Made by a program: the position numbers and the translations under genes
From: Candidatus Aminicenantes bacterium
GTDB taxonomy: Bacteria; Acidobacteriota; Aminicenantia; UBA2199
Direction: 5' to 3'
Assembly: GCA_030639305.1 (NCBI GenBank)
Contig: DAOWCY010000005.1
Coordinates: forward strand, 1,789-65,788
DNA: 64,000 nucleotides
Part shown: positions 1-64,000 of the stretch, one piece after another
How the letters are laid out: every line of letters begins with the position of its first letter
Position numbering within the stretch: position 1 is the first letter of the stretch
Notes under the pieces: generated by a model
What the model saw: the letters and a program-made list of their open reading frames with translations, nothing else
The model's database searches: none
What the model was told of the DNA's origin: nothing

Positions 1-2
1 TA

Positions 3-1103
3 ATCGCATTTATCGCCCTCTCTTTTACCCAGTCCGCGGACGATGTGCTGCGGGTAAAAGAATATATCGAGAACAAACTAAGCGAAGTTACCGGTTTGGC
101 AGGGAGAGCAGCCCCCCTGCGTATCCCTTCGATAATAACGAAAATCGAAACCAGGTTGGGTTGGGAAGAGAGGGAAAGAATTCTCGATGCGGCGGACGGT
201 ATAATGGTAGCGCGCGGCGATTTAGGTTTGCAACTGGAGATCGAAGAGGTGCCTAAAATCCAGAAAGAGCTTATCCGCCTGTGCAATAAGCGCGGCAAGC
301 CGGTGATTACCGCCACTGAAATGTTAAAAAGCATGACCGACAGTATCGAACCCACCCGTGCTGAAGGCACCGATGTTTTTAATGCCATATTGGACGGCAG
401 TGATGCGGTAATGACCTCTGATGAGACCGCCGCCGGCAGGTATCCCTTTCATGCTATCGGTAAGATGCGAAAAATAGCGTACCAGGCCGAGCGTTATTTT
501 GAAATGGAAGGAATCGTTAATGAAGACATAAGGAGGGAAGCGCATTTGCAGCGTTATCAAGAATTTCTAAAAGATGACTATGACAGGATCGAAGCAGGTT
601 ACCGGCGGATAAAAGACACGCACGGTTTAATTGTCGATCAAATAGCCGCCTGTAGTGAAGAGTGTGCCGGGCTGGAATGGCGGCGCAAGTTTTACCAGGA
701 TAAATTGCGCATAGCCGGGGAGCAGCCCACTACTAACCGGGTTACGCAGGCCACCTGTACCATGAGCGAGGCGGAAGAAGTAAAATATATAATTGCTGCT
801 TCCACATCGGGGCGCACGGTGCGGATGATATCCCGTCTGCGGCCTCGTTTAATGATAATAGGCGCTGCTCATGACATGGTCAACACCCGGAAATTAACTT
901 TGAGTTATGGAGTGAAGCCCATTTGTACCGGCGTAGTGCCTGATGAGGAAGGAACCGAAGGGTTATTTGAAATATGCCGGAAGCTTATTTTGGCGGACCC
1001 TGGATTAGAGCCGCCCCGGGACAGGGACATGGTTATTTTCACAGCCGGCACACCGCTTGGCAAGCCCGGCACCACCAACCTGATAAAAATGAGAAAGTTA
1101 TAA
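3..1103 (+). CDS. pyk: Pyruvate kinase, 5'-truncated by the window edge. The frame is open from nt 3. A ~90-aa stretch lies between the catalytic and C-terminal domains.
   Basis: Translation shows the PK motifs DFIALSF (from nt 3), GIMVARGDLG, ITATEMLKSM, PTRAEGTDVFNAILDGSDAVMTSDETAAG and a C-terminal alpha/beta domain (IIAASTSGRT). Confidence 0.85.
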   Translation: MAFIALSFTQSADDVLRVKEYIENKLSEVTGLAGRAAPLRIPSIITKIETRLGWEERERILDAADGIMVARGDLGLQLEIEEVPKIQKELIRLCNKRGKPVITATEMLKSMTDSIEPTRAEGTDVFNAILDGSDAVMTSDETAAGRYPFHAIGKMRKIAYQAERYFEMEGIVNEDIRREAHLQRYQEFLKDDYDRIEAGYRRIKDTHGLIVDQIAACSEECAGLEWRRKFYQDKLRIAGEQPTTNRVTQATCTMSEAEEVKYIIAASTSGRTVRMISRLRPRLMIIGAAHDMVNTRKLTLSYGVKPICTGVVPDEEGTEGLFEICRKLILADPGLEPPRDRDMVIFTAGTPLGKPGTTNLIKMRKL

Positions 1104-1105
1104 CC

Positions 1106-1232
1106 TCACTCGCGCGGCAGGGCGAAGCTTTTTGTTTTTCGTTTTTTTAAACAGAAGTTTTGATCAAACTTTTTCAAAAGTTTGGCCCCCGGCAGGGCCC
1201 CCGGCAGGGCCGCCGGAGGCAAAGAATGATGC
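1106..1232. repeat. Copy of a modular GC-rich hairpin repeat family (AAAAGTTTTGATCAAACTTTTTCAAAAGTTTGGCCCCCGGCAGGGCCGCCGGAGGCA module).
   Basis: Near-identical sequence recurs at 3208-3267 and, inverted, at 31790-31845. It contains a palindrome centred on GATC. Confidence 0.5.
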
Positions 1233-1471
1233 CAAAACATACACCCTTTTGAAATTTTAGGCCGAAACATACAACTAAAGTTGTATTTTCTCTTTTTAGC
1301 TTTACAACCAAAAATACAACTTATGATGGATTGACAACTACCCAATTGTAGGATAAAACTAACTATGGTTAACATTTGTTTTTTGACATTAGTATAAGCT
1401 GGTTGTTAACCGGATAATTTAAAATGAGAACGACAAAAAGACAAACAATAAATATGATCAAGGAGGTCAAA

Positions 1472-2920
1472 ATGAAGAAACTTTTTGTTTTATTATTAAT
1501 GGTTAGTTTAGTTATCGTCCTGCCCGCCAAAGTAAAGGTAGGAGAAGAAGTTGTAGAGAAGTTCACCACAGCCCACCCTTACAAGGGCGGTGAGATCCTG
1601 GAACAGATATTTCACTGGCCTGAAGCCGGTTATATTGCCATCCACTTCTCCCAATTCAACCTGGCCAAAGGCGACTATGTAGAAATCGCCAATGCCGAAG
1701 GCACCATTTCCTATACTTATAAGGAAAAAGGTAAATCCGTCAAGGGCGGAACAGAAGCCATCAGTGAATTCTGGGCCACTCATATTCCCGGCGACACTGC
1801 CGTAGTCACCCTGTACAGTAAAAATAAAAATGGCGGCTTCGGATTTGAAGTTGACAAATGGGTACACGGTTATCCGCGGGAACAGATCGAGATCGCCTTC
1901 TTCAAAATGGAGAACGGTTTTGAAGCGGATGCCGGCATCGAAGCCATCTGCGGCACCAATGACAAAGAGTGGGCCCAATGTTATTTAGGCACCGACATGT
2001 ACAACAATGCCAAAGCCGTATGCCGTCTTTTGATGAACGGCAGCAGCGCCTGTACCGGTTGGTTGTTAGGTTCCGAAGGCCACGTTATGACCAACGAACA
2101 CTGTATCGGCAGCCAGAGCACCGCCGACAACACCGATTTCGAATTCATGGCTGAAGCTTCCTGCACCACCAATTGTTCCAGTTGGTTTGCCTGCCCCGGT
2201 ACCGTAGTCGCCGATCACGGCACTGTGGTCCAACTCGACAGCGCCTTAGATTACACCTTAGTGATGCTGCCTACCAACGTCAGCGGCACCTATGGTTACC
2301 TGAAGATGCGTGATACGCTGCCTACCATTAACGAAAGAATCTATATCCCGCAGCATCCCAGCGCCTACGGCAAACAGATCGCCGTATACAGCACCGATTC
2401 CCATGATGAATCGGGTTTCGGTGAAATTTACACCACCAGCGCGACTCCATGTTCCGGCGGCCCCGGCGACATCGGTTACTATGCCGATACCGAAGGCGGC
2501 AGTTCCGGTTCCCCGGTTATCGCTTTTGACGACAACTTAGTCGTAGCCCTGCATCACTGCGCCCTCTGCCCCAACCGCGGTGTTCCCATCCCGGCCATCA
2601 TTGCCGACTTAGGCTCCAACATCCCCGCCGACGCAGTTGAAGGCGGCACTCCCCCGGAGCCAGGTCCCCCGGCAGCACCCAGCAACCTGACCGGCGCCAA
2701 GGATAAATACTCCGTGGCTTTAAGCTGGAGCGACAATTCCAACGACGAAGACGGTTTTAAAGTCTACAAGGACGGCGGTCTGGTAGCCACATTGGGCGCC
2801 AACACGACTTCCTATGAAGTTACCGGTCTGACCCGCAAGGTCACCTACACTTTCCAGGTATGTGCATTTAACGATTTAGGCACTGCTTGCTCCACCACCA
2901 TTTCGGTGAGAACCAGGTAA
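1472..2920 (+). CDS. Secreted trypsin-like (S1) serine protease with a C-terminal fibronectin-III-like domain.
   Basis: RBS AAGGAGG at 1460-1466. Signal peptide MKKLFVLLLMVSLVIVLPA. Catalytic-triad contexts TNEHCIG (His), DYTLVML (Asp) and GGSSGSPVI (Ser). C-terminal FN3-like region (SVALSWSDNS...YTFQVCAFN). Confidence 0.7.
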   Translation: MKKLFVLLLMVSLVIVLPAKVKVGEEVVEKFTTAHPYKGGEILEQIFHWPEAGYIAIHFSQFNLAKGDYVEIANAEGTISYTYKEKGKSVKGGTEAISEFWATHIPGDTAVVTLYSKNKNGGFGFEVDKWVHGYPREQIEIAFFKMENGFEADAGIEAICGTNDKEWAQCYLGTDMYNNAKAVCRLLMNGSSACTGWLLGSEGHVMTNEHCIGSQSTADNTDFEFMAEASCTTNCSSWFACPGTVVADHGTVVQLDSALDYTLVMLPTNVSGTYGYLKMRDTLPTINERIYIPQHPSAYGKQIAVYSTDSHDESGFGEIYTTSATPCSGGPGDIGYYADTEGGSSGSPVIAFDDNLVVALHHCALCPNRGVPIPAIIADLGSNIPADAVEGGTPPEPGPPAAPSNLTGAKDKYSVALSWSDNSNDEDGFKVYKDGGLVATLGANTTSYEVTGLTRKVTYTFQVCAFNDLGTACSTTISVRTR

Positions 2921-2946
2921 ATACCGAAATTATAAGCAAATAAATA

Positions 2947-2979
2947 GGGGGACAGGGTTATCCTGTCCCCTTTTTTTTT
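2947..2979 (+). terminator. Rho-independent terminator downstream of the protease gene.
   Basis: Perfect hairpin GGGGACAGG-GTTAT-CCTGTCCCC followed by a T9 run. Confidence 0.6.
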
Positions 2980-2984
2980 ATCCG

Positions 2985-3267
2985 GGGTGAAGGTGCGGCG
3001 CACCCAGCCTATAAGCTGCTTCGCAGCCCCGTACGCACGGGGAGGCGGTAAGCCGCTTCGCGGCAGGAGCCAACCAGGAACGTTTCTCAAAGCAGAAAAT
3101 CGTATCGCTCATAAAAAGTTTTGCCCCGTACGCACGGGGAGGCGATAAGCCGCTTCGCGGCAGGAGCCTATAAGGGGCTTTCGAGTAACAGGAAAGCGTA
3201 TCGCTCATTAAAAGTTTTGATCAAACTTTTTCAAAAGTTTGGCTCCCGGCAGGGCCGCCGGAGGCAT
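2985..3267. repeat. Array of REP/RPE-like repeat modules. It holds two copies of [hairpin]GAGGCGNTAAGCCGCTTCGCGGCAGGAGCC, two copies of CGTATCGCTCATWAAAAG, and the GATC-palindrome module.
   Basis: Direct comparison of 3029-3076 with 3123-3171, of 3095-3120 with 3188-3212, and of 3208-3267 with 1151-1222. The hairpins CCCCGTACGCACGGGG are self-complementary. Confidence 0.55.
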
Positions 3268-3362
3268 AAATATGGTATAATATAGGATAAGATTAATTAC
3301 CGGCAGCCGGTTTGTCGCAGGGAAATATCCTGTAAACCGCGCTGCTGAAAGGAAAACGATTC

Positions 3363-4460
3363 ATGTTGAAGTGGATATACGATCTATCCTATGAAGAATT
3401 AGAAAAAGATATTGCTCACCTGTACCTGCCGCGATTTGTTGCCGACCAGGTCTGCCGGTGGCTCTATGAAAAAAATATAAACGATATAGCCTGCTGGTCC
3501 AATATCAGCAAAAAAAATAGGGAAACTTTATCGCAAACCTATGATATCCGGTTGAACAAAGTTTTAGAAGTCCAGGCAGATAGGGAAGGAAACCGGAAAT
3601 ATCTAATCGAACTAAAAGACAAATACAAAATCGAAGCAGTCCTTATCAAAGAGAAAAAACATTTCACCATGTGTATCTCTACCCAGGTGGGCTGCGCCTT
3701 AAAATGTAAATTCTGCGCCACCGGGCGGATGGGTTTTAAAAGAAACTTAAGCAGCGGCGAGATTTTGTCCCAGGCGCTGCTGTTGAAAAAAGACGCCGCC
3801 GAAAATAGCGCACCGGGGCAAAAAGAGAAAATAAATATCGTGTTTATGGGCATGGGCGAACCGCTGCTCAATTATGAGAACTTGAGCCGGGCGCTGCAGC
3901 TCATTACTTCGGAAAAAGGGATCGGCATTTCGCCGCGTAATATCACGGTCTCTACAGCGGGGATATTGGATGGAATTAAACGACTGGAAAAAGATTTCCC
4001 CCGCTTGAAGCTCAGTTTCTCTTTGAATGCCCCGGCGGCAGCGCTGCGTGAAGAGTTGATGCCCATTTCCAAAAAAGAGAAACTCGATGACATCCTGGCT
4101 TATTTTAGACACACTCCCAGGAAACACCGGGTTACTTTCGAATATGTACTGATAAAGGGCGTTAACGATTCCTTACAAGACGCCGAAAAAACCGCCGCCC
4201 TGCTGCGCGGCATCCCCTGCAAAATCAACCTAATCCCTTATAACCCGGGAGGAAGCGGCGTAAATTTAGAATCAAAGGTGCTCCTTGCCGCGAAGCGGCT
4301 TAACGCCCCCCCACGCGAGTGGGGTTTCGAAACCCCGGCGGAGCCGGAAGTGGAAGCTTTTTGCGAATACTTGCATTCCCGCGGTTATACTGTTATAATT
4401 AGATGGTCGAAAGGTAGGGAGATAAAATCCGCCTGCGGCCAGTTGGCAACGGAAATATGA
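3363..4460 (+). CDS. rlmN: Dual-specificity RNA methyltransferase RlmN (radical SAM; 23S rRNA m2A2503 / tRNA m2A37).
   Basis: CxxxCxxC radical-SAM motif GCALKCKFCATG, MGMGEPLLN, NLIPYNP and the C-terminal SACGQLA motif. It carries an extra ~20-aa segment near the C-terminus encoded by a repeat element. Confidence 0.85.
   Translation: MLKWIYDLSYEELEKDIAHLYLPRFVADQVCRWLYEKNINDIACWSNISKKNRETLSQTYDIRLNKVLEVQADREGNRKYLIELKDKYKIEAVLIKEKKHFTMCISTQVGCALKCKFCATGRMGFKRNLSSGEILSQALLLKKDAAENSAPGQKEKINIVFMGMGEPLLNYENLSRALQLITSEKGIGISPRNITVSTAGILDGIKRLEKDFPRLKLSFSLNAPAAALREELMPISKKEKLDDILAYFRHTPRKHRVTFEYVLIKGVNDSLQDAEKTAALLRGIPCKINLIPYNPGGSGVNLESKVLLAAKRLNAPPREWGFETPAEPEVEAFCEYLHSRGYTVIIRWSKGREIKSACGQLATEI
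4282..4345. repeat. Inverted copy of the GC-hairpin repeat module inserted in frame inside rlmN.
   Basis: GCCGCGAAGCGGCTTAACGCCCCCCCACGCGAGTGGGG is the reverse complement of the module at 31752-31796 and 3029-3076. It encodes the segment AAKRLNAPPREWGFETPAEP between the conserved NLIPYNP and YTVIIR segments of RlmN. Confidence 0.5.
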
Positions 4461-6817
4461 TGAAAAACAATAAAACCCACCAGGACGAAGAAGAAGTTCG
4501 CCCAGTTAAAAAAAAGGGGGCGGCGCCCCCAGCCGATAAAGGTGATATGAGCACCTCCCGTACAAAAAAGGGGACAGCCTCCCCAGCCGGTAAAGGTGAG
4601 CGGGACAGTTCCCGTAAAAGAAAGAAGCCCCCCGCACGCGTTACAAAAAAGAAAACACCCGCACACCCTAAGAAAAAAAAAGATTACCGGGAAAATGAAG
4701 AAGTTCGTTTTTTTAAAGAGCATATCCAGGGCATCAATAAGAAAAGCTTTCAATTAGATGATTTCCAGGAGAAAGCCATAGTGGGCGTGAGCAGTGACCG
4801 TTCGGTTTTAATCGCGGCTCCCACCGGCGCGGGGAAGACCTTAGTGGCCGAATACCTGATTACTAAATGCTTGCGGGAAGGAAAAGGCGTTATCTACACC
4901 GCCCCTATAAAAGCGCTCTCCAACCAGAAATACCGCGAATTCGAAACCCTCTTCCCCGGCAAAGTGGGCATCATCACCGGGGATGTGAATATTAATCCTT
5001 TTGCCCCGCTGATTATTATGACAACCGAGATATTTCGCAACCGCATCCTGGAAAATCCTGCCGGGCTGTCCGGCCACTCCTGGATTATCTTCGATGAAAT
5101 CCACTATATCGACAATCACGAGCGCGGCACAGTTTGGGAAGAGTCGTTGATTTTTCTTCCCCCGCACATGCGTTTTGTCGGGCTGTCGGCCACCATACCC
5201 AATGTCAGGCAGTTCGCTTCCTGGCTAAGGGAAATACACGTCCATCCCATCCAGGTCATAAAAGAAGATGAACGCCCCGTACCGCTGCATTTTTTATTTC
5301 AATGCAAAGGGCGGATTTGCGATTCCCTGAAAACAGTGGAAACGGAAGGCTACAGCCTGAAACACCGGAGGCCGCGAGGAAGCAATACTCCTTTAGCGCT
5401 CATTCAACATTTAGTCAGGACAGACCGCATCCCCTGCATCTATTTTACTTTCAGTCGTAAACGATGCGAGTACCTGGCCCAGGACGTTAAGGATATCGAT
5501 TTCCTCAGCGCAGAAGAGAGCCTGGAGATATTGGCCATTTATGATGATTACTGCCGCCGCTACGACCTGTTAAGCGAGGAACGGGCAGCATCGCTCAGGT
5601 CTTTAGTGGGTAAGGGCATCGCCTACCATCATGCCGGGATACATCCCATGTTGAAAGAGATATTGGAGCGGTTGTTTACCGCCAAACTGGTAAAAATAAT
5701 TTTTGCTACCGAAACCTTTGCTTTAGGGGTGAACATGCCCGCCCGGACGGTAGTATTGGACGACTTAAGAAAAAGTTACGGTAAATTTTTTATGACCTTA
5801 AAAGTGCGTGATTTTTACCAGATGGCAGGCCGGTCGGGCCGGCGCGGCATCGACAGCGAAGGTTTTGTGTACAGCCGGATAGACCCGGGCACCGTGGCTT
5901 TCCGGGAAATCAAAACCATTGTCAAATCCTCTCCCGAAATCATCAAGAGCCGCTTTAATGTATCTTATGCCACCATATTGAATCTTTATGAAAGCCACGG
6001 CGAAGAGCTGTTGGAAATCCACACCCGTTCGTTTTTTTATTTCCAGGAGAAATTTCATACCCGTACAAGGCAGTTGGAGCAGATGAAAGCCAGGTTGGAT
6101 ATACTCAAACAGTTGGGTTACATCCATGACGGCAGCCTGACCGAGAAAGGCCATTTCGCCCGCAAAATGCACGGCAATGAACTGCCTATTTCGGAACTTT
6201 TCGGTTATGGAGCGTTGGAAGACATGACTGTCAAGCAGTTGGGGATATTGTGTTTGGCCGCGGTTTTCGAGCCTCGCGGCGGGGCGGTCAGGAAGAAATT
6301 CAAGGACGAAGATGTCAGGCAGTTACAGCGTATGACCACCGCCGCTGTTCGCGGCATTCACAGGTTTGAGAAGAAGAAGCGGTTAAGTTATTTGAGTAAG
6401 AAGTTTTTTTTCGATTTATCCGGCTCGATAATGCACTGGATGAAGCAGGCTAATTTTAATCAAATTTTGCAGGAATTGCAGACCGACGAAGGGGAAGTGA
6501 TACGTTATTATCGTATGAGCATCCAGATTTTGCGGGAGATGTTGGAGACCCCCGTTTCCGAAAGTTTAAAGAAGAAGGTCCACCAGGCGATTGCGTTGAT
6601 CGACCGCGGTGTGATAGACGCCGAGGAGCAGTTACGCAAGACCGTGGAGTACGACGAGGAACTGGAAGCGGATTCGGAGTTGGGCGGCGACCGTGAGGAA
6701 GACGACCTTGAAGAAGGCGCTCTCGATGACGACCGGGAGTTTGAGATTGACCGGGAAGAGGGTGGCAGTGAGGAAGACGACCTGGAAGAGGACGTTCTCG
6801 AAGACCACCGGGAATAG
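4457..6817 (+). CDS. Ski2/HelY-like DExH-box helicase with a basic low-complexity N-terminal tail and an acidic repetitive C-terminal tail.
   Basis: Walker A APTGAGKTLVAEY, DEIH box (IFDEIHYI), SAT (SATIPN), HHAGI...ATETFALGVNMPARTVVL and the MAGRSGRRG arginine finger. Its ATG overlaps the rlmN stop (ATGA). Confidence 0.8.
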   Translation: MMKNNKTHQDEEEVRPVKKKGAAPPADKGDMSTSRTKKGTASPAGKGERDSSRKRKKPPARVTKKKTPAHPKKKKDYRENEEVRFFKEHIQGINKKSFQLDDFQEKAIVGVSSDRSVLIAAPTGAGKTLVAEYLITKCLREGKGVIYTAPIKALSNQKYREFETLFPGKVGIITGDVNINPFAPLIIMTTEIFRNRILENPAGLSGHSWIIFDEIHYIDNHERGTVWEESLIFLPPHMRFVGLSATIPNVRQFASWLREIHVHPIQVIKEDERPVPLHFLFQCKGRICDSLKTVETEGYSLKHRRPRGSNTPLALIQHLVRTDRIPCIYFTFSRKRCEYLAQDVKDIDFLSAEESLEILAIYDDYCRRYDLLSEERAASLRSLVGKGIAYHHAGIHPMLKEILERLFTAKLVKIIFATETFALGVNMPARTVVLDDLRKSYGKFFMTLKVRDFYQMAGRSGRRGIDSEGFVYSRIDPGTVAFREIKTIVKSSPEIIKSRFNVSYATILNLYESHGEELLEIHTRSFFYFQEKFHTRTRQLEQMKARLDILKQLGYIHDGSLTEKGHFARKMHGNELPISELFGYGALEDMTVKQLGILCLAAVFEPRGGAVRKKFKDEDVRQLQRMTTAAVRGIHRFEKKKRLSYLSKKFFFDLSGSIMHWMKQANFNQILQELQTDEGEVIRYYRMSIQILREMLETPVSESLKKKVHQAIALIDRGVIDAEEQLRKTVEYDEELEADSELGGDREEDDLEEGALDDDREFEIDREEGGSEEDDLEEDVLEDHRE
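4509..4619 (+). repeat. Imperfect tandem duplication (~54 nt x 2) encoding K/R/P-rich repeats at the helicase N-terminus.
   Basis: AAAAAAAAGGGGGCGGCGCCCCCAGCCGATAAAGGTGA... compared with AAAAAAGGGGACAGCCTCCCCAGCCGGTAAAGGTGA... Confidence 0.5.
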
Positions 6818-6823
6818 ATAAAA

Positions 6824-6866
6824 TCCCAAATTACAATTCCCAAATTACAATTCCAAAATCACAAAC
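6824..6866. repeat. Short direct repeat CCCAAATTACAATTC x2 plus a degenerate third unit, just 3' of the helicase stop.
   Basis: Seen directly: ...TCCCAAATTACAATTCCCAAATTACAATTCCAAAATCACAAAC. Confidence 0.4.
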
Positions 6867-7044
6867 AGGAAAGAAGGTGTATCCCGGCGGTGAGGCGTGA
6901 AATATTTTTCGTCATAGGGGCAGTATATGTCGTCACGACAAATACCTTTTTCATAACGGCAATAACTTAATCCATTACGGAAATCTTTTTACACTTGCAT
7001 TTTTTTTCTTAGTGTGGTTTAATTAAATCCTTAAGAGGTGGCTC

Positions 7045-7071
7045 TTGACTAAAGATGAAGCAAGATATTTA
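7045..7071 (+). promoter_or_regulatory. Candidate sigma70-like promoter for the giant gene (-35 TTGACT, -10 TATTTA).
   Basis: TTGACT at 7045-7050, a ~15-nt spacer, then TATTTA, about 20 nt upstream of the ATG at 7091. Weak; by eye only. Confidence 0.2.
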
Positions 7072-7090
7072 AATAGGATGTGAAGTAACG

Positions 7091-10000
7091 ATGCAGGAAA
7101 AGATCGATTTAAAAGATTTAGCGAAAAGGATAGACGAGAAACGGTTCTTCATCACTGAAATCATAAATTTCAAGGATCATTTCGAAGACTCTATCATTTT
7201 TGTATACCCGCTGGTGTTCCCGGATCCTGCCGGGGAAAACCTGGGAAACCGGGTCAGGTTCATTGCTATTCTCGATAGCTTTAAACTTTGCCTTTTTGAT
7301 TTATTAATCGATGGCGAAAAAATCGGGTTAAACGCACAAAAATCCATTGATTTGAGAAATTTTTTGAATAGAGATATATTAAAGGTAAAAATAACCGGTT
7401 TCCTGGGGCTGCGGGTGGAATTCCAGGGGATGGCGCGGATTCCTTATGTTTACTTAGACCTGGAATATTATTCCGCCGGGGAAGATAAAAAAGATATTAA
7501 AAGTGAAGGCGATTTCTCAAATGCCACCGTCAATTTCTCCCTCAGCCATATCGAGCCTTTTGATGAAGCTGATGATGTTGGACAGGATACAGACAAATTT
7601 AAGCTCCCATTTAGCCATTTTCACGACAAACAGGTCAAAAACATCAATATCGGGGAATTTCCGGATCATATTAAAAGTATTTATATAAGGGAGGGGCGAT
7701 CCGACAATACACTGGTACTGCAAAGCTGGAATCCCAACAAAGCGGATGAAGAAATTTTACCGGAAAAGATAAAGGATTACCATGTACTGGCCCTGTATTC
7801 GGATAAAGACTATATCTATGCCAGCAGCGAAAATGAGAGGATATATAAATTGAACTACTCCGGGGGCATAGTAAGGGATTTTCACCCCCGGGATTATGCC
7901 TTTGCCTTGAGCCTGATAAAAACCGGCGACTATCTCTATGCAGCCATGTCCGACCGTACCATATGCAGGATCGATATAAAAAAGAGTGATGGGGAAATCC
8001 TTTTTAAGACATTGGTGTCCTATCCTAAATTTCTCGTTCCCCTGGGCAAAGATAAATTGATGGTCACCACCGATAAAAAAGAACTAATTATCTTCAAAAC
8101 TCACGGTGAAGTGGAGACAAACGAACAGGTGGTTTTTGAAAATATAAGAATCGCCCTGGAAAAGGAAAAGGGAGATGTTCGAGCTATATGTGAGTATATC
8201 ATAAAAGAAGCCCCCATCGAGACAGAAGAGGAAATCCCAGCCTTAGAGTTTGCCGCTTATACATGGTCGGCATATTATCCCAAGGATTTATTTACTCCTC
8301 TTAAAAAATTAATCTATGTTATCAACCGGGAGTTTAGAAAAAGCACAGGTAAGGGAGATATTATCAGCCAATATATCAGGTGGCACCAGGAGATCATATT
8401 TAAAAACATAAAAGACTATTCGATATTATTGAAGGAATACTATCTGACCACCCGGGACAGCTATAGGCGAAAATTGCTGCTGCTGAGTGAAAATTTCACA
8501 GAAGTAAAAAACGAACTGCACTTTTTTTCCTGGAACGGCAGCGGCAGCGAACGGGAACATAAACTGAATCTCTTCGGTTTGTACGCTTGTTACAAAGGTG
8601 GGTTGTTTATCGAGTATGTAAAAACTCTTGAGAAAATCGGCGGGAAGGCAAAAAGTGCAGAAGTGGAAGGGGCGCTTTCCTGCTTAAAAATTACCGATCC
8701 AGGGGATGACCTGCAGCAGATTGCTGTGGTAGAGTCGCGGGACAGGGACCTCTATTTACTGGAAAAAGAGTATTTCGAAGGTAATGCCTCACCGCACCGT
8801 TTTGTTTTCTTAGATAAAATTTACCAGGTTAGAAAAATCGAAATTGTCGGTAAAAGCAGTGGCAAAAGATACCTCTTTTGCATTGATGGCAGTAGCGACT
8901 TCAAGGTTTTCGACTTAATCGATAAAGAAAAACAAGAGCCATATAAAAGAGAATTCGACGACTTCATTTGTGATTTCGAGGTCTATCCTGTTCCATTTGA
9001 AAATAAAAATTATGAATTAATTGTTTTGGGATTTAGAAATTCCGGTTTCGGTATTTATCTTTTCGATTTCGAGCAGCCGGGAAAACTGGCTTTACTGCAC
9101 AGCGAGCATTTACAAAACGATTGGATCCGGGACCTGGAGATTTTCCATAAACAGGGTTTCGATTTCAAACTGGCGGCTGTGGGTTACAAGCGAAAAAAAC
9201 TTTACCAGTTCGATCTGCGACTGTCTCCTATAAAAGAGGAAAAAGATTTCGCCGTCGAATTAGAAAAAAACGGGGAAAGAAGAAGCCCCCGGCCTTTACT
9301 TTGTGTCAAATACCATACCACAAAGGAAGGCAACATCTTTCTTGCTGCCGGCTGCGACCAGGGCAGTTTGATTTTTTTAGATGATCGCTTAAATATCAAA
9401 TGGTGCCAGGAATTGGGTGATGGTGTAAGGCATATAAAGGAGTTCGTCTGTGAAGATGGCGAAAAAGAGTTGGTAGTAGAGCTTGGCAATGGCGACATAT
9501 ATTTCTTTTCGGAACACGGCAACATTAGGCGTGAGATAAAATTTGGTAAACCTCTTTTTGCTGTTGACACAGCATTATTGGATAAAGAAAAAGGTAAGGG
9601 ACATTTAATTGCTGGGATTGAGAATGATTTAATAATTTACGAGGATAACAGGCAGGAGATAGTAGAAACAAAGAATCGTTTAAGGAAGAGCGAGCCCGCG
9701 GCACGTATCGAAGAGGAGATTCTTGAAATTTGCGATGAAGTGATAAAGGAGTATGAAGACACGGCAAGCCCGGTTCTAAATGCCGCCGAATCGCTGCAGT
9801 ACTATTATCAACTGCCATCCTTCGACTACCTGATTGAGATGTTTCACAAGAATCCCGAATATTTGTCTGACTATTACCGAAAAGATAAAGCAATGTTCCG
9901 GCAACTGCTCGGTATTAAAATTGAAGAGCAAATATCCGCCGGTTTTGGAGATTTAGAAAAAATTCTACTCCAGATGGTGAAGAATTTCCCCGAAGATCAA

Positions 10001-13000
10001 TATCTTTATTGGCTGCAGTTACGCTATTTCCAGGAAAAGTACCGGGATATAAAAAGGGGAAAGGTTAAACAGTTTTTAAAAGAGCTGTCTTCCGTTTTAA
10101 TTGATCCAACTTCAAAGAGAATAAAAAAAACATTAAAGAATTCAGATTGGTTATTAAGCAGCACAGCTATAACGATTGCCAATGTGTTAAACATCGATGA
10201 AAAGAACATACTTGTAATAATCAACGATTTTTTATCCTATAATATGCCCCACGAAATCTATCGTTACCTGGTGAATTACTTCAATCACAAACCGCTATTC
10301 GAGTTTCTTTTTACCCGATACTCTGAGTTGGATGAGTCAACTGTGGAAGCTATCCCCAGGAAATTACAATATTTTTTAGAACGGGTGGAAAAGCGAGCCG
10401 CTGATTTCAAAAAAGCGAATATCGAAAACCTGGATAGGATCAGCCGTTTTTATAGAAAAATCCTGGAAGCAGCGGAAATAGACAGCCTAATTGAAATGCA
10501 GCGGAAAGATATGGATATTTTTAAACCACTATACGAATTGGAAACAGCAGGTTTCGAGATAAGGCAAGAATTGAAGGACTTATTAAAGAGAGTTGTTGGT
10601 ATAAAATTTAAACGTATCGAAGACGAAATTTATCTATCGAGAAAAAATTTACTCATAGACGATTTGAAAAAAGAGATAGGCCTGGTAATGGAAGATAGCA
10701 GAAAAAAGGCGCATTTAGATAATAAATTTGTCACCCGGATATGTGAGCGATGGATGGAGATATTAGACCGGGAACAGGAGAAATATAATTCTGAAATCAA
10801 CCTGGTTCTCCTGGAAACAGAGATCGTTTCCGATATCACTCTAAAATATGGGATAATAACATTAGAGAACCGCGGCGGCTGTAAGGCAGAAAATGTGAAA
10901 CTGAAAGTCCGGGCAGAGGATCTCGTCAGCATGAGAGAAACTCCCTCTATAATAGAGATAAAGGCGGGGCCGAGGAAAGAAATTACTGTCCCATTAAGTA
11001 AATTGGTAGAAAACCCGGGGCAAAAAAAAGGGAATTTCCAGGTGCAGGTTGAGATTTCCTATCAAGATATAAATGGCAACGAAAGGTTCGTAAAGTACCC
11101 GGTGAAGTTGAAACTGATGGCCTCTGAAGATTTCAAAACAATGAGAGAATGGGACAAATATCAAAAGATGTATCCCGATCTATTCTTTTACCCTGCCTAT
11201 TATCCAAATAAGTATGATGGAATCCAAAAAAGTGTTAACGAATTAGTAGAAGAAAAGAGAGGGCTTCTATTTTTAGAAGGTGGTGAAGGAACAGGGCGGA
11301 GGAGCCTGCTGCTCACGTTGAGCCTGGAGATGCAGCCCGATGGCAATTATAGCAGTTTCTATATCGAGATTGCCCCCGACATAAAAAAAATTCCCCAAAA
11401 AAAGAACAGGCTCAATAAAATACTGCACATGTTGATCGAGAAAATAATAGGAGAAGATTTTCAATCGCTCCACGAGACCGTTAAATACAAGGAGAAGCTC
11501 TTAGATCAAATTGCTGCCACAGAAACAACCCTGGTCTTTTTTATAAACAAACTGGATGAATTGGACCAGGATTCCCTGGTAAAATTGTATGGATATTTAG
11601 AAGACATCTCCAACCAGGCGGTGGTCATAGCAGCAATCAATATCAATATTGTCAGGCTGTTCAGGCAAATCAATGACAAAACCGATGTCATCGACATTAC
11701 CAGGATAGACGAGGGCGATCAACAAAATGTTTTCAAACAAAAATTGGGCGAAAACTATCTCGACTTTATGCCTGAGAATTGGGAATTCCTGGTGGGAGAT
11801 CATGCGTATTCCACATTTGTATTAAGTAATGTCCTGGCCGGGAAGAAGGAAAAGTTAAGCTTCGATAAATGTGTCGATAAAATGTGGGCCTTTTCGCGGG
11901 ACGAGATTAAAAATCACAAAAAAGATTATTATGGTAATATCTGGAACACCCTCTCCCTGAACGAAAAATTAATCGTTTATGCTTGTGCCGTGGAGGATTG
12001 TGAAATAGAGATCGAGCACATAAAACCGGGATTGATTGTAGGCAAAGACCCCTTCCTGGCTAAGGGGAAGTTGCAGCGGTATGGTATTATTGCAAAAGTT
12101 AAGGAAGGTGGCACAATAGTTGACAAGTTTCGTATAGATGAAAATATGATATTCAACGAAGATAGCATCGCTTATATTAAGCGAGCCCGGGACAGGATGA
12201 AACTTTTAATGGATACCAGGGAGGGATATTTCAGGGTAAAGGTGCAGACCGCAAAGACCATGTTGGATAAAAATAGCTATTTGCGGATCGTTTTAGCCAA
12301 CTATCTTTATGATGAGGAGCGGCTGGAGAAAAAATTAGAAGAACTATGTTCCCGGGGTATCCTGCGTAAGATAAAGATCGGGGGGGGCGGGATTTACTAT
12401 GCACATAACGACTATTTTTTTATGATCTACCTGCTGCGTGAGTTCCCGGGATATAATAGATTAGTGGCACAGGGAGACTTAATAACCGCATACACGCTTC
12501 AGGAGATCCGCTGTGCTGTAACAGACCAGTTCAAAACCCAGAGGGAGTTGAATCAATTCCTGGAGTTTTTGGGAATCAATGTGAGTCAGCTAAAAATACT
12601 GGAAAACCTAACCAATTCCTGGGAATGGGCGAAATCGGATAGGCATGCGGATATTGAAACTTTTTATTTCCTTTTAGAAAAGACATATCATTTAGGGAAG
12701 TTTAAGAATCACTCGAAATTAAATCATTTCGATCATTTCCATGAAGGTTTTTACCGGTTCATGCTCCCTGCCATAACCCAACTGAATAATGTAATCCTTT
12801 ATGTGGTCAGCGGTGAAGAGGTCGAAATCACGCAGCTTGACAGCCGGTTATCTGTTGTTTTAGATGAGTACAAACTGGTTTCCGGGTCGGAATTGATATT
12901 TATCGTCACCTTATTCGATAGAATGGAGTTTAAACTGGATATCGATAAACACAAAATGAATATCGTGCTGTTAGATGAAAACAGCCTGAAGAAGTACATC

Positions 13001-14308
13001 CAATCCACCAAAAAGGAACTGGAACTGCTGCACCAGATGTCACGTTACCTGGACCTGCGCACATTATCCCCGTATCGTTACACTAAAGGTGTAATGGGAG
13101 ATATGTTCGTGGGTCGAAAAAAAGAATTAGCCAAAATTTTCAACAAACCGGATAAAGATTATACCATTTTCGGCGAACGCCAGATCGGTAAAACCTCCTT
13201 GTTAAAACAGGTAGAGTACCAGTGCAAAGTACGAGGTGAACAAGCCGGCATCTACGCCGTATTTATCGACTTATTCGATGTCTCCACCGGTAAAAAATTC
13301 TTCGAGAAGTTAAGCAGCAATCCGGACCTGGAAAAATTCCGCGCAGGGAGTAAAAAAAGGAAAATAGAAAATATGACAGCTTTTGAAGAACTCCTGGCAG
13401 ATTTTCTGAAAGAAAATGAAAGAGCAAGACTCATTTTTCTTGTCGACGAAATCGATGATTTATACGGCAATTGTTTTGTCAGGTGCCCCAATTGCGACGC
13501 CAAACAATTGGTGCGGACTGAAAACTATAATATGGTGGCCACAGATTTCAGGTGTTCTTTCTGCGGCCTGGAAGACCCTCCCCTGGATTTAAAGGAAAAA
13601 GCAGAGATCGAAGGGGTGCAGGAGATATTTGCCGGTTTTCGCAGCCTGTCGCAGATCTATGATGAGAGGTGCCAGTTTGTTTTCACCGGTTTTAAGATTT
13701 TGTATCAAATACATTCCCATCATGGTGCGGAGCTTTTTAACTTTACCGAAAATTTAACCCTGGAAAAATTGGAGTATGAAGATTTAAAAAGTTTGATTTT
13801 GGAGCCGATGAAACGATTGGGTATCGGTTTCACCTCCGAAAGTGATGTCATCGAAAGAATTTATAATGAGAGTTTCAGCGGTATTCCCTGGATCGTCCAG
13901 TATTACTGCGGGGAGATCATCGAAAAATTAGCTGATCTTGCAGTTAGAGAAGTATCGGTGGATTTGATCGACGAGATCACCCTTAAAGTAAAGCCGGAGG
14001 TAGAAAAAAATCTGAAAAACGCCGTAGTGACATCCAGGGAATGGGGGGTCTACAATCTCATCAAGCAGTATCGAAAATATGGTGGTGATGTGTTGGGTGG
14101 GGAATTCAGGATAGAGGATTTGTTGGAGTACCAGGATATGATGGAAATAAAGCCCGACCAGTTGCTTCGTCAAGCTGAATTAGAGCATTATCTCGATCTA
14201 TTCAGCCGCTGTTTTTTCCTGGATAAGGAATTAAAAATACAGGGGAAGAAGCCCAAACCGGAGCTTTATTATGTGCTTAAAATTAATCCCGATGTGTTTG
14301 AAATTTAG
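7091..14308 (+). CDS. Giant (2405 aa) multidomain protein. It contains beta-propeller-like repeats, helical regions, an Ig/CARDB-like segment, a degenerate P-loop, and a C-terminal Arch_ATPase-type P-loop NTPase domain carrying an inserted CxxC...CxxC zinc ribbon.
   Basis: Uninterrupted 7.2-kb ORF. Propeller-like segments (e.g. NIFLAAGCDQGSLIFLDD...GNGDIYFFSEHGN). CARDB-like segment (LENRGGCKAENVKLKV...). GGEGTGRRSLLL (degenerate Walker A). FVGRKKEL...GERQIGKTSLL (Walker A) with RLIFLVDEIDDL (Walker B). CPNCDAKQ...CSFCG zinc ribbon. AT-rich composition. Confidence 0.7.
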   Translation: MQEKIDLKDLAKRIDEKRFFITEIINFKDHFEDSIIFVYPLVFPDPAGENLGNRVRFIAILDSFKLCLFDLLIDGEKIGLNAQKSIDLRNFLNRDILKVKITGFLGLRVEFQGMARIPYVYLDLEYYSAGEDKKDIKSEGDFSNATVNFSLSHIEPFDEADDVGQDTDKFKLPFSHFHDKQVKNINIGEFPDHIKSIYIREGRSDNTLVLQSWNPNKADEEILPEKIKDYHVLALYSDKDYIYASSENERIYKLNYSGGIVRDFHPRDYAFALSLIKTGDYLYAAMSDRTICRIDIKKSDGEILFKTLVSYPKFLVPLGKDKLMVTTDKKELIIFKTHGEVETNEQVVFENIRIALEKEKGDVRAICEYIIKEAPIETEEEIPALEFAAYTWSAYYPKDLFTPLKKLIYVINREFRKSTGKGDIISQYIRWHQEIIFKNIKDYSILLKEYYLTTRDSYRRKLLLLSENFTEVKNELHFFSWNGSGSEREHKLNLFGLYACYKGGLFIEYVKTLEKIGGKAKSAEVEGALSCLKITDPGDDLQQIAVVESRDRDLYLLEKEYFEGNASPHRFVFLDKIYQVRKIEIVGKSSGKRYLFCIDGSSDFKVFDLIDKEKQEPYKREFDDFICDFEVYPVPFENKNYELIVLGFRNSGFGIYLFDFEQPGKLALLHSEHLQNDWIRDLEIFHKQGFDFKLAAVGYKRKKLYQFDLRLSPIKEEKDFAVELEKNGERRSPRPLLCVKYHTTKEGNIFLAAGCDQGSLIFLDDRLNIKWCQELGDGVRHIKEFVCEDGEKELVVELGNGDIYFFSEHGNIRREIKFGKPLFAVDTALLDKEKGKGHLIAGIENDLIIYEDNRQEIVETKNRLRKSEPAARIEEEILEICDEVIKEYEDTASPVLNAAESLQYYYQLPSFDYLIEMFHKNPEYLSDYYRKDKAMFRQLLGIKIEEQISAGFGDLEKILLQMVKNFPEDQYLYWLQLRYFQEKYRDIKRGKVKQFLKELSSVLIDPTSKRIKKTLKNSDWLLSSTAITIANVLNIDEKNILVIINDFLSYNMPHEIYRYLVNYFNHKPLFEFLFTRYSELDESTVEAIPRKLQYFLERVEKRAADFKKANIENLDRISRFYRKILEAAEIDSLIEMQRKDMDIFKPLYELETAGFEIRQELKDLLKRVVGIKFKRIEDEIYLSRKNLLIDDLKKEIGLVMEDSRKKAHLDNKFVTRICERWMEILDREQEKYNSEINLVLLETEIVSDITLKYGIITLENRGGCKAENVKLKVRAEDLVSMRETPSIIEIKAGPRKEITVPLSKLVENPGQKKGNFQVQVEISYQDINGNERFVKYPVKLKLMASEDFKTMREWDKYQKMYPDLFFYPAYYPNKYDGIQKSVNELVEEKRGLLFLEGGEGTGRRSLLLTLSLEMQPDGNYSSFYIEIAPDIKKIPQKKNRLNKILHMLIEKIIGEDFQSLHETVKYKEKLLDQIAATETTLVFFINKLDELDQDSLVKLYGYLEDISNQAVVIAAININIVRLFRQINDKTDVIDITRIDEGDQQNVFKQKLGENYLDFMPENWEFLVGDHAYSTFVLSNVLAGKKEKLSFDKCVDKMWAFSRDEIKNHKKDYYGNIWNTLSLNEKLIVYACAVEDCEIEIEHIKPGLIVGKDPFLAKGKLQRYGIIAKVKEGGTIVDKFRIDENMIFNEDSIAYIKRARDRMKLLMDTREGYFRVKVQTAKTMLDKNSYLRIVLANYLYDEERLEKKLEELCSRGILRKIKIGGGGIYYAHNDYFFMIYLLREFPGYNRLVAQGDLITAYTLQEIRCAVTDQFKTQRELNQFLEFLGINVSQLKILENLTNSWEWAKSDRHADIETFYFLLEKTYHLGKFKNHSKLNHFDHFHEGFYRFMLPAITQLNNVILYVVSGEEVEITQLDSRLSVVLDEYKLVSGSELIFIVTLFDRMEFKLDIDKHKMNIVLLDENSLKKYIQSTKKELELLHQMSRYLDLRTLSPYRYTKGVMGDMFVGRKKELAKIFNKPDKDYTIFGERQIGKTSLLKQVEYQCKVRGEQAGIYAVFIDLFDVSTGKKFFEKLSSNPDLEKFRAGSKKRKIENMTAFEELLADFLKENERARLIFLVDEIDDLYGNCFVRCPNCDAKQLVRTENYNMVATDFRCSFCGLEDPPLDLKEKAEIEGVQEIFAGFRSLSQIYDERCQFVFTGFKILYQIHSHHGAELFNFTENLTLEKLEYEDLKSLILEPMKRLGIGFTSESDVIERIYNESFSGIPWIVQYYCGEIIEKLADLAVREVSVDLIDEITLKVKPEVEKNLKNAVVTSREWGVYNLIKQYRKYGGDVLGGEFRIEDLLEYQDMMEIKPDQLLRQAELEHYLDLFSRCFFLDKELKIQGKKPKPELYYVLKINPDVFEI

Positions 14309-14328
14309 CATTGAAAAAGGAGTAAAAA

Positions 14329-16197
14329 ATGGAGCCAAAAGAATTATGCTGGAACAGTAGAACCGGTGAGAGCATTATAAAGGCAGACAGAGATTTTCGG
14401 GAAATTATTGGTTTTCTCGGCGTGAAAGACCCGGATAAGTTTATTATGGCGTTTTACTCTTACTTCGATAAAGAGACAAAAGCATTTATGCAGGTAATAA
14501 AAAAACTATTTGAAGAAATTAGACCGAAAAATTTTCAATGGCTCGATAAGGAGATCAGTTTCTCAGAAAATACGCCGGAGAAATCCCCGGAAAAGATACT
14601 GGAAGAATTACGAGATATTCCTGATTATCACAGCGGTGTTGTTACCCTCTTTGAACCCATAGACTACGGTTATGTTGACGAGATGAGAAAATATGGTTTT
14701 CATATGTCATTAACCAATTTATTTTCTTCTCGCAATTTTAAATTGTTTTTATTTGGAAACATTGCTTATGACCTCCATTACGTTCAACAAAACAGCCCAT
14801 TAAACCAGTATGTCAAAGAGTCTTATAAAATTTCCGGGTATAAAGATAATGAAATCAGATTTCTTTCAGCGGCCCAAAAAAATATTTTCAAAAAGATTTC
14901 AGATAAATGTGAAGATGGCTTCGATATTGTATCATTTGATGTTGTTTCGAGTCTCGAAAATTTCTGGGAAGAGATTAATTTAGAGAAACGGGTGGTGGAA
15001 TTGGTGGAAAGATTTATGGAAGTTCCTATTAAAACTGAAATTGAAAGACAAGCGATGAAAAAATTATCCGGTTTGCAACAGTTTTTGAAGAACAAGGGAG
15101 AACTGGTCAAGGGCCAAATAAAACCATCCGATGATGGGGGGAAAATCATTATGAATGTAAGTGGGGAGTCTGATCTATTTAAAGCCTATTTTGATAGGAC
15201 AGCCTTATTCAACATTGAAAGGATCGCGAGTGGTCAGAAGTATATATTTACCCCGAAAGAAATTTTCAAAGCGGTTTTCTCCAATAGTGATTTTATGAAT
15301 AAAAAGATAGATGTTCCACAAGAACCGGATGAAAAAACAAATGAAAAATTTAAACATATAGCAGATTTCTTTAAAGCCAGGAAACCTATGTTTTTATTGG
15401 GTACCGGGACATCATTGATGTCGGGAGCGCCGGACCACCAGAATTTTATCCGGCAAATATCGGGTATCGATAAAGACGACAAATTAAAACCTAAAGAGTT
15501 GTTCCTGGAGTTTGACAAATATATGGAGAAAATCGCAACAGTATTCGATATCAGGCAAAAAATGATTCCGCTGCTAAGTCAATTGAAACCCAGCATCGGT
15601 CACTTCTTCCTGGCTCAATTGGTCGAAAGGAAGTACACTGATGTTATAATAACTACGAATTATGATACCCTGATCGAAGATTCCCTGATGGATTTCGGTA
15701 TCAGATCAAGTAAATTTTTGAAAATCGTAGGAAGCACGGACAAAAAATGGGATTGGAAATGGGTGAATGATCTACAAGACGATCCCTTGAAAATTTTTAA
15801 GATATGTGGTGATGTATTACATGGGGAGAAGTTTGCCATAAAGTCCAAAGATGCAGAAACGTTTATATCAACGGCTGTTAAAGAATTGGAAACCATAATC
15901 AAAACCCCGAAACGAAATATGTTTATCATTTTAGGTCATGCGTTGAAGGAAAACAGTATTTTCGATTTGTTATTCAAATATAGTACCGAAAATACAGTTA
16001 TTGTTTATGTTAACTGCAACCCCTTTGAAGCAGCATTAGATAATGGGGAACCGTGTCCCGGTTTCAGGAAAGCTGTAAAGGCTAAAAAAATTAATAAAAA
16101 TGGTGCCAGAATATTTGAAATAGATAACCCGCATTACGGCCTATTTGATAATTTTATGGAACGCCTCTACCACGAATTGAAAGTCCCCGGCAAATAG
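14329..16197 (+). CDS. SIR2-like (SIR2_2 family) domain protein with a ~340-aa N-terminal domain of unknown function. Probable NAD+-consuming effector.
   Basis: RBS AAGGAG 10 nt upstream; 20-nt gap after the giant gene. SIR2_2 motifs MFLLGTGTSLMSGAPD, VIITTNYDTLIEDSL, VLHGE (catalytic His context) and MFIILGHAL. Confidence 0.75.
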   Translation: MEPKELCWNSRTGESIIKADRDFREIIGFLGVKDPDKFIMAFYSYFDKETKAFMQVIKKLFEEIRPKNFQWLDKEISFSENTPEKSPEKILEELRDIPDYHSGVVTLFEPIDYGYVDEMRKYGFHMSLTNLFSSRNFKLFLFGNIAYDLHYVQQNSPLNQYVKESYKISGYKDNEIRFLSAAQKNIFKKISDKCEDGFDIVSFDVVSSLENFWEEINLEKRVVELVERFMEVPIKTEIERQAMKKLSGLQQFLKNKGELVKGQIKPSDDGGKIIMNVSGESDLFKAYFDRTALFNIERIASGQKYIFTPKEIFKAVFSNSDFMNKKIDVPQEPDEKTNEKFKHIADFFKARKPMFLLGTGTSLMSGAPDHQNFIRQISGIDKDDKLKPKELFLEFDKYMEKIATVFDIRQKMIPLLSQLKPSIGHFFLAQLVERKYTDVIITTNYDTLIEDSLMDFGIRSSKFLKIVGSTDKKWDWKWVNDLQDDPLKIFKICGDVLHGEKFAIKSKDAETFISTAVKELETIIKTPKRNMFIILGHALKENSIFDLLFKYSTENTVIVYVNCNPFEAALDNGEPCPGFRKAVKAKKINKNGARIFEIDNPHYGLFDNFMERLYHELKVPGK

Positions 16198-16254
16198 AAA
16201 GCTAAGTAGATGATGGCGCTGCCTGTGCCTGATAGTTTTTCTAAGGTGGCTTTT

Positions 16255-16400
16255 TTTGTGTATTTGTTAATGAATAACATACTCGTAAGTATCATACTTT
16301 AGAGTATGTTAATCAGGTGCGCATTCACGGCGAATTATCGGGCCGGGTTATAATAAGGGTAGGACAGCCCCAGCGCCAGCTTTCAGCCCCAGCCGGGGCT
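16255..16400. repeat. Copy 1 of a repeated ~150-bp 3' element containing a long imperfect palindrome (AACATACTCGTAAGTATCATACTTTAGAGTATGTT at 16276-16310).
   Basis: About 85% identical to 17746-17895. The same order of blocks (palindrome, AATTCGCCG, CCAGCGCCAGCTTTCA) appears in both copies. Confidence 0.55.
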
Positions 16401-16403
16401 AAG

Positions 16404-16516
16404 CGGTTTGCTGAACCGCGTCCTCGCCGCAAATGGCTTTGAAACCGGGGGGAATCTCAGTTTGAAACCCTTTTCCCGAAAATAATATATACTCGATATT
16501 CTTGTCCGCTTCACGG
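16404..16516 (-). pseudogene. Remnant of the 3' end of a DUF234/Arch_ATPase-family gene (copy 1).
   Basis: Translates to ...EADKNIEYILFSGKGFQTEIPPGFKAICGEDAVQQTA*. It is homologous to the longer remnant at 24325-24545. Confidence 0.4.
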
Positions 16517-16588
16517 AGGTGTGTTAAATCCTCGCAAAAAAACAAGATTCTTACGTATCAGTGGCACAGATTTTCTGCTATTTTCCGA

Positions 16589-17602
16589 TTATTCATTTTT
16601 CTTCGCTTCCGCTAATTCAAAAAACTCATGAAGTTTGGCCTGGAGCAGTCTTTTGTCGATAAGTTTCGTTTCATAATCCGCTATTACCGCCGGGCTTATG
16701 TTTCGACTCAGAGCATACTCAACTACTTCCGAATCCTTTCCTTTGCAAAGCAAAATCCCGATACTGGGGTTTTCATGCGGTTTCTTTACATCCCGGTCTA
16801 ATGCCTCCAGGTAAAAATTCATCTTCCCCAGGTATTCAGGCTTGAACTTTTCGATTTTGAGATCAAAGGCCACTAGGCAGGAAAGCTCCCGGTGAAAAAA
16901 AAGAAGATCGATGTAATAATCATGCATCCCAACCTGGAGACGAAATTCCTCAGCGACGAAAGAGAAATCTCTACCAACTTCAAGAATAAATTTTTTAAGG
17001 TTATTAATGATCGATTTTTGCAGGTCGTTCTCAGTAAAGGGGTCCGGCAAATCCAGGAATTCAAGCAAGTACTTATCTTTAAAAACGTTACCGGCAGAGG
17101 GATAAAACTGCTCTACCGATGTCGATGTTTTTCGGTTAGACAACATCGTTCGTTCAAAATAACCGCTGCTGATCTGCCTGTCTAATTCCCTGGCAGAATA
17201 ATTCTCCTTTACACTCAAGCGTAGATAAAATTCTTTTTCTTCGATGGTTTTCGTTTTCGATAAAATAAGTCTATTATTAGACCAGCTTAATTCTGTCCAC
17301 AGTGGGGACAGTTTTGAATAGTCTTTATAAGTCTCGTAAAACTGTTTCATTCTCCAGAGATTACGGCTTGTAAAACCTTTCAAGCCAGGGCCGGATTCCT
17401 GGATGAATTCGGCTAATCTCCGGACAACCCCCATTCCCCAACCTGATGCTTCTACTCTCTTGTTGATATATTCTCCAACTTCCCAATAAAGTTTGAGCAG
17501 TTCCTTGTTAACTACTCTTAAAGTTTTATCCCGGCTTTCTTTAATAAGATGTGTGATCTCTTTAAATTGTTCTTCTTCTCTTCGTGATATCGATTCAGCC
17601 AT
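16589..17602 (-). CDS. DUF1016 (YhcG-like) PD-(D/E)XK nuclease family protein.
   Basis: N-terminal WTELSWS(N) motif and the C-terminal PD-(D/E)XK context YIDLLFFHRELSCLVAFDLKIEKFKPEYLGKMNFYLEA. Confidence 0.75.
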   Translation of the reverse strand: MAESISRREEEQFKEITHLIKESRDKTLRVVNKELLKLYWEVGEYINKRVEASGWGMGVVRRLAEFIQESGPGLKGFTSRNLWRMKQFYETYKDYSKLSPLWTELSWSNNRLILSKTKTIEEKEFYLRLSVKENYSARELDRQISSGYFERTMLSNRKTSTSVEQFYPSAGNVFKDKYLLEFLDLPDPFTENDLQKSIINNLKKFILEVGRDFSFVAEEFRLQVGMHDYYIDLLFFHRELSCLVAFDLKIEKFKPEYLGKMNFYLEALDRDVKKPHENPSIGILLCKGKDSEVVEYALSRNISPAVIADYETKLIDKRLLQAKLHEFFELAEAKKNE

Positions 17603-17703
17603 AATGTTATAATAAATTACTCCTTAAAATTAAACTAACGCTAATAATATGCCACCTTTGGATAAAAAAGCCAACTCCGAAAGTTTCGTTAATTTAGGGA
17701 TGG

Positions 17704-17736
17704 GTCTTTTTCCGCCCCGGGCCGGGGACTTTTTCC
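17704..17736 (+). terminator. Terminator-like GC hairpin flanked by T runs (CTTTTTCC-GCCCCGGGCCGGGG-ACTTTTTCCCC).
   Basis: CCCCGG/CCGGGG stem with a T5 tract on the plus strand. An identical copy lies at 24270-24310. Confidence 0.4.
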
Positions 17737-17745
17737 CCAGGGTGG

Positions 17746-17895
17746 CTTTTTCGGTGTACCTGTTCACGAATAACATACTCATAAGTATAATACTTTAGAG
17801 TATGTTAGTCAGGTGTGCGTCCGCGGCGAATTATTATGAAAGCGGCAGGACAGCACCAGCGCCAGCTTTCAATCCCAGCTAAAGAGAATTAGCCT
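17746..17895. repeat. Copy 2 of the 3' element with the long imperfect palindrome (17772-17806).
   Basis: Aligned by eye to 16255-16400. It lies immediately 3' of the stop of gene 17913-19418. Confidence 0.55.
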
Positions 17896-17912
17896 GCTCT
17901 TTAAATTACACC

Positions 17913-19418
17913 CTATGAAGATGTGGGGGCGCTCTCTATCACCTGCCAATGACCACCCCTGGCCGGGCCAATCCTCTCCAACATTCCCTTTTTTTTCAGT
18001 TTGTCGATGTTCCAGGCAGCTCCCTGCCGACTCAACCCGGTGCTGCGGGCCAACTCCGAAATCGACAACCGGGGATTTTTTTTAATGAGTTCTATAATTT
18101 TTGTGCCGGTTTTCATACTAGTTTTCATATTAGCTTTCATGTTAGTTTTCGTACTAGTCTTCATGTTAGTTTTCGTACTAGTTTTCATATCAGTTTTCCT
18201 CCCGGTTTTTGTGTCGGTTTTTGCGTCGATTCTTTCTTTAGCTTCAACACCGGCTTGTTCACTATCCCTGGCTTTGATTTTTTTCCTGCTCTCCCAGGTT
18301 GACCCCTCCTTTTCCCGCCGGTAGAATGTGGTCATAAATCCACTCTTCAAGATATTAAATTCGATTTTTACCCCGTATCCCACGCACTGTTCGTAGATTC
18401 TCTTTAAACCGGAACCCCATTTCTCGATCTCTTTCGATTTGAAAAGAATCTCCGCTAAAAGGGGATTTCTTAAGATAGACTGCTCTTTGCCGCTGATAAA
18501 ATCTTCCGGGGTAAACCCTTCGGGAAAAGAACCGGGGTTGTATATCTCTACACGGTTCCTGAAAATAGCGATTTTGTTACTCTCGGGCTTGAGATAATCC
18601 CGGTGGCAAAGCGAATTGACCAGCGCTTCCCGGACCGCTTCGATGGGTATTTCCGGGATTTCTTCCCGCCTCAACTGGCCGAACTTTACCCGCCAGTCGA
18701 TATGCTCTTTGATATATGTTTCCATCCTCTCGAGCAAGTCGAATATGCTGCCTTTGTACTGTTTTATATCCAGGAATGTTATCTTGTCTACCCCGGCAAA
18801 AACTGCTAACTGCACTTCCAGGGAGTTCTTTTCGCAAAACAACACGTTGCCCGCATGCAAGAGTTTCCCGTTTTTTAGCAAGCCCAATTTGTTCAGGGTG
18901 GTTTCAATATCTTCGAAATCGAAGCCCACCCTGCCCGCTTGTTTTGCCCTTTTCATGAAATCTTTGAGCGCTTGTTTATCGATATTTTCCAGGGCTGTGT
19001 CAGATATGCGATTATCCCATCTGAGCAGCCCGCGGTTCTTTTTTATGATTATATTTTCCAGTTCCTTTGCGCTTAATTTTTTATTTTCATCACCCACCCT
19101 GGTATAAGCTCGTCCATAAGCGTAGTAGGGGATTTCGCCGCCCTCGAAACTTACATGAATGCATTGTTTGTTTTTAATTGTGACGCACTCTATCGTGGGG
19201 AATATTTGCGGTTCGATAAAATCGGAGATGGCTTTCGAGACGTCCCTGATGGTTTTTTCCGTAACCGTCTGCCCGACAACTACTCCATCGTTTTTTATCC
19301 CGAAATACAACTCTCCTTTCCGGTGTTTGTTTAGTATTGCCGCGATGGAGATAACTGCTTCTTTCAGCAGGGAGGTGGATTTTTTTAGTTCCAATTGCTC
19401 GTTTTTTTTGAAGCTCAT
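17913..19418 (-). CDS. Schlafen/AlbA_2-like putative ATP-binding regulator with a C-terminal winged helix-turn-helix. It contains an internal T/K-rich tandem-repeat linker.
   Basis: N-terminal AlbA_2-like region (LLKEAVISIAAILNKHRKGELYFGIKNDGVVVGQ). C-terminal HTH (LSISELARSTGLSRQGAAWNIDKLKKKGMLERIG). Minus-strand ORF of 501 aa. Confidence 0.6.
   Translation of the reverse strand: MSFKKNEQLELKKSTSLLKEAVISIAAILNKHRKGELYFGIKNDGVVVGQTVTEKTIRDVSKAISDFIEPQIFPTIECVTIKNKQCIHVSFEGGEIPYYAYGRAYTRVGDENKKLSAKELENIIIKKNRGLLRWDNRISDTALENIDKQALKDFMKRAKQAGRVGFDFEDIETTLNKLGLLKNGKLLHAGNVLFCEKNSLEVQLAVFAGVDKITFLDIKQYKGSIFDLLERMETYIKEHIDWRVKFGQLRREEIPEIPIEAVREALVNSLCHRDYLKPESNKIAIFRNRVEIYNPGSFPEGFTPEDFISGKEQSILRNPLLAEILFKSKEIEKWGSGLKRIYEQCVGYGVKIEFNILKSGFMTTFYRREKEGSTWESRKKIKARDSEQAGVEAKERIDAKTDTKTGRKTDMKTSTKTNMKTSTKTNMKANMKTSMKTGTKIIELIKKNPRLSISELARSTGLSRQGAAWNIDKLKKKGMLERIGPARGGHWQVIESAPTSS
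18109..18228. repeat. Ten tandem copies of a 12-nt unit (GTTTTCATACTA-like) encoding (K-T-x-M/T) 4-aa repeats inside CDS 17913-19418.
   Basis: Seen directly: GTTTTCATACTA GTTTTCATATTA GCTTTCATGTTA GTTTTCGTACTA GTCTTCATGTTA GTTTTCGTACTA GTTTTCATATCA GTTTTCCTCCCG GTTTTTGTGTCG GTTTTTGCGTCG. Confidence 0.7.
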
Positions 19419-19750
19419 TTTATTTTTCCCCGGTGGCTGTTTCGTGTAAGTTCCCGTTTTCCGGGATGTTTGTTTTTTTATTGCTGTTCATGACCATAGG
19501 AATTATATCAAATTTGCAGTCATGAATCTATAAAAAATATGGTAATTATTCAGTTTTCGGCCTTTAGCGTTGAGCAAACGGGCATTCGAGAACTCTGAGG
19601 GTTGCTTTTGATTCTAAATTATCAAATATTGTGTTCAAACTTTTTCTGAAAGTGCGGAGTGCCGCTGGGTCCCGACGATGAACCCAATGGGGCCCGCCGG
19701 AGGCCAGAAAAAGTGAAACACCGTCCATCGTCGATTTTCATACATTATCC

Positions 19751-21331
19751 TCAACTATCTTCTATCTCTGAAAACCTGTATCCGTTTTTATCTTCTTTTA
19801 CCTCTAATGCACCAAACCTCATTCTAAATCTTTTACGTAGCATTTGAATTTGAGTTGCTCCCGGTGGTAATTGATCATTTGCCCCAAAATACCTGGCCAG
19901 CGCTTCTGCTTCAAGATATTGCCTCAAAGCTTTTTTGATACTCCCTCTACGCAAATAAAAAATTGCAATTTTTCTTTTGGCTCTAATTATGTAGCCTTTT
20001 CGTTTAGCTTTTTCAAGATCATATAGACCAGATTCCATTAATTTCTCTGCTTCACGTTTTTTCCCATCCAGCATGAGTGCGAATCCTAAATCCACCTTTA
20101 GTGCTGGATATGGAACTCCACTTTTTTCTTTGTAAATAACCCCTTTTCTGAATTGTTCAATGGCGTTTTCAATCCGTCCCATTCTTACAAGCACATTTCC
20201 TCTGGTACTGCATATATCCCCAAGGTTTTCTGTAAATTTGTTATCCTTGATAAGACTTTCAGCCTGATTCAGGTGTGCAAATACTGATCTAAAATAGCGT
20301 AACTGTAGCTCTTTATTATTGGTAAATTTAACAGTCGAATAAGTCTGACTTGCGGTTGTAGCATGAGCTAATATAACTGCATGGAGATGATCATCGCTAC
20401 CATTTTTTTTTAGCATTAGCGTGCGCAAATCCAGAAGAGAGTTAGATGAAGCCATTCCTCCAATAAGAAGATTCCCCTGTAAACCGCTCCACGATGCCGC
20501 ATCGGTCCAGATTCTTAAAGCCCTTTCCCAATAATCCCAATAGCTTTCATTTTTTTCAAGATTGAAGGGATACCTCATAAGTACACGAAGTACTTTCCAA
20601 ATTTCCACCAACTGTTCAAGATAATTTGTTGTGCCGGAGATGGCCTCAAAGATGGTCTTCAAATTATCTTCACTCAGGGTTTTCAAGTTGTCTATATCCA
20701 AATATTCATCTTTTAAAAAATGTAATTCTTTACTTTTCAAAAAGCGTGTTTCACTTTGAAAATCCAGGTCCCTTCCGATTGGTTGCCTTAAAAATCCCAA
20801 TCTCGTGATGAATTGTTTAAGAGGTGTTATGATATTTAGAGTCGGTAAGAATGCTTTGCGACTTAACTTTTTAATAATTTCATCGCTTACCTTTGTTCCG
20901 GGTATATCATCATAAATATAACCAGGGACAATTTTTCTTAATATTTTGATTAATTCGTCGAGTCGTTTATCATTGTCTTTTCGACGAACGATGAAAATCA
21001 ATACAGGTTTTTGGCAGGATAGAGCTTGAAAAATTTCCGATTCTAATAAAGAAATTCCTGTAGGCTCAGATTTACACTTAGCAGTATCTCCGTAACCATG
21101 ACCAAGCACAGCAATCAGCGCATCGGAATTAATGACACCTTTAAGGCAAAACTTTCGAGTGTCATCATATATATCTTCAAAGTTTTTATCTTCAGAAGAT
21201 TGAAAGTCGGTTTCTCCCGGGAGAACTTCATAACCCTCCTTACGTAGTCTTTCTTCGATTTCATTACGAAGTTTCGGGATAACTGCCATCCTCGATGACA
21301 CAAAAATCCTATTTATTATTCTCCTTTTCAT
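19751..21331 (-). CDS. DUF4062-like N-terminal domain fused to TPR repeats.
   Basis: The N-terminus RIFVSSRMAVIPKLRNEIEERL...ALIAVLGHGYGDT fits the DUF4062 pattern (FxSS...L..ER ... G.(R/H)YG). C-terminal TPR-like helices (AIEQFRKGVIY..., ALRQYLEAEALARY...). Confidence 0.6.
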   Translation of the reverse strand: MKRRIINRIFVSSRMAVIPKLRNEIEERLRKEGYEVLPGETDFQSSEDKNFEDIYDDTRKFCLKGVINSDALIAVLGHGYGDTAKCKSEPTGISLLESEIFQALSCQKPVLIFIVRRKDNDKRLDELIKILRKIVPGYIYDDIPGTKVSDEIIKKLSRKAFLPTLNIITPLKQFITRLGFLRQPIGRDLDFQSETRFLKSKELHFLKDEYLDIDNLKTLSEDNLKTIFEAISGTTNYLEQLVEIWKVLRVLMRYPFNLEKNESYWDYWERALRIWTDAASWSGLQGNLLIGGMASSNSLLDLRTLMLKKNGSDDHLHAVILAHATTASQTYSTVKFTNNKELQLRYFRSVFAHLNQAESLIKDNKFTENLGDICSTRGNVLVRMGRIENAIEQFRKGVIYKEKSGVPYPALKVDLGFALMLDGKKREAEKLMESGLYDLEKAKRKGYIIRAKRKIAIFYLRRGSIKKALRQYLEAEALARYFGANDQLPPGATQIQMLRKRFRMRFGALEVKEDKNGYRFSEIEDS

Positions 21332-21399
21332 GTATTCTTTTTCGCTTTTCCTTTTAAGTTCATCATTTCCAGGATATATCCCGAAGGTTTGAAGTGGAA

Positions 21400-22341
21400 T
21401 TATTTGACAACCGGAATATTACGTATGGTAGCAAGCTTTGTGAAACCGTCAATACCGATTATTGCTGTGTAATGTGTTGCCTTCGGATCTACTTCGTTTG
21501 CGAAAATATATACCCGAACAAAGAGCTTAGGGGGAAATGTCTCCTTTATCCAATCATTTCCAATTCTCGCTCCTTTACTTCCTATTTGGAGGCCGATTGC
21601 ATATTTATCACCAAAATTATCAACTATACCACTATACTCGTGAGAAGAAGAATATATTCTAATTTTTCTGTCCTTGTCACCATTATTCATAATATAAAAA
21701 GTGCAGACAATATTGCCGCCGGACATCTCACACACACCGGGTTTAAATATAAAACCATCAACTTCAACATTTTTTCCAGGTGGAGGAGGCGGTAAAGATG
21801 TTGTTCCTCCACCTATACCTCTTCCGAGCAGTTCTTCTATTGCTTTGGTTTTGGGGATATTTGTTGTCACTGCACCGATTAATTTGGCGGAATTAATATC
21901 CAAGATTTTTATTGTAATCCTGACACTGTCTCCAAAAGATGTAATAGTGCCTGTTATTAACGCGTCTACACCTGCTATCTTGCCCAGAATCTGTGCAGAA
22001 TTCTTTTTAATTAGCCCAGTAAAAGTTAATTTATGTTCTTTCAAGATGGCTTTCAAATGGACCCTGTCTACAACCTCAAAACCCTTGCCTGAAGAAGATA
22101 TAGCAACGGATAACTCCTCAGATAAAAATCGTCCTAATTCCATCACATTACCCTGGAGATCATTAAAATCGACAATAGCAATCGACTTCTTACCCGCTTC
22201 TTCGATTTTTTTGGCTAATTCCTGGGAAATGGTTTTTATTTCTTTTTCAAAAGAGAAAAGAAATAGCTGTGTAGTAAACCCAATGATAATAAAGATAATA
22301 GACCTTTGAAAGAGTCTTTTCGCTTTTGTTTTTATATTCAT
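21400..22341 (-). CDS. Exported/anchored protein with an LpoB/CsgG/FlgO-like (COG3417-type) domain and a C-terminal beta-rich domain.
   Basis: N-terminal hydrophobic segment. KSIAIVDFNDLQGN...LGRFLSEELSVAISSSGKGFEVVDRVHLKAILKEHKL...AGVDALITGTITSFG pattern. Confidence 0.5.
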   Translation of the reverse strand: MNIKTKAKRLFQRSIIFIIIGFTTQLFLFSFEKEIKTISQELAKKIEEAGKKSIAIVDFNDLQGNVMELGRFLSEELSVAISSSGKGFEVVDRVHLKAILKEHKLTFTGLIKKNSAQILGKIAGVDALITGTITSFGDSVRITIKILDINSAKLIGAVTTNIPKTKAIEELLGRGIGGGTTSLPPPPPGKNVEVDGFIFKPGVCEMSGGNIVCTFYIMNNGDKDRKIRIYSSSHEYSGIVDNFGDKYAIGLQIGSKGARIGNDWIKETFPPKLFVRVYIFANEVDPKATHYTAIIGIDGFTKLATIRNIPVVK

Positions 22342-22350
22342 ATTGTCCTC

Positions 22351-23625
22351 CTATTGAATTTCCTTTAAAAATTTCTTAAAGTCATCGTATACCTTATCGA
22401 TTGCGTTTTTCTCCGCCTCTTCGTTTGTATAGCCGGGGCCAATTGCTGAAATTATGGTGGTATTAACCACCTTTATTGGATTGGTAGCGATAACTTTGAT
22501 TTGAATAGTAAGATCAGAACTTATGCCATCCCATACTTGAGGATTATTCCTGAATTTAGAATATTTCTTTGCTAAAATGATATAATCAACATGGTTATTC
22601 AGAGCTAAAGACTTGATTAGATCAAGGTTTCCTGAAAACACTCTTTCAAATATCCCATCGTCGATAAAAGGTTTTTTGAAGATGGATAGAACCGGATTTT
22701 TCCCCTGTAGTTTTAGAATCGACACAAGTTTTTGTTCAATAACATACTCTGCCCGCAGCTTTTCATCGACTACCAGTAAGGCAACCTCTTTTGAACCGGG
22801 TATATTTGAAAAGTAAGGGTTAATGTATCTTTGCAGGTAAGCAAGACGTTTTTGCCTTTCATTTCCAGCTTCGATTTTTTCTATTTCAGCCGCAGCCTTT
22901 TCCTGGTTCTCCCTTACTTTCTTCTTCAAAGAAATAATTATATCAGGCGTGACCGGTTTCAGCACTGAATTATACGTAGGGTGAAATCCAGGACCATTGA
23001 AGAATTCAAAGGAGCCATCAGTATCCTGGTAATACCAGATTTTGGGGTTTCCTGTGATAGAATCAAAAAATTCTACTCCTTCCAGAGTTTCCAGGAAAAC
23101 TTGTTTGGGATACATTTTCATTTGTTGTTTCTTATGCTTTTCGACGATTTCCGGTGTAACGGGTTTAAGCTTGATTCCATATTCGGGATCATATCCATTT
23201 GTATCGAAATAATGAATCCCTTCCGGGGTTTCGGCATACCACTTTAGAACTTTTCCCGAATCATGGGTAAAATAACTGTCCCTGCTTAAAAAGTGCATAC
23301 TCAGGAAAAAGATACTCATATAGACAATTATGATTATTCCCGCAAGTTTCCTGTAAGATTTGACAAGTGTTTTCCCAAAAATTTTGATCCTGAACTTGAT
23401 TTTGAATATCTCACTAACAGCCCACATAAAGGGTATAAGTGCTATAATGACTATCCCTTTTGCAAGCCAGTGACTCATGCCCGACACATTAACAATATTT
23501 GAGACGATGTAATTAAAGGTCAATTTGATAATTCCCTTTGGCAGCAGGAAAGTTACGAAGAAAAGAAAAAAGACACCAAGGATCAAAAATACAATTTTAT
23601 TTTTTTGTTGTGTTTGGTCGGTCAT
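22351..23625 (-). CDS. Polytopic membrane protein with internal ~28-aa repeats and a C-terminal LpoB/CsgG-like domain. Paralogous in its C-terminal domain to 21400-22341.
   Basis: Four or more N-terminal hydrophobic helices. Repeats YDPEYGIKLKPVTPEIV and FHPTYNSVLKPVTPDII. C-terminal KEVALLVVDEKLRAEY...VDYIILAKKYSKF pattern. 10-nt gap to the downstream gene. Confidence 0.5.
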   Translation of the reverse strand: MTDQTQQKNKIVFLILGVFFLFFVTFLLPKGIIKLTFNYIVSNIVNVSGMSHWLAKGIVIIALIPFMWAVSEIFKIKFRIKIFGKTLVKSYRKLAGIIIIVYMSIFFLSMHFLSRDSYFTHDSGKVLKWYAETPEGIHYFDTNGYDPEYGIKLKPVTPEIVEKHKKQQMKMYPKQVFLETLEGVEFFDSITGNPKIWYYQDTDGSFEFFNGPGFHPTYNSVLKPVTPDIIISLKKKVRENQEKAAAEIEKIEAGNERQKRLAYLQRYINPYFSNIPGSKEVALLVVDEKLRAEYVIEQKLVSILKLQGKNPVLSIFKKPFIDDGIFERVFSGNLDLIKSLALNNHVDYIILAKKYSKFRNNPQVWDGISSDLTIQIKVIATNPIKVVNTTIISAIGPGYTNEEAEKNAIDKVYDDFKKFLKEIQ

Positions 23626-24140
23626 GCAATCCCCTTAAAAAACACATTATTAAACCGGCAGATTCGCATAACTTTAAACAAGGTAAAGAGATACGCGGAA
23701 ATCTTTGTTGATAACACTAATTTTTTTCGGGGATATATCGCATCAATGCCCATATAAGGCATCAATATAGAGACCTGTTTGCGGTTTAAAAAATAACCTT
23801 CTTTTTTTAACCATTCCGTCATCTGCTTGCTCCCATAAAAAGGACATTGCATGTACTTGCCGAAAATCAACCTCATCAAGTAAAAATTATTTGCCGCATT
23901 ACTCTCTTTAAAGTGGTAGTAATAAAGCGATCGACAAAGGCACAAGAGGTCACATTGTCGTAGGATTAAAATTTTACGTTTATCTTTATCCATTTTTCGG
24001 TTTCTGACAAAATTATAGCATTTTGAAAATGGGATGTCAATTTCCAACAAGGATTTACTACGGGATACATCTTTTTTTAAAATTTTCCGAAAAACCGAGT
24101 CGGTGCGTAGAAATGAAGACGCCGTCTTAGAAAAAATCAT
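23622..24140 (-). mobile_element. Truncated IS3-family transposase. Only the OrfB N-terminal HTH_21-like region is present; the integrase core is missing.
   Basis: CDLLCLCRSLYYYHFK...PFYGSKQMTEWLKKEGYFLNRKQVSILMPYMGIDAIYPRKK matches the conserved IS3 OrfB N-terminal pattern (LC..GVSRSGYY...YG.RR....L...G..V.RKRV.RLM...GL.A..RKK). The ORF ends before any DDE core. Confidence 0.45.
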
Positions 24141-24164
24141 TATGAAATAGGGATTCTTTTTAAC

Positions 24165-24225
24165 CAGCTAATTTGTGCCCACAGTGTGGACAGTTTTTGA
24201 ATAGAACAAAGGGATTATTAATGCC
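24165..24225 (-). pseudogene. Degenerate remnant of the 5' end of a DUF1016 gene.
   Basis: CCAGCTAATTTGTGCCCACAGTGTGGACAGTTTTTGAATAG is homologous to 17282-17320 inside the intact DUF1016 gene (encoding KLSPLWTELSW), but here it carries an in-frame stop. Confidence 0.35.
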
Positions 24226-24269
24226 GGTTAATTCTGTCACCAGCGGTGACAGTTTTTTATCATTCTGAT

Positions 24270-24310
24270 GGGTCTTTTTCCGCCCCGGGCCGGGGACTTT
24301 TTCCCCAGGG
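24270..24310 (+). terminator. Second copy of the T-flanked CCCCGGGCCGGGG hairpin.
   Basis: Identical to 17704-17736. Confidence 0.35.
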
Positions 24311-24324
24311 TGGGACGAAAAGAT

Positions 24325-24545
24325 TTACTGTAAGGCGTCCTCGCCGCAGATGGCTTTGAAACCGGGGGGGATTTCAGTTTGAAACCCTTTTCCCGAAAAT
24401 AATATATATTGGATATCCTTATCTGCTTCAAAAGGAATCCTTTTTATCTTCCGCTGGAATTTGCGCAAATCACCAGCGGAAAAATAACCCCATTTGACTT
24501 CGCCCAAAAGGATTACCTTCTTCCCGTTTAAACCGACGATGTCGA
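24325..24545 (-). pseudogene. Remnant (C-terminal ~75 aa) of a DUF234/Arch_ATPase-family gene carrying a PD-(D/E)XK-like motif (copy 3).
   Basis: Translates to RSKRWRLFKEFDIVGLNGKKVILLGEVKWGYFSAGDLRKFQRKIKRIPFEADKDIQYILFSGKGFQTEIPPGFKAICGEDALQ*. A stop codon lies immediately upstream in frame, so the N-terminal body is missing. Confidence 0.45.
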
Positions 24546-24736
24546 ATTCCTTAAATAAACGCCAGCGCTTTGATCTCTAAAGAAGTGTCGATCCGGCCCC
24601 AGAGGGGGGATTAAGTCTGCCCACAAAGTAACCGAAATTCCTCCAATGGATGCCCCAATGCCCGGAGATAATCCGTGGAAATAATTTTTTAGATTTGAAA
24701 TTGAATTCTTTATTTTTGTATGCTATTCTTATCGAG

Positions 24737-24859
24737 ATGATTATAACAGTTGACACGAAAAATATTAAAGATTCCAGGAATGCGGAATTAAAGGGGTTTG
24801 GATTTAAGATCATCACCTCGGCGGAATTTTGCAAATTATGGGAGTCAAAAAATGAGTAA
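24737..24859 (+). CDS. Small ORF (40 aa) immediately upstream of, and overlapping, the antitoxin-like gene. A possible toxin partner, but its family is not recognised.
   Basis: ATG at 24737. MIITVDTKNIKDSRNAELKGFGFKIITSAEFCKLWESKNE. The position and 8-nt overlap with the downstream RHH gene are the only support. Confidence 0.2.
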   Translation: MIITVDTKNIKDSRNAELKGFGFKIITSAEFCKLWESKNE

Positions 24860-25103
24860 TACAAATGTTTTAACATTAAAGATTCCAATGGAATTAAAAA
24901 GAAGATTGGAAAGACAGGCAAAGTACCAGGGAACCTCCATTAACCAATTGACATACTATTTGTTGACGACACAATTGGAAACGTTGGCGGCCCTCGATTC
25001 TAAACTCTCAAAAAAATCGATCCCCGATCTAAAAGCAAAGGTAAAAACTATTTTAGACAGGATACCGGACAGAACTGTCCCCGCATGGGATTCAAATGGG
25101 TAA
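24852..25103 (+). CDS. Ribbon-helix-helix (HicB-C-terminal/CopG-like) antitoxin-like protein.
   Basis: RBS GGAG at 24841. LKIPMELKRRLERQAKYQGTSINQLTYYLL is a typical RHH beta-strand plus two-helix pattern. Confidence 0.4.
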   Translation: MSNTNVLTLKIPMELKRRLERQAKYQGTSINQLTYYLLTTQLETLAALDSKLSKKSIPDLKAKVKTILDRIPDRTVPAWDSNG

Positions 25104-25193
25104 TTAAAACAACCCCGGCGGCAGTATTCGGCCTGGCTCAGAACATCGAATCGACCCGTCCAATCAGCATCTCCGGGATTTGGTCGTTTTCGA

Positions 25194-25685
25194 CTACTTC
25201 GCTTTCTTAAGCGGGTTCTCAACCTGGATGTAAATATCACCTTCAAGAATAGGCCCGATAGATTTGATCTTGTAACCGAGCTTTTCTAACTCTCCCCTAA
25301 CCTTGGGGATAGAAAACGCTTCGATAGGCTCGACTATATGATTGTACACATAGTCGATGATAAGCCTGAGAAAAGGAGACCTATCCACAAAACCAAAATC
25401 GTACATCACATCCTTAAACTTCTTCATATAACCGGGAGATATAAAAAAACTGGTGTAGGCATTGCCGATTTTTTTAGTGCGGTCGATCCTGTTAAAGGCA
25501 GCAACGAATTCCTTAAATTCCCGGTCTTCAACCAGTTTGGAAAATAACATGTCAAACATCTTGAGTACAGCGTGAGACCTCTTGACATGAAGAAAAGCAG
25601 CGATTTTGTACAACTGCGCCTTGGCATCCACGGATAAATTCCAACCGATTGGTTTTGCTTTTTCACCGTTTTCATTTTGATTCAT
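25194..25685 (-). CDS. Hypothetical protein (163 aa).
   Basis: ORF with RBS GGAGG 7 nt upstream of the ATG at 25685 (MNQNENGEKAKPIGW...). No recognisable motif. Confidence 0.45.
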   Translation of the reverse strand: MNQNENGEKAKPIGWNLSVDAKAQLYKIAAFLHVKRSHAVLKMFDMLFSKLVEDREFKEFVAAFNRIDRTKKIGNAYTSFFISPGYMKKFKDVMYDFGFVDRSPFLRLIIDYVYNHIVEPIEAFSIPKVRGELEKLGYKIKSIGPILEGDIYIQVENPLKKAK

Positions 25686-25906
25686 AACAAACCTCCACTC
25701 GCAATGATAACACAAGCTGAATGAAAACTCAAGGATAAAAATATATTTTATAATGACAAAATAAGATAGATCGACTGGGCAGCTTGATTTTTCAACAAGA
25801 ATTGTGTAAACCTGCCGGGAAAGGCGCTGTAAATCTTTTCCCTGATGCTTCTGATCCTGCTGCCACAGCCTTTCTTGTCTTTCATCCTACCATGAAATTA
25901 CTATAG

Positions 25907-25985
25907 CCACAGAGGGCAAAGAGGGCACAGAGAAAAAGCAAAAGCATTAAACCACGAAGTTCACGAAGCGCACGAAGAAAAAAGC
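25907..25985. repeat. Two adjacent blocks of 9-nt triple repeats (CACAGAGGG/CAAAGAGGG/CACAGAGAA and CACGAAGTT/CACGAAGCG/CACGAAGAA), each followed by an A-rich run.
   Basis: Seen directly in intergenic DNA between two minus-strand genes. Confidence 0.4.
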
Positions 25986-26276
25986 AAGAAACAAAGGAGA
26001 AGGGCATTTGATGACCGAGAAGCTAAAATTCCCCGATTGAGACTTGCCGGGAGGTGGCACTGAGGGGCTTTTTTGTTTTTTGCCCCGAAGTGACGGGGTG
26101 TGTTAGCTCGTCGAAAAGCGCCACCGCTCAACGTCCCCTTACGCGAGTGGGCTTGTTAATTTCATCGTCTCCGGGTGAGGCGCGCATCATGAAAAACTAC
26201 TATTATTATATTATGAATTAACGATGTAATCCAATAAAATCGAAGGTAACTATTGGACGAAACCGCTCCGCGGGCG

Positions 26277-28520
26277 TTACATGCGCAGCGCATAACCGAT
26301 CTTAATGAATGCGGTGCGGTTATTCTGGGTGAGGGTGATCCCCTGGAAGCCGAAATAGTCGTCGGAGTAACCGATGAACAATACAGTGCGAGGATTGATT
26401 TTATAAGAAAAAAGAATTTGAGAAAATAGGTGGTTGTATTTTGGATTAAGGGCAAAAGGATAAAGCGCGGCATTAAACCTCTGGTCTATATATTGGAACA
26501 TGGTGCGCAGGAAAAAACGCTTGTTGAATTGATAAACCAATCTCAAATTGGTTAGATTGGCTTTGTACAACCGGCCGCCTTCTACTTTTAGCGTTTCATA
26601 AGTATGCCCGAAATCAAAAAGGAAACGCGAACCGAATCGTACCTGCATGGCAGGACGCAGGTTGAAAATTTTACCGGGCTGCACATTGGTGAAGTCTATC
26701 TGGTCGCCGAACTTTCCAAAAACGGCAAAGACAAAAGACCTGGAAGGCTGAAACCCGATATTGTAAAGAATTACGTTATTGTCGAACTCTATACCCAGGT
26801 AGGTCTTTTTCCCCAGGTAAGTTTCCATGTTTAAAAAGGACTGCAGCGGGCCGGCATAGTTAAACCTGATGATGAATTGCTCGAATAACAAATTTCCGCC
26901 GGTGTTTTTTTCCAGTTGATAGGTGCCGCTGAAATTCATCTGGGTGAACCAATGCCCGGGATTACGAAACCACCTGTGCCCCAAACCTAAACTCAAGTGG
27001 CGATAATCCACCTGGGGCATGAATCCTAAGTCGGCTCTAAAATTTTGCGTGATATGCTGATAGTCCACATGCCAATGAAAAGTCCTGCTCACATGAGTGT
27101 AGAGGACATCCAGGGCGCTGCCCCAAAAATTGCCGTCCGGCTGGTTGTAGGCTGTGACGATACTGCCGGGGTAGCGGGTTTGGGAACCGAGAAATTGAAA
27201 CAATACCCGGTCTTTGGTCGATAGCCTCAGGTTACCGTCTATACCGGCGACACGGTTAAAATACTCTTCTCCCTCACGGTCGGTTACCAACACGCCGATA
27301 TTGGATGCTTTCCCTATATCCCGGCGATAGCGCAGCACGGTGCCCAGTGTGCTCATATCCGGGAACGCCCAGGTGGACCCCTGGCTGCTGGGGATCAGGA
27401 TATTGGTTAAATTGTCGTGTACGGAAAAGAAACCGATGCCGTGAACGCCTTCTTGCCCGGTCAGCTTGATGCCGCCGTTGGGGTCTGCCAGGGCCCGGGT
27501 GTAAACGGCCTGGTACCGGGTATTGAACAGGGTTCCCCCTTCCAGGAAAAAGGGGCGTTTTTCCGGGTAAAAGAGGGCAAATTGCTTATTTATATCTAAC
27601 TGGGCGATGTCCGCCTCTACATTGGAGAAATCGGGATTCACGGTGCCGGACAGGGTCAGGTTGGGGGTAATGCTCCAATTGGCGGTAATCCCCGGTTCTA
27701 ATTTGCTGTCTTTTTCGACAAATTCACCGCCCGGGAAATTTTCCCGTTCCTGGGTTAAATGGGCCGCTAAGGTGGGAGTCAGTTCCAGGTTCTTAGACCG
27801 GACTACTCCGCTGAAGCCCACAAGCTTTTCCGCCTGGCACATGTAACAGTTGTTATTCCTGTCCCGGGGAAAAAAACCGATATAATGGGCGACGTTTCGC
27901 GGGTAAGCGCGTATCAAATCGAAACTCCATACTTGTTCTCCTTTTTTATGCTGGAAACGCAGCGAACTAAAAGGTATCGCTTTTTCTACCACATAGCCCC
28001 AGTCGGTGATTTTCCCGGCGGACTTCCAGATGGCGTCCCATTCGGCGCCGCCCCCGGAGTCGCTTTCGATAAGGTCCTTCTGGACGCCCAGGGGGTTACA
28101 AAAAAAGATGTAGCGCCGCTGGTTGTCGCTAAAAGTATCCAGTACTATGGCGACGAAGTCGTCTCCCTGGATATTATCCCGGTCCGTTATCCGCGCCCTG
28201 ATAGCCGTCGGGTCGGGGTCATAGGCGCGGTAGGCCACCAGTAGATGCGTTTTGTTATAAGCCAGCAGGGCTTGCGTCCGCACCGGGGGGGGGATGCTGT
28301 CACCGGGGATAACTTCATATTTGAGCTCCAGTACCAGGGCTTCTTTCCACACATCTTCATCCAGGACACCGTCCAGGCGAATTCCCGAGGTCACTTTCGG
28401 GATGCGGTGGGGTTTCTTTTCAGTTTCCTGTGCGGCAAAGGCTGCCGCGGTCATGAGTATAAATACTCCCAATAAAACCAGACAAAATAATTTTTTACAT
28501 TTTTCCATAGAATTATTCAC
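26277..28520 (-). CDS. Signal-peptide protein with an N-terminal CBM9-like domain and a large DUF5916-like beta-rich body. Probably outer membrane or periplasmic.
   Basis: Signal peptide MEKCKKLFCLVLLGVFILMTAAAFAA. N-terminal IPKVTSGIRLDGVLDEDVWKEA (CBM9-like). Long beta-rich C-terminal region. Confidence 0.5.
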   Translation of the reverse strand: MNNSMEKCKKLFCLVLLGVFILMTAAAFAAQETEKKPHRIPKVTSGIRLDGVLDEDVWKEALVLELKYEVIPGDSIPPPVRTQALLAYNKTHLLVAYRAYDPDPTAIRARITDRDNIQGDDFVAIVLDTFSDNQRRYIFFCNPLGVQKDLIESDSGGGAEWDAIWKSAGKITDWGYVVEKAIPFSSLRFQHKKGEQVWSFDLIRAYPRNVAHYIGFFPRDRNNNCYMCQAEKLVGFSGVVRSKNLELTPTLAAHLTQERENFPGGEFVEKDSKLEPGITANWSITPNLTLSGTVNPDFSNVEADIAQLDINKQFALFYPEKRPFFLEGGTLFNTRYQAVYTRALADPNGGIKLTGQEGVHGIGFFSVHDNLTNILIPSSQGSTWAFPDMSTLGTVLRYRRDIGKASNIGVLVTDREGEEYFNRVAGIDGNLRLSTKDRVLFQFLGSQTRYPGSIVTAYNQPDGNFWGSALDVLYTHVSRTFHWHVDYQHITQNFRADLGFMPQVDYRHLSLGLGHRWFRNPGHWFTQMNFSGTYQLEKNTGGNLLFEQFIIRFNYAGPLQSFLNMETYLGKKTYLGIEFDNNVILYNIGFQPSRSFVFAVFGKFGDQIDFTNVQPGKIFNLRPAMQVRFGSRFLFDFGHTYETLKVEGGRLYKANLTNLRLVYQFNKRFFLRTMFQYIDQRFNAALYPFALNPKYNHLFSQILFSYKINPRTVLFIGYSDDYFGFQGITLTQNNRTAFIKIGYALRM

Positions 28521-28596
28521 TCCTGTTTAGTCTTTTATATATTTAAGAATAAGCAAAAACGCCTATTATCAAAGATTTGTAGAGATTCCCGGCCAT

Positions 28597-31500
28597 TTAC
28601 CGGGTCAATTTGAGGGTGCGGCTGTCTTCGATGATATCTATTTTTCCCATATCCATTTTGATGACCCGGTCGGCCGCGTCGAAATAGTGGTCGTCATGGG
28701 TAATAGCGATTACTATTTTTCCTTCTTCTTTCATTCTCTGCAGCAGTTCGCGATAGAAAAAACGCCGGAACCCCGGGTCCTGGTCGGCTGCCACTTCATC
28801 GAACAGGTAAATGGGAGAGTCTTCCAAATAACACTGCATCAAGGCCAGGCGTTTCCTTTGCCCGCCTGAAAGTTCGATGGTGCTGAACTCATTATCTTCG
28901 AGCACAACTTTTTCTTGCAGGCGTAACATTTCCAGGTAATCATCGATTTCCTCTTCCCTGCCGGTTAGGTCTACGTTGTAGAGTTTCGCGAAAAGGTGGA
29001 AATCCCCGAATACTACGGAATAATGCTCGCCCAGGCGGAAATTATCGACTGCTTTGCCGTTGATTTCGATGCTGCCTTCGTCGGGGTGATACAGGCCGGT
29101 CAGCAGTTTCGCCAGGGTGGTTTTGCCGCTGCCGTTGCCGCCGATGATAAACACGATTTCACCTTTTCGGGCTTCGAAATCCATGGGGCCTACGGTGAAT
29201 TTTTCCACGTCGTCAACCGCGTCGTAGGTGAATTTTAATCCTTTGGCGCTGATGGTTTCCACGGACCGGGGTTTCTCGTGGTCCATGCCCTCTAAGACTT
29301 TAGGATCGATATTGGCCGGTATATCCCGTTTGAATCCCCTGATACGGTTCCAGGCTACGCGCATGCGCATAATGGCGGGGATGGCGTTCAACATGGCGTT
29401 GATGGGCCCGATTAGGAAGAGAAGCACCATGATAAAGGCCATCAGGGTGACTGGGGTGATGTTGGGGAATAACCGCGGGATACCGTAGCCTACGGCTCCC
29501 AGGACGATAATAAGCAGCGATTCGCCGATAAGAAAGGCGTTAACAAATTTGATCAGCGCGGTGCTCAATTTTTTACGGAAATCGTCGCAGGCGCGGGCAA
29601 CGTCGTTCCTATATTCTCTTTTCTTGTGGAATTGCAGGCTCAGTTCTTTGAAGCCGTCGATCATGCCGTTCAACAATCCCATGTAGATGTTCTGGGTATC
29701 CCTGGCTTCTTCGAAATATATCTGGGTACGGTGAGTTACGATGGTGTAGACAGTGGCGATCACTCCCACCACCAGCAGGGTAACGGCTGTGGCCCAAAAC
29801 GCGATGGTGGCCAGGAAAAAAAAAGCGCCCATGGTGGTAACGGCGCTGGTAACCAATTGTACCAGGATGTTGGCGGAGTTACCGATTTGCCCGGTATCGT
29901 CGTTCAACGTGGCAAAAACGCGACCTCTCTGGATTTTTTCAAATTTTTGGTAGGTGGTATAGAAGACTTTTTCCAGCAGGTCCAACCTCATGTCGTATAT
30001 AAGGTCGAAGGTAATGCGGATAAGTTTGGTTTGCAGTAATTTGCGGCCGGTTATATAGATGCAAAAAGCGAGACCGAAATTATACAATTGATAAAAGAGC
30101 CCGGCTTCGCTGAATACCGACCGGGTAACCAGGAAAATGACTGCCGCATTTGCTACACCGGCCAATAAGCTGAGTAGCAATACGAAAGGCAGGACCCGGA
30201 TATATTTGTTACGGTGAGGAAACAGGCCGGTGAGGATCGAGGTAAGATACCCGGCTGCCAGGGCAGTGAGAACAGCCGCGATGGCGACAGTGAAACTGAC
30301 GGGAGAAAACACCATGGCCGTGCGCATGGAGACGCCGGCTAAGGTTTTGGGTACGAAATAGAGGCCCAACAGGAAGGGGGCAAAAGCCGGGAGCGTTAGA
30401 AGCGCTTTGAATATTTTTTTCAAGGTAGGCGGGGCAAAGGTGCGTTTACCTCTAACTATGTCGATAAATACGGACACCCAGAAAACCACCACGGCCAGCA
30501 AAAACAATCCTATCATAATGGCTACGATAGAGCTGCCGTTATCGAGATCGTCACCCTGCAAATCGGGTTCCCGGAAGCCTCTTCCCCCGACATAACTCAT
30601 CAAACTTTCGGCAATAAAAGGGGTGAGAGCGCTGCTGCTGTTGGTCAGGACCGCCACCCCGGTTTTTTCCACCGGGTTAAGGATTATAAAACCGGTAAAA
30701 TTGGGATTATTACCGGCGTGATCGATGCGTTTCTCCCGCTCTAAGTAGATGTTCCAGCCGTAACCGTAAGCAGAAAGAGTGCGCCGGTTAAAATGCATGC
30801 TGTCATCCATGCGGTGGGATTTTTCTACCAGGGGGGCCAATCCCGTTTCTATTAGGCCCAGTTGTATCCGCAGCCAGCGGGCCATATCCACGCCGTTGGA
30901 TAAGATATACCCGGCTGCGTTGTTACCGCGGTATACCGGGGCGTCGCAGCGGCGCGCGGCAAAAAAGCCCGTTTTATAACCGGCGGCCATGTGCCCCGGT
31001 GGGTTTTCTTTGTCTACGCCCACCAGGGTGTTCGACAGCCCGGCGGGAGCCAGGATATTTTTTTCCATATAGTTTTCGAAACTCTTTTCCGTGACGGTTT
31101 CGATGACGAAGGCCACTACATCGTAATTGATAGTCGCATATTCGAAGCGTTGACCCGGTTTACTTTTCAATTCGATTCCCGATAATGCGCGGATTGTCTG
31201 CTGCAAGGCATCCGCGTCCGCGCTTTCGGGGATCAAAGAGATACTGCCGAAAGGAATGCCGCTGGTATGGTTTAAACAGTGTTTCAGCGTGACGTCCCGG
31301 TTTTTTTTGCCTTCGAATAGGGCGTAAAACCAGGGTAAATAGCGGTTTACCGGGGCGTCGAGATCGATAAGGCCCTGCTCTGCACAGTGCAGCGCGGCCA
31401 GCCCGGTAAAGGCTTTACTGCAGGATGCCAGTTCGAAAACCGTATTCGCGCTAACCGGTATTTTGTTTTCCCGGTCGGCATAACCATAACCTTTTATGAA

Positions 31501-31702
31501 CGGTTCTTCTTTCCCTTTGACGATAATAAGGCTCAATCCCGGGATAAGACCGTCTTTCATTAAGGAAAGTATTTCCCTGTCGATTTTTTCATAAAAATCT
31601 CCCGGTTTTTCTTCTTTTTCCCGGGAAACGGACGGTAGGCTGAACATAAACAGCACTACCAGAAACAATAAAATAGGGACATTGGATATTTTTGTTTTCA
31701 TT
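28597..31702 (-). CDS. Fusion of a ClbP/ZmaM-like S12 (beta-lactamase-fold) serine peptidase with a SyrD-type ABC exporter (permease plus ATPase).
   Basis: Start reassigned to the ATG at 31702 (RBS AAGGAG; MKTKISNVPILLFLVVLF signal), because the longer ORF start lies inside the repeat element. SxxK motif ASCSKAF and Y-x-N motif YATINYD. Multiple TM helices. Walker A GGNGSGKTT, LSGGQRKRLAL and LFDEVAADQDP (a cyclic-peptide-exporter hallmark). Confidence 0.7.
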
Positions 31703-31739
31703 ATATTGCTTAACTCCTTATAATTTTTTTTCTCTTTTT

Positions 31740-31925
31740 GCCTCCGGCGGCCCCACGCGCGTGGGGAGGCGTTAAGCCGCTTCGCGGCAGGACCCTGCCG
31801 GGGGCCAAACTTTTGAAAAAGTTTGATCAAAACTTTTGTTTATTTAGAATCAAAAGCGCTCACACGCTGCCTCTGCGGCGAAGCCGCTTATACCCTGCCC
31901 ACGTGGTGGGCTTTAAAATCCAAAG
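31740..31925. repeat. Copy of the GC-hairpin/REP-like repeat family (hairpin + GAGGCGTTAAGCCGCTTCGCGGCAGGACCC + inverted GATC-palindrome module + further hairpins).
   Basis: CCCCACGCGCGTGGGGAGGCGTTAAGCCGCTTCGCGGCAGG matches 3029-3076 and 3123-3171. GGGGGCCAAACTTTTGAAAAAGTTTGATCAAAACTTTTG is the reverse complement of 1151-1200 and 3208-3250. Confidence 0.5.
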
Positions 31926-31955
31926 CGCTTCTCATCTTCTTCCAATGCGGCGGGC

Positions 31956-34900
31956 TTATTTTTTTCGTTTTTCCTTTTTGACCGCGGTTTCTTCCGGCAA
32001 ATGCTCTTTGAACACCTCTGCTAAACGTTCTACCTGGGGATACTGGAATAAATTGTTGTGATCCCCGGGAATTTCGACCAGGGTAAACTTGCCTAATGTC
32101 ATTTTCTTCATTTCCTCTTCGATAACCAGGAAATGGGTTTCCCTGGCTTTTATGTTTAATATCGGCGCTTTTACGATTCCCGTGGTTCTTTTATAGGCGG
32201 AACCGAGCCAGTACCTGCGGTTTATTTTGTGAACATTCATTTTGGCTCTTATTCTTAATTTTTCGGGGGCTATTTCCCTACCCGGTTTTTTTTCGCTTTC
32301 GACGGCCCCGTTTTCTTCCCCGGCCGTCTCCCCTTCCCCGCCGGAGCCTGCGGCTGCCAAACTTTCTTCTTCATCCTGTAATTGCGCCTCACGGATTTTC
32401 TTATCCTTTCTTTTCTTAAAAGGGTCCAATATCATATTAAAGGGTTTTAATATAAAATCGATAATCCTGGCCTGGCGGTAATAACTGACCACATGGGGCG
32501 GTATAAAAGCAATATCATCCATCATAATGAATTTTTCCACTTTCTTGTTTTTGTCTTCCAGGCGCTTGATTAGGTAGTACCCGATCATGTCGCCGAAACA
32601 ATGACCGCTGATGATATAAGGCCCTTCCTCCTGGATCGTTAAAATCTCCCGGATGTAATTATCTACCAGCTCATCCATGGTTTCGGGCATTTTCGTCTCT
32701 TTGAGCATACCCTTTGCCTGGATGCCGAACACATTAAAGCGCCCTTCCAGTAACCTGGCCAGTTCCCTGTACTGGGCCACCATGCCGTGGAGCGGGTGTA
32801 GAATGAATATATTCCTGCGGTGCACTCCCCGGTTTAACCTGACAACACATTCCAGTTTGTTGAGCAGGGTTTCTTCATGGATGTTAGCCGCCATTTCCCT
32901 GATATTGGGATAGAGCATCATGTTACTTAAAGAAATGGTATAATTCATCTCCTTTTTTATCAGCCCTATCAAACTCAACAACCTCAGGGAATCACCACCC
33001 AATTCATAAAAATCATCGAGCACACCGATTTGCCCGACACCGAAAAAATCCTGCCAGATGCGTGCCAGCTTCTCTTCTATTTCTCCCCGGGGTTCGACAT
33101 ACCCGGCGCTTAAACCGGGACGCTGCCTCAAATTCGCCCGGGAAGCCCGCCGCCCTGCGGCGGCTTCGTTCTCCTGTGCGGCGGCAGGCGGCGCGAACTG
33201 CTGCCGTATCAGGACATTTAAGTCGTATGGCGAAACCGTTACCCGGTGCTGTTCCGAGGCCAATATCCGGCAGAAGGCGTCCACACCTTCCGCGGGGAAA
33301 ACGCCGTTATTGAGCATGGCGTTATAATCGACTTCCCCGCTGTCTTTTTTGTGGTATTCTTGCAGGGAGCGGATGGACATGCCTACATCCCACCAGTCAC
33401 ACCAGTTGATAGAAAAGGTTTGCGGTCCACCTTTCACCGAACTGCGTTGGGCATAGGCTTCGATAAATTCATTGGCCGCGTTGTAGCTCACCTGGCCGAA
33501 TTTACTGCGGTACAGCACGCTGCCGGTAGAAGAGAAAAGAGAGAGAAAATCGAGGTTTTTGTTTTTAAAAATATGTGCCAGTACCAGGGTGCCTTCCATT
33601 TTGGAGGCCATATATTTATGGGTAATTTCCCGGGTTCGTTTCCGGATAATTCCGCCGTAGTCGATCACACCGGCTGTATGAATGACGCCGTTTATTGGCC
33701 CGAAACGCTGCTCCGCCCGTTCGACCACCTGCCGCATCTGCTCCAGGTCCGCGGTGTCGGCCGCGGCGGTTATCACTTCCGCGCCCTGCTCTTCGAGTTT
33801 TAGGACACCGCGAATTTTAACCGCGGCGCTGTCTTCTTTTTCCAGGGTTTTCAACTGCTCCGGCCAGGTTTCACGTTCCGGGAGAGCAGTGCGCCCGGTT
33901 AGGATCAACCGGGCTTTGTAGGTACCGGCCAGGTGCTCCGCTATGCTGGATCCCATTCCGCCAAATCCACCTATAATCAAATAAACTCCTTTTTCTTTCA
34001 GCCGCGTTTGCGAAGCCGCCGGCTTCTCCATTTTCTGTGCTTCGTAAACCCTTTCCCAGCGCTGTTTCTGGCGGTAAGCAATTTCGATGCCGGCAGTTAC
34101 CGGGATTTCGGTTTCCTGCAGCAGCAGGCTAAAAAGCCCGCTTTCTTCAGCGCTCCCGCCTGCCGGGGTCACGATATCGATACTGCGGCATTTTATGTTG
34201 GCGTATTCTAAGGGGATTATCTTTACCGCCCCGATCATGGCCGCTTTAGCCGGGTTCACCAACTCCCGGCCGGTGACGCAGCGCATGCCGTCCGTTACTA
34301 CGGTTATTACCATTTCATCGGGAATATCCCGGCTGCCTATGGCCTGAACGATGCTCAGCAGGCTGTACAACCCGGGTACCCGGAAACGGTCGAGATTCTC
34401 TAAATCCAGTTCTTCGTCCCGGCCGGTCACACCCCAGGCGTGGATAATTTCACCGGGCAAAGTCCCGGCCGCTTTTAATTCGCCGAAAAGAGTGTCGAAA
34501 TGGCTCTCCTGCCCGGGGTCTATTATATATCCGCTGCTGCCTCTTTTGGCAAATTGAGTCCCGGCTTCGACCGTCACGACACTGTGCCCCTGCCGCGTTA
34601 GAAACTCACCGAACCGGGCGCCGAAACCGCAGTCGTCGATAAACAGCAGCCAGTCGGTTTTCTTTTCCGTGCTGCCGGCTTCAACTTCCGGCAGGGCCGA
34701 TTCTTGCCACGCAGACAGGTAGTACCAATCTTCTATCCCGGATCTTTCCAGGGTATCGCGGGGTTGGGCCGCCAGCATCCGGGCCGCCAGGCTAAAAGGA
34801 TCGCCACCCGGGGAATAGCGTACCGGTTCGAAGGGGTAGCCGGGTAAAGGTATACGGCGCGGCGCCCGGCCTTCCCGGGTTTCATCCGCTTCATGGTAGC

Positions 34901-37592
34901 GGGCCCAATCGATTTCTTGCCCGTGCAGCCACAGCCGGCCGATCTTATCCCGGAAGAAATAGCCGTCCTTTTTTTCGTCCCCGGGGTGAGGCAGCAGGGC
35001 GGTGACATAGTGCCGCGGCGTTAGCTCTTGCTGCCGCGCAAATGTGAAAAGCGTTTTACCGGGACCTACTTCGACAAAAATCGCGTTCTCTTCTTTCAAC
35101 AATTCTTCGAGTCCCGCGGCAAAACGCACAGTGCCGCGGATGTGCCCGGCCCAGTATGCGGGGTCCTGCGCTTGAGCGGGAGTGATCCAGGTGCCGCTGA
35201 CATTGGAAACAAAGGGTAACTGAGGTTGGCCCGGTTTCATTTTTCCCACTGCCGCCGTAAATGTCTCCAGTATGGGGTCCATCATGGCGGAATGAAAGGC
35301 ATGGGAGGTTTTGAGGCGGCGGCTTGCCCTATCCTCTTTGCTCAATTCGGCGGCAAAGGCTTCTATGGCTTCGTGAGGCCCGGAAACCACACAGCGTCCG
35401 GGACTGTTTACCGCTGCCAGGGATAGGTTCTTTCCGGGGGTCAGCAGCGGGGCCAGTTCTTTTTCGCTTAGGGGTACACTCAACATCGATCCCGAAGGCA
35501 GCTCCTGCATCAATTTGCCGCGCAGGGCAACCAGCTCCAGGGCGTCTTCCAGGGAAAAAACACTGGCGAAACAGGCGGCGGCGTATTCGCCGATACTGTG
35601 GCCGATCATGGCGCCGGGCCGCATTCCCCAGGACATAAGCAATTTACCCAGGGCATATTCAAGGGCAAAAAGAACCGGCTGGGTGATATAAGTCCGGTTA
35701 ATGTCATGCGCGGATCGAGGCTTTGTACCCGGTTTTTTTTGATCGCCCGGCTCATCCGGGTAAAGAATGCTTTTGAAGTCCAGGTTAACCTGCTTTTTTA
35801 GGATATCGAAACAGTTGTCCATTTCGCGCCGGAACAGGGGTTCCTGTTCGTATAAATCCAGGCCCATGTTCACGTACTGGGAACCTTGGCCGGAAAACAT
35901 AAAAAAGAGCGGTTTTTTCTCTTCGCTGTTAATAGTAAAGGATGGAAGTTTGCCCGGTTCTTCGCGGTTCAATATTTCGGCTGCGTCTTCCGCGCAGGTA
36001 CAAACTATCATGCGCCTGTGGTTAAAGGCGGCCCGTCCAACCTGCAGCGTATAAGCGGCGTTGGCGATAGGAATCCCCTGGTTCTCTTCCAGGAAAACGG
36101 CCAAATTCCGCGTACTTCGATCCAGCGCAGCCGGGCTTTTGGCGGACAGTGGCAGCAGGTGATAGTATTTTTTTTGACTGTCTCCTTTTTTTGCCTCGCG
36201 CTGCGAGCTTGCCTCCGGCGGGCAGGGGGCGCTTTTTGAAAAAACTGCCCCCTGCACCCCCGCAAAAACTTCTGATAAACCAGTCCGGTCGGGGAACTCT
36301 TCTAAGATCACGTGCGCATTGGTGCCGCCGATCCCGAAAGAACTAACCCCGGCTCTCAGGGGGCTGCCGGTTTTCCAGGGCGCCAATTCAGCGGCGATAT
36401 AAAAAGGCGAATCTTCCAGTTCCAGTTTGGGGTTCGCTTTCGTAAAATGCACGGTGGGCGGGATTTTTCCTTCTTTTAACGCCAGCACCGCTTTGATAAA
36501 CCCGGCGATACCGGCAGCGGAATCCAGGTGCCCCACATTGGATTTTAAGGCGCTGATGCCGCAGAAATGCCGTTTGTCCGTATTAAAAGCCAGTTTCAGG
36601 GCGGCGATTTCCACCGGGTCGCCCAGGTTGGTGCCGGTGCCGTGAGCTTCGATATAACCGATACTCTCAGCTTCCACTTCGGCCAATTGCTGGGCCATTT
36701 TGATGACCTGCGCCTGACCTTCCACGCTGGGCGCGGTAAAGCCCACTTTGCGCAGGCCGTCGTTATTGATGGCGGAACCTTTTATGACCGCGTGGATATA
36801 ATCGCGGTCGTCCAGGGCGTCCTGCAGGCGTTTCAGCACCACTACAGCGGCGCCGTCTCCACCGACTATACCCTGCGCGTCGACGTCGAAAGCACGGCAG
36901 TGCCCGTCCGGGGACCGGATCATGCCTTCCTGGTAATAATACCCGCCTTTCCCGCTTTGCAGAACCGTTACACCCCCGGCCAGGGCGGTGTCGCACTCAC
37001 CGTTCAAGAGCGCCTGGCAGGCCAGGTGAACCGCTACCAAAGAAGTGGAACAGGCGGTATACATAAAAAAGCTCGGGCCTTTAAGATCGAGTTTGTAAGA
37101 TATTAAGCCGCACAGGAAATCTTTCTGCATCAGGTGACCGGCCCGGAAAAAACCGAGAGATTGGGCTTTCCCCGTCAGGTACGAATGAGCTTCCCAGTTG
37201 AAATTGGGCGAGGCCCCGGCATACAGGCCGATTAGCCCTTTGTAGGCGGCCGGGTCGCAGGCGGCGTTTTCCAGGGCGTTCCAGGCACATTCATGGAATA
37301 CCCGGGCCTGGGGATCCATCACTTCGGCTTCATCGGGGGTATAACCGAAAAATTCGGAATCGAAACATTCGCTGTCTTTCATAAGACCGGACGCTTTTAC
37401 GAAGTTAGGGTCTTTTAATTGCTCTTCGCTGTACCCGGCTTCCCGCAGTTCTTCGTCGCTAAAAAAAGAAATCGATTCTACGCCATTTAACAGGTTTTGC
37501 CGGAATTCATCTATATTAGCGGCGCCGGGGAACCTGCCGGACATGCCGGTAACGGCGATTTCCAACCCGGTGGAAGTGTCTATTTCGCTCAT
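31956..37592 (-). CDS. Type I PKS module KS-AT-KR-ACP-TE. The thioesterase carries Cys at the nucleophile position.
   Basis: KS active site YTACSTSLVAVHLAC. AT GHSIGEYAAAC. KR Rossmann GVYLIIGGFGGMGS plus YNAANEF. ACP LGGDSLRL. TE GHCFGD (G-x-C-x-G). The ATG overlaps the upstream stop (ATGA). Confidence 0.85.
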   Translation of the reverse strand: MSEIDTSTGLEIAVTGMSGRFPGAANIDEFRQNLLNGVESISFFSDEELREAGYSEEQLKDPNFVKASGLMKDSECFDSEFFGYTPDEAEVMDPQARVFHECAWNALENAACDPAAYKGLIGLYAGASPNFNWEAHSYLTGKAQSLGFFRAGHLMQKDFLCGLISYKLDLKGPSFFMYTACSTSLVAVHLACQALLNGECDTALAGGVTVLQSGKGGYYYQEGMIRSPDGHCRAFDVDAQGIVGGDGAAVVVLKRLQDALDDRDYIHAVIKGSAINNDGLRKVGFTAPSVEGQAQVIKMAQQLAEVEAESIGYIEAHGTGTNLGDPVEIAALKLAFNTDKRHFCGISALKSNVGHLDSAAGIAGFIKAVLALKEGKIPPTVHFTKANPKLELEDSPFYIAAELAPWKTGSPLRAGVSSFGIGGTNAHVILEEFPDRTGLSEVFAGVQGAVFSKSAPCPPEASSQREAKKGDSQKKYYHLLPLSAKSPAALDRSTRNLAVFLEENQGIPIANAAYTLQVGRAAFNHRRMIVCTCAEDAAEILNREEPGKLPSFTINSEEKKPLFFMFSGQGSQYVNMGLDLYEQEPLFRREMDNCFDILKKQVNLDFKSILYPDEPGDQKKPGTKPRSAHDINRTYITQPVLFALEYALGKLLMSWGMRPGAMIGHSIGEYAAACFASVFSLEDALELVALRGKLMQELPSGSMLSVPLSEKELAPLLTPGKNLSLAAVNSPGRCVVSGPHEAIEAFAAELSKEDRASRRLKTSHAFHSAMMDPILETFTAAVGKMKPGQPQLPFVSNVSGTWITPAQAQDPAYWAGHIRGTVRFAAGLEELLKEENAIFVEVGPGKTLFTFARQQELTPRHYVTALLPHPGDEKKDGYFFRDKIGRLWLHGQEIDWARYHEADETREGRAPRRIPLPGYPFEPVRYSPGGDPFSLAARMLAAQPRDTLERSGIEDWYYLSAWQESALPEVEAGSTEKKTDWLLFIDDCGFGARFGEFLTRQGHSVVTVEAGTQFAKRGSSGYIIDPGQESHFDTLFGELKAAGTLPGEIIHAWGVTGRDEELDLENLDRFRVPGLYSLLSIVQAIGSRDIPDEMVITVVTDGMRCVTGRELVNPAKAAMIGAVKIIPLEYANIKCRSIDIVTPAGGSAEESGLFSLLLQETEIPVTAGIEIAYRQKQRWERVYEAQKMEKPAASQTRLKEKGVYLIIGGFGGMGSSIAEHLAGTYKARLILTGRTALPERETWPEQLKTLEKEDSAAVKIRGVLKLEEQGAEVITAAADTADLEQMRQVVERAEQRFGPINGVIHTAGVIDYGGIIRKRTREITHKYMASKMEGTLVLAHIFKNKNLDFLSLFSSTGSVLYRSKFGQVSYNAANEFIEAYAQRSSVKGGPQTFSINWCDWWDVGMSIRSLQEYHKKDSGEVDYNAMLNNGVFPAEGVDAFCRILASEQHRVTVSPYDLNVLIRQQFAPPAAAQENEAAAGRRASRANLRQRPGLSAGYVEPRGEIEEKLARIWQDFFGVGQIGVLDDFYELGGDSLRLLSLIGLIKKEMNYTISLSNMMLYPNIREMAANIHEETLLNKLECVVRLNRGVHRRNIFILHPLHGMVAQYRELARLLEGRFNVFGIQAKGMLKETKMPETMDELVDNYIREILTIQEEGPYIISGHCFGDMIGYYLIKRLEDKNKKVEKFIMMDDIAFIPPHVVSYYRQARIIDFILKPFNMILDPFKKRKDKKIREAQLQDEEESLAAAGSGGEGETAGEENGAVESEKKPGREIAPEKLRIRAKMNVHKINRRYWLGSAYKRTTGIVKAPILNIKARETHFLVIEEEMKKMTLGKFTLVEIPGDHNNLFQYPQVERLAEVFKEHLPEETAVKKEKRKK

Positions 37593-40500
37593 GTTGTACT
37601 CCTTTTTCTTCTTTGCAGTCTTTTCTGCCTATCCTGTTTGCCTCTCTCCACTGCGGCGGCGCGTTCTTCATCTATTAAGACGACTTCTTTTTCTTCTTCA
37701 TCCCGGCTGCTTATAAAACCGGCTAAAGAGGCAACCGTTGTATAACGAAACAAATTTACGATAGGGATGTTTCGATCAAATATATTTATTAGACGGTTGT
37801 ATACTGTGATTATACGGAGGGAATTACCGCCTATTTCAAAAAAATTATCATGTTTGCCGACTTTTTCTATCTCCAGCACTTCCTGCCATACCGCGGCGAT
37901 GGCTTTTTCCGCTTCGCTGTGCGGCGCTTCATAGGCAATACCCGTTCCTAGGGCTTTACCGGAGTCGTCGAGGGCTTTATAATCCACTTTGCCGTTGGCC
38001 GTAAGCGGTATCTTTTCCAGGTGCACAAACCGGTTGGGAATCATATAGTCCGGTAAACCGGTAGATAAATGTTCTTTTAATTCGCTTACGGTTAAGGATT
38101 CGCTGTCCCGGGTAACCAAATATGCGAGCAAATACCGGTCCTCCGCGGCTCTTTGGCCAGCCCCGGTTTTGGCGATGACTACCGCTTCTTTCACCCGGGC
38201 ATGCGCCTGCAGCCGGTTCTCTATCTCACCGAGTTCTATCCTGAAACCCCTGATTTTGACCTGGTGGTCGAGCCTGCCTAAAAATTCTATATTTCCGCCG
38301 GGCAGCCACCGGGCCAAATCGCCTGTAGAGTAAAGTGTGGGCGGCGATCTGTGACCGGCGATCAATGAAGACTGACCGGCCCGGACAGCGGAGGCTGGGT
38401 GCGCCGCGCCCTTATCGAACTTCCCGGCGGTGAGTTCCGGGTTGTTGATGTATCCCCGGGCCAGCCCCGCCCCGGCAATATATAAATCACCGGGTACGCC
38501 TAAGGGCTGCAAAATGCCTCCTTTACCCAGTATGTATATTTGCGTGTTGGCTATGGGCGCTCCTATATTCAGCGATTCTCCCCGGCTGACATCTTTGATG
38601 GCCGACCATATGGTGGTTTCCGTGGGGCCGTAAAGATTATAAATTTTACCGCCGCGAACCTGCCTCGCTTTTTCCAATAGGGGTGCAGGCAGGGCTTCTC
38701 CTCCTACCAATAGGTATTCCAGGTCGTTTAAAACCGCCGCTGATCCGGCGTCGGACAGCAGCAGCGATAAACGGGATGGGGTCACCTGGAGTATAGTCAC
38801 GTTTTCGCCGGATATAGTTAAGGCCGCCGCTTTCGGGTCCACCTGCTCTTCCCGGCCGCCGATTATCACCCGGGCGCCTTTCGTTAACGGCAGCAGCGTT
38901 TCCAAACCGAATATATCGAATGAGATGGTAGTCAGCGAAAGTATACAATCAGCCGTACTAAAAGGAATAACGCCGGTTATACCTTTGATGAAATTCGCCA
39001 GCGGGCGATGTTCTATCATGACGCCTTTGGGACGGCCCGTGGAGCCGGATGTGTAGATCACATATAACAGGTCGCCGGGACCGGCTGCTTCTTCAAGATT
39101 ACCGGCGTTTCCCCGGTATATTTCGTTATCGTCTATTTCGATTATTCCTCCTCCTGTTTCGATTAGAGGCCTTAGGTTTTTCCAGGTGAGGAATAGGGTA
39201 GAACCGCTGTCTCCTAAAATATAACGTATTCGTTCCCGGGGATAATCCGGGTCTAAAGGCAAATAAGCCCCTCCCGCTTTGATGACAGCTAAAATACCTA
39301 CCATCATCTCTACGGCCCGTTCCGGCAGTATGCCGACAATAACCCCGGGTTTTACGCCTTTTTTCCTTAGTAAACGGGCCAGTTGATTGGCTTTTTCGTT
39401 TAATTCCCGGTAAGTGAGGGTAAGACGGCGGCCGGCGGGCAATATCGCCGACTCCCCCGTCAACGCTTTACTCTCCGGGGTTTTCTCTACTTGCTCTTCG
39501 AATAACCGGTGAATGGTTTTATCATGGGGGAAATCCACCTCCGTGTCGTTGAATTCGAAAAGAATAAGCCGTTTCTCTTCTTCCGAAAGTATCTCTATTC
39601 CCGCTATTTTTCGCCGGGGGTTCCCGGCTATGGACGAGAGGATTCCTGTAAAATAACCGATGAACCGTTCTATGGTTTCGACTTTGAAGATTTTGGTGCT
39701 GTACTGCATAATAAAAGAAAGGTCTGCCGGCGATTCCTGACCGGTGAGGATTAGGTCGAATTTAGTGGAACTTTCGCCATGGCGGGTAAAACCGGACCCG
39801 GCGGGTGCTGCGGGGGCCGCGTCTTCCCTGTTCTCCGCCCGGTTATCTCCGGCTGCTTCCTGCACGGTGTTCAGGGCAAACATGATGTCGAAAAGAGGAT
39901 TACGGCCGGTGTCCCGCACTGCGACTTTATCTACCAACTCTTCGAAAGGATATTCCTGGTTTTCGAAGGCCGCGACAGTCCGGTCTTTTAATTCCCGGAG
40001 AAATTCGATAAAGGGCCTGTCGCCCCGGGGATAATTGCGCAGGGCCAAAGTGTTGACAAACATGCCGATTATTTTTTCCAGGTCGGGGTGACTGCGCCCG
40101 GCGATGGGTGTGCCTACGACCACGTCTTCCCCGCTGTCCAGCCGGGCCGCCAGGATACTGAATGCCGCCAGCAGCAGCATAAACATGGTGACATTTTCGT
40201 GCCGGCATAATTCTTTTAACGCTTTCGTGGTCTTGCTTTCCAGGGCAAAAGATACGGCGCTGCCTTCGAAACTAACCACCGCGGGCCTTTCATAATCGGT
40301 GGGGATGCGGCTAAGCACCGGGATTTCCCCGGAAAATTCCTTCAGCCAATAGGCTTCCTGTTCTTTGATCGTTTCCCTGTTTCTTTCGTTTAATTGCCAC
40401 AATGTATAATCTTTATACTGCAGCCGCAGCGGGGGCAGATTTTCACCTCTTTCCAGGGCGAAGAATTCCCGGGCCAGGAGGTCCACGGATAGGCCGTCCG

Positions 40501-42760
40501 CTGTAATATGATGAATGTCGATCAACAGCAGCCAGGTTCCCGTTTCCTGTTCCTGCAAGCCTGCCCGCATCAGGGGCGCTTGCGCTAAATCGAAAGGACG
40601 AATGAAAGATGGTGCGGCGGGCGGCGATTGACGGGATTCCCGTGCCCCAGGCGTGCCCGGTGTGTCCTGGTTTTCTATAGAAAATTCGATCTTCCCGGCA
40701 GGGTGGATTTGCTGTACCGGGCGGTCATTTATAGTTAAAAACGATGTGCGCAGGCTTTCGTGACGGTTTATTAACCGGCGGAAGATCCCGGTCAATTTCT
40801 TTTTTTCGGGCGCTTTTTTTAGGGGGATAACCTGGGATATGTGGTACCCGGTGCTTTCCTTATCCAACTGCTGCAAAATATATAAACGGGCCTGCGCCGG
40901 GGAAAGGGGATAATACTCCTTTTCCTCCACCGGTTCGATGGATATGCACGTTTCCTCTACTAATCCGGATATGATCCCGGCTTGCTTTTCGATGGTAAGA
41001 TTGTTGAATATTTCCCCTAAGGAAATCCGCACATCGAATTCTTTGTGTATCTTCGTTATTAAAGACATTATAGTTAAAGAATTCCCGCCCAATTCGAAAA
41101 AACTGTCGCCGATGCCGAACTTCTCCCGGCCGAGAAGTTCCGCCCACAGGGCATGCAGCTTCTTTTCCACGGCATTCCGCGGCGGCACTATTTTTTTTTC
41201 ATACCGGGCTGCCTGTTCCTTTAAGGCTTCATAATCTACTTTTCCATTCGCTCTGAGGGGCAGCTGTTCAATGATTTGGATGATGGCGGGCACCATGTAA
41301 TCGGGCAGTCCGGCGCCTAAATCTTCCTTTACACTGTCGATAAAATCCCCGGCGGGCGATTGCCCCGACGAGGAAAGCGTTATAAATCCATGGAGTATTT
41401 CGTTGTTTTCGGCAAGTTCCCGCTTTAAAACCACGGCTTCCCTTACCCCGGGCCGCTTGATTAAAGCGCTTTCTATTTCATCTAACTCGATGCGCATGCC
41501 CCGTATTTTGACCTGCCGGTCAACCCGCCCTAAGATGTCGATATTCCCGTCAGGCAGCATCCGCCCCAGGTCGCCGGAAAGGTAGATAATATCTTTTGGA
41601 TCATCGGTAAACGGGTTCTGTATAAACTTATCGCGGTTCAAGCCCGGGTCATTGTAGTAACCGAGGCTGCGGTACGGTGTGCGAATGGCGATTTCTCCTA
41701 TTTCCAATTCATCGCATATGTTTCTTTTTTCGTCCAGTATGACGGCCCGCGCGCCTTTTATCGGTTTCCCGATAGGTATCCTCTCCCGCTGGACGTCCGC
41801 CGGTTTGATGGGGTAATAAATTTTAGCCAGGGTGGTTTCGGTAGGCCCGTAAAGATTAACCAGCCGCACCCGGTCCCCAAATATACCATACCAGTAAATT
41901 AGATCGGAGGGATTGGTTTTTTCCCCGGCGAGCAGGATATATTCCAGGTCTTTAAAATCACCGGGGGTTAAGGGATTACGGCACAATAACCGGAAAAGAG
42001 AGGTTACGCAGTGGGTCAAAACTATCCGGTGTGCGTTAAGCCACTCTCGCAGCCCGGTGGATTCGAGCACCACGTCTTTATCACCGGGGATGACGACTGC
42101 GCCGCCGGCCAGCAGGGGAACAAATATATCCCGCAAATAGGGATCGAAAGTGGGTATGGTAAATTGCGATACCCGGGATGTGCAGTCAAGTTTAAATGTA
42201 TCGATTTCCCATTCGATAAAATGAAGCAAACTTTTGTTACGGCCGACTACCGCTTTGGGGGTGCCGGTGGTTCCCGAAGTAAAATATATGTATACCGGCC
42301 CCTCGGGGTCATATTGCACCTCCGCTTCAGGGGCCGGACCGCGGTTTTCCCGCAGAGCGCAGGCATGCCGGAAATTCATGGTTTCAATCGCTTCTCCACC
42401 GGCTTTTATACTGGGAAATCGCCGGGCATTGATGTCGTCGATAAATATATAACCAAGCTGCGTGGCTTCGAGCATGGCTTCGATCCGATTCCGGGGCAGG
42501 GCCGAAGAAAGGGGAACAAATGCACAACCTGCTTTTAAAATACCGATAATGGCGGTTACCAGGTCTGCCCGGTCTTCCACCAATATGCCGATAAATGTGC
42601 CGGGTTCGATACCCTTGCCCAATATCCAGGCCGCTGCGCTGCTGCTTTTATTGTCTAATTCTCCGTAGGTGACGCTGAGGTTTCCGTATTCCAATGCTGT
42701 ACGATCGGGGTATCGAGTAAAAATTTCCTGCAGTTTATGCTGGAACACTTTCTTTTTCAT
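37589..42760 (-). CDS. NRPS with domain order A-T-C-A-T. It begins with an adenylation domain and has no N-terminal C domain.
   Basis: Two complete sets of A-domain core motifs (LKAGCAFVPL / YIYFTSGTTGTPKAV ...; LKAGGAYLPLDP / YVIYTSGSTGRPKGV / NLYGPTETT / GDLYIAGAGLARGY / LYSTGDLARW / VKIRGFRIELGEIE). Two T motifs (LGGNSL, IGGNSL). One C domain (HHITADG). Confidence 0.85.
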   Translation of the reverse strand: MKKKVFQHKLQEIFTRYPDRTALEYGNLSVTYGELDNKSSSAAAWILGKGIEPGTFIGILVEDRADLVTAIIGILKAGCAFVPLSSALPRNRIEAMLEATQLGYIFIDDINARRFPSIKAGGEAIETMNFRHACALRENRGPAPEAEVQYDPEGPVYIYFTSGTTGTPKAVVGRNKSLLHFIEWEIDTFKLDCTSRVSQFTIPTFDPYLRDIFVPLLAGGAVVIPGDKDVVLESTGLREWLNAHRIVLTHCVTSLFRLLCRNPLTPGDFKDLEYILLAGEKTNPSDLIYWYGIFGDRVRLVNLYGPTETTLAKIYYPIKPADVQRERIPIGKPIKGARAVILDEKRNICDELEIGEIAIRTPYRSLGYYNDPGLNRDKFIQNPFTDDPKDIIYLSGDLGRMLPDGNIDILGRVDRQVKIRGMRIELDEIESALIKRPGVREAVVLKRELAENNEILHGFITLSSSGQSPAGDFIDSVKEDLGAGLPDYMVPAIIQIIEQLPLRANGKVDYEALKEQAARYEKKIVPPRNAVEKKLHALWAELLGREKFGIGDSFFELGGNSLTIMSLITKIHKEFDVRISLGEIFNNLTIEKQAGIISGLVEETCISIEPVEEKEYYPLSPAQARLYILQQLDKESTGYHISQVIPLKKAPEKKKLTGIFRRLINRHESLRTSFLTINDRPVQQIHPAGKIEFSIENQDTPGTPGARESRQSPPAAPSFIRPFDLAQAPLMRAGLQEQETGTWLLLIDIHHITADGLSVDLLAREFFALERGENLPPLRLQYKDYTLWQLNERNRETIKEQEAYWLKEFSGEIPVLSRIPTDYERPAVVSFEGSAVSFALESKTTKALKELCRHENVTMFMLLLAAFSILAARLDSGEDVVVGTPIAGRSHPDLEKIIGMFVNTLALRNYPRGDRPFIEFLRELKDRTVAAFENQEYPFEELVDKVAVRDTGRNPLFDIMFALNTVQEAAGDNRAENREDAAPAAPAGSGFTRHGESSTKFDLILTGQESPADLSFIMQYSTKIFKVETIERFIGYFTGILSSIAGNPRRKIAGIEILSEEEKRLILFEFNDTEVDFPHDKTIHRLFEEQVEKTPESKALTGESAILPAGRRLTLTYRELNEKANQLARLLRKKGVKPGVIVGILPERAVEMMVGILAVIKAGGAYLPLDPDYPRERIRYILGDSGSTLFLTWKNLRPLIETGGGIIEIDDNEIYRGNAGNLEEAAGPGDLLYVIYTSGSTGRPKGVMIEHRPLANFIKGITGVIPFSTADCILSLTTISFDIFGLETLLPLTKGARVIIGGREEQVDPKAAALTISGENVTILQVTPSRLSLLLSDAGSAAVLNDLEYLLVGGEALPAPLLEKARQVRGGKIYNLYGPTETTIWSAIKDVSRGESLNIGAPIANTQIYILGKGGILQPLGVPGDLYIAGAGLARGYINNPELTAGKFDKGAAHPASAVRAGQSSLIAGHRSPPTLYSTGDLARWLPGGNIEFLGRLDHQVKIRGFRIELGEIENRLQAHARVKEAVVIAKTGAGQRAAEDRYLLAYLVTRDSESLTVSELKEHLSTGLPDYMIPNRFVHLEKIPLTANGKVDYKALDDSGKALGTGIAYEAPHSEAEKAIAAVWQEVLEIEKVGKHDNFFEIGGNSLRIITVYNRLINIFDRNIPIVNLFRYTTVASLAGFISSRDEEEKEVVLIDEERAAAVERGKQDRQKRLQRRKRSTT

Positions 42761-42854
42761 TAGGATTTATCCTCCGTTTTCATATTTTTTGATATTCCCT
42801 TTATTTCGATATCTTCCCGGGTTCGATCCACCGGGATCCGCGGGCCGAAAAAAA

Positions 42855-44249
42855 CTATTCGTCTTCCAGGTCTTCATTGAATTCTTCCAACATCCGCCGT
42901 TTCTTTTCTCCGTCCAGCCTGCACAGTTCCTTGATCTCGATTTTTCCCAGGTCCTGCGTGAGCATCTGTTCCAGGCTGCGGGCAATCCCTTCGATTATTT
43001 CTTTTTCATACACCCTGCCATTATAATCCAACCGTAACGAAAGCTGCCTATCATAAGATACGTGCACTACAAAATCATAACTGGTATACTCGAAAGTTTC
43101 TACTCCCGATACCTGGAATAGCTGGCTGCGCCCCTGGGCGGCGGCTCCGGCTATCTTTTCACTTATGGGAAAATTCTGGGAAACGAAAATATGATCGAAT
43201 AAATCCCGTTTCATGGGGCTGACGGCCTGGATACTTGCCAAAGAACAATAATGATAAGGTTCGCTCGCCAGGATTTCCTGCTGCACCCGGCGCATTAACT
43301 CGATGAAGTTTTCCCTTTCCCGCACCCGGATGCGCATCGGAACAGTGTTGAGAAATAAGCCGATCATTCTTTCCACACCCTTTATTTCCGCGGGCCGGCC
43401 CGATACCACTGCGCCGAAAATAACATCCCGCTCACCTTTATATTTTCCTAAAACAAGACCCCAGGCTGTTTGCACAAGGGTATTTATTGTCACGGAATTT
43501 TTCCCTACCAGGTTGTTTAAGGCGGAGGTCTGTTCAGTTGTCAATAGGATAGTTACTCTCTGCCTATCGAATCCTCCCCCCCCGGAGGTGCGGGTTTCTA
43601 ACCGGGGGATAAAAGCCGGGGCATTATAATCTTCCAGGTAACTTGTCCAATAGGCCAGAGATTCGCGGATATCTCTTTTTCCCAGCCACTGGATGTAACT
43701 CTTAAAGGGTTTTACCGGGGCTAAATCCGGAGGCCTGTTTTCTAAAAAGCTCCTATAAATCTCCAGGTACTCGCCGATAATTATTCCCATACACCAACCA
43801 TCCATAATAATGTGAGGGTGGCTCCAGGTAAATTCGTATTCATCCCGGGCCAGTTTCACCACTGTGACCCGTATCAACACATCTTTGCTCAATACGAAAG
43901 GACGCTGCCTGTCCTGCTCTTTAATCTCTTTTACCCGGGCTTCTCGTTCGGCTTTAGTCTTTACACTGCCGACGTCCTCGTAGGTGAAATCGATTTTCCT
44001 CTCTTTCATCACTACTTGCACGGGCCGCTTAACCTTTTCATGGATAAAAACCGTGCGCAAAATATCATGGCGCTGCATTAGCGCTTTTAGACTTTTTTTG
44101 ACCGGTTCTATGTCGAGTTCGCCGTGAAGGCGGTATGATACTTGTTCAAAATACGCTCCGGCTGTGTCCCGGTTCAGGGAATAAAATAACATGCCTTCCT
44201 GCATGGGCGTTAAGGGATATATGTCTTCGATATTCGCTTTAGCTGCCAT
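42855..44249 (-). CDS. Free-standing condensation (C) domain protein.
   Basis: 464 aa. N-terminal DIYPLTPMQEGMLF and HHIIMDGW (HHxxxDG). RBS AAGGAGAAAAG. Confidence 0.8.
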   Translation of the reverse strand: MAAKANIEDIYPLTPMQEGMLFYSLNRDTAGAYFEQVSYRLHGELDIEPVKKSLKALMQRHDILRTVFIHEKVKRPVQVVMKERKIDFTYEDVGSVKTKAEREARVKEIKEQDRQRPFVLSKDVLIRVTVVKLARDEYEFTWSHPHIIMDGWCMGIIIGEYLEIYRSFLENRPPDLAPVKPFKSYIQWLGKRDIRESLAYWTSYLEDYNAPAFIPRLETRTSGGGGFDRQRVTILLTTEQTSALNNLVGKNSVTINTLVQTAWGLVLGKYKGERDVIFGAVVSGRPAEIKGVERMIGLFLNTVPMRIRVRERENFIELMRRVQQEILASEPYHYCSLASIQAVSPMKRDLFDHIFVSQNFPISEKIAGAAAQGRSQLFQVSGVETFEYTSYDFVVHVSYDRQLSLRLDYNGRVYEKEIIEGIARSLEQMLTQDLGKIEIKELCRLDGEKKRRMLEEFNEDLEDE

Positions 44250-44315
44250 TCATCTTTTCTCCTTCGGCCTCCGGGGCGCCTAATGCCCGGGGTAAAGGCC
44301 GGGTGTAATCTGGAT

Positions 44316-47300
44316 TTATATATCTAATTGGTCCTCTATGGCGTCTATCTCCTCTAAGGATAACTCATTGTGCGTTAAATCGCTGGGGGTGAGCTCTTTG
44401 TCTTCTTTCGACGAACAAAAAGAGATAATGTTTTTTAATTCCTGTTCAAAATTTTCCAGGATCTGCGTGATGGTTTCATTTTTAAATTGTTTTTTGCTGT
44501 AATTTATGGACATTACCAACTGCCGGTTGGCAATCATGCCGTTTATATCGATGTCGAACTCCCGTACTCCTTCCGGGCTCATTGTGCGCCCGGAAGGTTC
44601 GGCGGCGGCACCGAAAGACCTCTTTTCCATGTCCGCGTCAAACTGGCCTAAGTAGTTGAAACTGACCTGGGGTTCTAATTTGAATTCTATGTCCTGCTTA
44701 TGCTTCCCGGGGGTCAAATATTTCAAAATCCCATACCCGATTCCCCGGTTGGGCGCCCGGCGTAAACTCTCTTTGACTTTCTTGATCGAGCTGGATAGAT
44801 CACTCCCGGATGATACATCTAAAATCACCGGGTAGATGGATGTAAACCAGCCTACGGTGCGGTTTATATCTACATGATCTAAAATTTCTTCCCGGCCGTG
44901 ACCTTCCAGGTTGACCAGCACCCTGCCGGAACCCGCCTGCTTGCTAAATGCCAGGCCCAAAGCGCAGAGCAGGATGTCGTTAATTTCAGTGTTGAAGGCT
45001 TCATTGACTTCGGTCAATAAAAGCCGGGTTTCTTCCTCCGCAAGCCGGAAATATCCGCTTAAGGTGTCTTTTATAAGATTATCCGCGCTTTCAAAATCGT
45101 AAGGGATAACCGGTATTTCCATGGACTCCAGGCCGGCCCAATACTCTTTTTCAACCAAAAATCCGGGGCTGGCGGCATATTCCGGCAACTGCCCGGCCCA
45201 GTATTTATAGGAGTCGGTTTTTAAGGGCAGGGAAAAAGACTCCCCCTTACTGAACTGGCGATAAAGGGTGTCGATGTCTTCAAAAAGAATACGCCAGGAA
45301 ATGCCGTCCGTTATTAGGTGATGAAGCACGATCAGCAGCCGGTCGCCGCCGGCTAACCGGAATAATCCCAATTTTAATAGGGGGCCTTTTTCCAAATCGA
45401 TGCTTGCCTGAATTTCGTCGGCTTTGGACAGCAGTTCCGCGGCGGCTTTTTCCTTATCTTCGATGGACCGGAAATCGAAGGTTTTCAAATCGAGAGGATA
45501 GTCGAGATCGTGATTTTCCAGGAAAATCCCGCCGCCTTCCCGGTGAATACTCATCCTGAGCGCGTCATGATGTTCCATTATCTTCTTAAATACGGCCCCG
45601 ACCGCTTCTTCGTCAAATCCTTCCGGCGAAGAAAGCATGACTGCCTGGTTATAATGGTGGGGGTGTATTGTAATTTTCTTGAAGAACTCTTCATGGGCGG
45701 GCAGCAGCGGCGCCCGGCCCGTGACCGGGGCCTGTTCGGGGATTCTTCCCGCTTCTTTGTGTTCCACTTTGTGAGCGAGATCGGTAATCACGGGGTTCTG
45801 GAAAACATCGCTTACTTTGATTTTATAACCTTCATTGTGCAGCCGCGAAACGATCTGGATGGCTTTAATGGAGTCGCCGCCGATCATAAAGAAATTCTCA
45901 TTCACACCGACTTCCTGCCGGCCCAATACGCTTTCCCAGACTTCGACCAGTTTGCTTTCTACTTCGCCTTCGGGTGCGGCATATTCTTCTTTTCTTTCGC
46001 TGCCTACCATGGCGGGGTCCGCCAGGGCGCGGCGGTCTATCTTCCCGGTGGTGGTCAGGGGGAGCTCTTTTAAAGGCACAAAATAGGCGGGGATCATGTA
46101 ATCGGGCAATTTCTCACCGAGGAATCGCCTTAATTCATAGTCCCCGGGGGCAGTGGAAATATCACCTGATGACCGGCGCGGCTCATTGGTGAATAATCCC
46201 TTGTACAGGGGCGTCCCTTTGTAGGTTTTCTCATGATAGGGCATGTTATACTCAAAGGCAATTTTCCGGCCGTCCTTTTTTTCCAGGTGGCCTTTTACTT
46301 TATAATCGGGCCAGGGTTCGCTGCTGCCGAGCGTGCGGATACAATCGGCTTCTATCCGGTCTCCTTTATCGACTTCCAGGGGTGGGGAAAAGGCGGGGAA
46401 ATAAACAGGTTTCCAGATATGCTCCTGGGCTAAGGTGTCGATCAGGTGGTCCGGTACGGTATAAAAATTAATCCAGAGGATAAATCCGTCTAATTTGGTT
46501 TCCCGCTTTATGGTCAGGTTGATCCGGTGGCTGGCTTCATTCTCTATGACGTCCTGAAAATTTATGTCTTCGAAAATACCGGCGTCGGATATGATGCCGG
46601 TTTTGGGTAGATGCTGGATACAAAGCCTGACATCGAATTCATAACCGAACTTTTCAAATATTTTCTCCGTGTATTCCCGGGAGGTAATGCTGAAGGCGGG
46701 TTCATCCCGCAGGGAACCGGGAAGGGTTACGGCCGCAATCTTAGTGACACAGTGGTGCGGGATGACATAACTCTTCTCCTTTAAAAACCGGCGGGCGTCG
46801 TTGTGAAGCACGATGCCGCCTTCCGAACTGCCGATGGAACCGATCTGGTTGGTTAGATTCACCTCCACTTTTTCGGGCAGCTCTACATCACGGGAATCAC
46901 CGTGGATCAATACGATCTTATCTTCCAGGCCGAATTTCTTAAGATTTTCTTTGGCTTTTAAATAGGATTCTTCCATAATTTCGATGGCGTAGACTTTTTC
47001 GGCTCCGGCATCCACTGCTAACCGGGCCAGTATCAGGTCTCTGCCGGTGCCTACTTCTACGACGGTTTTACCTTTTACTATCCGTTCGATGGCTATTTTA
47101 TAACTGTTGTTCTTTAACTTGTCATGGGCCATGGCATAGTACAAAAGATCGTCCCAGATTAAATAATCACCTGCCGAGGGCATCAATTCGGGATCTTTAT
47201 CCGCTTCATATACATAGTATGCGCAGATGAATTTACTGCCGTCTTCTCCTTCTTTGATTACCGCGGCTGCTTCCTTTATAGATTCATGCTGCGATAACCG

Positions 47301-50300
47301 GTTCTCGATCTCTCCTAATTCGATGCGGTAACCCCTGAGCTTGACCTGGTGGTCCGTCCGGCCTAAAAATTCGATTTCCCCGGTGGGCAGCCAACGGGTA
47401 ATATCACCGGTTTTGTATAATTCTTGCCTCCGGCGGGTCAGAACCTTTTTGAAAAAAGGTTCCGACACCTCCAAAAACTTTCGATGAGCGGCTCCGCCGC
47501 GGATAAAACGCTCTGCGGTGAGCTCGGGGTGGTTTAAATAACCGCGGGATACGCCGGCTCCGGCTATGTACAACTCACCGGGTACGCCTACCGGCAGGAG
47601 ACGCAAATCCCCACCCAGTACAAAACATTGCACATTGGCGATGGGCGTTCCCAGGTTTACCTTCTCACCGGGGGAACATTTTCCGCGCAGGGTGTCGATG
47701 GTGGTTTCGGTGGGGCCGTAATGGTTATATAATTCATACCCTTTGGCGATTAAACTGTCTTTGAGGGCGTCATCGAGCCTGTCACCTCCTGATATCACCG
47801 CCCGTAAACTGGAGAATTGCCCCTGCTGTTCATCCGCCAGCAGGGTTCTCAGGGTGGCGGGTACAAAATTGATGATGGTGATGCGGTTCTCTTCGATATA
47901 ACGGGAGAAGTCTTCCCTGTTGGAGATTAATTCCTTGTGGGGCATGTATACCGACGCGCCGCGGTGCAGGGCGCTGAATATCTGCTCTACGCTGGGATCG
48001 AAGGTGAAACCGGTCAACTGGATGATCCGGTCTTCTTCACGGAGATCGTAAGCTTCGGCAAACCAGTGCAGTACATTGACTACATTTTTGTGTTCCACGA
48101 CGACGCCTTTGGGGGCGCCGGTCGATCCGGAGGTGTACATGATATAGGCGGGCAGGGTTGGTTCCACGGGGAACCCCGGGTTGGCGACGGACTGCTTACT
48201 TAATGTTTCGCTTAATGTGTCGGCCATCAAAATTTGCCTGGCAAACCGGTAACTCTTTTGCGATGTCCGGGGCGCAAAGGCAATGCCGTCGATTTTTTCC
48301 AGTTCTTCCCGGCCGGGAAGCCGGCCTGAATTTTCCAGTATCTTTTCTATAATTTCCAGGAAAGTGACTTCCCCTTCGCTTAGCACGGCTAAATCTATAT
48401 TACGGTCCTGCAGTAGGGGCGCCGTGTTGCGGGTGGCATAAGGGCCGCCGGCAATCAATGGCCCGGCGAAACCCCACTGCCGTATCAATGAGATGGTTTT
48501 ATGGAAAAAATCCTTGTAAAAGGTTAAGGTGCGCACACCGATAACATCAGGTTGAAAATCATCCAAGAGGGTTTTTAAGTCTTCATAATTGTCGAAATCG
48601 ATGCGGGATTTGATTATTTTGCCGTTGATTTCACTGCCTAACTGTTCCTGCAAATAGGTCAATATATATATGGGACCCAGGGGTGGTTCCACTACATCAT
48701 ACAACATATCCGTGTCCCAACTGAAAAATTGAGACAAATCGACCAATAACAACTTCAACGCATCTTCCGCGGGTTGATGGGCCGGGAAAGCGCTGCGCAA
48801 TTTTCGATTCAATTCGGGAACGGCAAAATTTTCTTCCTCTAAAAAGCTTTCGATTCCTAAGTCCGCTTCATCTATCCCGGCCAGGTCCAATATATCGGAA
48901 AAACTATCGATTCCCGAGGGCAGGTAACTGTCATACTTCTGCACGATTTCATCTTCGGTCAGCACCCTGGCCTGGTAAGGGAGCACATGACGCAGCCGCT
49001 CTTTGTTAAGAAAATAATCATTGAGGAATTCAGCCTGGTAATTTTTGGTGAAGCTTTCGCTGAATGGGGATGTGGGCGAATATTCATGTAATGCCAGGTC
49101 TTCGCATTTTAAAATATCTTCGCGCAATACGCCGTGCTCCATGGCCAGGTCGGCCATCTCGGTGCCGGGGTATATCTTTAATATAAATACATAAGGGAAA
49201 TGAAGCCATTCCTGCTCTTTAATGAATTCCAGGGTCAACCGGGCTTCCTCTTCGGTTTCCGTGGGAAAACCGTGGATAGTGAACAACTCTAACACTACCT
49301 GGGGGTACTTTTTGCAGAAGTATTCCACGTTCTCACGAAATTTTTCCAGGTGTAAATTTTTGTCGATCATCTTCTGCAGGCGGGGGGATGCGGTTTCTAA
49401 GGCCATGGCCGTGGTCGCCAGCCCTGCTTCCACCAGCAGGTCGATATAGTCCTTATTCAATAGATCGCCGCGCAGCCCGTTGGGGAAAAATAGCTGTATA
49501 TCCAGGTTGCTTTTGATGATTTTTTCGAAGAGTTTTTCGCCGTTCTTCAAGTTGATGTTGAAGATGTCGTCGAAGATGGAAAAACGGCGGAACCCCATGT
49601 CATAATATAGTTGTAATTCTTCGAAGATATTCTCCGCGGTGCGGAAGGTGTGCTTGCGGGGCCATACTTTACTGCAGTAGAAGCAGTTATAGGGGCAGCC
49701 GCGGGCTGTTTGCAGGGAAATGATGTTCTTCACCATTACCTGGCCGATGTAGCGGTTGTATTTTTCATAATCGACTAAAGAACGATCCGGTATGGGCAGG
49801 GAATCCAGGTTGGCCAGGGGTTTCCTGGGGCAGGTGGTATGAATAGGAACACTGCGCTCTTCCAGGCCCTGCAAAGAGGTAAAGGAATGATCCGAAAACA
49901 CTTTGCCGTGGGTCAACAAATGGGAGGCGCTGCTGTCTTCCAGCATGGTGACCGCACGCTGCTTCGGCATCTGCGGGTCCATGGGCAGGTAAGCTCCCCC
50001 GGCTTTCATTATGCCTAACATCCCGGTTACTAAATCCGTGGAACGTTCTTGCATAAGGCCGACGACACTATTCGCGGTAACGCCCCGGTCTTTCAAATAG
50101 TGGGCCAGGCGGTTGGATTCTTCATTCAATTCCCGGTAGGTAAGAGTGCGGCGCCCGGCGTTGATATCCGGGTTTTTTTCCTGCGCATCCGGCTGAGCGG
50201 ATGCCCCGGCGGGGAGGTCCGGCGCGGCGACGGCTGTATTTCCCGGTGTCTTCTCCACCTGTTCCTCGAAGAGCTGGTGAATGGCTTTGTCGATGGGATA

Positions 50301-51116
50301 CTCCCGGTGCGTGTCGTTAAATTCCACCAGCAGTTGTTTTATCTCTGCTTCGGAAAGCATCTCCAGTTGGTTCGTTTTTTGGCTAACGTCGCTCAGGGCA
50401 TTCAGCAGCAGGTGTGAAAAATGAGACATCAACCGGGCCATGGTTTCCTCCCGGTATAGAGTAGGATGGTATTCCAGGACTGTTTCTATCCTGTCATCTA
50501 CCCTAAAAAAAGAAAAAAGGACGGCGGGCCCGGTATGCCGGATATGTTTTTTATCGTGGATGTTTTCTAATAAAAGGGCGGTATCGAACAAGGGGAAGCG
50601 GTCGCCGGAGGCGGGCATATTCAGTTTATACAATAAGGTGCTCATGGGGTAATTCTGGTTCTCCTCCGCTTCGGTAATGGTGCGCCTGACATCGAGCAGC
50701 AGGTCTTTAAAAGTCATATCTTCCCGCAGCCGGTTCCTTAAAGGCAAAACTGTGTTGATAAACTCCCCATCTATCTCCTGTTTGTAGATCGGGGCGCCGG
50801 TTATTATGTCGCTGCGCCCTGTATATTTATGTATGGTCAGCACCAACCCGGCGGTCAAAATCATAAATAACCGGGAGTCGGATTTATTGCTTAACTTCAG
50901 CAGGGAAGAGACAAGTTCACCGGGCAATGTAATGGGCATCGAAGCTGTCTCTTTATCGCCTTTTCCCTTTTCGCCTTCCCCATAGTCCGCGGGGAAACTG
51001 TTTTTTTCCAAATCCAAAGGAAAGCCGGACAATTTCTCCAGCCAGTAATCTCCTTCTTTAGTCAATTGACCGGCTGCGACTTGCAGTTCGCCATCATATT
51101 GTATATTTTTCTTCAT
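44316..51116 (-). CDS. NRPS with the order [N-terminal half-C] - A(interrupted twice) - T - E. A radical-SAM core plus a B12-binding-like domain sits between motifs A2 and A3, and a PRMT-like methyltransferase sits between A8 and A9.
   Basis: A1/A2 (LTYRELNEESNRLAHYL, LKAGGAYLPMDP), then CPYNCFYC, then AYIMYTSGSTGAPKGV (A3) ... VKLRGYRIELGEIE (A8), then the MT (VVEVGTGRDL), then A9/A10 (LPDYMIPAYF...GKIDRRAL), then T (IGGDSI), then E domain (HHLITDGISW). Confidence 0.85.
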   Translation of the reverse strand: MKKNIQYDGELQVAAGQLTKEGDYWLEKLSGFPLDLEKNSFPADYGEGEKGKGDKETASMPITLPGELVSSLLKLSNKSDSRLFMILTAGLVLTIHKYTGRSDIITGAPIYKQEIDGEFINTVLPLRNRLREDMTFKDLLLDVRRTITEAEENQNYPMSTLLYKLNMPASGDRFPLFDTALLLENIHDKKHIRHTGPAVLFSFFRVDDRIETVLEYHPTLYREETMARLMSHFSHLLLNALSDVSQKTNQLEMLSEAEIKQLLVEFNDTHREYPIDKAIHQLFEEQVEKTPGNTAVAAPDLPAGASAQPDAQEKNPDINAGRRTLTYRELNEESNRLAHYLKDRGVTANSVVGLMQERSTDLVTGMLGIMKAGGAYLPMDPQMPKQRAVTMLEDSSASHLLTHGKVFSDHSFTSLQGLEERSVPIHTTCPRKPLANLDSLPIPDRSLVDYEKYNRYIGQVMVKNIISLQTARGCPYNCFYCSKVWPRKHTFRTAENIFEELQLYYDMGFRRFSIFDDIFNINLKNGEKLFEKIIKSNLDIQLFFPNGLRGDLLNKDYIDLLVEAGLATTAMALETASPRLQKMIDKNLHLEKFRENVEYFCKKYPQVVLELFTIHGFPTETEEEARLTLEFIKEQEWLHFPYVFILKIYPGTEMADLAMEHGVLREDILKCEDLALHEYSPTSPFSESFTKNYQAEFLNDYFLNKERLRHVLPYQARVLTEDEIVQKYDSYLPSGIDSFSDILDLAGIDEADLGIESFLEEENFAVPELNRKLRSAFPAHQPAEDALKLLLVDLSQFFSWDTDMLYDVVEPPLGPIYILTYLQEQLGSEINGKIIKSRIDFDNYEDLKTLLDDFQPDVIGVRTLTFYKDFFHKTISLIRQWGFAGPLIAGGPYATRNTAPLLQDRNIDLAVLSEGEVTFLEIIEKILENSGRLPGREELEKIDGIAFAPRTSQKSYRFARQILMADTLSETLSKQSVANPGFPVEPTLPAYIMYTSGSTGAPKGVVVEHKNVVNVLHWFAEAYDLREEDRIIQLTGFTFDPSVEQIFSALHRGASVYMPHKELISNREDFSRYIEENRITIINFVPATLRTLLADEQQGQFSSLRAVISGGDRLDDALKDSLIAKGYELYNHYGPTETTIDTLRGKCSPGEKVNLGTPIANVQCFVLGGDLRLLPVGVPGELYIAGAGVSRGYLNHPELTAERFIRGGAAHRKFLEVSEPFFKKVLTRRRQELYKTGDITRWLPTGEIEFLGRTDHQVKLRGYRIELGEIENRLSQHESIKEAAAVIKEGEDGSKFICAYYVYEADKDPELMPSAGDYLIWDDLLYYAMAHDKLKNNSYKIAIERIVKGKTVVEVGTGRDLILARLAVDAGAEKVYAIEIMEESYLKAKENLKKFGLEDKIVLIHGDSRDVELPEKVEVNLTNQIGSIGSSEGGIVLHNDARRFLKEKSYVIPHHCVTKIAAVTLPGSLRDEPAFSITSREYTEKIFEKFGYEFDVRLCIQHLPKTGIISDAGIFEDINFQDVIENEASHRINLTIKRETKLDGFILWINFYTVPDHLIDTLAQEHIWKPVYFPAFSPPLEVDKGDRIEADCIRTLGSSEPWPDYKVKGHLEKKDGRKIAFEYNMPYHEKTYKGTPLYKGLFTNEPRRSSGDISTAPGDYELRRFLGEKLPDYMIPAYFVPLKELPLTTTGKIDRRALADPAMVGSERKEEYAAPEGEVESKLVEVWESVLGRQEVGVNENFFMIGGDSIKAIQIVSRLHNEGYKIKVSDVFQNPVITDLAHKVEHKEAGRIPEQAPVTGRAPLLPAHEEFFKKITIHPHHYNQAVMLSSPEGFDEEAVGAVFKKIMEHHDALRMSIHREGGGIFLENHDLDYPLDLKTFDFRSIEDKEKAAAELLSKADEIQASIDLEKGPLLKLGLFRLAGGDRLLIVLHHLITDGISWRILFEDIDTLYRQFSKGESFSLPLKTDSYKYWAGQLPEYAASPGFLVEKEYWAGLESMEIPVIPYDFESADNLIKDTLSGYFRLAEEETRLLLTEVNEAFNTEINDILLCALGLAFSKQAGSGRVLVNLEGHGREEILDHVDINRTVGWFTSIYPVILDVSSGSDLSSSIKKVKESLRRAPNRGIGYGILKYLTPGKHKQDIEFKLEPQVSFNYLGQFDADMEKRSFGAAAEPSGRTMSPEGVREFDIDINGMIANRQLVMSINYSKKQFKNETITQILENFEQELKNIISFCSSKEDKELTPSDLTHNELSLEEIDAIEDQLDI
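46046..47129 (-). other. Class I SAM methyltransferase with PRMT-like features, embedded between A8 and A9 of the same A domain.
   Basis: Motif I VVEVGTGRDLILARLAVDAGAEKVYAIE. The post-motif II/III region resembles protein arginine methyltransferases (IVLIHGDSRDVELPEKVEVNLTNQIGS). Confidence 0.5.
48116..48689 (-). other. B12-binding-like (Rossmann) domain following the embedded radical-SAM core, in permuted order relative to canonical class B enzymes.
   Basis: PLGPIYILTYL...FQPDVIGVRTL...PLIAGGPYAT...IDLAVLSEGE parallels the B12-domain motifs of the stand-alone enzyme (LLTLLPFWAPL...PALVGFSVF...VIMGGGVFS...FIGEGE). Confidence 0.45.
48836..49799 (-). other. Radical-SAM core domain embedded inside the NRPS adenylation domain.
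   Basis: The codons for TARGCPYNCFYCS were verified on the DNA at ~49660-49697. They are preceded by DSLPIPDRSLVDYEKY, as in class B radical-SAM enzymes. Confidence 0.65.
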
Positions 51117-51330
51117 TTTAATTTTCTCCTTTTATTCTATTCAATCCGTAAGACATGAGGGGAGAAAGCCCGGTGTCCCCGGATCGCTTATATACCGCTG
51201 CCGGCATATCAACTTTATCATCCTGCACTACAACTTTATCATCCGGGATCACATCTTTGTCATCCCATATCACAATGTTGTCATACCGGATTACCTATTT
51301 GATTTCCAATATCGTAACTATACGACACTA

Positions 51331-53046
51331 TCAAAAATCAAAGTCGCCTTCTTCTTGCAATTGACTGCGGGCCTCCACCAACTTTATAACCCCGCCGGTA
51401 TCATCGATATAACCGGCTCCCTTTTCAAATTCCATAATCGACGGAACTGCATTCTTCTGCAGCTTTTCCCAGCGCCGGTCCGCCCGGTAAAGGTCGTACA
51501 TGGTAAAAGGATTGGGGATCCCCAAAGATTCACAGTGCTCCACGAACCGGTACATGCGCCGGTACACTTCCTCCCTGGAGGGTTCACATTCGGGATACCA
51601 GGTCTGGATAATCAACATCTCCTTCATCCAGGCGGGATAAAGCAGGTAGGTCTTCTCCTCCCAGCCGTTCATGCCGGCCTGGGCCGAAGGGTAATAGTAA
51701 AAGGGACATGCCCAGACTTCATAAATATCATCTTTTAACGTTTCAACCATATCCAGGGTCAATTGGAAATCTTCCTCGGTTTCACCGGGGTGGCCGATAA
51801 TCCAACAGGTTGAGGTCTTAATGCCGGCACGGGCCAGGCTGGATACCGCTTGCTGAATTTGATTGGGGGTGATCTTTTTATTCATCAGTTCCAACACCCT
51901 GGGAGAGGCGCTCTCGAGACCCAATTTCGCTTTGTAAAAACCGCCCCGGCGCCATAACAACGTGTTTTCGATATCACAGACATGTTTATCCGCACGCAGG
52001 TAACCGTCCCAGTACATGATTTTACCGGAGTTAATAAACTCCCGGGACAGATCGTGAACCACGGGATTGAGCAAGGAATCGCACATCAGGAATAACTGTT
52101 GACCGTATTTTTCATATAATCCCGTCATTTCGGAAACGATCTGGGGGGCGCTCTTTTTACGGTACTTACCATAAAAAACGGTCTCGGAACAAAAGCTGCA
52201 TTGAAAGGGACAACTGCGCGAGGTGTAGGCTGCGACAAACGGGTACTGGCCGATGTCGAAATCGGAATAATCGGGCAGGGCGACCGTGGAAAGATCCAGG
52301 GTCTTAGAGCCGATGTCGGCCAGGGTATACACTCTCTGCTCCGCGGGCAGCCGGTCTTCCAGGTAGTCCAGGAACAGCTTCTCGCCTTCCCCGATGAAAA
52401 TTTTATCCACATAGGGGGCTTTCTCCAGGAAAAAATCCAGGTTGGGAGAACCCAAAGCAAGCTGCTCCGAAAAAACACCGCCGCCCATAATGACGTTGAT
52501 ATCCGGGTTTTTCGCTTTGGTTAACCGGGCGGCGAAAAGAGAGGCGGGCAGGGTGCTTTCAAATACGGAAAAGCCTACCAAAGCGGGTTTTTCGCGTTCC
52601 AGCAGGGCGGTGAACCAGCGCTCCAAACGGGTATAAAAATCGGCAAGAACACGGTTTAAACGCCGCACCACCGTGTCATCGATTTCGCAGAAGAAAGTCT
52701 TCTGCACCAGGATGCGAATCGCATGGTTGTACTTTTCGGCGTCTTTTTTTTCGTCATCTTCCAGGTAAGCCATCATGTGGTTTTGCAGCACATCTTTTCC
52801 GACTACATAAAAGTTGCCCCATTTTTCAGCGGGAACGACCTCTTTCAAAAGATCGAAATAAACAGCGCTGAAATCGCGGAATTCCTCCGCCGCGTTCCCG
52901 TCAAAAGTGGCGACGGTGAAGTTCCGCTCCTGTAAAAAGCTCTTCAGGTTGGCGATTCCCACGGGAGGAATCAATGGGGCCCAAAAGGGCAGTAAGGTTA
53001 GGAGAATTTTCTCCCGGCCTTTTCCAGGTTTAGAATGAGAAGTCAT
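51331..53046 (-). CDS. Stand-alone class B (B12-binding) radical SAM enzyme. Probable C-methyltransferase or other B12-rSAM tailoring enzyme.
   Basis: N-terminal B12-binding-like domain followed by the radical-SAM core SRSCPFQCSFCSE. Start placed at ATG 53046 (MTSHS...), which has an AGGAGG RBS and a 17-nt overlap with the upstream gene. C-terminal tail EEGDFDF. Confidence 0.8.
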   Translation of the reverse strand: MTSHSKPGKGREKILLTLLPFWAPLIPPVGIANLKSFLQERNFTVATFDGNAAEEFRDFSAVYFDLLKEVVPAEKWGNFYVVGKDVLQNHMMAYLEDDEKKDAEKYNHAIRILVQKTFFCEIDDTVVRRLNRVLADFYTRLERWFTALLEREKPALVGFSVFESTLPASLFAARLTKAKNPDINVIMGGGVFSEQLALGSPNLDFFLEKAPYVDKIFIGEGEKLFLDYLEDRLPAEQRVYTLADIGSKTLDLSTVALPDYSDFDIGQYPFVAAYTSRSCPFQCSFCSETVFYGKYRKKSAPQIVSEMTGLYEKYGQQLFLMCDSLLNPVVHDLSREFINSGKIMYWDGYLRADKHVCDIENTLLWRRGGFYKAKLGLESASPRVLELMNKKITPNQIQQAVSSLARAGIKTSTCWIIGHPGETEEDFQLTLDMVETLKDDIYEVWACPFYYYPSAQAGMNGWEEKTYLLYPAWMKEMLIIQTWYPECEPSREEVYRRMYRFVEHCESLGIPNPFTMYDLYRADRRWEKLQKNAVPSIMEFEKGAGYIDDTGGVIKLVEARSQLQEEGDFDF

Positions 53047-54235
53047 CGTCCTCCTCTTTAGACATTTTCGACTCCGCTTTAACAAATTTTGTGCGGGGTT
53101 CGACTTTTTTCGGTTTTACTGTATCTAAATATTTTAAATCGAAATTAATATCCTTTGCCAGTTTCTCCAGCAGTCCCGGCGGGGGATCGAGTTCCAGGTC
53201 TTCCAGGGCCTGTTCCCGGGTCATTTCCCCGGCCCTGACAATAGTGGAATATTCATCGTGGTAGTGGGTGTATTTCCTGATCTTCATATCCCGCACCGAG
53301 TTGAGCCAGATCATTTCGCAGTTGGTGGTGCGGGCCGGGAAACCGGAACCTTCTTCCAATGGCTCCCAGTCGAATCTAGCTTTGCATATTTTTTTCAATT
53401 CTTCCTTGTCGGTTTTGTAGAATTTGAATACGAAAAATGGGATGAATAATATTTTTTCAGGATCTACCGGTTTTTCCAGGTCCCTGCGGTCCTGGTAAAT
53501 GACCTGCTGATTCAACACGGCCCATTTTTTAGTGAATTGATCGAGAAAATCGGTATCGCCGCTGTCCAGGATGACATTAATCATCTTACTATACCAGTCC
53601 CGGGCTTTTTTTTCGTCATGCATCATGGCGGTCTGCCCTTTGGAGTAACCGTTGATCACCAGCGGGACATTAAAATTAGCGGCGATTTCCAGGCCGTTGA
53701 GATACAACATATTGCCGCAGGGGAAACAGGGGCTGACGTCGGGTTCGGTGGACTCGTTAAAAATCTTAAAGAGCCGCCTCATGAACTTTAACTCATTCTT
53801 CCAGATCAGCAGATCGACATCCAGTTCCTTGCAGAGTTTTTCCACGTTGCGCGTGGCAATGGGGTCGTCCCAGCCGTGGTCGCTGTGAAAAACCATGGGC
53901 TTTAAACCGAAATCCTCAACGATGCGGATCAGGGTAAAACAACTGTCTACTCCACCGCTCAAGGGGACCAGCAGGTCATATTTACGCCCCAGGTTCTTGT
54001 ACTTCTGTAAAGCGGCTTTAACCTCTTCTTCGCTTTGAAAGCGTTCCGGTTCCCGTTCTTTTTCCCCGGCGTCGAAAGTGTGACAGATATTACATACGCC
54101 GTTTTCATCAAAGGTAATTCCCGGATAGGTCTCCGGTAATACACATCTTGTACATACTTGCATGGTATGCCTCCTTGTTTTTTTAATTTTTACCATTACA
54201 TGGCGGTATCGATGAGCATGTTCGACATAGTTCAC
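53030..54235 (-). CDS. PP-loop ATP pyrophosphatase of the N-acetyl-sugar-amidotransferase-like (WbuX/WbpG-type) family.
   Basis: N-terminal Zn-ribbon CTRCVLPETYPGITFDENGVCNICH and the PP-loop SGGVDS motif. C-terminal tail EEDDDFSF. Confidence 0.7.
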   Translation of the reverse strand: MNYVEHAHRYRHVMVKIKKTRRHTMQVCTRCVLPETYPGITFDENGVCNICHTFDAGEKEREPERFQSEEEVKAALQKYKNLGRKYDLLVPLSGGVDSCFTLIRIVEDFGLKPMVFHSDHGWDDPIATRNVEKLCKELDVDLLIWKNELKFMRRLFKIFNESTEPDVSPCFPCGNMLYLNGLEIAANFNVPLVINGYSKGQTAMMHDEKKARDWYSKMINVILDSGDTDFLDQFTKKWAVLNQQVIYQDRRDLEKPVDPEKILFIPFFVFKFYKTDKEELKKICKARFDWEPLEEGSGFPARTTNCEMIWLNSVRDMKIRKYTHYHDEYSTIVRAGEMTREQALEDLELDPPPGLLEKLAKDINFDLKYLDTVKPKKVEPRTKFVKAESKMSKEEDDDFSF

Positions 54236-54323
54236 GGCACACCGCCAGGTAGTTCTTTTCCCGTGCCTTTTCCCGGGAAAAGCGTGTTCAAACTCCTACC
54301 TCTGATTTATTTTTAATGCCTCC

Positions 54324-57300
54324 TTAAAATCCGAAATCACCTTCTTCTTTCGAAATAACCGGCTGCGCGGTTTCAAAAGAATGGGTAATCACGATATCTT
54401 TTATCTTTATATTTTTATTGTGTAATACCTGGTCGATGATCTCCCGGTAACGTTTGCCTAACTTTTCCACCGTTTCCCTTTTAAAAAGCGCGGTGCTGTA
54501 AAACACCACAAAAAACAGGTCATCCTCGGTCTCGATGCCGTACCAGTCGATGTCCATCTTGGTGACCCGGTTTTCCAGCGGCTCGATAGGATCTCTTGTT
54601 TCGCCCGGTTCCGGGGTCCTCTGACTTTGCCTACCTGTCTGCGACCGGGAAAATATCTCGAACATGACATCGAATAAAGGATTGCGCCCCTGTTCCCGGT
54701 TTACCTGTAGATTGTTCACCAGGATTTCGAAAGGATAATCCTGGTTCTCGTAGGCTTTGAAAGACCTCTCTTTCACTTCCTTCAAAAAATCCGTGAAACC
54801 CTTCCCGCCGCCGGGAAAATTCCTAAAAGCTAAGGTATTGATAAATGCGCCGATGATGCTTTCCAGGTCCACGTGCCTGCGGCCGGCAGCCGGTGTGCCG
54901 ATAACGATATCTTCCTGCCCGCTTATTTTTGCCAGCAAAATATTCAATAGGGCCAGCATCAGGATTTGCATGGTGACGCCCTGCTCCGAAATTAATTCCC
55001 GCAGCGCCCGCACCTGTTCCCTGGGCAGGGCAAAATTTACGGTGCTGCCTGCATAACTTTGACCTTCAGGCCTGGGGAAATCAAGCGGCAGGTCGAGAAG
55101 AGGCAGTTCCCCGGAAAACTCCTCCAGCCAGAATTTCTCCTGGACTGTAAAAGCTCCGCTCCTGATTTGCCGGTTCTGCCATTCGGAAAAATCTTTATAC
55201 TGCAGCCGCAGCGGCGGCAGTTCCTTACCTTCGAGAAGTGACATAAAATCCCATTTCAACACATCATTGGAAAAGGCATCGGTGACGATGTGATGCATAT
55301 CCACTACCAGCACCGCATAACCTTCTCCTTTTACAGCCATTAGGGCGGCCCGCAGCAGCGGGGCCCGGGACAGGTCGAAGAATTTTATAAATCCCTGCAT
55401 GATTTTCTTTGCTTCTTCCCCGGCGGTTTCTTTATACTCGATGTGGAAATCCACTTCATCGTGTATCTTCTGTTTGGGTTCCCCGGCAATTATTTCGATA
55501 GAAGTGCGGAACACTTCATGCCGCCGGATCAATCGCTTAAAAGCGGCGGTCAACCGTTCTTCACTATAGTCGCCCTGCAAAATAAAACTTTCGGGCATGT
55601 TGTAGCCGATGCTGTCCGGGTTCATTTGCTGCAAAACATATAATCTTTTCTGGGCTGACGACAGTTCGTAGTATTCCTTTTTTTCAACCGCATTGACGGC
55701 GGTAAACCGGTCCGCTGCCGCGTCATCTATGAGCCCGGCCAACTTCCTGACGGTTTGCAGTTGAAATATATCCACCAATTGTACTTTGACATCGAATTTT
55801 TTGTGAATCCTGGAGGAAATGACAATCGCCCTGAGAGAATTCCCTCCCAGGTCGAAAAAATTATGGTCTATTCCCACTTGTTCTTGCTCAACTTCTAAGA
55901 CCTGCGACCAAATCCCGACCAGTTCTTTTTCTTTTTCATCCCGGGGAGCGACATACTCCGCCCCGGCGGAAGCTTCGGGATCGGGCAGCGCTCTGCGGTC
56001 GATTTTACCATTGGCGGTCAAGGGCAGCGCCTCCAACCGGACAAAAAACCAGGGCACCATGTAAGCAGGCAGTTTTTGCCCTAAGTAATCCCGCAGTTCG
56101 GCCATTTCCAGTTTTTTTTCGGAAACGAAATAACCGCAGAGATATTTGTCGTCGTTTTTTTCTTTCTTTTCCACCACTACCGCTTCCTTGACATGGGGAT
56201 GCTCTAAAAGCTTGCTCTCGATTTCACCCAATTCGATGCGGTAACCCCTTACTTTGACCTGGTAGTCGATACGGCCTAAAAACTCCATATTGCCGTCCGG
56301 CAGCCAGCGGGCCAGGTCACCGGTTTTGTAAAGAGTGAGGGGTGACCGGTGAGGGGTGAGTGGCGGGGGCCCCGGCTGTTGGGAAATATTGGACCTATAG
56401 GTCTTATTGGACAAATGAGCGATAGAGACGAACTTTTCTGCTGTTAACTCCGGGTTATTCAAATAGCCGCGGGTGACGCTTTTACCCCCGATATAAAGTT
56501 CGCCGGGTACGCCCAAGGGGAGGGGATTGCCTGCTCTATCCAGCACATAAAACTTTACATTGGGCAGGGGGGTGCCGATAGGCACATTCCCGGCAGCGGG
56601 GATATTCTCCACATTATCCTCTTCGTAATAACTGCTGTCGATGGTGGCTTCGGTCACCCCATAGCTATTTATTATTCTCATCCGCTTCCCGAAACGAACT
56701 ACTAATTCCTTAAAATCACGATAAGGGCAAATATCGGAACCCAGGATTAATAATTGCAAACTTTCGATATCCAGGTTGTTTTCATAAACATACTGCATAA
56801 ATGGAATAATATAAGCGGGAGTCGATTCAAACAGGGTGATGCGGTGGTTCTTTATCAATTCGTAAAGAGATTCCGGGGCGACCGCTAATTCCGGGGTAAT
56901 CACCATTTTGCCGCCGTTTAAAAAAGCCCTGGCTAAATCGCCGGCAAACACATCAAAGGAAAAACCGGCCATTTGCAATAGGTTTACTTCTATTTCCTGC
57001 AAACCATATTCCCGGCGCCAGCCAAAAGCCAAATTGATAAAATGGCTGTGCTGTACCATAACGCCTTTCGGTTTGCCGGTGGAACCGGAAGTATAAATAA
57101 CATAAACCGGGCCGGTAGGAACGCTTACATGTTCGGGATTACCGGCTTCACTGCGGTCGAATCGTTCATTTTCTATGGTAATAATCTCGCCGTTAAAATT
57201 CACCTTTTCCTTCAGGTTTTCCCGGGTAACCAGCAGCAGAGCGGCGCTGTCCAGCAGCATATACTCGATACGCTGCGCCGGTAATCCCGGGTCCACCGGT

Positions 57301-58451
57301 AGGTAAGCGCCTCCAGCTTTTATAACAGCCAGCACGCCGATAATCATTTCAAGGCTCCGCTCCGTCATGACCGCTGCTATAGTACCGGCGGTTAATCCCC
57401 GCTCCCGCAGCACCAGCGCAAGACGGCCGGCTTTTTCGTTTAATTGGGCATATGACAATTCCCTTTCGGCAGTTTCCGCCCCGGGACTGTCCCCGGCCGG
57501 AACTGCTCCAAATTCCCGGCCTGCGGCGCTTTGAGCCACAACCGCGGTATCCCGGGGCGTTTTCCCTACCTGCTCTTCAAATAACTGCCCGAAAGTCTTA
57601 TCCCCCGGGAAATCGCAGTCGGAAGCGTTAAATTCCTCCAGTAATTGCTGCTTCTCCGGGGCGGAAAGCATATCGACAGCAGCCGGTTTTTGAGATAAGT
57701 CGCTCAAAGCCAGATCCAAGACACGCGCATAATGATCGACGATTTGTTTTATCATCCGCCGGCTGTACTGCCCGGGATAATACTCGACAAACCCCTCTAT
57801 CCGGCCGGGGCCGCTGCGAAAAGAAAACAGCATGTGATAATCTATGTCTTTAAGATAATCCTGAGTATGAATGTTCTCCAGTACCAGCGCCGCATCGAAA
57901 AGTGGAAACTCGCCCTTGACGACCGGCAGCTTCAACAAATCAGGCAGCACTTCCATGGGGAAATTCTGGTTTTGCGAAGCATTTACGATAGTTTCTCTTA
58001 CCTGCAAAAGCAGTTCTTTAAAGGTCATTTCGTCCCGCAGCCGGTTCCTGGATACCAATACCCGGTTAATAAAGTCGGTTTCGGTTTCCTGCTTCAGTAT
58101 CGGGGCGCCGGTCAGGATATCGTCGCTGCCGGTATATTTGTGAAGCAGCAGCACCAACCCGGCCACCAACACCATATGCAGCTTTATATCGATCCCACCG
58201 CTAATCTTTTCCAGCTTCGATACAAGATCAGCGGGTAAAGTGAAACTTTTTTTTGCCGGGAGGGAATCCCCTTCCCCGGCAGGCCCGGCACCGGGAAAAC
58301 GCTCCACCCCGGAGTCGCTAACTCCAATACGGTCATAAGGGAAACGGCTTTTCACCAATTCCCCGGATAACTGCTCCAGCCAGTATTCTCTTTCTTTCAC
58401 ATTTTGATTGGCGGCAATTGCCGCCCTGTCGGAATAAAGCCTTGCTTCCAT
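54324..58451 (-). CDS. NRPS with the order [N-terminal half-C] - A - T - C.
   Basis: The N-terminal ~285 aa match only the C-terminal lobe of a C domain. Complete A motifs follow (LKAGGAYLPVDP / YVIYTSGSTGKPKGV / SYGVTEAT / GELYIGGKSVTRGY / LYKTGDLARW / VKVRGYRIELGEIE). T (LGGNSL). C domain with HHIVTDAFS. Tail EEGDFGF. Confidence 0.85.
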   Translation of the reverse strand: MEARLYSDRAAIAANQNVKEREYWLEQLSGELVKSRFPYDRIGVSDSGVERFPGAGPAGEGDSLPAKKSFTLPADLVSKLEKISGGIDIKLHMVLVAGLVLLLHKYTGSDDILTGAPILKQETETDFINRVLVSRNRLRDEMTFKELLLQVRETIVNASQNQNFPMEVLPDLLKLPVVKGEFPLFDAALVLENIHTQDYLKDIDYHMLFSFRSGPGRIEGFVEYYPGQYSRRMIKQIVDHYARVLDLALSDLSQKPAAVDMLSAPEKQQLLEEFNASDCDFPGDKTFGQLFEEQVGKTPRDTAVVAQSAAGREFGAVPAGDSPGAETAERELSYAQLNEKAGRLALVLRERGLTAGTIAAVMTERSLEMIIGVLAVIKAGGAYLPVDPGLPAQRIEYMLLDSAALLLVTRENLKEKVNFNGEIITIENERFDRSEAGNPEHVSVPTGPVYVIYTSGSTGKPKGVMVQHSHFINLAFGWRREYGLQEIEVNLLQMAGFSFDVFAGDLARAFLNGGKMVITPELAVAPESLYELIKNHRITLFESTPAYIIPFMQYVYENNLDIESLQLLILGSDICPYRDFKELVVRFGKRMRIINSYGVTEATIDSSYYEEDNVENIPAAGNVPIGTPLPNVKFYVLDRAGNPLPLGVPGELYIGGKSVTRGYLNNPELTAEKFVSIAHLSNKTYRSNISQQPGPPPLTPHRSPLTLYKTGDLARWLPDGNMEFLGRIDYQVKVRGYRIELGEIESKLLEHPHVKEAVVVEKKEKNDDKYLCGYFVSEKKLEMAELRDYLGQKLPAYMVPWFFVRLEALPLTANGKIDRRALPDPEASAGAEYVAPRDEKEKELVGIWSQVLEVEQEQVGIDHNFFDLGGNSLRAIVISSRIHKKFDVKVQLVDIFQLQTVRKLAGLIDDAAADRFTAVNAVEKKEYYELSSAQKRLYVLQQMNPDSIGYNMPESFILQGDYSEERLTAAFKRLIRRHEVFRTSIEIIAGEPKQKIHDEVDFHIEYKETAGEEAKKIMQGFIKFFDLSRAPLLRAALMAVKGEGYAVLVVDMHHIVTDAFSNDVLKWDFMSLLEGKELPPLRLQYKDFSEWQNRQIRSGAFTVQEKFWLEEFSGELPLLDLPLDFPRPEGQSYAGSTVNFALPREQVRALRELISEQGVTMQILMLALLNILLAKISGQEDIVIGTPAAGRRHVDLESIIGAFINTLAFRNFPGGGKGFTDFLKEVKERSFKAYENQDYPFEILVNNLQVNREQGRNPLFDVMFEIFSRSQTGRQSQRTPEPGETRDPIEPLENRVTKMDIDWYGIETEDDLFFVVFYSTALFKRETVEKLGKRYREIIDQVLHNKNIKIKDIVITHSFETAQPVISKEEGDFGF

Positions 58452-58486
58452 AAATTTTATCTCCTAAGGGGATATATATTGGGTCT

Positions 58487-61400
58487 CTAAAAATCCAGGT
58501 CACCCGCCATTTCTTCATATACACCGGCCTGGGCCTTGTCCAGGTCATGGCTGATGACGATGTCCTGCAATTTTATATCTTTGTTTTCGACTACCTGCAG
58601 GGTAGTTTCTTTAAAATGGGCGATAAATCGCTCCATTGTCTCCCGTTTGAATAAGCCGGTACTGTATATCAAAAAAAAATGTAACTTCTCCTGCTGCTCT
58701 ACAACATAAAGAGCGGCATCTACCTGGGCGGTGTTCGTTTCAAAAGGATATGGGCTGAAAGTTAAATTTTTTGTTTTGAGCTGTGGAAATTCCATATTCT
58801 GCAGCACTAATTCCAGGTCATAAATGGGATTCCTACTAACATCATTCTTTATGCCCAGTTTCTCCATCAAATCGCCGAAAGGATAATCCCGGTTCTCATA
58901 GGCGGCAGTGGTGTTGGCTTTCACTTCATGTAAGAATTGGGCGAAAGTCTTATTACCGGCGGGAAAATTTCTCATTACCAGCACATTGATAAATAACCCG
59001 ATCACATTCTCGATATCATTGTGCACCCTGCCTGCCGTGGGTGTGCCGATCACCATATCCTCCCGGCCGGTATACTTGAATAACAAAGTATTATAAATGG
59101 CCAGCAGAACCATATATAAAGTAGCTCCCGAAACCCGGGCCATTTGATTCACCCTGCTTGTTAAATTTTTGTCAAATTCCATATTTATTCGATCCCCGGC
59201 AAAATCCTGCACCGGGGGCCTAACATAGTCGATAAAATTTTCTAACCGCGGCACCCCGCCCTTGAACAACCGCAGCCAGTAGTCTTCTTGTTTTTTTAAA
59301 ACAGCCTGCTGCTCCGGCAGGGCCAGCCACTCCGAATAATCTTTATAGTGTATCTTCAATGGTAGAAGTTCTTTGCCTTCGTACAGATCGAGAAACTCTC
59401 GCAGTAGAATCGTCACCGATGTGCCGTCGGCAATGATATGATGAATGTCTATCATCAAAATATGAGCCGCGGCATCCGCAGCCGTTTTTATCAATCCGAC
59501 CCGGAGCAATGGAGGCCGCGATAAGTCGAAGGGACGGACAAACTTCCCGATTATCTCATCGATACCCGGATATTTGACCCCGGGCTTCCAGTCGCTTTTT
59601 CCTGTTAGCTCATAATGTTCTATCTTAAAATCAGCGGTGTCATGAACCACCTGGTTTATCATATCTTCTCTTAAAGTAAATGACGTTCTTAAACTTTCAT
59701 GTCTTTGAACCAGTTGTATAAATGTCTCTTGCAAACGCCGGTAATCCAGTTGTCCCTCTACCTGTGTGATATTTCTTAAGTTATAGGCGGTCTCGATGCC
59801 TTCGATTTCGTTCAAAATAAATAACCGCTCCTGTATGGAAGAGATAGCGTAAAACCCTGGTCCACCGGCAGATTTTATAGAAACATATTCTCCTTTGGCT
59901 GCTTCTTTTATATATTCGGCCAGGCCCCTGATGTTCGGCACTCTAAAAACCACCGACAGCGGTAATCTAACCTTCAATGCCTTATGTATCCTGGGTATCA
60001 TAATTGTGGCTTTCAATGAGTGGCCGCCCAATTCAAAAAAATTATCGTCTATTCCTACAGCAGACGGCTCGATATTTAATACCTTTGACCAAATTTCAAC
60101 CAACTGCTCTTCTATTTTATCCCGGGGGGCTGCATAGGTTTCTTCCCGTTTTATCTCCGGCTCCGGTAAGGCTTTCCGGTTTACCTTCCCGTTTGGCGTT
60201 AAGGGTATTCTCTCTAATTGCATGAAATAGGACGGCACCATATAATCGGGCAGCTTTTGAGATAAATATTCACGAAGCTCAGCAGTATCTACAATTCCCG
60301 ATGTCCGGGAAACGATATAGGCGCAGAGATATTTATCACCCTTCGCAGCGGCACCGGTTATCAACACCGCCTCTTTTATGTCCTTATGACTCAATAAATT
60401 TTCCTCGATTTCCCCCAATTCAATGCGAAATCCCCTTATCTTTACCTGGTGATCGATCCTGCCGGTAAATTCCACATTCCCATCCGGAAGCCAATTGGCG
60501 AGATCCCCGGTTTTGTATAAGATATCACCGGGGATAAAAGGGCTCTCTACGAAATTCTCCGCTGTAAGCCCGGGACGGTTTAAATAACCCCTGGCCAAAC
60601 CATCGCCGGCTATACACAATTCACCCGCTAAACCTATGGGCTGCAAATGTAACCCCTTATCTACTATATACAAGCGAATGTTATCGATAGGCTTGCCGAT
60701 GGGTATACTTTTGACATTTTCCCCTGTATTACAATTGTAGTAAGAAACATCCACAGTGGCTTCCGTAGGACCATATAAATTGATTAACCTAATGCCGTTA
60801 CCCTGGTTAAAAAGACTGTTAAACCGCTCTACATGATTAGTTAATAATGCCTCGCCGCTGGCAAATACCTGCCGTAAACCGGAGAGCCTAACCGGATCGG
60901 TATAATTTTCACAATACTCGAGGAAAACCGCTAACATCGAGGGTACAAAATGCATGGTAGTGACCCTGCTTCTCTCTACTGCTTCTACTATTGATTCCGG
61001 GCTTTTTTCACCTCCCGGTTCTAATAGGCATACCGTGCAGCCCACCATAGACCACCAGAACAACTCCCATACCGAAACATCGAAAACAAAAGTCGTTTTC
61101 TGGAGTATCACATCCTGCTCATCCAAAGGATAGGCCTTCTGCATCCAGTTAAGCCTGTTTACTACGGACCTGTGCTCTATCATAACGCCTTTCGGTTTCC
61201 CGGTGGAACCTGATGTGTAGATGACGTAAGCAAGCGGCCTTCCCGTGTTTGGAATAGGTCGCGAACCACAGGCTGCGGGTTCCGAAATATCCCGGCCCGG
61301 CTCCATCCCCCCAGGGGAGGGGATTTCTTTCTCCTCATCACGGGAATCGAAAAACATTGTCTCAAAACCCGGATTCTTGAATGCGGCACCCGCTTCAGAT

Positions 61401-64000
61401 AATTCCCTGGTGGTTAATAGTAATTTTGCTCCACTGTCTTTTAACAGGTATTCTTTTCTCGCTGCCGGGTATCCCGGTTCAATGGGCAGATATCCGCTTC
61501 CAGCCTTCAAGATGGCAAACAACCCGGTTATCATCTCAATAGAGCGAAACACCATTATTCCTACAATAGTACCGGGTCCTGCGCCCTTGCGATTCAACGC
61601 GGCGGCAAGGCGATCAGCTCTCCTGTCTAACTCTTTATAAGTCAGCGCTGAATGTAGAGCAGGGGGTGTTTTACTTCCCCCGGTAGATGGCATGTGCGGG
61701 AAACCCGAAGCGAATCCCGTCTCTACAACCGCTATCTTCCCCGGACTCCCGGTAACCTGTTCCTCAAATAACTCATGTACCGTTTTATCCCGGGGATAAT
61801 CGACCGCCGTGTCGTTAAATTCATGCAGCAGTTGTCTCTTTTCTTCAGCAGAAATGATCTCTATGCCGGCTATTTTCTTCTCAGCATTTTTTACCAGGGA
61901 AGTTACGATTCTCTTAAAGTATTTAATAAATCTCTCGATGGTCTCTTGTTTGAATAAAGCGGTACAATAATCGAGAACAAAAAACAGTTCGTCGTTAGCT
62001 TCATATGCCTGGACATTTAAATCAACTATGGTAGTATCCCGTTTATGTTCATAAGGGCCTATTTTCAGACCGGGAATTTCAAGTTCCGTAAATTCTATAT
62101 TCTGGAAAGCAAACATCACGTCAAAGAGCGGATTGCGACTTACATCCCGGCTAACCTCAATTTTTTCTATCAGCTCTTCAAACTGGTACTCCTGGTTCTC
62201 AAAACCCCGGAGTGATTTTTCTTTTACTTCGCGCAGGAACTCTATAAAACTCCTCTCCGCCCGTGGATAATTCCTGTTTGCCAGGGTGTTGACAAATAAA
62301 CCGATGGTTCCCTGGATGTCCGGGTGCGCGCGTCCCGCAGCCGGTGTGCCGATAATGATATCTTCCCGGCCGCTTAATTTTGACAACAGCACGTTCAATA
62401 TAGCCAATAACACCATATATAGTGTGGCTCCTTCTTTGAGAGCCAACTCCCTCAGCATCTTCGACTCCTTCGGCTCCAGGCCGAACCGCAGGGAACGCCC
62501 GGAGAATACCTGGAGGGGAGGACGTTTATAATCGGCGGGCAAATCCAAAACAGGAATCTCTCCTGCAAACTGCTCCAACCAGTACTGCTCCTGCTTCTTA
62601 ATCGAATCTCTTTTTTTATCGCTGTTCAACCATTCCGAATAATCTTTGTACTGGATTTTTAAGGGCGGTAATTCTCCTCCTGCATAAAGTTCCAAAAGTT
62701 CCTGCAGGAAGATCATCCGCGACGTGCCGTCAAATACGATATGATGAGTGTCTATTAACAGTATATGCCGCGTTTCCCCTATTTTTATCAAGCCCGCCCG
62801 CAGCAGCGGGGCTTGCGAAAGATCAAATATACGGACAAATTTCTTGATTATTTCATCTACACTGTTCTCGCCGGTTCCCGGGGTTCGCCCTGCTTCCGGC
62901 ACATCATAAAATTCTATTTTAAAATCAACTTTCTTTCGAATGGCCTGTACCGGTTCCTCCTCTTCAATAGAAAAGGAAGTTCGCAGGCTTTCGTGCCTGG
63001 AAACCATTTGTCCAAAGGCTTTCTCCAACTGTGGGTAATCGAGGTTTCCTTCGACCTGGAGCAGGGTTTTTATGTTATAGGCAGTGTGGATGTTTTCGAT
63101 TTCATTTAATATAAATAATCTCTTCTGCATGGGGGAGACAGGATAATAGCCCTTTGGAGAAACAGGCCGAATGGGGATAAATTTATCCTTGCCCGCTGCT
63201 TTTATATATTCGGCCAGGCCGCGTATAGTGGATATTTGAAATATTTTTGCTACCGGGATCTGCACATTAAATTCCCGGTGAACTTTGGAAAGCATGGTGG
63301 TGCCGCGCAAAGAATGCCCTCCTAATTCAAAGAAATCGGAGTCGATGCCGATTTTCTCTTTTGCCGCGCCCAACACATCATGCCATATGTCCACCAGCTT
63401 TTCCTCTATATGATCGCGGGGAGCGGCATATTGCTCCTCAGAACTTATCTCCGGATCCGGCAGCGCTTTCCTGTCTATTTTCCCGCTCTGGGTTAAAGGC
63501 AAACGATCCAGGAAAACAAAATAAGTGGGAATCATATAATCGGGCAATTCTTCGCCGGCAAACTCTCGTAACCCGGTTGTGTCGAGAACAGCGTCCGGCC
63601 CGGATTTGGAGGATTTGGACACAATGTAGGCACATAGATACTTATCCCCACTCCCGGTATCGCCCGCATTAGCAGCCGGCACTTCTTTGGCAGCCACCAC
63701 GGCTTCATCGATCCCGGGGTGTTTCAACAGCGCGCTCTCTATCTCAGCTAACTCTATCCTGAAGCCCCGCAGCTTCACCTGCGCATCCCTCCTGCCCATA
63801 AACTCGATGTTTCCACCCGGCAAAAGCCTGCCGAGATCCCCGGTGAAATAAAGTAGGCCAAATTCTTCATCACGCTCGAAGATTTTTTTCGACGCTTCTT
63901 CATCTTTCCAATAGCCGGGAGAAATATGAGGGCAGGCAGCCATGATTTCACCAACCGCGTATTCATCTACTTCACTGCCTTCTTCATCCAGTACAAAAAT
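58487..64000 (-). CDS. NRPS, partial because the gene runs past the window end. The visible order is ...A(C-terminal part)-T-C-A-T-C.
   Basis: The minus-strand frame stays open to nt 64000. A8-A10 motifs at the start (VKLRGFRIELAEIE...SGKIDRKAL). T (LGGHSL). C (HHIVFDGTS). A complete A domain (YVIYTSGSTGKPKGV...NLYGPTEAT...YKTGDLANW). T. C (HHIIADGTS). Tail GDLDF. Confidence 0.85.
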   Translation of the reverse strand: MFVLDEEGSEVDEYAVGEIMAACPHISPGYWKDEEASKKIFERDEEFGLLYFTGDLGRLLPGGNIEFMGRRDAQVKLRGFRIELAEIESALLKHPGIDEAVVAAKEVPAANAGDTGSGDKYLCAYIVSKSSKSGPDAVLDTTGLREFAGEELPDYMIPTYFVFLDRLPLTQSGKIDRKALPDPEISSEEQYAAPRDHIEEKLVDIWHDVLGAAKEKIGIDSDFFELGGHSLRGTTMLSKVHREFNVQIPVAKIFQISTIRGLAEYIKAAGKDKFIPIRPVSPKGYYPVSPMQKRLFILNEIENIHTAYNIKTLLQVEGNLDYPQLEKAFGQMVSRHESLRTSFSIEEEEPVQAIRKKVDFKIEFYDVPEAGRTPGTGENSVDEIIKKFVRIFDLSQAPLLRAGLIKIGETRHILLIDTHHIVFDGTSRMIFLQELLELYAGGELPPLKIQYKDYSEWLNSDKKRDSIKKQEQYWLEQFAGEIPVLDLPADYKRPPLQVFSGRSLRFGLEPKESKMLRELALKEGATLYMVLLAILNVLLSKLSGREDIIIGTPAAGRAHPDIQGTIGLFVNTLANRNYPRAERSFIEFLREVKEKSLRGFENQEYQFEELIEKIEVSRDVSRNPLFDVMFAFQNIEFTELEIPGLKIGPYEHKRDTTIVDLNVQAYEANDELFFVLDYCTALFKQETIERFIKYFKRIVTSLVKNAEKKIAGIEIISAEEKRQLLHEFNDTAVDYPRDKTVHELFEEQVTGSPGKIAVVETGFASGFPHMPSTGGSKTPPALHSALTYKELDRRADRLAAALNRKGAGPGTIVGIMVFRSIEMITGLFAILKAGSGYLPIEPGYPAARKEYLLKDSGAKLLLTTRELSEAGAAFKNPGFETMFFDSRDEEKEIPSPGGMEPGRDISEPAACGSRPIPNTGRPLAYVIYTSGSTGKPKGVMIEHRSVVNRLNWMQKAYPLDEQDVILQKTTFVFDVSVWELFWWSMVGCTVCLLEPGGEKSPESIVEAVERSRVTTMHFVPSMLAVFLEYCENYTDPVRLSGLRQVFASGEALLTNHVERFNSLFNQGNGIRLINLYGPTEATVDVSYYNCNTGENVKSIPIGKPIDNIRLYIVDKGLHLQPIGLAGELCIAGDGLARGYLNRPGLTAENFVESPFIPGDILYKTGDLANWLPDGNVEFTGRIDHQVKIRGFRIELGEIEENLLSHKDIKEAVLITGAAAKGDKYLCAYIVSRTSGIVDTAELREYLSQKLPDYMVPSYFMQLERIPLTPNGKVNRKALPEPEIKREETYAAPRDKIEEQLVEIWSKVLNIEPSAVGIDDNFFELGGHSLKATIMIPRIHKALKVRLPLSVVFRVPNIRGLAEYIKEAAKGEYVSIKSAGGPGFYAISSIQERLFILNEIEGIETAYNLRNITQVEGQLDYRRLQETFIQLVQRHESLRTSFTLREDMINQVVHDTADFKIEHYELTGKSDWKPGVKYPGIDEIIGKFVRPFDLSRPPLLRVGLIKTAADAAAHILMIDIHHIIADGTSVTILLREFLDLYEGKELLPLKIHYKDYSEWLALPEQQAVLKKQEDYWLRLFKGGVPRLENFIDYVRPPVQDFAGDRINMEFDKNLTSRVNQMARVSGATLYMVLLAIYNTLLFKYTGREDMVIGTPTAGRVHNDIENVIGLFINVLVMRNFPAGNKTFAQFLHEVKANTTAAYENRDYPFGDLMEKLGIKNDVSRNPIYDLELVLQNMEFPQLKTKNLTFSPYPFETNTAQVDAALYVVEQQEKLHFFLIYSTGLFKRETMERFIAHFKETTLQVVENKDIKLQDIVISHDLDKAQAGVYEEMAGDLDF

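Follow-up and report, generated by a model that had tools for sequence, protein, structure and literature searches.

The rlmN locus

The window, by which we mean the whole stretch of 64,000 nucleotides (64 kb) analysed here, comes from a Candidatus Aminicenantes bacterium and carries the gene rlmN, the stop codon of which overlaps the start (4457) of the next gene downstream, a DEAD/DSHCT helicase gene. A cluster of short repeats lies upstream of rlmN, and a further copy of the same repeat is found within the gene itself (Table 1). Leftward extension of the genome through the protease gene yielded about 1.2 kb of new sequence.

The encoded protein has the features by which RlmN is recognised, namely the radical-SAM motif CxxxCxxC, the second catalytic Cys pair (the C104 equivalent and the C-terminal SACGQL) and the RlmN N-terminal domain. 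PF04055 and PF21016 were found in every RlmN homologue examined, and the window protein matched the RlmN entry 3rf9 of the PDB with E=7e-65. When 22 orthologues are aligned with it, the defining residues C104, C111, C115, C118 and C358 show no variation. The best named homologues belong to Candidatus Aminicenantes, and the same protein is present in NCBI as MCK4764723.1, the RlmN of a Candidatus Aminicenantes MAG. The next-best homologues share 64-69% identity with it (BLASTP) and are mostly 337-345 aa long, versus 365 aa in the window. All 22 orthologues were aligned as protein; four of the loci (L001, L061, L062 and L063), which show the same rlmN-helicase synteny as the window, were also read as DNA.

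Table 1. Positions of rlmN, its insert and the repeat copies in the 64-kb window
Feature	Position	Strand	Remarks
rlmN (23S rRNA/tRNA adenine-C2 radical-SAM methyltransferase)	3363..4460	+	365 aa ORF
63-nt insert, antisense to rlmN	4262..4324 (+/-2 nt)	-	translated as N301-G321, NLESKVLLAAKRLNAPPREWG
Hairpin 1 of the insert, CCCCAC TCGC GTGGGG	4309..4324	-	
Hairpin 2 of the insert with TAAG leader, TAAGCCGCTTCGCGGCA	4286..4302	-	
AT-rich module M3 of the insert, CCTTTGATTCTAAAT	4264..4278	-	14/15 match to other M3 copies
Native rlmN 10-mer GAAGCGGCGT, adjoining the insert	4252..4261	+	
Native rlmN F322-P328 (FETPAEP), TTC GAA ACC CCG GCG GAG CC	4325..4345	+	also in orthologue DNA/protein
Hairpin-2-only half copy, TAAGCTGCTTCGCAGC	3012-3027		
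Intergenic full copy (hp1+hp2)	3026..3070	+	71.4 bits; half copy just before
Intergenic full copy, second unit of a 97-nt tandem duplication	3123..3167	+	72.4 bits
Intergenic full copy, closest to the rlmN copy (95%)	31750..31794	+	70.8 bits
Intergenic full copy, diverged, then M3	31869..31912	-	60.3 bits
Deleted remnant of the unit	about 1104-1125		
M4-M5 part of the composite repeat, intergenic, upstream of rlmN	3205..3265	+	
Other M4-M5 copy	1148-1222	+	
Other M4-M5 copy	31741-31857	-	
Other M4-M5 copy	19604-19710	+	diverged

An in-frame insert in rlmN

Between NLIPYN and (F/Y)ETP, the window RlmN contains a stretch of 21 residues that is specific to its lineage. None of the 22 orthologues shares this segment, and in four of them its absence was also seen in the DNA. 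From N294 to T324, the codon alignments with these four loci count 29 codons in the window versus 8 in the orthologues, and therefore exactly 63 nt are extra in the window gene. On the condition that hairpin 1 (4309-4324) falls entirely within the insert, the insert comprises 4262-4324. In that case rlmN before the insertion would have read ...GGA AGC GGC GT/T TTC GAA... (the slash marks the site), encoding PGGSGVFETP. The databases hold no empty-site rlmN allele above 69% identity, and the boundaries are given to within 2 nt.

An earlier note on this DNA had described a GC-hairpin repeat in frame in rlmN at 4282-4345. The in-frame hairpin repeat is confirmed, and both checks named in the note speak for its interpretation, but the interval was off by about 20 nt on both sides. 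On the right, the last third (4325-4345) is native rlmN: it is matched in the DNA of L001, where TAC GAA ACC CCG GCC stands versus TTC GAA ACC CCG GCG in the window, and all 23 sequences (the window RlmN and the 22 orthologues) have P325. The codon alignments with the four orthologue loci likewise identify TTCGAAACCCCGGC as the native sequence on the right of the insert. On the left, the insert runs about 20 nt beyond 4282, taking in M3; the AGC GGC of the native flank on this side also occurs in orthologue L061. The orthologue alignment gives 21 added residues, and the peptide named in the note, AAKRLNAPPREWGFETPAEP, has to be replaced by NLESKVLLAAKRLNAPPREWG. The reading frame is preserved, as the note had stated, and ORF 3363-4460 stays open.

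At its core (4281-4325), the insert repeats in antisense a two-hairpin module made up of hairpin 1 (hp1, CCCCRYNCGCRYGGGG), the spacer AGGCGN and hairpin 2 (hp2, TAAGCNGCTTCGCNGC). M3 of rlmN matches CTTTTGATTCTAAAT at 31842-31856 (-) and 19605-19619 (+) in 14 of 15 positions, and the module order hp1-hp2-M3 is the one found at 31912-31842. The GC content is 60% in 4257-4324 and 73% in the insert core, versus 46% in the remaining rlmN. A 1-nt indel sets the rlmN copy apart from the other copies (GGCAAGGAG versus GGCAGGAG). Neither a target-site duplication (TSD) nor terminal inverted repeats (TIRs) were seen at the insert ends, which read CCCCAC... and ...AAATTT and are flanked by GGTTTCGAAA and ACGCCGCTTC. 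A classical MITE is therefore excluded for the rlmN insert. Of the six ways of reading the 63 nt (by orientation and phase), only two contain no stop codon, and the observed one is among them; this is the survivorship filter expected of a tolerated insertion.

The hairpin repeat family

The consensus of the repeat unit comprises hp1 (CCCCRY NCGC RYGGGG), the spacer AGGCGN and a TAAG-led hp2 (TAAGC-N-GCTTCGC-N-GC), followed by AGG. The 17-mer TAAGCCGCTTCGCGGCA is found at 3049, 3146 and 31773 on the plus strand and at 4286-4302 on the minus strand, the latter in rlmN, and a compensated variant of it lies at 31874-31890 (-). Five matches of the 17-mer in the window compare with 0.00 expected (100 shuffles), and a 16-mer with the stem positions left free gave 7 matches versus 0.42 expected. 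Moreover, 4286-4324 and 31751-31789 are 95% complementary over 39 nt. The excess of the 17-mer and this complementarity demonstrate that the repeat inside rlmN is real and far above chance. A covariance model built from the five full copies of the window re-finds them at 60-72 bits, while the next-best window match scores 17 bits. That the rlmN segment is the reverse complement of an intergenic module, as proposed before, is thus borne out by the 17-mer, the complementarity and the covariance model alike; the three intergenic copies counted at that time have to be revised to four full copies, a half copy and a remnant. One of the five full copies in the window is intragenic.

Folded as single strands, all five full copies form the same two hairpins. 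In their alignment, standard pairs occupy 55 of 55 cells; 4 of the 11 pairs are changed on both sides and none on one side only, and in slid controls the pairing drops to 35-60%. The diverged copy at 31869..31912 has the compensated stems GCCCAC/GTGGGC and GCGGC/GCCGC, and the half copy at 3012-3027 supplies a third one, GCTGC/GCAGC. Both hairpins are maintained by compensatory changes. A search of the 64-kb window with Rfam gave no match at gathering score. A role of the hairpins as intrinsic terminators was considered and rejected: they lack a T-run, and the upstream gene has its real terminator at 2946-2972.

The hairpin unit takes part in a mosaic with the further modules M3 (CTTTTGATTCTAAAT), M4 (AAGTTTTGATCAAACTTTTTCAAAAGTTTGG) and M5 (CCCCGGCAGGGCCGCCGGAGGCA). 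Composite copies are located at about 1104-1222, at 3124-3265, at 31911-31741 (-) and, in diverged form, at 19600-19710. In the copy at 31741-31857, M5 contains an additional 42-nt hp1-hp2 unit; this position is empty in the copies at 1148 and 3205 and is occupied by a different 23-nt segment in the one at 19604. The hairpin unit is an indel-polymorphic module. We considered 31751-31792 as a clean filled site opposite the empty copies at 1148 and 3205, a reading that is weakened by the 23-nt segment, and a deletion in the latter two is equally possible as an insertion in the copy at 31741-31857. Rather than a complete unit, rlmN appears to carry the 5' portion of a longer composite, hp1-hp2-M3-M4-M5.

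Short-read contigs of the same organism terminate inside these repeats in every case (window positions 3212, 3245, about 3155 and about 1200), a sign that the genome as a whole holds multiple copies of the family. The repeats fragment short-read assemblies of the organism.

Occurrence of the insert and of the repeat

The insert was found in identical form in six independently assembled contigs, five from ENA assemblies of different samples (ERZ23498485, ERZ23498442, ERZ23498471, ERZ23498405 and ERZ23498528) and one from an NCBI MAG (GCA_023135565.1). Relative to the window, the contigs show SNPs or a homopolymer indel at other places, while the insert and the repeat cluster upstream are unchanged. 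Its identity in six contigs means that the insert is not an artefact.

The exact pattern of the hp1-hp2 junction gave no match in GTDB representative genomes and none in JGI metagenomes. With a relaxed hp1-hp2 pattern, four matches were obtained, all of them at one unrelated high-GC locus. A viral scan returned a single match in an unrelated coding sequence, a plasmid BLAST marginal matches only, and the rlmN contigs of L001, L061, L062 and L063 contain no repeat module. For further in-frame copies, a concatenated six-frame peptide query against 5.8 billion proteins retrieved only an rlmN fragment, from a chimeric contig of 822 nt bearing the same rlmN 3' end; the full-length RlmN was not listed, so that the sensitivity of this search was poor. 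As far as the exact-pattern scans tell, the family appears to be confined to this lineage.

Effect on the RlmN protein

On an alignment with E. coli RlmN, the insert falls into the loop NPFPG/APYG (the slash marks its position), and the four residues preceding it are the most variable ones in the orthologue alignment. The loop follows the strand that lines the SAM site in radical-SAM barrels. An AlphaFold2 model of the window protein had a mean pLDDT of 85.4 and agreed with RlmN crystal structures at TM 0.84-0.92. Its sole internal segment below 50 comprises residues 297-318, i.e. the insert, and sits between strand 286-292 and helix 327-339. Judged from this model, the 21-residue surface loop into which the insert is translated is probably disordered. 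Of 96 orthologue-invariant columns, 94 are kept in the window RlmN; in a leave-one-out comparison the orthologues themselves deviate at 0-8. From conserved residues and the predicted fold, RlmN outside the insert looks functional. An annotator could misread the extra loop as a lineage-specific feature of RlmN.

Hairpin 2 and the left end of an IS91-family element

Hairpin 2 with its flanks, TAAGCCGCTTCGCGGCAGG, shares 19 of 19 nt with the palindrome at the left end of a widespread IS91-family element. This sequence occurs at the left end of elements with an integrase and a Y2 transposase at at least 25 loci in many phyla. Scanning GTDB representative genomes for TAAGCSGCTTCGCSGCAGG gave more than 52 loci, in at least 25 of which GTTCAAG or GTTGAAC stands before the motif and the sequence further upstream is unrelated. 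The motif is often located at contig ends; the sequence downstream of it is conserved within a genome and encodes a phage-type integrase and a Y2_Tnp/Zn_Tnp_IS91 transposase. Rfam, applied to 20 of these loci, found one tRNA and nothing else. We also suspected the 26-nt motif GTTCAAGTAAGCCGCTTCGCGGCAGG, found in other genomes, to be a TnpB/IS200-IS605 guide RNA, of which it would form the 3' end, and rejected this. The nearby ORFs at L020 and L042 are not TnpB, and the reading is also contradicted by the element interior downstream of GTTCAAGTAAGCCGCTTCGCGGCAGG, which encodes the integrase and the Y2/IS91 transposase.

The terIS end of the IS91 family is a single subterminal palindrome that adjoins the GTTC cleavage site and lies upstream of the genes (PMC13181058). 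Insertion of IS91-family elements produces no TSD, and for IS801 short fragments of the ends are known to move (PMC13181058; PMC3189936). In the window, neither GTTCAAG nor GTTGAAC is found 5' of hp2 in any copy, and GGCGG, GGCGA, GGCGT, GGGTA or CCTA stands in place of the heptamer. The cleavage tetranucleotide (GTTC/CTCG), examined as a feature of terIS, was likewise not found there. Hence, hp2 fails as a functional terIS on a defining feature. The native flank GAAGCGGCGT matches the hp2 arm GAAGCGGCTT (4292-4301) in 9 of 10 positions, a recurrence seen at 0.6% of window positions. Read in the orientation of the repeat, the end of the insert is thus directly followed by native sequence that forms a pseudo-copy of the hairpin-2 start. 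In 18 window ORFs, a set without four of the large PKS/NRPS ORFs, we identified no HUH transposase, neither a Y1_Tnp (RAYT) nor a Y2 transposase, and no oriIS-like end.

Origin of the insert

The analysis shows that a fragment of the repeat is inserted antisense into rlmN, that it belongs to a family which in this genome otherwise lies between genes, that it is specific to its lineage and real across assemblies, and that the hairpins are conserved by compensatory change. The 63-nt fragment of the modular repeat, made up of hairpin 1, hairpin 2 and the AT-rich tail, occupies the loop of variable sequence that links the beta-strand NLIPYN to the next helix. With a length that is a multiple of three and a stop-free phase, the insert is translated and the enzyme otherwise left intact. 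Most likely, it is a tolerated, neutral or nearly neutral passenger that is fixed in the sampled population. As for the route, we infer that it was most likely the process which scatters the hairpin module around the genome, in which a HUH-type transposase that recognises hairpins in single-strand DNA would mobilise the module in trans. This is supported by the identity of hp2 to the IS91-family left end and by the flank that mimics the hp2 arm, and the presence or absence of the hp unit within another repeat is a further clue. Against it stand the lack of a HUH transposase among the window ORFs scanned, of GTTCAAG or GTTGAAC beside the window copies, and of a TSD or TIRs at the insert ends. 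A more specific proposal, which we regard as doubtful, is that the two-hairpin module may be a non-autonomous, REP-like derivative of the IS91 family, with hp2 as the terIS recognised by the transposase, moved or copied in trans as single-stranded DNA. Copies would then land beside mimics of the hairpin arm such as GAAGCGGCGT, and so reach coding sequences. If true, this would be an IS91-based (Y2 HUH, rolling-circle) counterpart of RAYT/REP in an uncultured phylum. The 19-nt identity of hp2 to the end of a phylum-spanning IS91-family element offers an unexpected lead on how REP-like repeats may arise outside the RAYT paradigm.

The main rival to the HUH-type route is that repair or replication captured a piece of the repeat, as filler at a double-strand break, by template switching or by illegitimate recombination with a repeat copy, and that this piece survived by being in frame. 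We consider this a minor but genuine possibility. The rlmN copy is partial, with hp1-hp2-M3 and without M4-M5, and such a partial composite copy fits fragment capture as well as transposition; the missing TSD and TIRs, the 9/10 microhomology between native flank and hp2 arm and the 1-nt indel in the rlmN copy also speak for a capture. However, after a simple template switch the sequence 3' of hp2 would be expected next to the flank GAAGCGGCGT, whereas M3 stands there. Furthermore, both in rlmN and in the nested copy at 31751 the 5' boundary lies at the base of hairpin 1, which suggests a defined element end.

Whether the gene survived the event is a separate question. The insert lies 5-8 residues past the conserved NLIPYN strand, its hairpins are still perfect, so that the event may be recent, and rlmN is dispensable in E. 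coli, all of which would suit a young pseudogene, inactivated or impaired by the insert, whose frame is still open. Such a pseudogene nevertheless appears improbable, given that 365 codons are open, that all Cys motifs and the invariant columns are retained no worse than among the orthologues, that the insert hit the most variable stretch of the protein, and that rlmN is still translationally coupled to the helicase gene downstream. The insert is, in addition, identical and fixed in six contigs of different samples despite SNPs elsewhere. The idea that the 21 residues are an old lineage-specific loop of RlmN, from which the intergenic copies were derived or to which they are similar by chance, can draw on the fact that the nearest orthologue has 69% identity, which leaves no direct view of the ancestral state in the genus. 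This very improbable reading is effectively refuted by the lack of the stretch in all 22 aligned orthologues, by an identity of 95% to an intergenic copy at a divergence level of 64-69% for rlmN itself, by the GC content (73% versus 46%) and by an expectation of zero chance matches. An assembly chimera, in which a repeat collapsed into rlmN, is hardly conceivable. Short-read assemblies of the organism do break at repeats, at the four positions given above, and have produced the chimeric contig of 822 nt, but the same junctions recur in six contigs from separate samples and assemblers that carry SNPs elsewhere, and the insertion is in frame with an exact codon length; the chimera is effectively refuted as well.

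The passenger insertion in rlmN is an unusually clean example of its kind, where the codon-exact length, the site, the predicted disordered loop and the intact catalytic residues have been identified.

Comparison with known repeat systems

The phenomenon as such is already established, from Rickettsia palindromic elements (RPEs) and, occasionally, from ERIC, BOX and other MITEs (PMC10969869); the repeat family described here is previously undescribed. ERIC, BOX and Correia-type MITEs are small non-autonomous repeats that are at times tolerated in ORFs, where they form in-frame fusions (PMC10969869). They have TIRs and TSDs, whereas the rlmN insert shows neither. The mini-fragments of IS801 derive from the right (ori) end of the element, while hp2 resembles the ter end (PMC13181058; PMC3189936). 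With the terIS of IS91, hp2 shares the subterminal left-end palindrome over all 19 nt of TAAGCCGCTTCGCGGCAGG, but unlike terIS it has no GTTC beside it in any window copy.

The REP, BIME and REPIN elements of proteobacteria are mobilised by RAYT (TnpA-REP, Y1 HUH) transposases. REPs are extragenic by definition, and in-frame intragenic copies are unusual. The window repeat is similar to REP/BIME in being a short, GC-rich, imperfect palindrome that is mostly extragenic and forms a mosaic with other short modules. Its inverted doublet (31751-31792 with 31874-31911) is reminiscent of a REPIN, and its stems, like those of REPs, are kept by compensatory change. Unlike REPs, the repeat has no GTAG-type 5' tetranucleotide, and no RAYT gene is present among the 18 window ORFs scanned.

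As summarised in PMC10969869 (after Ogata et al. 2000), RPEs are palindromic repeats of about 100-150 bp that occur in Rickettsia and relatives, both between and within conserved genes, affecting dozens of genes per genome; within genes they are in frame, and the encoded peptide is compatible with the fold of the host protein. The rlmN insert shares with them that a palindromic repeat is located in frame in a conserved gene and is translated, and that the family is also intergenic. It differs in its length of 63 nt, in its Aminicenantes host and in that only one copy of five in 64 kb is coding. By length and host, the window repeat is set apart from RPE-1 to RPE-10. The analogy to RPEs made in the earlier note holds for the in-frame, translated repeat, while a colonisation of coding sequences on the scale of RPEs is not seen with the one coding copy found. 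The rlmN case works like an RPE, and its resemblance to RPEs and REPs is functional only. The entry of a palindromic repeat in frame into a conserved housekeeping enzyme occurs far outside Rickettsia, in uncultured Aminicenantes.

Repeats and assembly differences around rlmN

Both hairpin units upstream of rlmN are contained in a 97-nt tandem duplication, the two units of which share 92% identity over their first 53 nt and have diverged in the remainder. The DEAD/DSHCT helicase directly downstream of rlmN has a Lys-rich N-terminal extension, where a homopolymer differs between assemblies (A8/A9). Owing to this polymorphism the called start shifts, giving 786 aa in the window versus 756 aa in L065, an ENA contig of the same organism. 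A further ENA contig, L072 (ERZ23498528 scaffold_827814, 822 nt), is short and chimeric: it fuses the last ~90 residues of the window's RlmN, insert included, behind an unrelated membrane-protein-like N-terminus, a reminder that these repeats disturb short-read assembly.

Other features of the window

The window holds a second palindromic repeat, which is AT-rich (AAGTTTTGATCAAACTTTTTCAAAAGTTTGG plus CCCCGGCAGGGCCGCCGGAGGCA), with copies 96-98% identical. Three of the four precede a gene of matching orientation, at a distance of 40-250 nt. The repeat may act as an operator or as a promoter module. Another region resembles an island of defence or mobile genes. Its ORFs include one for a protein of 2405 aa that matches AAA_16 weakly, as well as a SIR2_2 protein, a YhcG PDDEXK nuclease, a Schlafen-like ATPase, a DUF4062+TPR protein and an HTH_21 (IS3-like) ORF. 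The 12-nt tandem repeat found there encodes four-residue repeats (TKTNMKTSTKTNMKANMKTS...). The large hybrid PKS/NRPS cluster has numerous internal domain repeats.

Coordinates of features in the window
Feature	Position	Strand	Remark
97-nt tandem duplication	3026-3122, 3123-3219		
A8/A9 homopolymer	4516-4524		
AT-rich repeat	1148-1222		
AT-rich repeat	3205-3265		
AT-rich repeat	19604-19710		
AT-rich repeat	31741-31857	-	
Island-like region	7091-24140		
Repeat pair of this region	16380-16513/24297-24430		82%
Repeat pair of this region	16236-16338/17732-17834		83%
ORF	17913-19418	-	Schlafen AlbA_2, HATPase_c_4, HTH domains
12-nt tandem repeat within this ORF	18097-18224		at least 8 copies
ABC ATPase fused with beta-lactamase-fold domain	28597-31701		directly downstream of PKS/NRPS cluster
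PKS/NRPS cluster	31956-63943	-	KS-AT-KR-ACP-TE, condensation domains
B12-binding radical-SAM enzyme of the cluster	51331-53085		

The IS91-family left end in other genomes

Among the matches listed (L005-L056, loci in GTDB representative genomes), the left end of IS91-family elements carries a conserved 26-nt motif, GTTCAAG/GTTGAAC plus TAAGCCGCTTCGCGGCAGG, as in L018 (358-2461), L040, L047, L019 and L034. These elements encode a phage-type integrase and a Y2 transposase, and their hosts among these matches include Planctomycetota, Desulfobacterota, Rokubacteria, Bacteroidales, Verrucomicrobia and others. The motif is frequently positioned at contig ends. On contig L047 the right end of the element is joined to its left end, the arrangement expected of a circular form or a tandem junction.

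Follow-up and report, generated by a model that had tools for sequence, protein, structure and literature searches.

This work revealed that the genes at positions 7091-14308 and 14329-16197 of the window (the whole stretch of 64,000 nucleotides that was analyzed), both on the + strand, form a two-gene operon encoding a giant multidomain protein (2405 aa, with propeller-like regions, a pseudo-NTPase and a STAND NTPase) and a separate SIR2 protein (622 aa). In all likelihood, the pair is a hitherto undescribed form of the NLR-like anti-phage suicide systems, and we read it as a horizontally mobile, two-gene immune module of the NLR/STAND type whose effector is encoded in trans. We infer that the giant is probably an NLR-like sensor that activates the SIR2 NADase for abortive infection.

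The original prediction had placed two ORFs at 7091 and 14329, 20 nt apart, and these coordinates are exact. The giant has full-length homologues sharing 41% (L004/P0013), 37% (P0014) and 31-33% (P0012) identity with it; since full-length identities of 31-46% are kept in other contigs, the 7.2-kb stop-free ORF is not due to chance. A Shine-Dalgarno sequence, AAGGAG (14317..14322, + strand), lies 6 nt 5′ of the ATG of the SIR2 gene, and a consensus scan of the 20-nt gap found no promoter- or terminator-like site. The promoter scan returned no more sites than in shuffled sequence and is uninformative for this phylum. A weak terminator-like hairpin followed by a T-run (16215..16237, + strand), which does not in itself indicate function, was detected downstream of the operon by the consensus scan, and an Rfam scan of the region from 6.7 to 24.6 kb identified no RNA family.

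The pair is kept in all 11 independent loci where it was found: gene order and orientation do not vary, the two genes overlap or are 3-20 nt apart, and identities are 31-58%, whereas the flanking genes change. The co-conservation on which the original prediction depended is thus observed. These data also bear on the idea that the two genes are independent neighbours, the SIR2 protein being a stand-alone, single-gene defence comparable to DSR or to the PDC-S65 candidates and the giant being unrelated to it. The SIR2 protein weakly matches the PADLOC models of single-gene candidates PDC-S65 and PDC-S25, and its own large N-domain could be a sensor. However, an association maintained in 11 of 11 loci down to about 31% identity, a Shine-Dalgarno site without any promoter in the gap and the finding of no full-length member of the SIR2 family without the giant in the proteins and species-genome contigs searched make this idea very improbable, and we consider it already disfavoured.

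Both families are rare. No relative of the giant was found in 185,579 species genomes or in viral contigs, the plasmid scan gave only a generic ATP-binding match, and a scan of metagenome contigs with the giant recovered the L004 contig alone. Full-length relatives of the SIR2 partner amount to only nine others among 5.8 billion proteins; the species-genome contigs scanned with the SIR2 alignment contain relatives at the level of the SIR2 domain only, none with the N-domain, and E. coli genomes gave no match. In total, about 11 loci carry the pair, all from uncultured organisms. The giant, which could have turned out to be a known housekeeping protein, is clearly not one given this distribution. 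The SIR2 protein of the window is 100% identical to the NCBI entry “SIR2 family protein [Candidatus Aminicenantes bacterium]”.

The C-terminal half of the SIR2 partner carries a predicted SIR2 NADase domain (aa ~350-618; 15376..16182, + strand). Pfam SIR2_2 (PF13289) matches aa 439-551 with 32.7 bits for a cut-off of 24.5, and the hallmark motifs are invariant in all 10 members of the family: GxGxS..G.P (GTGTS..SGAP, aa 358-368), TTNxD (TTNYD, aa 442-446) and GH (aa 536-537). G358, G360, S362, G366, P368, N444, D446 and H537 are invariant in 10 of 10 members; they include the NAD-binding GxGxS loop and the predicted catalytic residues N444 and H537. The domain has the SIR2 Rossmann fold and is devoid of the sirtuin Cys4 zinc module (no CxxC), and its structural matches are defence NADases: ThsA, DSR2, KomC, SPARSA, SIR2-HerA and Avs5. 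The protein is therefore predicted to be a defence-type NADase.

Part of the genomic surroundings favours the immune reading. In the window, as originally described, the pair is located in an AT-rich island (GC content of 0.36-0.44 compared to 0.47-0.56 outside), and its neighbours were identified as a PDDEXK nuclease (YhcG/PDC-S02), a Schlafen protein with an AlbA_2 domain and an HTH_21 transposase remnant. At four of the pair loci, the next gene encodes a protein with a PDC-S60-like N-terminus. However, several homologous loci lie amid ordinary metabolic genes without any recognizable defence gene, which counts against the immune reading. This would fit a non-immune machine of Aminicenantes-like bacteria in which SIR2 would modify the giant or another protein of the cell by deacylation or ADP-ribosylation, as part of a pathway of signalling or cell fate; moreover, the authors who described the nSTAND conflict systems connected them with bacteria of multicellular habit (PMC8195603). 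The type of the SIR2 domain (SIR2_2, lacking the sirtuin zinc module) and its best sequence and Foldseek matches, which are all defence NADases, argue against such a machine, and the pair is rare and extremely patchy in its distribution, has neighbours that vary and is located in a low-GC island, unlike a conserved cellular pathway. We therefore regard it as improbable.

The N-terminal part of the SIR2 partner (aa 1-340; 14329..15348, + strand) is an orphan domain, as had been proposed: no match was obtained in Pfam or PDB, including the sensor families SLOG/STALD, CARF and SAVED. Its AF2 model (pLDDT ~70-85 over most of aa 1-170) comprises a Rossmann-like alpha/beta part (aa ~1-170), long helices and a small beta/alpha part. 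Ligand sites in doubly wound alpha/beta folds are usually placed after strands. The N-domain is predicted to have such a fold, and its invariant polar residues (E109, D112, N144 and N155-S156) cluster after strands. These features are consistent with a signal relay similar to Thoeris, in which the giant would make or release a small molecule upon infection and the N-domain would sense it and switch on the NADase. In ThsA, whose matches here are weak, SIR2 is joined to an SLOG domain that binds a ligand, and no adaptor domain common to the giant and the SIR2 protein was detected: comparison of the N-domain profile with that of the whole giant gave an hhalign probability of 0.3% and BLAST E-values of at least 0.057. 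Nevertheless, domain searches of the giants detected neither a cyclase nor a TIR nor any other domain able to generate a signal, the N-domain matches none of the known sensor families, and the tight translational coupling of the two genes suits a stoichiometric complex at least equally well, so that we find this relay unlikely. The hypothesis of an effector-associated domain (EAD) was also rejected, since the N-domain resembles neither the giant nor the TIR partner of P0017, a relative described below; the absence of any detectable common adaptor also counts against the NLR-like reading.

Coming back to the NLR-like reading, the giant encodes two P-loop modules. Module 1 (aa ~1380-1560; 11228..11770, + strand) corresponds to the degenerate P-loop that had been suspected: in an alignment of five giants, its Walker A motif is G[TV]GR[RS]S, the Lys being replaced by Arg (R1403) in five of five, and no Walker B acid is conserved. 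The equivalent regions of two homologues exceed the AAA_22 cut-off of 27 bits (37.3 bits for P0014 and 28.5 for P0012), and weak matches to AAA_16, nSTAND3 and NACHT were also obtained. Module 2 has an NTPase core (aa ~1991-2128; 13061..13474, + strand) with AAA_16, AAA_22 and ATPase_2 matches over aa 2006-2128 and the motifs FVGRxxEL, GERQIGKTS (Walker A, K2034) and LVDEID (Walker B, D2119 and E2120; DEID = aa 2119-2122). The FxGR, GKT, DExD, sensor-1 and GxP motifs of this module are invariant among the giants, which bears out the initial reading of GERQIGKTS and DEID as NTPase motifs. The CxxC..CxxC zinc ribbon reported to interrupt the NTPase (aa ~2129-2176; 13475..13618, + strand) is equally well supported: C2132, C2135, C2155 and C2158 are invariant in the giants, and weak Zn_Ribbon_TF and Zn-ribbon matches were found. 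This insert is specific to the giants, all smaller relatives being devoid of it, with matches that split exactly at this place. The module ends with (13619..14305, + strand) a sensor-1 strand (RCQFVFTG), a predicted helical domain with a GxP-type motif (SGIPWIVQYYC) and a C-terminal tail, all delineated by invariant columns and by a motif-for-motif alignment with nSTAND1-type relatives, in which SGIPWIVQYYC faces ETxGxPxLxQYYC of nSTAND1-scoring proteins. Judging from these residues, module 2 is predicted to be an active STAND NTPase and module 1 looks like a conserved pseudo-NTPase. The proposal that P-loop 1 is a diverged copy of P-loop 2 was discarded, as hhalign aligns the P-loop alone in register without significance (E = 0.015, probability 3%). 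The AF2 model of aa 1240-2405, built from a two-sequence alignment, has a pLDDT of 35.6, too low to support the helical subdomain or the winged helix that would complete a NOD module, and this counts against the STAND reading.

By sequence similarity, module 2 belongs to a large nSTAND1/AAA_22/ATPase_2 clade, with 410 or more relatives at E ≤ 1e-10, members of which score against these three families. The giants themselves are below the cut-off of Pfam nSTAND1 (PF20703; best E = 0.048, for one member) and reach 1.3e-4 with nSTAND3. Since they score below STAND cut-offs, their nSTAND1 label is transitive and relies on relatives (phmmer E = 1e-26 to 1e-20), the nearest of which (P0018, P0021, P0023 and P0024) are above the nSTAND1 cut-off. 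The nSTAND1 family was defined within predicted counter-invader systems (Kaur, Burroughs, Iyer, Aravind 2021; PMC8195603). In the clade, P0017 carries WD40 and tandem NTPase regions, is encoded in an operon with a separate TIR_2 protein and adjoins a caspase gene, and P0022 adjoins a type I R-M system and a TCAD9 gene. No PADLOC model recognizes any giant, and no described system with this build was found in the literature, in agreement with the claim of an unmatched domain order. However, to call an N-terminal sensor followed by a C-terminal ATPase unprecedented would be too strong, because comparable architectures exist in the clade: some relatives begin with propellers or effectors, their NTPases are C-terminal or in tandem, and one of them has a TIR partner encoded by its own gene.

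The regions upstream of the NTPases are less well defined. Two stretches are propeller-like: stretch A (aa ~216-350; 7736..8140, + strand), with a sub-threshold Pfam Beta-prop_ACSF4 match at aa 236-343 (E = 0.002) and a WDR36 propeller match at the equivalent place in P0013, and stretch B (aa ~561-860; 8771..9670, + strand), which in the protein of the window matches WDR55 at aa 748-807. In homologues, stretch B matches Beta-prop_ACSF4, PHTB1_N or WDR55 at aa 737-884 (P0013) and 750-858 (P0012), with a best E of 2.5e-7, and it also resembles the designed propeller Cake8 of PDB (E = 3.7e-4). The beta-propeller repeats initially claimed are therefore upheld in part: their matches are all sub-threshold yet recur in the three full-length giants. 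Likewise, the proposed Ig/CARDB-like segment (aa ~1241-1345; 10811..11125, + strand) is all-beta in an AF2 model of low confidence (pLDDT ~40), but no HMM matches it; it is the least conserved segment of the giant (26% identity). When profiles of the giant and of its segments were compared with PDB sequences, nothing significant emerged, a match to 3rio (E = 6.7e-5) being judged spurious. Identity is 26-46% across all segments, and the alignment displays no hypervariable sensor region, which counts against the NLR-like immune reading.

The pair can be compared with several named systems. Avs5 (AVAST type 5) is one polypeptide with the order SIR2-NOD-C-terminal sensor, whereas SIR2 is here a separate downstream gene with an orphan 340-aa N-domain, and the giant's NTPase is C-terminal, after propeller-like regions and a degenerate second NTPase, with a zinc-ribbon insert; no PADLOC Avs model matches, and the fused order is absent. 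DSR2/DSR1 and ThsA share a defence-type SIR2 NADase domain with our protein (the top Foldseek matches include ThsA, at 3e-8, and many DSR2 chains). However, DSR proteins join SIR2 and a C-terminal sensor in a single chain, and ThsA has an SLOG (or TM) sensor and needs the TIR protein ThsB, whereas this locus has two proteins and neither an SLOG domain nor a TIR gene; PADLOC ThsA models match the SIR2 part alone (E ~2e-4). SPARSA (short pAgo and SIR2-APAZ) provides the best match of the SIR2 domain at the sequence level (PADLOC Aga_SIR2, 1e-11; PDB 8jkz/8in8, 3e-7) and also splits effector and sensor between two proteins, but the similarity is limited to this domain, and the locus contains no Argonaute and no APAZ. 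SIR2-HerA (Nezha) has an ATPase of the HerA/FtsK type, unlike the STAND-type P-loop of the giant, which matches no HerA model of Pfam or PADLOC. The nSTAND1-type conflict systems are close in that the nearest relatives of module 2 pass the nSTAND1 cut-off, and their effectors are encoded by separate genes while their N-terminal domains vary (PMC8195603). In contrast, three features (SIR2 partner, pseudo-NTPase and zinc-ribbon insert) belong to the giant family alone, and the same adaptor on effector and NTPase that defines these systems (the “EAD principle”) was not detected here by hhalign.

According to the mechanism that we favour, the cytoplasmic giant would serve as the sensor as well as the switch. 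A cue derived from the invader may be recognized by its N-terminal part, with propeller-like, helical and beta-rich regions, the C-terminal nSTAND1-like NTPase (zinc-ribbon insert, intact Walker A and B) would bind ATP and drive oligomerization, and the upstream pseudo-NTPase (Walker A Lys replaced by Arg) could be a regulatory or scaffolding copy. The SIR2 partner would dock through its orphan N-domain and be switched on by induced proximity or oligomerization; the resulting hydrolysis of NAD+ would lead to metabolic arrest and abort the infection. Going further, the pair may represent a distinct and unrecognized immune family, made of a giant NLR-like protein with N-terminal sensing regions, a conserved pseudo-NTPase and an active zinc-ribbon STAND module, and of an in-trans SIR2 NADase controlled via a new Rossmann-like adaptor or allosteric domain; we advance this proposal tentatively, at somewhat less than an even chance.

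The practical impact of the system is limited by its rarity (~11 loci). If functional, its N-terminal sensing would reverse the canonical effector-NOD-sensor order, its pairing of a dead NTPase module with a live one would recall the regulatory pseudo-ATPase pairs known elsewhere, and its split effector, sharing no detectable adaptor with the sensor, would pose the problem of how activation is transmitted from one protein to the other. If the proposal of a distinct family is true, it would point to a wider and unexplored group of “propeller + tandem nSTAND” sensors whose NAD-targeting effectors act in trans and can be exchanged (SIR2 in our pair and TIR in L040). The nSTAND1-like clade, which is mostly unannotated (410+ clusters at E ≤ 1e-10) and has members paired with TIR, caspase and ternary-system genes, is a possible source of additional systems.

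The present analysis recovered on the forward strand, with the 20-nt spacing initially proposed, one ORF at 7091-14308 that encodes a 2405-aa protein (hereafter the giant) and a second at 14329-16197 that encodes its 622-aa SIR2 partner. The gap carries AAGGAG 6 nt 5′ of the second ATG and is devoid of terminator-like sites, a weak one being located 3′ of the SIR2 partner gene. A Candidatus Aminicenantes MAG encodes a "SIR2 family protein" with 100% identity to the SIR2 partner. The SIR2 partner matches Pfam SIR2_2 at aa 439-551 (32.7 bits for a cut-off of 24.5 bits), in agreement with the original prediction, and weakly Pfam SIR2 at aa 358-450. The hallmarks noticed by eye (GxGxS..G.P, TTNYD and HG) also held: in an alignment of ten family members, the NAD-binding loop (G358, G360, S362, G366, P368), TTNxD (N444, D446) and GH (H537) are invariant. 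Since none of the checked members has CxxC pairs, the sirtuin zinc module is absent. Among solved structures, the family profile matches the pAgo-associated Sir2 (3e-7), ThsA (2.4e-5) and KomC (2e-4), and the best 50 Foldseek matches to the SIR2 partner are all defense NADases (ThsA, KomC, SPARSA, DSR2 and SIR2-HerA).

The C-terminal domain is the sole part covered in every structural alignment. The first 340 residues, announced as a domain of no recognized family, indeed have no match in Pfam or PDB sequences, and this N-domain is an orphan; its predicted structure combines a Rossmann-like alpha/beta domain with long helices and a small beta/alpha unit. A small-molecule relay similar to that of Thoeris could act through this Rossmann-like domain, which we consider unlikely. 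The pair failed the membership tests for Thoeris, as well as those for DSR, SPARSA and EAD-coupled systems. A homotypic-adaptor (EAD) coupling of the giant and the SIR2 partner was also tested and found unsupported. In one member of the SIR2 family (P0005, L009 462-2615), a ~95-aa internal duplication in the N-domain ("KIDY...KAYFDK...GFIENKGK") brings the protein to 717 aa.

The giant contains two NTPase-like modules. The C-terminal one (module 2) gives sub-threshold matches to AAA_16, AAA_22 and ATPase_2 at aa 2006-2128 and a weak zinc ribbon match at aa 2131-2161 in the window protein, and all three ATPase models are matched by the four giants that include the C-terminus (4/4). FVGRxxEL, GERxIGKTS, hhhhDE[IV]D, RCQFxxTG, GxPWxxQ and the four ribbon Cys are invariant, thus bearing out the proposed NTPase with an inserted CxxC..CxxC. 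The upstream module 1 (aa ~1380-1560) corresponds to the predicted degenerate P-loop: its Walker A Lys is replaced by Arg in 5/5 giants, and these five share no conserved Walker B acid. In two homologs of the giant, P0014 and P0012, this region exceeds the AAA_22 cut-off, with 37.3 and 28.5 bits, respectively, and weakly matches NACHT, nSTAND3 and AAA_16. Module 1 therefore belongs to that general class, as a conserved pseudo-NTPase. A direct profile comparison of the two modules aligned the P-loop alone and was not significant. As for the other domains claimed, propeller models, matched only weakly by the window giant (aa 236-343), are matched by the three full-length giants in two regions (around aa 236-343 and around aa 740-880), with a best E of 2.5e-7. 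The Ig/CARDB-like segment appears only as strand predictions in a low-confidence model (pLDDT 35.6). Identity among giants is fairly even along their length (26-46%), without any hypervariable part and with a maximum in the NTPase. The L034 homolog has one in-frame stop at ~110-120 ("KLQ*LCDLGILREV"): the gene may be a pseudogene, or the stop may be recoded or result from a sequencing error.

When 1.84 billion representatives were searched exhaustively with HMMER, using aa 1240-2405 of the giant as the query, the only giants retrieved were four full-length clusters and some fragments; many further proteins match module 2 alone (410 at E<=1e-10, 1339 at E<=1e-3). Each of the latter aligns in two pieces on either side of the zinc ribbon. 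Multiple alignment showed that the ribbon (~50 aa) is a giant-specific insertion immediately after Walker B, outside of which module 2 and its relatives agree motif for motif. Four of the ten relatives scanned with Pfam exceed the cut-off of nSTAND1, together with AAA_22 and ATPase_2. Kaur et al. (PMC8195603) defined nSTAND1 as a STAND clade found in predicted counter-invader systems that frequently have the effector on a neighboring gene. The relatives include proteins carrying: (i) WD40 propellers followed by two tandem nSTAND1-like NTPases (P0017), (ii) a Reg_prop/BNR propeller and an NTPase (P0026), (iii) caspase, PEGA and Ig-like domains with an NTPase (P0023), and (iv) a tubulin-like domain with an NTPase (P0039). 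Therefore, neither the "sensor first, NTPase last" order nor tandem NTPases are unique to this locus, and the uniqueness initially attributed to the domain order should be tempered. At L040 (321-9876), P0017 (1993 aa) shares an operon with a separately encoded TIR_2 protein of 473 aa, whose gene runs into the start of the P0017 gene, and a divergent caspase (Peptidase_C14) gene is adjacent; TIR_2 and P0017 are a candidate system related to the giant/SIR2 pair. At L036 (6533-16215), P0022, a 506-aa NTPase of the clade, follows a type I R-M system and precedes genes encoding a 1503-aa ATPase_2+GAF+HATPase_c protein, a Response_reg+TCAD9 protein and a PycTM-like protein, a set suggestive of a ternary-type conflict system.

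Only nine other full-length relatives of the SIR2 partner were found among 5.8 billion proteins. Wherever upstream DNA is readable, a giant or its C-terminus precedes the SIR2 gene (L001-3, L004-6, L007, L009, L033, L034 and L035), and a SIR2-family gene comes next after P0012 (L008) and P0014 (L032), which diverge most among the giants. The fragment upstream at L010 has no BLAST match and resembles the C-terminal end of the giant by eye only, so that this pairing is tentative. In total, the pair is kept together in 11/11 independent loci (L010 being the weakest), in a constant order, with gaps of 3-20 nt or an overlap. The flanks vary by locus (PIN and HepT/MNT toxin-antitoxin, radical-SAM and peptidase, LexA-like and MscL genes). 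This synteny, which the original prediction had proposed to examine, makes it very improbable that the two genes are independent neighbors. Neither a giant nor a SIR2 protein with the N-domain was found in 185,579 species genomes; the JGI metagenome scan re-found only the contig of L004, scans of viral contigs and plasmids were negative, and E. coli genomes contain no similar DNA. In four of the eight loci with readable downstream DNA (L001 5698-8559, L007 2790-5624, L009 2808-5654 and L033 3926-5128), a conserved ~950-aa gene (62-76% identity) lies 130-190 nt after the SIR2 gene. It is absent from the window and has no Pfam match; its N-terminus (aa 10-196) matches the PADLOC candidate PDC-S60 (E 6e-13). 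This gene may add a third, accessory component to the pair, or may be a defense gene of its own in the neighborhood.

The pair occupies the left edge of a low-GC island (0.36-0.44 from ~6.9 to ~26 kb, vs 0.47-0.56 elsewhere in the window) which, as anticipated, harbors a YhcG PDDEXK nuclease (PADLOC PDC-S02, E 3e-129), a Schlafen AlbA_2/HATPase_c_4/wHTH protein (17913-19418, minus strand) and an HTH_21 transposase remnant. The island also has a row of genes at 19751-23625 (minus strand) that may be another module; its products are a DUF4062+TPR protein of 526 aa, a CsgG/FlgO-like lipoprotein of 313 aa and one of 424 aa that could not be annotated. The genes adjoining the window pair, the related loci, P0017 and P0022 lend support to a role in conflict, and a non-immune regulatory role of the pair appears quite unlikely.

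Several other features were observed in and around the island. A mosaic intergenic repeat of four modules, without any Rfam match, separates island genes at 16236-16513 (B-C-D, after the SIR2 gene), 17699-17879 (A-B-C, after the YhcG-like gene) and 24267-24430 (A-D, after the HTH_21 remnant). The copies of its GC hairpin module at 17699 and 24267 share 47 nt with 100% identity, and the inverted repeat AACATACTC...GAGTATGTT lies in another module; the mosaic repeat may be MITE-like or mark cassette boundaries. Inside the Schlafen gene, ~8-10 copies of a 12-nt tandem repeat (18097-18224) encode a (T/M)KT(N/S/D/G) tetrapeptide repeat that links the ATPase-like part to the wHTH part. Just outside the island, at 3363-6817, an RlmN-like radical-SAM gene and that of a Ski2-like DEAD/DSHCT helicase share 4 nt; the helicase matches PADLOC HamB models (E 1e-28) and ends with a 53-nt direct repeat (6686-6813). 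To the right, 28597-37592 (minus strand) encodes a 1077-aa beta-lactamase-family/ABC-ATPase fusion and a 1878-aa type I PKS (KS-AT-KR-ACP-TE).

In Avs5, DSR2, SIR2-HerA and ThsA, NADase activity is controlled by oligomerization. We propose that the pair probably works as an NLR-like switch: the giant would sense a cue and oligomerize via its active NTPase (module 2), then activate a bound or recruited SIR2 partner, whose depletion of NAD+ would lead to abortive infection. The pair would work like Avs5 and SIR2-HerA, yet it belongs to neither family. No PADLOC model recognizes any giant, in line with the undescribed system suspected at the outset, and literature searches found no description of it. 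Overall, the initial observation is confirmed, and its interpretation as a defense system is supported as a candidate. Its general kind, a STAND sensor with an NADase effector, is best called already known; what distinguishes this pair is its split effector with an orphan N-domain, its tandem of pseudo- and active NTPases, its zinc-ribbon insert, its N-terminal propeller-like regions and its extreme rarity.

Follow-up and report, generated by a model that had tools for sequence, protein, structure and literature searches.

An NRPS adenylation domain interrupted by a permuted radical SAM/B12-type unit

Interrupted adenylation (A) domains are prized as natural models of added NRPS chemistry and serve as engineering templates. 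The insertion sites recognised in such domains are a2-a3, a6-a7 and a8-a9, of which a2-a3 is documented to accept tailoring domains (PMC8341866). The catalogued inserts comprise class I methyltransferases, KR and Ox domains, and to our knowledge no catalogued insert performs non-polar chemistry. Neither the 2020 catalogue of interrupted A domains (PMC8341866) nor a 2024 review mentions the terms radical, B12 or cobalamin.

In cobalamin-dependent radical SAM (rSAM) enzymes, a B12 domain N-terminal to the rSAM core constitutes the 'largely conserved' class B architecture, and Mmp10 is the only one previously noted to have the rSAM core first and the cobalamin domain C-terminal (PMC8950095). The substrates of TokK, ThnK and CysS contain pantetheine, and that of CysS may be an NRPS carrier-bound intermediate (PMC8950095). 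In discodermin, an NRPS product, Ala and Val residues are C-methylated by a stand-alone cobalamin rSAM enzyme; the 2025 study called the pairing of an NRPS with an rSAM C-methyltransferase 'an unusual enzyme combination' and did not describe an in-cis domain (PMC12858407).

Here we describe an A domain that carries an rSAM core and a B12-type domain between motifs A2 and A3. No description of an A domain interrupted in this way was found in the open full-text literature searched, from which subscription-only papers were excluded and in which absence is not proof; the statement of the initial annotation that no radical SAM insert was known has thus survived a literature search. We favour, with a probability of roughly 0.55, the interpretation that the inserted unit is a functional tailoring domain which, with the help of cobalamin, C-methylates the carrier-tethered residue by a radical mechanism. 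This function is inferred.

An A domain with two inserts

The window (the whole stretch of DNA that was analysed, 64,000 nucleotides from a Candidatus Aminicenantes bacterium) contains an NRPS ORF at 44316..51116 on the minus strand, on which all features described below also lie. The same gene is called in the source contig. Translation of the ORF yielded 2266 codons (2266 aa) with a single terminal stop and no internal stop over 6.8 kb. The encoded parts are, in order, a condensation-domain C-lobe remnant, the A1-A2 part of the A domain, the rSAM core with a helical bridge and the B12-type domain, the A3-A8 part, a PRMT-fold methyltransferase, the A9-A10 part, a T domain and an E domain. All A-domain motifs from A1 to A10 are present in order and in one uninterrupted frame: the motif scan placed A1 at aa 325, A3 at 992, A4 at 1039, A5 at 1131, A6 at 1180, A7 at 1234, A8 at 1252, A9 at 1670 and A10 at 1690, and A2 (KAGGAYLPMDP, aa ~380-390) was read directly in the translation. 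The TIGR01733 model matched the ORF with 411.8 bits (cut-off 317.4), the match being split over two stretches.

The A domain is encoded in three pieces, located at 49845..50330 (A1 and A2, aa 263-424), 47202..48194 (A3-A8, aa 975-1305) and 45987..46169 (A9 and A10, aa 1650-1710). The spacing between A2 and A3 is ~600 aa, as compared with ~60 aa in the uninterrupted A domains of the window, which corresponds to a net insert of ~540 aa. The main claim of the initial annotation, that an rSAM core and a B12-like domain lie between A2 and A3 of one ORF, was upheld by the continuous frame, the motif scan and the Pfam matches, whereas the second insert, located between A8 and A9, was not mentioned in it. 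The ORF thus encodes an NRPS A domain that is interrupted at two recognised sites, a2-a3 and a8-a9; its adenylation activity and the tailoring activities are inferred. The specificity code reads DPENIGHID(K), with acidic residues in positions 239 and 331.

The condensation-domain remnant at the N-terminus (50331..51116, aa 1-262) comprises the C-lobe only, lacks HHxxxDG and, when aligned with the full C domain encoded at 42855-44249, matches only its residues 223-458. Downstream of the A domain, a carrier (T) domain with GGDS (45771..45953, aa 1722-1782) was identified by PF00550 (48.7 bits) and by the motif scan. It is followed by an epimerisation-type domain (E) of the condensation family with HHLITDG (44361..45686, aa 1811-2252; PF00668, and TIGR01720 with 171 bits). 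The sole HHxxxDG of the ORF was found at aa 1932 in the motif scan.

The second insert (46170..47201, aa 1306-1649) gave weak Pfam matches to the PRMT5 and Methyltransf families. Its AF2 model (pLDDT 91.8) was matched by Foldseek to PRMT6, CARM1 and PRMT8 (TM 0.68-0.73, E ~1e-23), and the PRMT fold, a Rossmann domain with a beta-barrel, spans the full length of the insert, which appears to be a SAM methyltransferase. Its relatives share the loop consensus SE..GSIGGSEG, which we take to be the PRMT double-E loop. The first glutamate of this loop, corresponding to E118, is kept in 19 of 19 relatives, whereas the window copy reads TN there (E118N) and does not have both glutamates of the double-E loop. 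Relatives with a PRMT-fold second insert carry Tyr-like A-domain codes. The idea of arginine C- or N-methylation, which rested on the acidic code positions, the PRMT-fold insert and an analogy with Mmp10, was rejected as unsupported because the relatives with the same insert are Tyr-like, Mmp10 shows no specific similarity and the first loop glutamate is lost.

A neighbouring gene (53030..54235) encodes a WbuX-like PP-loop amidotransferase of 401 aa with SGGVDS (TIGR03573, 162 bits, under the cut-off of 203). It is unrelated to the second insert by BLAST; WbuX-like PP-loop homologues are found as A8-A9 inserts in related rSAM-interrupted A domains.

Composition and domain order of the inserted unit

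The unit inserted between A2 and A3 (48222..49844, aa ~425-965) is homologous from end to end to stand-alone enzymes of ~550 aa. Its AF2 model is confident (pLDDT 91.9, pTM 0.90), and it contains the partial TIM-barrel fold expected of the radical SAM superfamily. The rSAM core (49221..49709, aa 470-632) matched PF04055 with E = 5.6e-19 and 69.4 bits, well over the 29.5-bit cut-off. The CxxxCxxC motif for the [4Fe-4S] cluster reads CPYNCFYC (49674..49697, aa 474-481), and its three cysteines, C474, C478 and C481, are invariant across 121 sequences. The two sequence motifs quoted in the initial annotation are present: DSLPIPDRSLVDYEKY spans aa 438-453, and ARGCPYNCFYCS spans aa 471-482. The core is connected to the Rossmann domain by a helical bridge (48765..49112, aa ~669-784; AF2 helices at insert residues 263-352), a 'mid' segment that is kept in all relatives.

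The B12-binding-type Rossmann domain (48270..48761, aa ~786-949) displays the motifs EPPLGPIY, PDVIGVRT, GGPYAT and SEGE. The match of PF02310 to aa ~811-922 covers nearly the whole model (positions 13-120/121) with E = 1.5e-6, and its score of 26-28 bits is just under the cut-off of 32.1. PF02310 is recorded in 118 of the 120 closest relatives of the unit, and the Rossmann domain is conserved as strongly as the catalytic core, with GGP and EGE invariant in 54 sequences. Independent evidence for a B12-type Rossmann fold is good: the cobalamin domains of TokK, CysS, TsrM and MetH agree with it in fold and motifs. The binding of cobalamin itself is an inference. The window copy retains 104 of 107 family-conserved columns, all cluster cysteines included.

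Since the B12 domain (aa ~786-949) follows the rSAM core (aa 470-632), the N-terminal B12 criterion of class B is not met, and the unit is described here as a permuted relative rather than as a canonical class B member. In comparisons with NCBIfam profiles, insert residues 388-528 aligned to positions 17-156 of the KedN5 methylase model, i.e. to its N-terminal B12 domain, which shows that the order is a true circular permutation of class B. That the permutation arose by the insertion was considered and rejected, as the stand-alone relatives of ~550 aa have the identical order. The order is a family trait common to stand-alone and embedded members. The unusual order pointed out in the initial annotation was thus confirmed, with the correction that it was not brought about by the insertion. 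Less support was obtained for the motif layout that the B12 part had been claimed to share with the neighbouring stand-alone B12-rSAM enzyme of canonical order (51331..53085; B12 aa 160-212, rSAM aa 288-446): pairwise matches between the two B12 parts are short and individually insignificant. The domain identity, integrity, permutation, conservation and insertion site of the unit are shown by these data.

The rSAM core matches only class B families. The best NCBIfam matches are all B12-rSAM families (E from 1e-17 to 2e-23), but all scores are far under the respective cut-offs, and no NCBIfam family was reached. The scores also fail to separate methylases (PhpK, Sden_1168, KedN5) from non-methylases (BchE, AprD4, HpnJ). 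The best PDB match by sequence is AprD4 (E 2e-12), confined to the rSAM core at 21% identity; with 64.2 bits against a cut-off of 500, the unit is not a member of NF033070, the family of AprD4-type B12-independent rSAM dehydratases. AprD4 is a non-methylating diol dehydratase whose B12-like domain is not known to bind cobalamin. Beyond the generic rSAM core, no sequence or fold similarity to the Mmp10 family was detected.

An alternative is that the unit is an active rSAM enzyme but not a methyltransferase. Desaturation, dehydration or deamination, cyclisation or cross-linking, and rearrangement are examples of the radical reactions that the tethered residue might undergo instead; cobalamin would then either not be bound by the Rossmann domain or serve non-methyl chemistry. 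This is a serious possibility, which we consider less likely than methylation. The strong conservation of the Rossmann domain, including GGP and GEGE, which align with the TokK and CysS cobalamin domains, argues for cofactor binding, and most characterised class B enzymes are methylases. Radical epimerisation is improbable, since the module already has an E domain (PF00668, TIGR01720).

Recurrence of the unit

The database search for homologous interrupted A domains found many. Among 79 genome loci from many phyla, 59 units were embedded between A2 and A3 of A domains whose A motifs are intact and whose specificity codes can be recognised, and in the top representative clusters of the database search, to which this count is limited, 120 of 148 units are followed by motif A3. 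Other units lie in line between A10 and T or are encoded by free genes beside A-T proteins in NRPS clusters; altogether, the unit is found inside an A domain or between A and T in ~130 independent clusters. In Pelagibacteraceae, the family occurs outside NRPS genes, in a NeuB glycan cluster. Cultured strains are represented by an NRPS module of Desulfosediminicola flagellatus IMCC35005 (NZ_CP050698, locus L038) and by a stand-alone homologue in [Clostridium] polysaccharolyticum (GCA_900111595.1, locus L002). A domains interrupted by this unit are thus a large and widespread class and not a one-off. The number of independent insertion events is not claimed, because the NJ tree of the units has no support values.

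The host A domains have codes for Thr, Pro, Ile, Leu, Gln/Glu and Asn as well as Lys-like and Tyr-like codes; Val-, Ser- or Gly-coded hosts were absent from the sample, in which numbers are small. Particular second inserts pair with particular host specificity codes.

These data also bear on the possibility that the insert has decayed or is a relic with a merely structural role, or that the fusion is an assembly or frameshift artefact. In favour of it, the sequence was assembled from a metagenome, a glutamate that is otherwise invariant is missing from the second insert, and the N-terminal C domain is truncated. Against it stand the absence of internal stops over the 6.8 kb and the conserved columns described above, and the identical architecture in independent assemblies and many phyla. 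An artefact is excluded because the same architecture is found in an independent assembly (locus L004, a 2269-aa protein) and in dozens of genomes. We regard this alternative as practically ruled out, and neither outcome that would have refuted the initial annotation, a failure to match rSAM models or a separate gene or artefact, was obtained.

It is also conceivable that the unit acts not on the residue of its own module but on the upstream peptidyl chain, on the residue of a neighbouring module or on a free amino acid before adenylation. Free-standing paralogues and proteins consisting of an A1-A2 stub and the unit occur in clusters that also hold embedded units, and these must work in trans; DscE modifies the finished peptide (PMC12858407), and in Pelagibacteraceae the family lies outside an NRPS context. 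However, in ~130 independent clusters the unit is located within A or between A and T, which fits a role in cis, and the pairing of second inserts with specificity codes implies module-specific chemistry. We consider action on a foreign substrate improbable.

Proposed function and comparison with known systems

According to the favoured interpretation, C-methylation of the tethered residue, the unit is a circularly permuted class B rSAM relative in the permissive a2-a3 surface site of the A domain. The A domain would adenylate an amino acid (code DPENIGHID, no assigned substrate) and load the downstream T domain, whose phosphopantetheine arm would carry the aminoacyl (or peptidyl) group, as a thioester, into the active site of the rSAM enzyme. 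There the [4Fe-4S] cluster on C474, C478 and C481 is predicted to cleave SAM reductively to a 5'-deoxyadenosyl radical, which would abstract a hydrogen from an unactivated sp3 carbon. The substrate radical would gain a methyl group from methylcobalamin on the C-terminal Rossmann domain, the cobalamin being re-methylated by a second SAM, and the later steps would fall to the PRMT-fold and E domains and to the downstream C domain. Since the specificities of its host A domains vary widely, a target common to all residues is suggested, and C-beta is the best guess. A tailoring domain directed at carriers would be expected to lie, as some of the units do, directly before T domains or free beside A-T proteins.

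That the unit binds cobalamin, that it transfers a methyl group, that its substrate is tethered to the carrier and which carbon it attacks are all inferences. C-methylation of the amino acid that this A domain activates, put forward as an example in the initial annotation, remains the best-supported hypothesis. Against methylation it can be held that there is no biochemical evidence for any family member, that the window copy scores under the PF02310 gathering threshold, that the closest structure by sequence, AprD4, is non-methylating, and that NCBIfam scores do not discriminate methylases from non-methylases. The absence of Val-, Ser- and Gly-coded hosts would be unexpected for a fully generic beta-methylation, though numbers are small.

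A bolder reading takes the unit as the first recognised rSAM/cobalamin tailoring domain in cis in NRPSs, defining a large hidden assembly-line class of well over 100 distinct clusters, mainly from uncultured bacteria (Aminicenantes, Deferrimicrobium, Omnitrophota, Clostridia, Bacteroidales), in which unactivated carbons of residues such as Thr, Pro and Ile would be radical-modified on the carrier, and in which PRMT-fold and WbuX-like PP-loop domains have also been recruited as A-domain inserts, greatly widening the known repertoire. As one joint claim, this could equally well prove right or wrong. If true, unactivated carbons could undergo C-H functionalisation on the assembly line itself, so that some NRPS products would have a route to RiPP-like C-methylations and engineers a portable in-cis cassette. 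Its occurrence in A domains of many specificities suggests that it may be a fairly general tool, and its abundance in uncultured bacteria hints at a large, chemically unexplored group of peptides.

Among described interrupted A domains, TioN and MarQ (families 3 and 4; Lundy et al. 2020, PMC8341866) likewise carry a foreign SAM-using domain in a2-a3 of one polypeptide, and in both cases action on the residue once T-tethered is presumed. Their inserts are class I Rossmann methyltransferases of ~270 aa performing polar (SN2) N- or S-methylation, whereas the unit described here is a three-part radical SAM, iron-sulfur and B12-type insert of ~540 aa. Family 7 di-interrupted A domains (A2-Mb-A3...A6-Ms-A7; PMC8341866) also have two inserts at two sites; in the A domain described here, however, an rSAM-B12 unit occupies a2-a3 and a PRMT-fold methyltransferase a8-a9, in place of two class I M domains, and in relatives a WbuX-like PP-loop domain may stand where the PRMT-fold methyltransferase is found here.

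CysS, TokK and ThnK share with the unit a class B-type rSAM core, the cobalamin domains of TokK and CysS aligning at GGP and GEGE, and they act on thioester- or pantetheine-tethered substrates (PMC8950095), as is inferred for the unit. They are free-standing with the B12 domain N-terminal, whereas the unit is part of the synthetase polypeptide and runs from the rSAM core through the helical bridge to the B12-type domain. DscE, acting on an NRPS product, the RiPP C-methylases PoyB/PoyC and the bottromycin methylases perform the cobalamin-rSAM C-methylation of unactivated peptide side-chain carbons that is proposed here; unlike the embedded unit, all of them work in trans, DscE on the finished peptide (PMC12858407). 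The domain order of the unit is that of Mmp10, the methyl-coenzyme M reductase arginine C-methyltransferase, which also has the rSAM core first and the cobalamin domain C-terminal. The unit is thus likely to be a second example of the permuted arrangement, apparently independent of Mmp10.

The split adenylation domain

The synthetase gene at 44316-51116 (minus strand) is a single unbroken ORF of 2266 codons whose only stop is the terminal one, and the source record, an ENA metagenome scaffold of 72.8 kb, has the same gene call. A motif scan of the encoded protein located the A-domain motifs A1 at aa 325, A3 at aa 992, A4 at aa 1039, A5 at aa 1131, A6 at aa 1180, A7 at aa 1234, A8 at aa 1252, A9 at aa 1670 and A10 at aa 1690, followed by the carrier motif GGDS at aa 1746 and by HHLITDG at aa 1932; A2 (KAGGAYLPMDP) was read in the translation at aa ~380-390. 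In Pfam searches, Radical_SAM matches aa 470-632 (E 5.6e-19, 69.4 bits, cut-off 29.5) and cuts the AMP-binding match in two. Alignment with three uninterrupted A domains of the same window showed that two regions of the ORF, ~aa 403-974 and aa 1306-1649, are absent from these three. When the inserted region was searched alone, PF02310 (B12-binding) matched over nearly the whole model (positions 13-120 of 121, E 1.5e-6), with a score of 26-28 bits that is slightly below the cut-off of 32.1. The initial annotation had claimed an A domain interrupted by a radical-SAM (rSAM) core and a B12-binding-like domain. The interruption held, with one ORF, motifs in order and an rSAM match inside; the sequence strings cited were found in the translation, and of the two domain assignments the first exceeded its cut-off and the second approached it.

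The N-terminal condensation-like region (50331-51116, minus strand; aa 1-262) aligns only to the C-lobe (residues 223-458) of a complete C domain and is devoid of the HHxxxDG catalytic histidine motif. About 20 related synthetase ORFs at other loci start with the same C-lobe alone, so it looks like a conserved feature rather than a truncation. It may serve for docking or as a platform for the A domain.

The inserted unit and its relatives

The first ~245 residues of the insert match only B12-binding rSAM families in NCBIfam (ladderane-type, PhpK, Sden_1168, BchE, ApyD, HpnJ, BzaD and AprD4), at model positions ~160-400, and the N-terminal B12 domain of the KedN5 methylase model (positions 17-156) is matched by residues 388-528. 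These alignments directly demonstrate that the insert is circularly permuted relative to the B12-rSAM families. None of the NCBIfam models approaches its cut-off with the insert, indicating that the family has not been curated. A search with the insert alone as query yielded 1,602 relatives, the best 120 of which share 48-76% identity with it over 95-100% of its length. The majority stand alone as proteins of 540-580 aa, for example in [Clostridium] polysaccharolyticum; their CxxxCxxC lies ~55-70 residues in from the N-terminal end, and their B12-type segment is C-terminal. It follows that the order rSAM then B12 belongs to the family itself; the alternative that insertion caused the permutation was rejected, because the stand-alone relatives have the identical order.

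Compared with the canonical-order, stand-alone B12-rSAM enzyme encoded directly upstream of the ORF (51331-53085, minus strand), the rSAM core of the insert gave E 4e-13, and the B12 motifs gave only short, insignificant pairwise matches in swapped order. The initial proposal that the two proteins share the same B12 motif layout is thus weakly supported. A profile of the Rossmann segment alone aligned its GGP and GEGE with those of the TokK cobalamin domain (E 5.7e-4) and gave a weak match to CysS (E 0.078). All 121 sequences compared keep the three cluster cysteines, and all 54 Rossmann segments keep GGP and EGE. Of 107 columns with a conservation of at least 90%, the window copy has the consensus residue in 104 and departs from it in three (S-to-T, F-to-L and a G-to-S in GEGE). 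This conservation makes it very likely that the insert has been maintained as an enzyme rather than left as a relic, with activity inferred from sequence.

A scan of one genome per species gave 425 relatives; 79 loci were examined, domain-mapped with window-derived references, and their units sorted by flanking domains. Fifty-nine units were embedded between an A1-A2 piece and an A3-A8 piece, six were in line immediately before a T domain and 21 were free-standing. The embedded units occur, among other hosts, in Aminicenantes, Deferrimicrobium, Omnitrophota, Clostridia, Bacteroidales, Halothermothrix, SAR324, Chloroflexota, Elusimicrobia, Planctomycetales, Spirochaetales and Melioribacteraceae, and in the cultured Desulfosediminicola flagellatus IMCC35005. 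The rSAM-interrupted A domain of the window is thus not a singleton. In one locus (L004), a 2269-aa synthetase with exactly the same architecture is accompanied by three free paralogues. When 1.84 billion cluster representatives were searched exhaustively with a profile, 6,409 matched at E <= 1e-30. The top 150 were nearly all synthetase-sized (median 2,865 aa), some with two units; motif A3 followed the unit in 120 of their 148 units, 103 of which also had A2 upstream, and a T domain followed in 13.

Units preceding T were found after a complete A domain at L007, L010, L025, L028 and L037, and four such modules have the code CVQYIAHVV, with Cys replacing the usual Asp235. Free proteins of ~725 aa consist of an A1-A2 stub and the unit, with no other A-domain part kept (locus L085, 5802-10175; proteins P0015, P0024, P0027, P0028 and P0044). 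Both forms suggest that an 'A1-A2 + unit' cassette was repeatedly excised and inserted. In an NRPS cluster of C. polysaccharolyticum, the gene of the free unit lies between those of an A-T protein and a canonical B12-rSAM. Free-standing permuted members also occur in NeuB-type (nonulosonic acid) glycan clusters of SAR11-type genomes (L074 of Pelagibacteraceae, 2009-16612, and L057-L061, L066), where LuxE, LuxC, a stand-alone AMP-binding enzyme, a SPASM rSAM protein and a formyltransferase are among the neighbours; this points to a second, non-NRPS role, again beside an adenylating enzyme. In a neighbour-joining tree without support values, these marine forms lay apart from an NRPS-associated clade in which embedded, pre-T and free forms were intermixed.

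Host specificity and companion genes

The nine variable Stachelhaus positions of 55 interrupted A domains were read from an alignment anchored on core motifs, with amino acids assigned by textbook codes. The Thr code DFWNIGMVH was found in 11 and the Pro-type code DVQFIAHVV in 10; the others were Ile (3), Glu (2), Gln (1), Lys-like (2), Leu (1), Asn (1) and Tyr-like (2), and 22 codes were unfamiliar. No Val-, Ser- or Gly-type domain with the unit was present in this sample. Since one unit serves hosts of many specificities, its target would be a group common to amino acids, e.g. a beta C-H, and recognition of one particular side chain is unlikely. This reading does not explain the bias toward Thr and Pro. 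The code of the window A domain (47202-48194, minus strand), DPENIGHID(K), equals no textbook code known to us; one other rSAM-interrupted A domain (locus L071) has the near-identical DPENIGQID. With acidic residues at positions 239 and 331 the substrate might be basic, which is no more than a guess.

The second insert (46170-47201, minus strand; aa 1306-1649), between A8 and A9, is a complete PRMT fold (predicted model pLDDT 91.8; fold match to PRMT6/CARM1, TM ~0.7, E ~1e-23) with only 19 relatives. The catalogued M-domain types do not include it. The window copy carries R30K, S117T and E118N at positions invariant in all other members, substitutions from which changed specificity or inactivity can be inferred as possibilities.

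Further upstream, 53030-54235 (minus strand) encodes a 401-aa WbuX-like PP-loop 'N-acetyl sugar amidotransferase' with CxxC...CxxC and SGGVDS motifs (TIGR03573, 162 bits, cut-off 203; no Pfam match), whose true start is probably Met25, near nt 54163. Seven rSAM-interrupted A domains that share the code DPWY[FIL]GT[IV]N, and several A domains without rSAM interruption with Asn or Gln codes, have a homologue of it inserted between A8 and A9, which probably represents another undescribed type of interrupted A domain. The stand-alone B12-rSAM has among its matches the RiPP-type C-methyltransferase model TIGR03975; together with the embedded unit, the cluster thus holds two distinct rSAM enzymes of cobalamin type, of which one would act in trans and the other in cis.

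The cluster also contains additional NRPS genes, a KS-AT-KR-ACP-TE polyketide module and, at the edge (28597-31830, minus strand), a 1077-aa fusion of a beta-lactamase-family (serine hydrolase) domain and an ABC ATPase domain, conceivably an export, resistance or peptidase component. GC content is 36-44% in the left part of the window (1-26000) and 48-56% in the cluster. In this low-GC part, the stretch 7091-16197 (plus strand) encodes a 2405-aa protein that ends in an AAA/STAND-type ATPase, followed by a SIR2-like protein; the two look like a defence-system pair.

Proposed reaction and known systems

By homology, the unit would bind a [4Fe-4S] cluster and SAM to generate a 5'-deoxyadenosyl radical, and methylcobalamin held by the B12-type domain would permit C-methylation, each methyl group yielding one SAH and one 5'-deoxyadenosine (mechanism per PMC8950095). 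Methylcobalamin dependence is suggested by the B12-type domain, which is conserved and is structurally closest to the cobalamin domains of CysS, TsrM and TokK. All functional steps, including cobalamin binding, are inferred, and we give this reading only a slight preference (probability ~0.55). Its main rival is a different radical reaction, without methylation: the best PDB sequence match of the insert is AprD4, a dehydratase, and NCBIfam scores do not tell methylases from non-methylases. C-methylation by a tailoring domain located beside the T domain would fit the substrates of ThnK, TokK and CysS, which all contain pantetheine, CysS possibly acting on a carrier-bound NRPS intermediate (PMC8950095).

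An N-terminal B12 domain is 'largely conserved' among cobalamin rSAM enzymes, with Mmp10 as the noted exception (PMC8950095); between Mmp10 and the family of the unit there is no specific similarity. That this family is a new, permuted branch of class-B-type rSAM enzymes is very likely within the literature searched. In discodermin, an NRPS product, the Ala and Val residues that carry C-methyl groups were recently shown to receive them from the free cobalamin rSAM enzyme DscE, a pairing of NRPS and rSAM described there as unusual (PMC12858407). The a2-a3 junction is a recognised insertion site, and bioinformatic work has identified di-interrupted A domains (PMC8341866). The words 'radical', 'B12' and 'cobalamin' do not occur in that catalogue of interrupted A domains or in a 2024 review, and no rSAM domain inside or fused to an A domain is described in the open full-text literature searched (subscription-only papers lay outside the search), within which the initial statement that no such insert was known held. 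Whereas every insert in the catalogue is a domain of polar chemistry, such as a class I methyltransferase, the window unit is of rSAM/B12 type and, within the same literature, very likely a new type of insert in interrupted A domains.

What the first reader, a model, noticed from the sequence alone, without database searches (positions are those of the whole stretch)
46046..47129. A second insert in the same A domain: a PRMT-like methyltransferase between motifs A8 and A9.
After VKLRGYRIELGEIE (A8) comes a ~380-aa class I SAM methyltransferase (VVEVGTGRDLILARLAVDAGAEKVYAIE...IVLIHGDSRDVELPEKVEV). Only after it do A9/A10 appear (LPDYMIPAYF...GKIDRRAL). Its resemblance to protein-arginine methyltransferases differs from the usual NRPS N-MT inserts. 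The same A domain is therefore interrupted twice, once by the rSAM insert and once by this MT, which is rare.
Basis: partly seen in the sequence, partly recalled or inferred. Interest (0 to 1): 0.6.

Follow-up and report, generated by a model that had tools for sequence, protein, structure and literature searches.

The report
PRMT-fold methyltransferase inside NRPS adenylation domain
One amino-acid-activating domain of a peptide assembly line from an uncultured Aminicenantes bacterium carries two inserted enzymes, a cobalamin radical-SAM domain and a methyltransferase shaped like eukaryotic protein-arginine methyltransferases; the methyltransferase type is already catalogued and common, but this variant and its pairing with the radical-SAM insert appear undescribed.

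Summary
The 2266-aa NRPS ORF (44316-51116, minus strand) has a ~355-aa insert between motifs A8 and A9 (aa 1303-1657, window 46146-47210). The PRMT likeness is real. All top PDB sequence hits are PRMTs. The AlphaFold model (pLDDT 88.9) matches PRMT6/CARM1 over ~335 columns. A profile comparison with a type I PRMT gives 99.4% probability. A canonical NRPS N-MT shows only SAM-motif similarity.

This insert type is not rare or new. [quoted passage not shown] 2020 (predicted Tyr O-methylase). It occurs in 214 species genomes, mostly in Tyr-coded modules.

Three things are unusual here:
- The host pocket code DPENIGHIDK is not Tyr-like. It resembles Arg/Orn codes.
- The first Glu of the PRMT double-E loop is Asn ("TNQIG"). 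This is part of a conserved sub-clade signature (Y19W, E121N/Q).
- Every sub-clade member with upstream sequence also carries a permuted B12-radical-SAM insert between A2 and A3.

I read it as an active side-chain methyltransferase with a re-tuned acceptor pocket, acting on the carrier-bound residue. The acceptor atom is unknown. Verdict: a new variant of a known kind.

The parts
44316..51116 (-). NRPS gene, 2266 aa: half-C, then A interrupted by rSAM/B12 and by the MT, then T, then an E-like domain.
   Evidence: ORF list and translation. Pfam and NCBIfam domains. The exact protein is in public data as a Candidatus Aminicenantes MAG protein, annotated only 'AMP-binding protein, partial' or 'hypothetical'.
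50328..51068 (-). N-terminal half of a condensation domain only (aa 17-263). It matches Pfam Condensation profile positions 190-456.
49860..50219 (-). A domain, first piece (A1 LTYRELNE, A2 KAGGAYLPMD).
   Evidence: Motif positions. The AMP-binding hit is split into two stretches.
48192..49859 (-). First insert (aa ~420-975): radical-SAM core (CPYNCFYC) followed by a B12-binding-like domain. This is the reverse of the usual order in class B rSAM enzymes.
   Evidence: Pfam Radical_SAM 5.6e-19. The rSAM part aligns to positions ~170-400 of B12-rSAM families, and insert residues 393-533 align to positions 17-156 of the KedN5 family. The best PDB hit is AprD4, 5e-13. There are more than 759 homologues.
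47211..48191 (-). A domain core, A3-A8, with specificity code D-P-E-N-I-G-H-I-D-(K).
   Evidence: Motifs. Code extracted by alignment to GrsA-PheA. Position 331 (D) was read by hand from NHYGPTETTID.
46146..47210 (-). Second insert (aa 1303-1657): the PRMT-fold SAM methyltransferase that is the subject of this finding.
47088..47168 (-). N-terminal helix region DYLIWDDLLYYAMAHDKLKNNSYKIAI. It is the counterpart of the PRMT YFxxY motif and SAM-carboxylate Arg region. W replaces the second Tyr and K replaces the Arg.
   Evidence: hhalign columns. Conservation table.
47025..47063 (-). SAM motif I, VVEVGTGRDLILA. It reads GxGxxL where the type III consensus is GxGxxA.
   Evidence: Motif definition from PMC8341866.
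46980..46997 (-). Post-I motif KVYAIE (the acidic residue that binds the SAM ribose in class I MTs). It aligns to KVYAVE of a type I PRMT.
   Evidence: E77 is >=90% conserved in the family.
46818..46868 (-). Double-E-loop equivalent, VEVNLTNQIGSIGSSEG. The first Glu is replaced by Asn (MT-numbering N121). The second Glu (E130) is kept.
   Evidence: Aligned to SEWMGFYLLHEA of a type I PRMT. The family consensus is VDVCVSEIxGxIGSSEG.
46395..46427 (-). THW-loop equivalent, QEHIWKPVYFP. The Trp is conserved. The loop His position is Ile.
46017..46145 (-). A domain, last piece (A9 LPDYMIPAYF, A10 GKIDRRAL).
   Evidence: AMP-binding_C hit at aa 1661-1692.
45771..45953 (-). Carrier (T) domain with the GGDSI motif. 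It is the presumed tether for the substrate of both inserts.
   Evidence: Pfam PP-binding 9.4e-13. Motif position.
44361..45686 (-). C-family domain (HHLITDG) with the TIGR01720 tail, read as an epimerisation domain.
   Evidence: Pfam Condensation aa 1811-2252. TIGR01720 at aa 2107-2260, 171 bits against a cutoff of 74. The E assignment is an inference from what is known about TIGR01720 and GGDSI carriers.

Best explanation
The insert is a SAM-dependent methyltransferase with the full protein-arginine-methyltransferase architecture: N-terminal helix, Rossmann domain and beta-barrel. It belongs to the lineage catalogued as 'type III' M domains of interrupted A domains.

It sits in the A8-A9 loop of the small C-terminal A subdomain. 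Like other embedded M domains, it most likely acts in cis on the aminoacyl thioester carried by the module's own T domain, after adenylation and loading.

This copy belongs to a distinct sub-clade in which the acceptor-binding pocket has been re-tuned. The first Glu of the double-E loop is Asn or Gln, the YFxxY Tyr is Trp, and the NQ members alone also have Leu changed to His at position 136. The host A domain has an Arg/Orn-like pocket (DPENIGHIDK) rather than a Tyr pocket.

My reading is that it methylates a side-chain heteroatom, most likely a nitrogen of a basic side chain, on a residue that is also processed by the B12-radical-SAM insert of the same A domain (probably C-methylation). The residue is then epimerised and handed to the free-standing C domain encoded next.

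Shown: position, fold, homology, retained SAM motifs, clade structure and co-occurrence with the rSAM insert.
Inferred: catalytic activity, carrier-bound substrate, acceptor atom, identity of the amino acid, and order of the two modifications.
For: Fold and homology:
- PDB phmmer hits are PRMT6, 7, 9, 3, CARM1, PRMT1 and PRMT5. PRMT1 and PRMT5 are covered into the barrel.
- The AF2 model has pLDDT 88.9. Its 50 best Foldseek matches are PRMTs over ~320-366 columns.
- hhalign to a type I PRMT gives 99.4% probability and maps the YFxxY, motif I, post-I, double-E and THW regions one to one.

Membership of the embedded-M lineage:
- 45-51% identity to inserts at the same A8-A9 site in 214 genomes. 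These include Moorena producens 3L and M. bouillonii PNG modules with the Tyr code DASTVAAVC.
- The type is described in PMC8341866. PRMT likeness was noted in PMC10127204.

Likely active:
- G54, G56, E77, G104 and E130 are kept.
- 10 of 67 family-conserved positions differ, but nearly all changes are conservative (E>D, Y>W, R>K, D>E, S>T, L>I/F).
- Y19W and E121N/Q, and in the five NQ members L136H, recur in relatives only ~50% identical (P0061, P0043, P0167, L082, L083). This points to selection, not decay.
- The 6.8-kb ORF is intact.

Non-Tyr, basic-type host pocket:
- DPENIGHIDK shares 6 of 10 residues plus 2 conservative changes with DVEDIGAIEK. That code was experimentally tied to Arg incorporation in ApnA A1 (PMC5311044).
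- Related modules read DVE[DNS]xGAIT.

Link with the rSAM insert:
- Among MT domains with >=850 upstream residues, 11 of 16 in the window's 24-leaf clade carry the rSAM insert, against 0 of 145 outside it.
- All NQ-clade members with upstream sequence have it.
Against: - No member of this M-domain type has, to my knowledge, been assayed. Its O-methylase role is inferred from product structures (PMC8341866).
- The first double-E Glu is essential in PRMTs (my own knowledge of PRMT1 mutagenesis) and is missing here. The Arg that binds the SAM carboxylate in PRMTs is Lys in this copy.
- This copy is among the five most divergent of 243.
- Within the NQ clade the host codes differ (DPENIGHID, DAENIGAV-, DVMNFGIIN). 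A single shared side-chain acceptor is therefore not obvious.
- The A-domain assignment rests only on resemblance of the 10-residue code. Whole-domain similarity to solved A domains is uninformative.
- The closest rSAM-bearing relative (L081, code DPENIGHIE) has no MT insert at all, so the two inserts are not obligatorily coupled.
Confidence: 0.6

Rival explanations
1. It is an ordinary type III M domain doing what the type is assumed to do: O-methylation of a side-chain hydroxyl (Tyr or another hydroxylated residue) on the carrier.
For: It shares 45-47% identity and the same insertion site with M domains of Tyr-coded modules (DASTIAAVC/DASTVAAVC) in cyanobacteria. Those are linked to O-methyl-Tyr products in the literature. 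Arg and Tyr pockets can be near-identical: ApnA A1 with code DVESIGAIAK takes both. Four rSAM-bearing relatives have Tyr-like DGTSTAEVM codes.
Against: The window's code DPENIGHIDK shares only D235 and K517 with the Tyr codes. It carries an acidic residue at position 331, as in the Arg-only ApnA genotypes. The window's sub-clade has replaced the Glu that every Tyr-coded member keeps.
Confidence: 0.2
2. It is a catalytically dead, structural remnant kept because the A subdomain now folds around it.
For: The first double-E Glu is lost and the SAM-carboxylate Arg is Lys. There are 10 deviations at 67 conserved positions, against a family median of 2. The close relative L081 does without the insert.
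Against: The substitutions are conservative and are shared by ~50%-identical relatives as a fixed NQ/W/H signature. The SAM-binding glycines, the ribose-binding Glu and the second loop Glu are intact. The model is confidently folded.
Confidence: 0.12
3. It has switched to backbone (alpha-amino) N-methylation. This would explain why one MT sub-clade serves A domains with different side-chain pockets.
For: NQ-clade hosts have dissimilar codes. None of these modules has a separate canonical N-MT, since the distance from MT end to A10 is only 21-47 aa. A few family members sit in Ile/Val-coded modules (L044 DAFFLGV-T, L001 DAVFIGGTL).
Against: In family 5b architectures this M type is followed by a separate backbone N-MT, and the products are N,O-dimethylated (L025, L047 and L020). 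There is no sequence relationship to backbone N-MTs.
Confidence: 0.08

Closest known systems
Type III M domain, Ms(O,Tyr,a8-a9), of interrupted A domains. These are families 2b and 5b of Lundy, Mori & Garneau-Tsodikova 2020, e.g. DidJ and VatN, plus LynB3-OMT of lyngbyapeptin B.
   Same: Same insertion site (after the L(V/A/I)(A/G)(Y/F) strand, before A9). It is homologous over the whole ~340 aa (45-51% identity to genomic members). It has the GxG SAM motif with a one-residue shift, and the same PRMT-like fold.
   Different: The host A-domain code is not Tyr. GxGxxA reads GxGxxL. The conserved loop VSE(I/L) reads LTNQ. It belongs to a separate clade found in Aminicenantes/Acidobacteriota-type metagenomes. 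Its A domain carries an additional rSAM/B12 insert between A2 and A3. No such family appears in the 2020 classification.
Eukaryotic type I protein arginine methyltransferases (PRMT1, PRMT6, CARM1).
   Same: Two-domain architecture and motif order: YFxxY-like helix, motif I, post-I Glu, 'LPEKVD' strand, loop with the second Glu, Trp of the THW loop, and beta-barrel with a helical arm.
   Different: Only ~20% identity. The first double-E Glu is Asn, the THW His is absent, and the SAM-carboxylate Arg is Lys. It is embedded in an NRPS and presumably acts on a carrier-bound amino acid, not a protein.
Canonical backbone N-methyltransferase inserts (type I Mb, e.g. TioS A4-M4-A4, PDB 5WMM).
   Same: Same A8-A9 insertion point and the same logic: methylation of the aminoacyl-S-carrier after loading (PMC11355689).
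   Different: No detectable homology beyond the SAM motif. blastp gives E = 0.045 against the N-MT of locus L025. 5WMM matches only the A-domain part of the protein and is not among the 60 listed PDB matches of the insert.
Natural di-interrupted A domains (family 7: Mb at a2-a3 plus Ms at a6-a7).
   Same: Two catalytic inserts in one A domain, one of them at a2-a3.
   Different: Here the a2-a3 insert is a permuted B12-radical-SAM enzyme rather than a class I MT. The second insert is at a8-a9.

Membership tests
PRMT (protein arginine methyltransferase) family | Class I Rossmann SAM-binding domain with motif I and a post-I acidic residue. | tested here: met
   VVEVGTGRD aligns to VLDVGAGT-G and KVYAIE aligns to KVYAVE of a type I PRMT. 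Sub-threshold Pfam MT hits.
PRMT (protein arginine methyltransferase) family | C-terminal beta-barrel domain packed on the Rossmann domain. | tested here: met
   The AF2 model has strands from residue ~196 to 323. Foldseek aligns ~320-366 columns to PRMT6/CARM1 with TM 0.64-0.77. phmmer covers PRMT1 residues 14-288.
PRMT (protein arginine methyltransferase) family | Double-E loop: two invariant glutamates nine residues apart that hold the guanidinium. | tested here: not met
   The window has TNQIGSIGSSEG. The first Glu is Asn and the second Glu is present. The wider family does keep both, as SE(I/L)xGxIGxxEG.
PRMT (protein arginine methyltransferase) family | THW loop. | tested here: inconclusive
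   EHIWKP aligns to ETHWKQ. The Trp is conserved (>=90% of the family), but the His column holds Ile here and Cys or Ser in most of the family.
PRMT (protein arginine methyltransferase) family | Methylates arginine guanidino nitrogens of proteins. | not testable with these tools
   Needs an enzyme assay. The context (an A-domain insert) argues for a carrier-bound amino acid, not a protein.
Type III M domain of interrupted A domains (Ms(O,Tyr,a8-a9)) | Inserted between A8 and A9, directly after the L(V/A/I)(A/G)(Y/F)xxx boundary strand. | tested here: met
   A8 is at aa 1258-1271, the boundary FICAYYV at aa 1296-1302, and A9 at aa 1670. Boundary definition.
Type III M domain of interrupted A domains (Ms(O,Tyr,a8-a9)) | Sequence homology to family 2b/5b M domains. 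| tested here: met
   44-46% identity to the inserts in Moorena Tyr modules L025 and L042. Alignment. E = 3e-100 to the best family member.
Type III M domain of interrupted A domains (Ms(O,Tyr,a8-a9)) | SAM motif GxGxxA. | tested here: not met
   The window reads GTGRDL, with Leu in place of Ala. A few other members also vary here.
Type III M domain of interrupted A domains (Ms(O,Tyr,a8-a9)) | Host A domain selects Tyr, and the product carries O-methyl-Tyr. | tested here: not met
   The host code is DPENIGHIDK, against DASTIAAVC or DASTVAAVC in the Tyr group. The product is unknown.
Canonical NRPS backbone N-methyltransferase (type I Mb) | Sequence homology to Mb domains (EIGCGTG ... NSV(I/V)QYF motifs). 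| tested here: not met
   blastp against the Mb of L025 gives E = 0.045, 22% identity over the SAM motif only. No Mb structure appears among the 60 listed PDB matches of the insert, nor among the 50 best Foldseek matches.

The most novel reading that the evidence does not exclude
The two inserts form a functional pair that builds an unusual alkylated side chain on a carrier-bound, probably basic, D-configured residue. One option is that the PRMT-fold domain installs an N- (or O-) methyl group and the B12-radical-SAM insert then extends it to ethyl or isopropyl. That is the logic known from cystobactamid CysS (recalled from memory, not tested here). The other option is that they give a C,N-dimethylated arginine- or ornithine-type residue. 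The Glu-to-Asn/Gln switch in the MT would then be the adaptation to this different acceptor. This would be a new family of trifunctional A domains, and the first radical-SAM enzyme embedded in an NRPS domain.
Probability: 0.2. Interest if true: 0.8.

Novelty: new variant of a known kind. Interest (0 to 1): 0.55.

Why it matters
Embedded M domains are used to predict and to engineer methylation in nonribosomal peptides. This M type is missed by Pfam thresholds and is annotated only as 'AMP-binding protein' or 'hypothetical'.

The analysis shows three things:
- The so-called Tyr O-methylase type is a true PRMT homologue.
- It serves many non-Tyr modules, including Arg-like ones. That raises the possibility of PRMT-like guanidino methylation on NRPS carriers.
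- One sub-clade has exchanged a catalytic-loop Glu and travels with a B12-radical-SAM insert in the same A domain.

The last point extends the known catalogue of interrupted A domains. It also gives a compact single-polypeptide system for studying radical C-methylation of carrier-bound amino acids in uncultured anaerobes.

Tried and rejected
- Canonical N-MT identity: rejected.
- Generic 'any class I MT' reading: rejected, because homology extends through the N-terminal helix and the barrel.
- Inferring the amino acid from whole-domain similarity to solved A domains. The apparent strong LgrA hit is just the sum of two A domains, and ApnA A1 scores like all others. Uninformative.
- Literature look-ups of the specificity codes found only the ApnA Arg codes.
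- Literature searches for rSAM-interrupted A domains or PRMT-type Arg methylation in NRPS found nothing relevant beyond the two cited papers. The library is limited to open-access papers.
- Testing whether the neighbouring stand-alone B12-rSAM and WbuX-like genes travel with the architecture: no conserved association in the 136 fetched loci.
- A simple rule linking Glu>Asn/Gln to amide (Gln-like) host codes: rejected. Gln-like codes occur with both SE and SQ/SN loops.
- The count from the representative-library search (86,665 at E <= 0.001; 5,001 at E <= 1e-30) is inflated by the A8/A9 flank columns in the profile. It should not be read as family size.
- The NJ tree has no bootstrap support. 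The Fisher test ignores phylogenetic non-independence.
Full report
**Observation.**
The finding lies in one uninterrupted ORF on the minus strand, 44316-51116, 2266 aa. Residue n starts at base 51116-3(n-1).

All ten A-domain core motifs are present, but in three blocks:
- A1-A2 at aa 325-380.
- A3-A8 at aa 991-1271.
- A9-A10 at aa 1670-1698.

Between A2 and A3 lies a radical-SAM core (CPYNCFYC, aa 474-481) followed by a B12-binding-like region. Between A8 and A9 lies the insert of this finding.

Its true limits are the A-subdomain strand FICAYYV (aa 1296-1302) and the helix YELRRFLGEK (aa 1660-). That gives about aa 1303-1657, or window 46146-47210. The insert is ~355 aa, not ~380.

**Is it a PRMT-like methyltransferase?**
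Yes.
- Pfam alone would not call it. All methyltransferase models score below their curated cut-offs, and PRMT5 and PRMT5_C appear only as weak hits.
- Against all PDB sequences the best matches are exclusively PRMTs: PRMT6 at 1.6e-11, then PRMT7, PRMT9, PRMT3 and CARM1. PRMT1 and PRMT5 are covered well into the C-terminal barrel.
- An AlphaFold2 model built on 22 family sequences is confident (pLDDT 88.9, pTM 0.88). It shows a Rossmann domain followed by a beta-barrel with a helical excursion.
- Its 50 best Foldseek matches in the PDB are PRMT6, CARM1 or plant PRMT chains, aligned over ~320-366 columns with TM 0.64-0.77.
- A profile of the window's sub-clade aligns to a bona fide type I PRMT (P0023) with 99.4% probability and E = 2.3e-21 over 286 columns. 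The alignment puts the following in register:

| Window | Type I PRMT |
|---|---|
| DYLIWDD | DYFESYED |
| MAHDKLKNNSYKIAI | MLSDVARNKAYKKAI |
| VVEVGTG | VLDVGAG |
| KVYAIE | KVYAVE |
| LPEKVEVNLTNQIGSIGSSEG | LPEKVDIIVSEWMGFYLLHEA |
| EHIWK | ETHWK |

- A canonical backbone N-MT insert (the second M domain of locus L025) matches only across the SAM motif, at E = 0.045.

**Is this kind of insert rare?**
No.
- A scan of one genome per species found 214 loci. Many are in cyanobacteria (Moorena, Nostoc, Scytonema, Microcystis). Others are in Pyrinomonadaceae and other Acidobacteriota, Chloroflexota and Proteobacteria.
- An exhaustive profile search returned at least 150 clusters at 50% identity that score above 570 bits across the whole profile. 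Nearly all are inside multi-thousand-residue NRPSs. The raw totals from that search are inflated by A8/A9 flank columns.
- Lundy et al. 2020 classify this insert as the 'type III' M domain, Ms(O,Tyr,a8-a9). It carries a GxGxxA SAM motif and occurs in families 2b and 5b (DidJ, VatN). Its Tyr O-methylase role is predicted from product structures. That paper does not mention PRMTs.
- The resemblance to arginine methyltransferases was noted for LynB3-OMT of lyngbyapeptin B.

**What is different in this copy?**
I extracted the host A-domain specificity code and the catalytic loop for 251 family members and for 55 further metagenome loci.

The host codes fall into groups:
- The largest group has the classical Tyr code DASTIAAVC or DASTVAAVC with loop VSEIVGAIGGSEG.
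- A second large group has DVE[DNS][IV]GAIT-type codes with loop VSEIIGTIGSSEG.
- ApnA A1 genotypes DVEDIGAIEK and DVESIGAIEK incorporate Arg only. DVESIGAIAK incorporates Arg and Tyr (PMC5311044). So this second group is probably Arg-selecting.
- The window's code DPENIGHIDK belongs with that group. It shares six identities and two conservative changes with DVEDIGAIEK, including the acidic residue at position 331. It shares nothing beyond D235 and K517 with the Tyr codes.

The double-E loop differs:
- The family as a whole keeps the PRMT double-E loop with the exact PRMT spacing.
- The window reads VEVNLTNQIGSIGSSEG. The first Glu is Asn and the second Glu is kept.

The window's copy is divergent overall:
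- It deviates at 10 of 67 positions that are >=90% conserved in the family. The family median is 2, and this copy ranks fifth of 243.
- The changes are conservative.
- The SAM-binding glycines, the ribose-binding Glu and the second loop Glu are intact.

The key changes are not private to this sequence:
- A neighbour-joining tree places the window with P0154 (70% identical), P0061, P0043 and P0167 (about 50%).
- All of these have x-N-Q-(I/C)-G, Trp in place of the YFxxY Tyr, and His at position 136.
- Two more members came from metagenomes, L082 and L083.
- The next two branches, P0030 and P0149, have Gln at the Glu position.

A fixed, co-varying signature across ~50%-identical sequences argues for a re-tuned acceptor pocket rather than decay.

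**The two inserts together.**
- Twelve of the 150 best representative proteins contain a homologue of the window's rSAM insert. All fall in one 24-leaf clade of the MT tree.
- Among MT domains with enough upstream sequence, 11 of 16 inside that clade have the rSAM insert, against 0 of 145 outside it. This comparison is not corrected for phylogeny.
- P0154, P0061 and P0043 show the same order: rSAM, B12, A core, MT.
- The rSAM insert is a class B enzyme with its two domains in reversed order.
- It has more than 759 relatives. Most are free-standing ~550-580-aa proteins. Others are embedded in A domains of Aminicenantes, Acidobacteriota, Deferrimicrobium and Deltaproteobacteria MAGs.
- The coupling is not obligatory. 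The closest rSAM relative (75% identical) is in L081. It sits in an A domain with nearly the same code (DPENIGHIE), and that domain runs straight from A8 to A9 with no MT.
- I found no paper describing a radical-SAM-interrupted A domain. The only natural di-interrupted family described pairs two class I MTs at a2-a3 and a6-a7.

**Context.**
The exact protein is recorded from a Candidatus Aminicenantes MAG. It is annotated 'AMP-binding protein, partial' or 'hypothetical'.

The gene lies in a minus-strand NRPS-PKS cluster. In order of transcription:
1. Two NRPS genes.
2. A WbuX-like PP-loop amidotransferase.
3. A stand-alone B12-rSAM gene.
4. This gene.
5. A free C domain.
6. An A-T-C-A-T NRPS.
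7. A KS-AT-KR-ACP-TE PKS.
8. A beta-lactamase/ABC fusion.

Within the protein itself:
- The N-terminal 'C' is only the C-terminal half of a condensation domain.
- The T domain has GGDSI.
- The last domain carries the TIGR01720 tail. I read this as an epimerisation domain, which is an inference.

**Mechanism.**
By analogy with characterised embedded M domains, which methylate only the aminoacyl-S-carrier after loading (summarised in PMC11355689), I propose this sequence:
1. The A domain adenylates a basic, Arg/Orn-like amino acid and loads it on T.
2. The phosphopantetheine arm presents it to the B12-rSAM insert (probably C-methylation) and to the PRMT-fold insert (heteroatom methylation, most likely a side-chain nitrogen).
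3. The residue is epimerised and condensed.

Only the anatomy is shown. Activity, substrate, acceptor atom and order are inferred.

The rivals are O-methylation as in the Tyr group, a dead structural domain, and a switch to alpha-N-methylation. All remain open and are scored in the report.

**Verdict.**
The insert type is already catalogued and common. The window's copy is a distinct variant: a non-Tyr host, an altered catalytic loop, and a recurrent, apparently undescribed architecture of rSAM insert plus PRMT-fold MT insert in one A domain.

Noticed in passing
window 48192-49859 (-), aa ~420-975 of the NRPS: The insert between A2 and A3 is a class B (cobalamin) radical-SAM enzyme with its domains in reversed order: rSAM core first, then the B12-binding domain. 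It has more than 759 homologues. Most are free-standing ~550-580-aa proteins, often with several paralogues per contig. I found no literature on rSAM-interrupted A domains.
   Followed up: partly
L081 3676-9225: The closest relative of the rSAM insert (75% identical) is in an NRPS module with code DPENIGHIE. It has the rSAM insert but no MT insert. The gene is also split by an in-frame TAG at 6322-6324, between the B12 region and A3.
   Followed up: partly
window 51331-53085 (-) and 53030-54235 (-): A stand-alone B12-binding radical-SAM gene in the conventional domain order lies next to a WbuX-like PP-loop amidotransferase (TIGR03573, 162 bits, below cutoff). Their ORFs overlap by 56 nt. Both sit between NRPS genes. 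Their roles are unknown, and they are not conserved next to related NRPS loci.
   Followed up: partly
window 50328-51068 (-), aa 17-263: The NRPS starts with only the C-terminal half of a condensation domain (Pfam profile positions 190-456, no HHxxxDG). The preceding NRPS gene ends in a full C domain, and a free-standing C domain (42855-44249) follows.
   Followed up: partly
loci L004, L005, L010, L015, L006, L009, L029, L038, L073 and others: Many PRMT-fold M domains with an intact double-E loop sit in modules with DVE[DN]xGAIT codes. These resemble the experimentally Arg-specific ApnA A1 codes. They are candidates for genuine guanidino methylation on an NRPS carrier.
   Followed up: partly
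L032, L050, L053, L064, L067, L079; P0001: Free-standing ~440-450-aa versions of the same MT occur in Nostoc, Scytonema and Komarekiella genomes. P0001, the one checked (precomputed PF18563), has an N-terminal TubC-type docking domain, which would suggest a trans-acting form.
   Followed up: no
window 28597-31830 (-): A single 1077-aa ORF fuses a serine beta-lactamase/transpeptidase-like domain to an ABC transporter ATPase, at the end of the NRPS-PKS cluster. It may serve export, self-resistance or product release.
   Followed up: no
window 7091-24140: A low-GC (36-43%) island separates housekeeping genes (pyruvate kinase, RlmN-like, DEAD/DSHCT helicase) from the biosynthetic cluster. It encodes a 2405-aa protein with a C-terminal AAA ATPase region, a SIR2-like protein, a Schlafen/AlbA_2-HATPase protein, DUF4062-TPR, a YhcG PDDEXK nuclease and an HTH_21 transposase fragment. 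It looks like a defence or mobile island.
   Followed up: no
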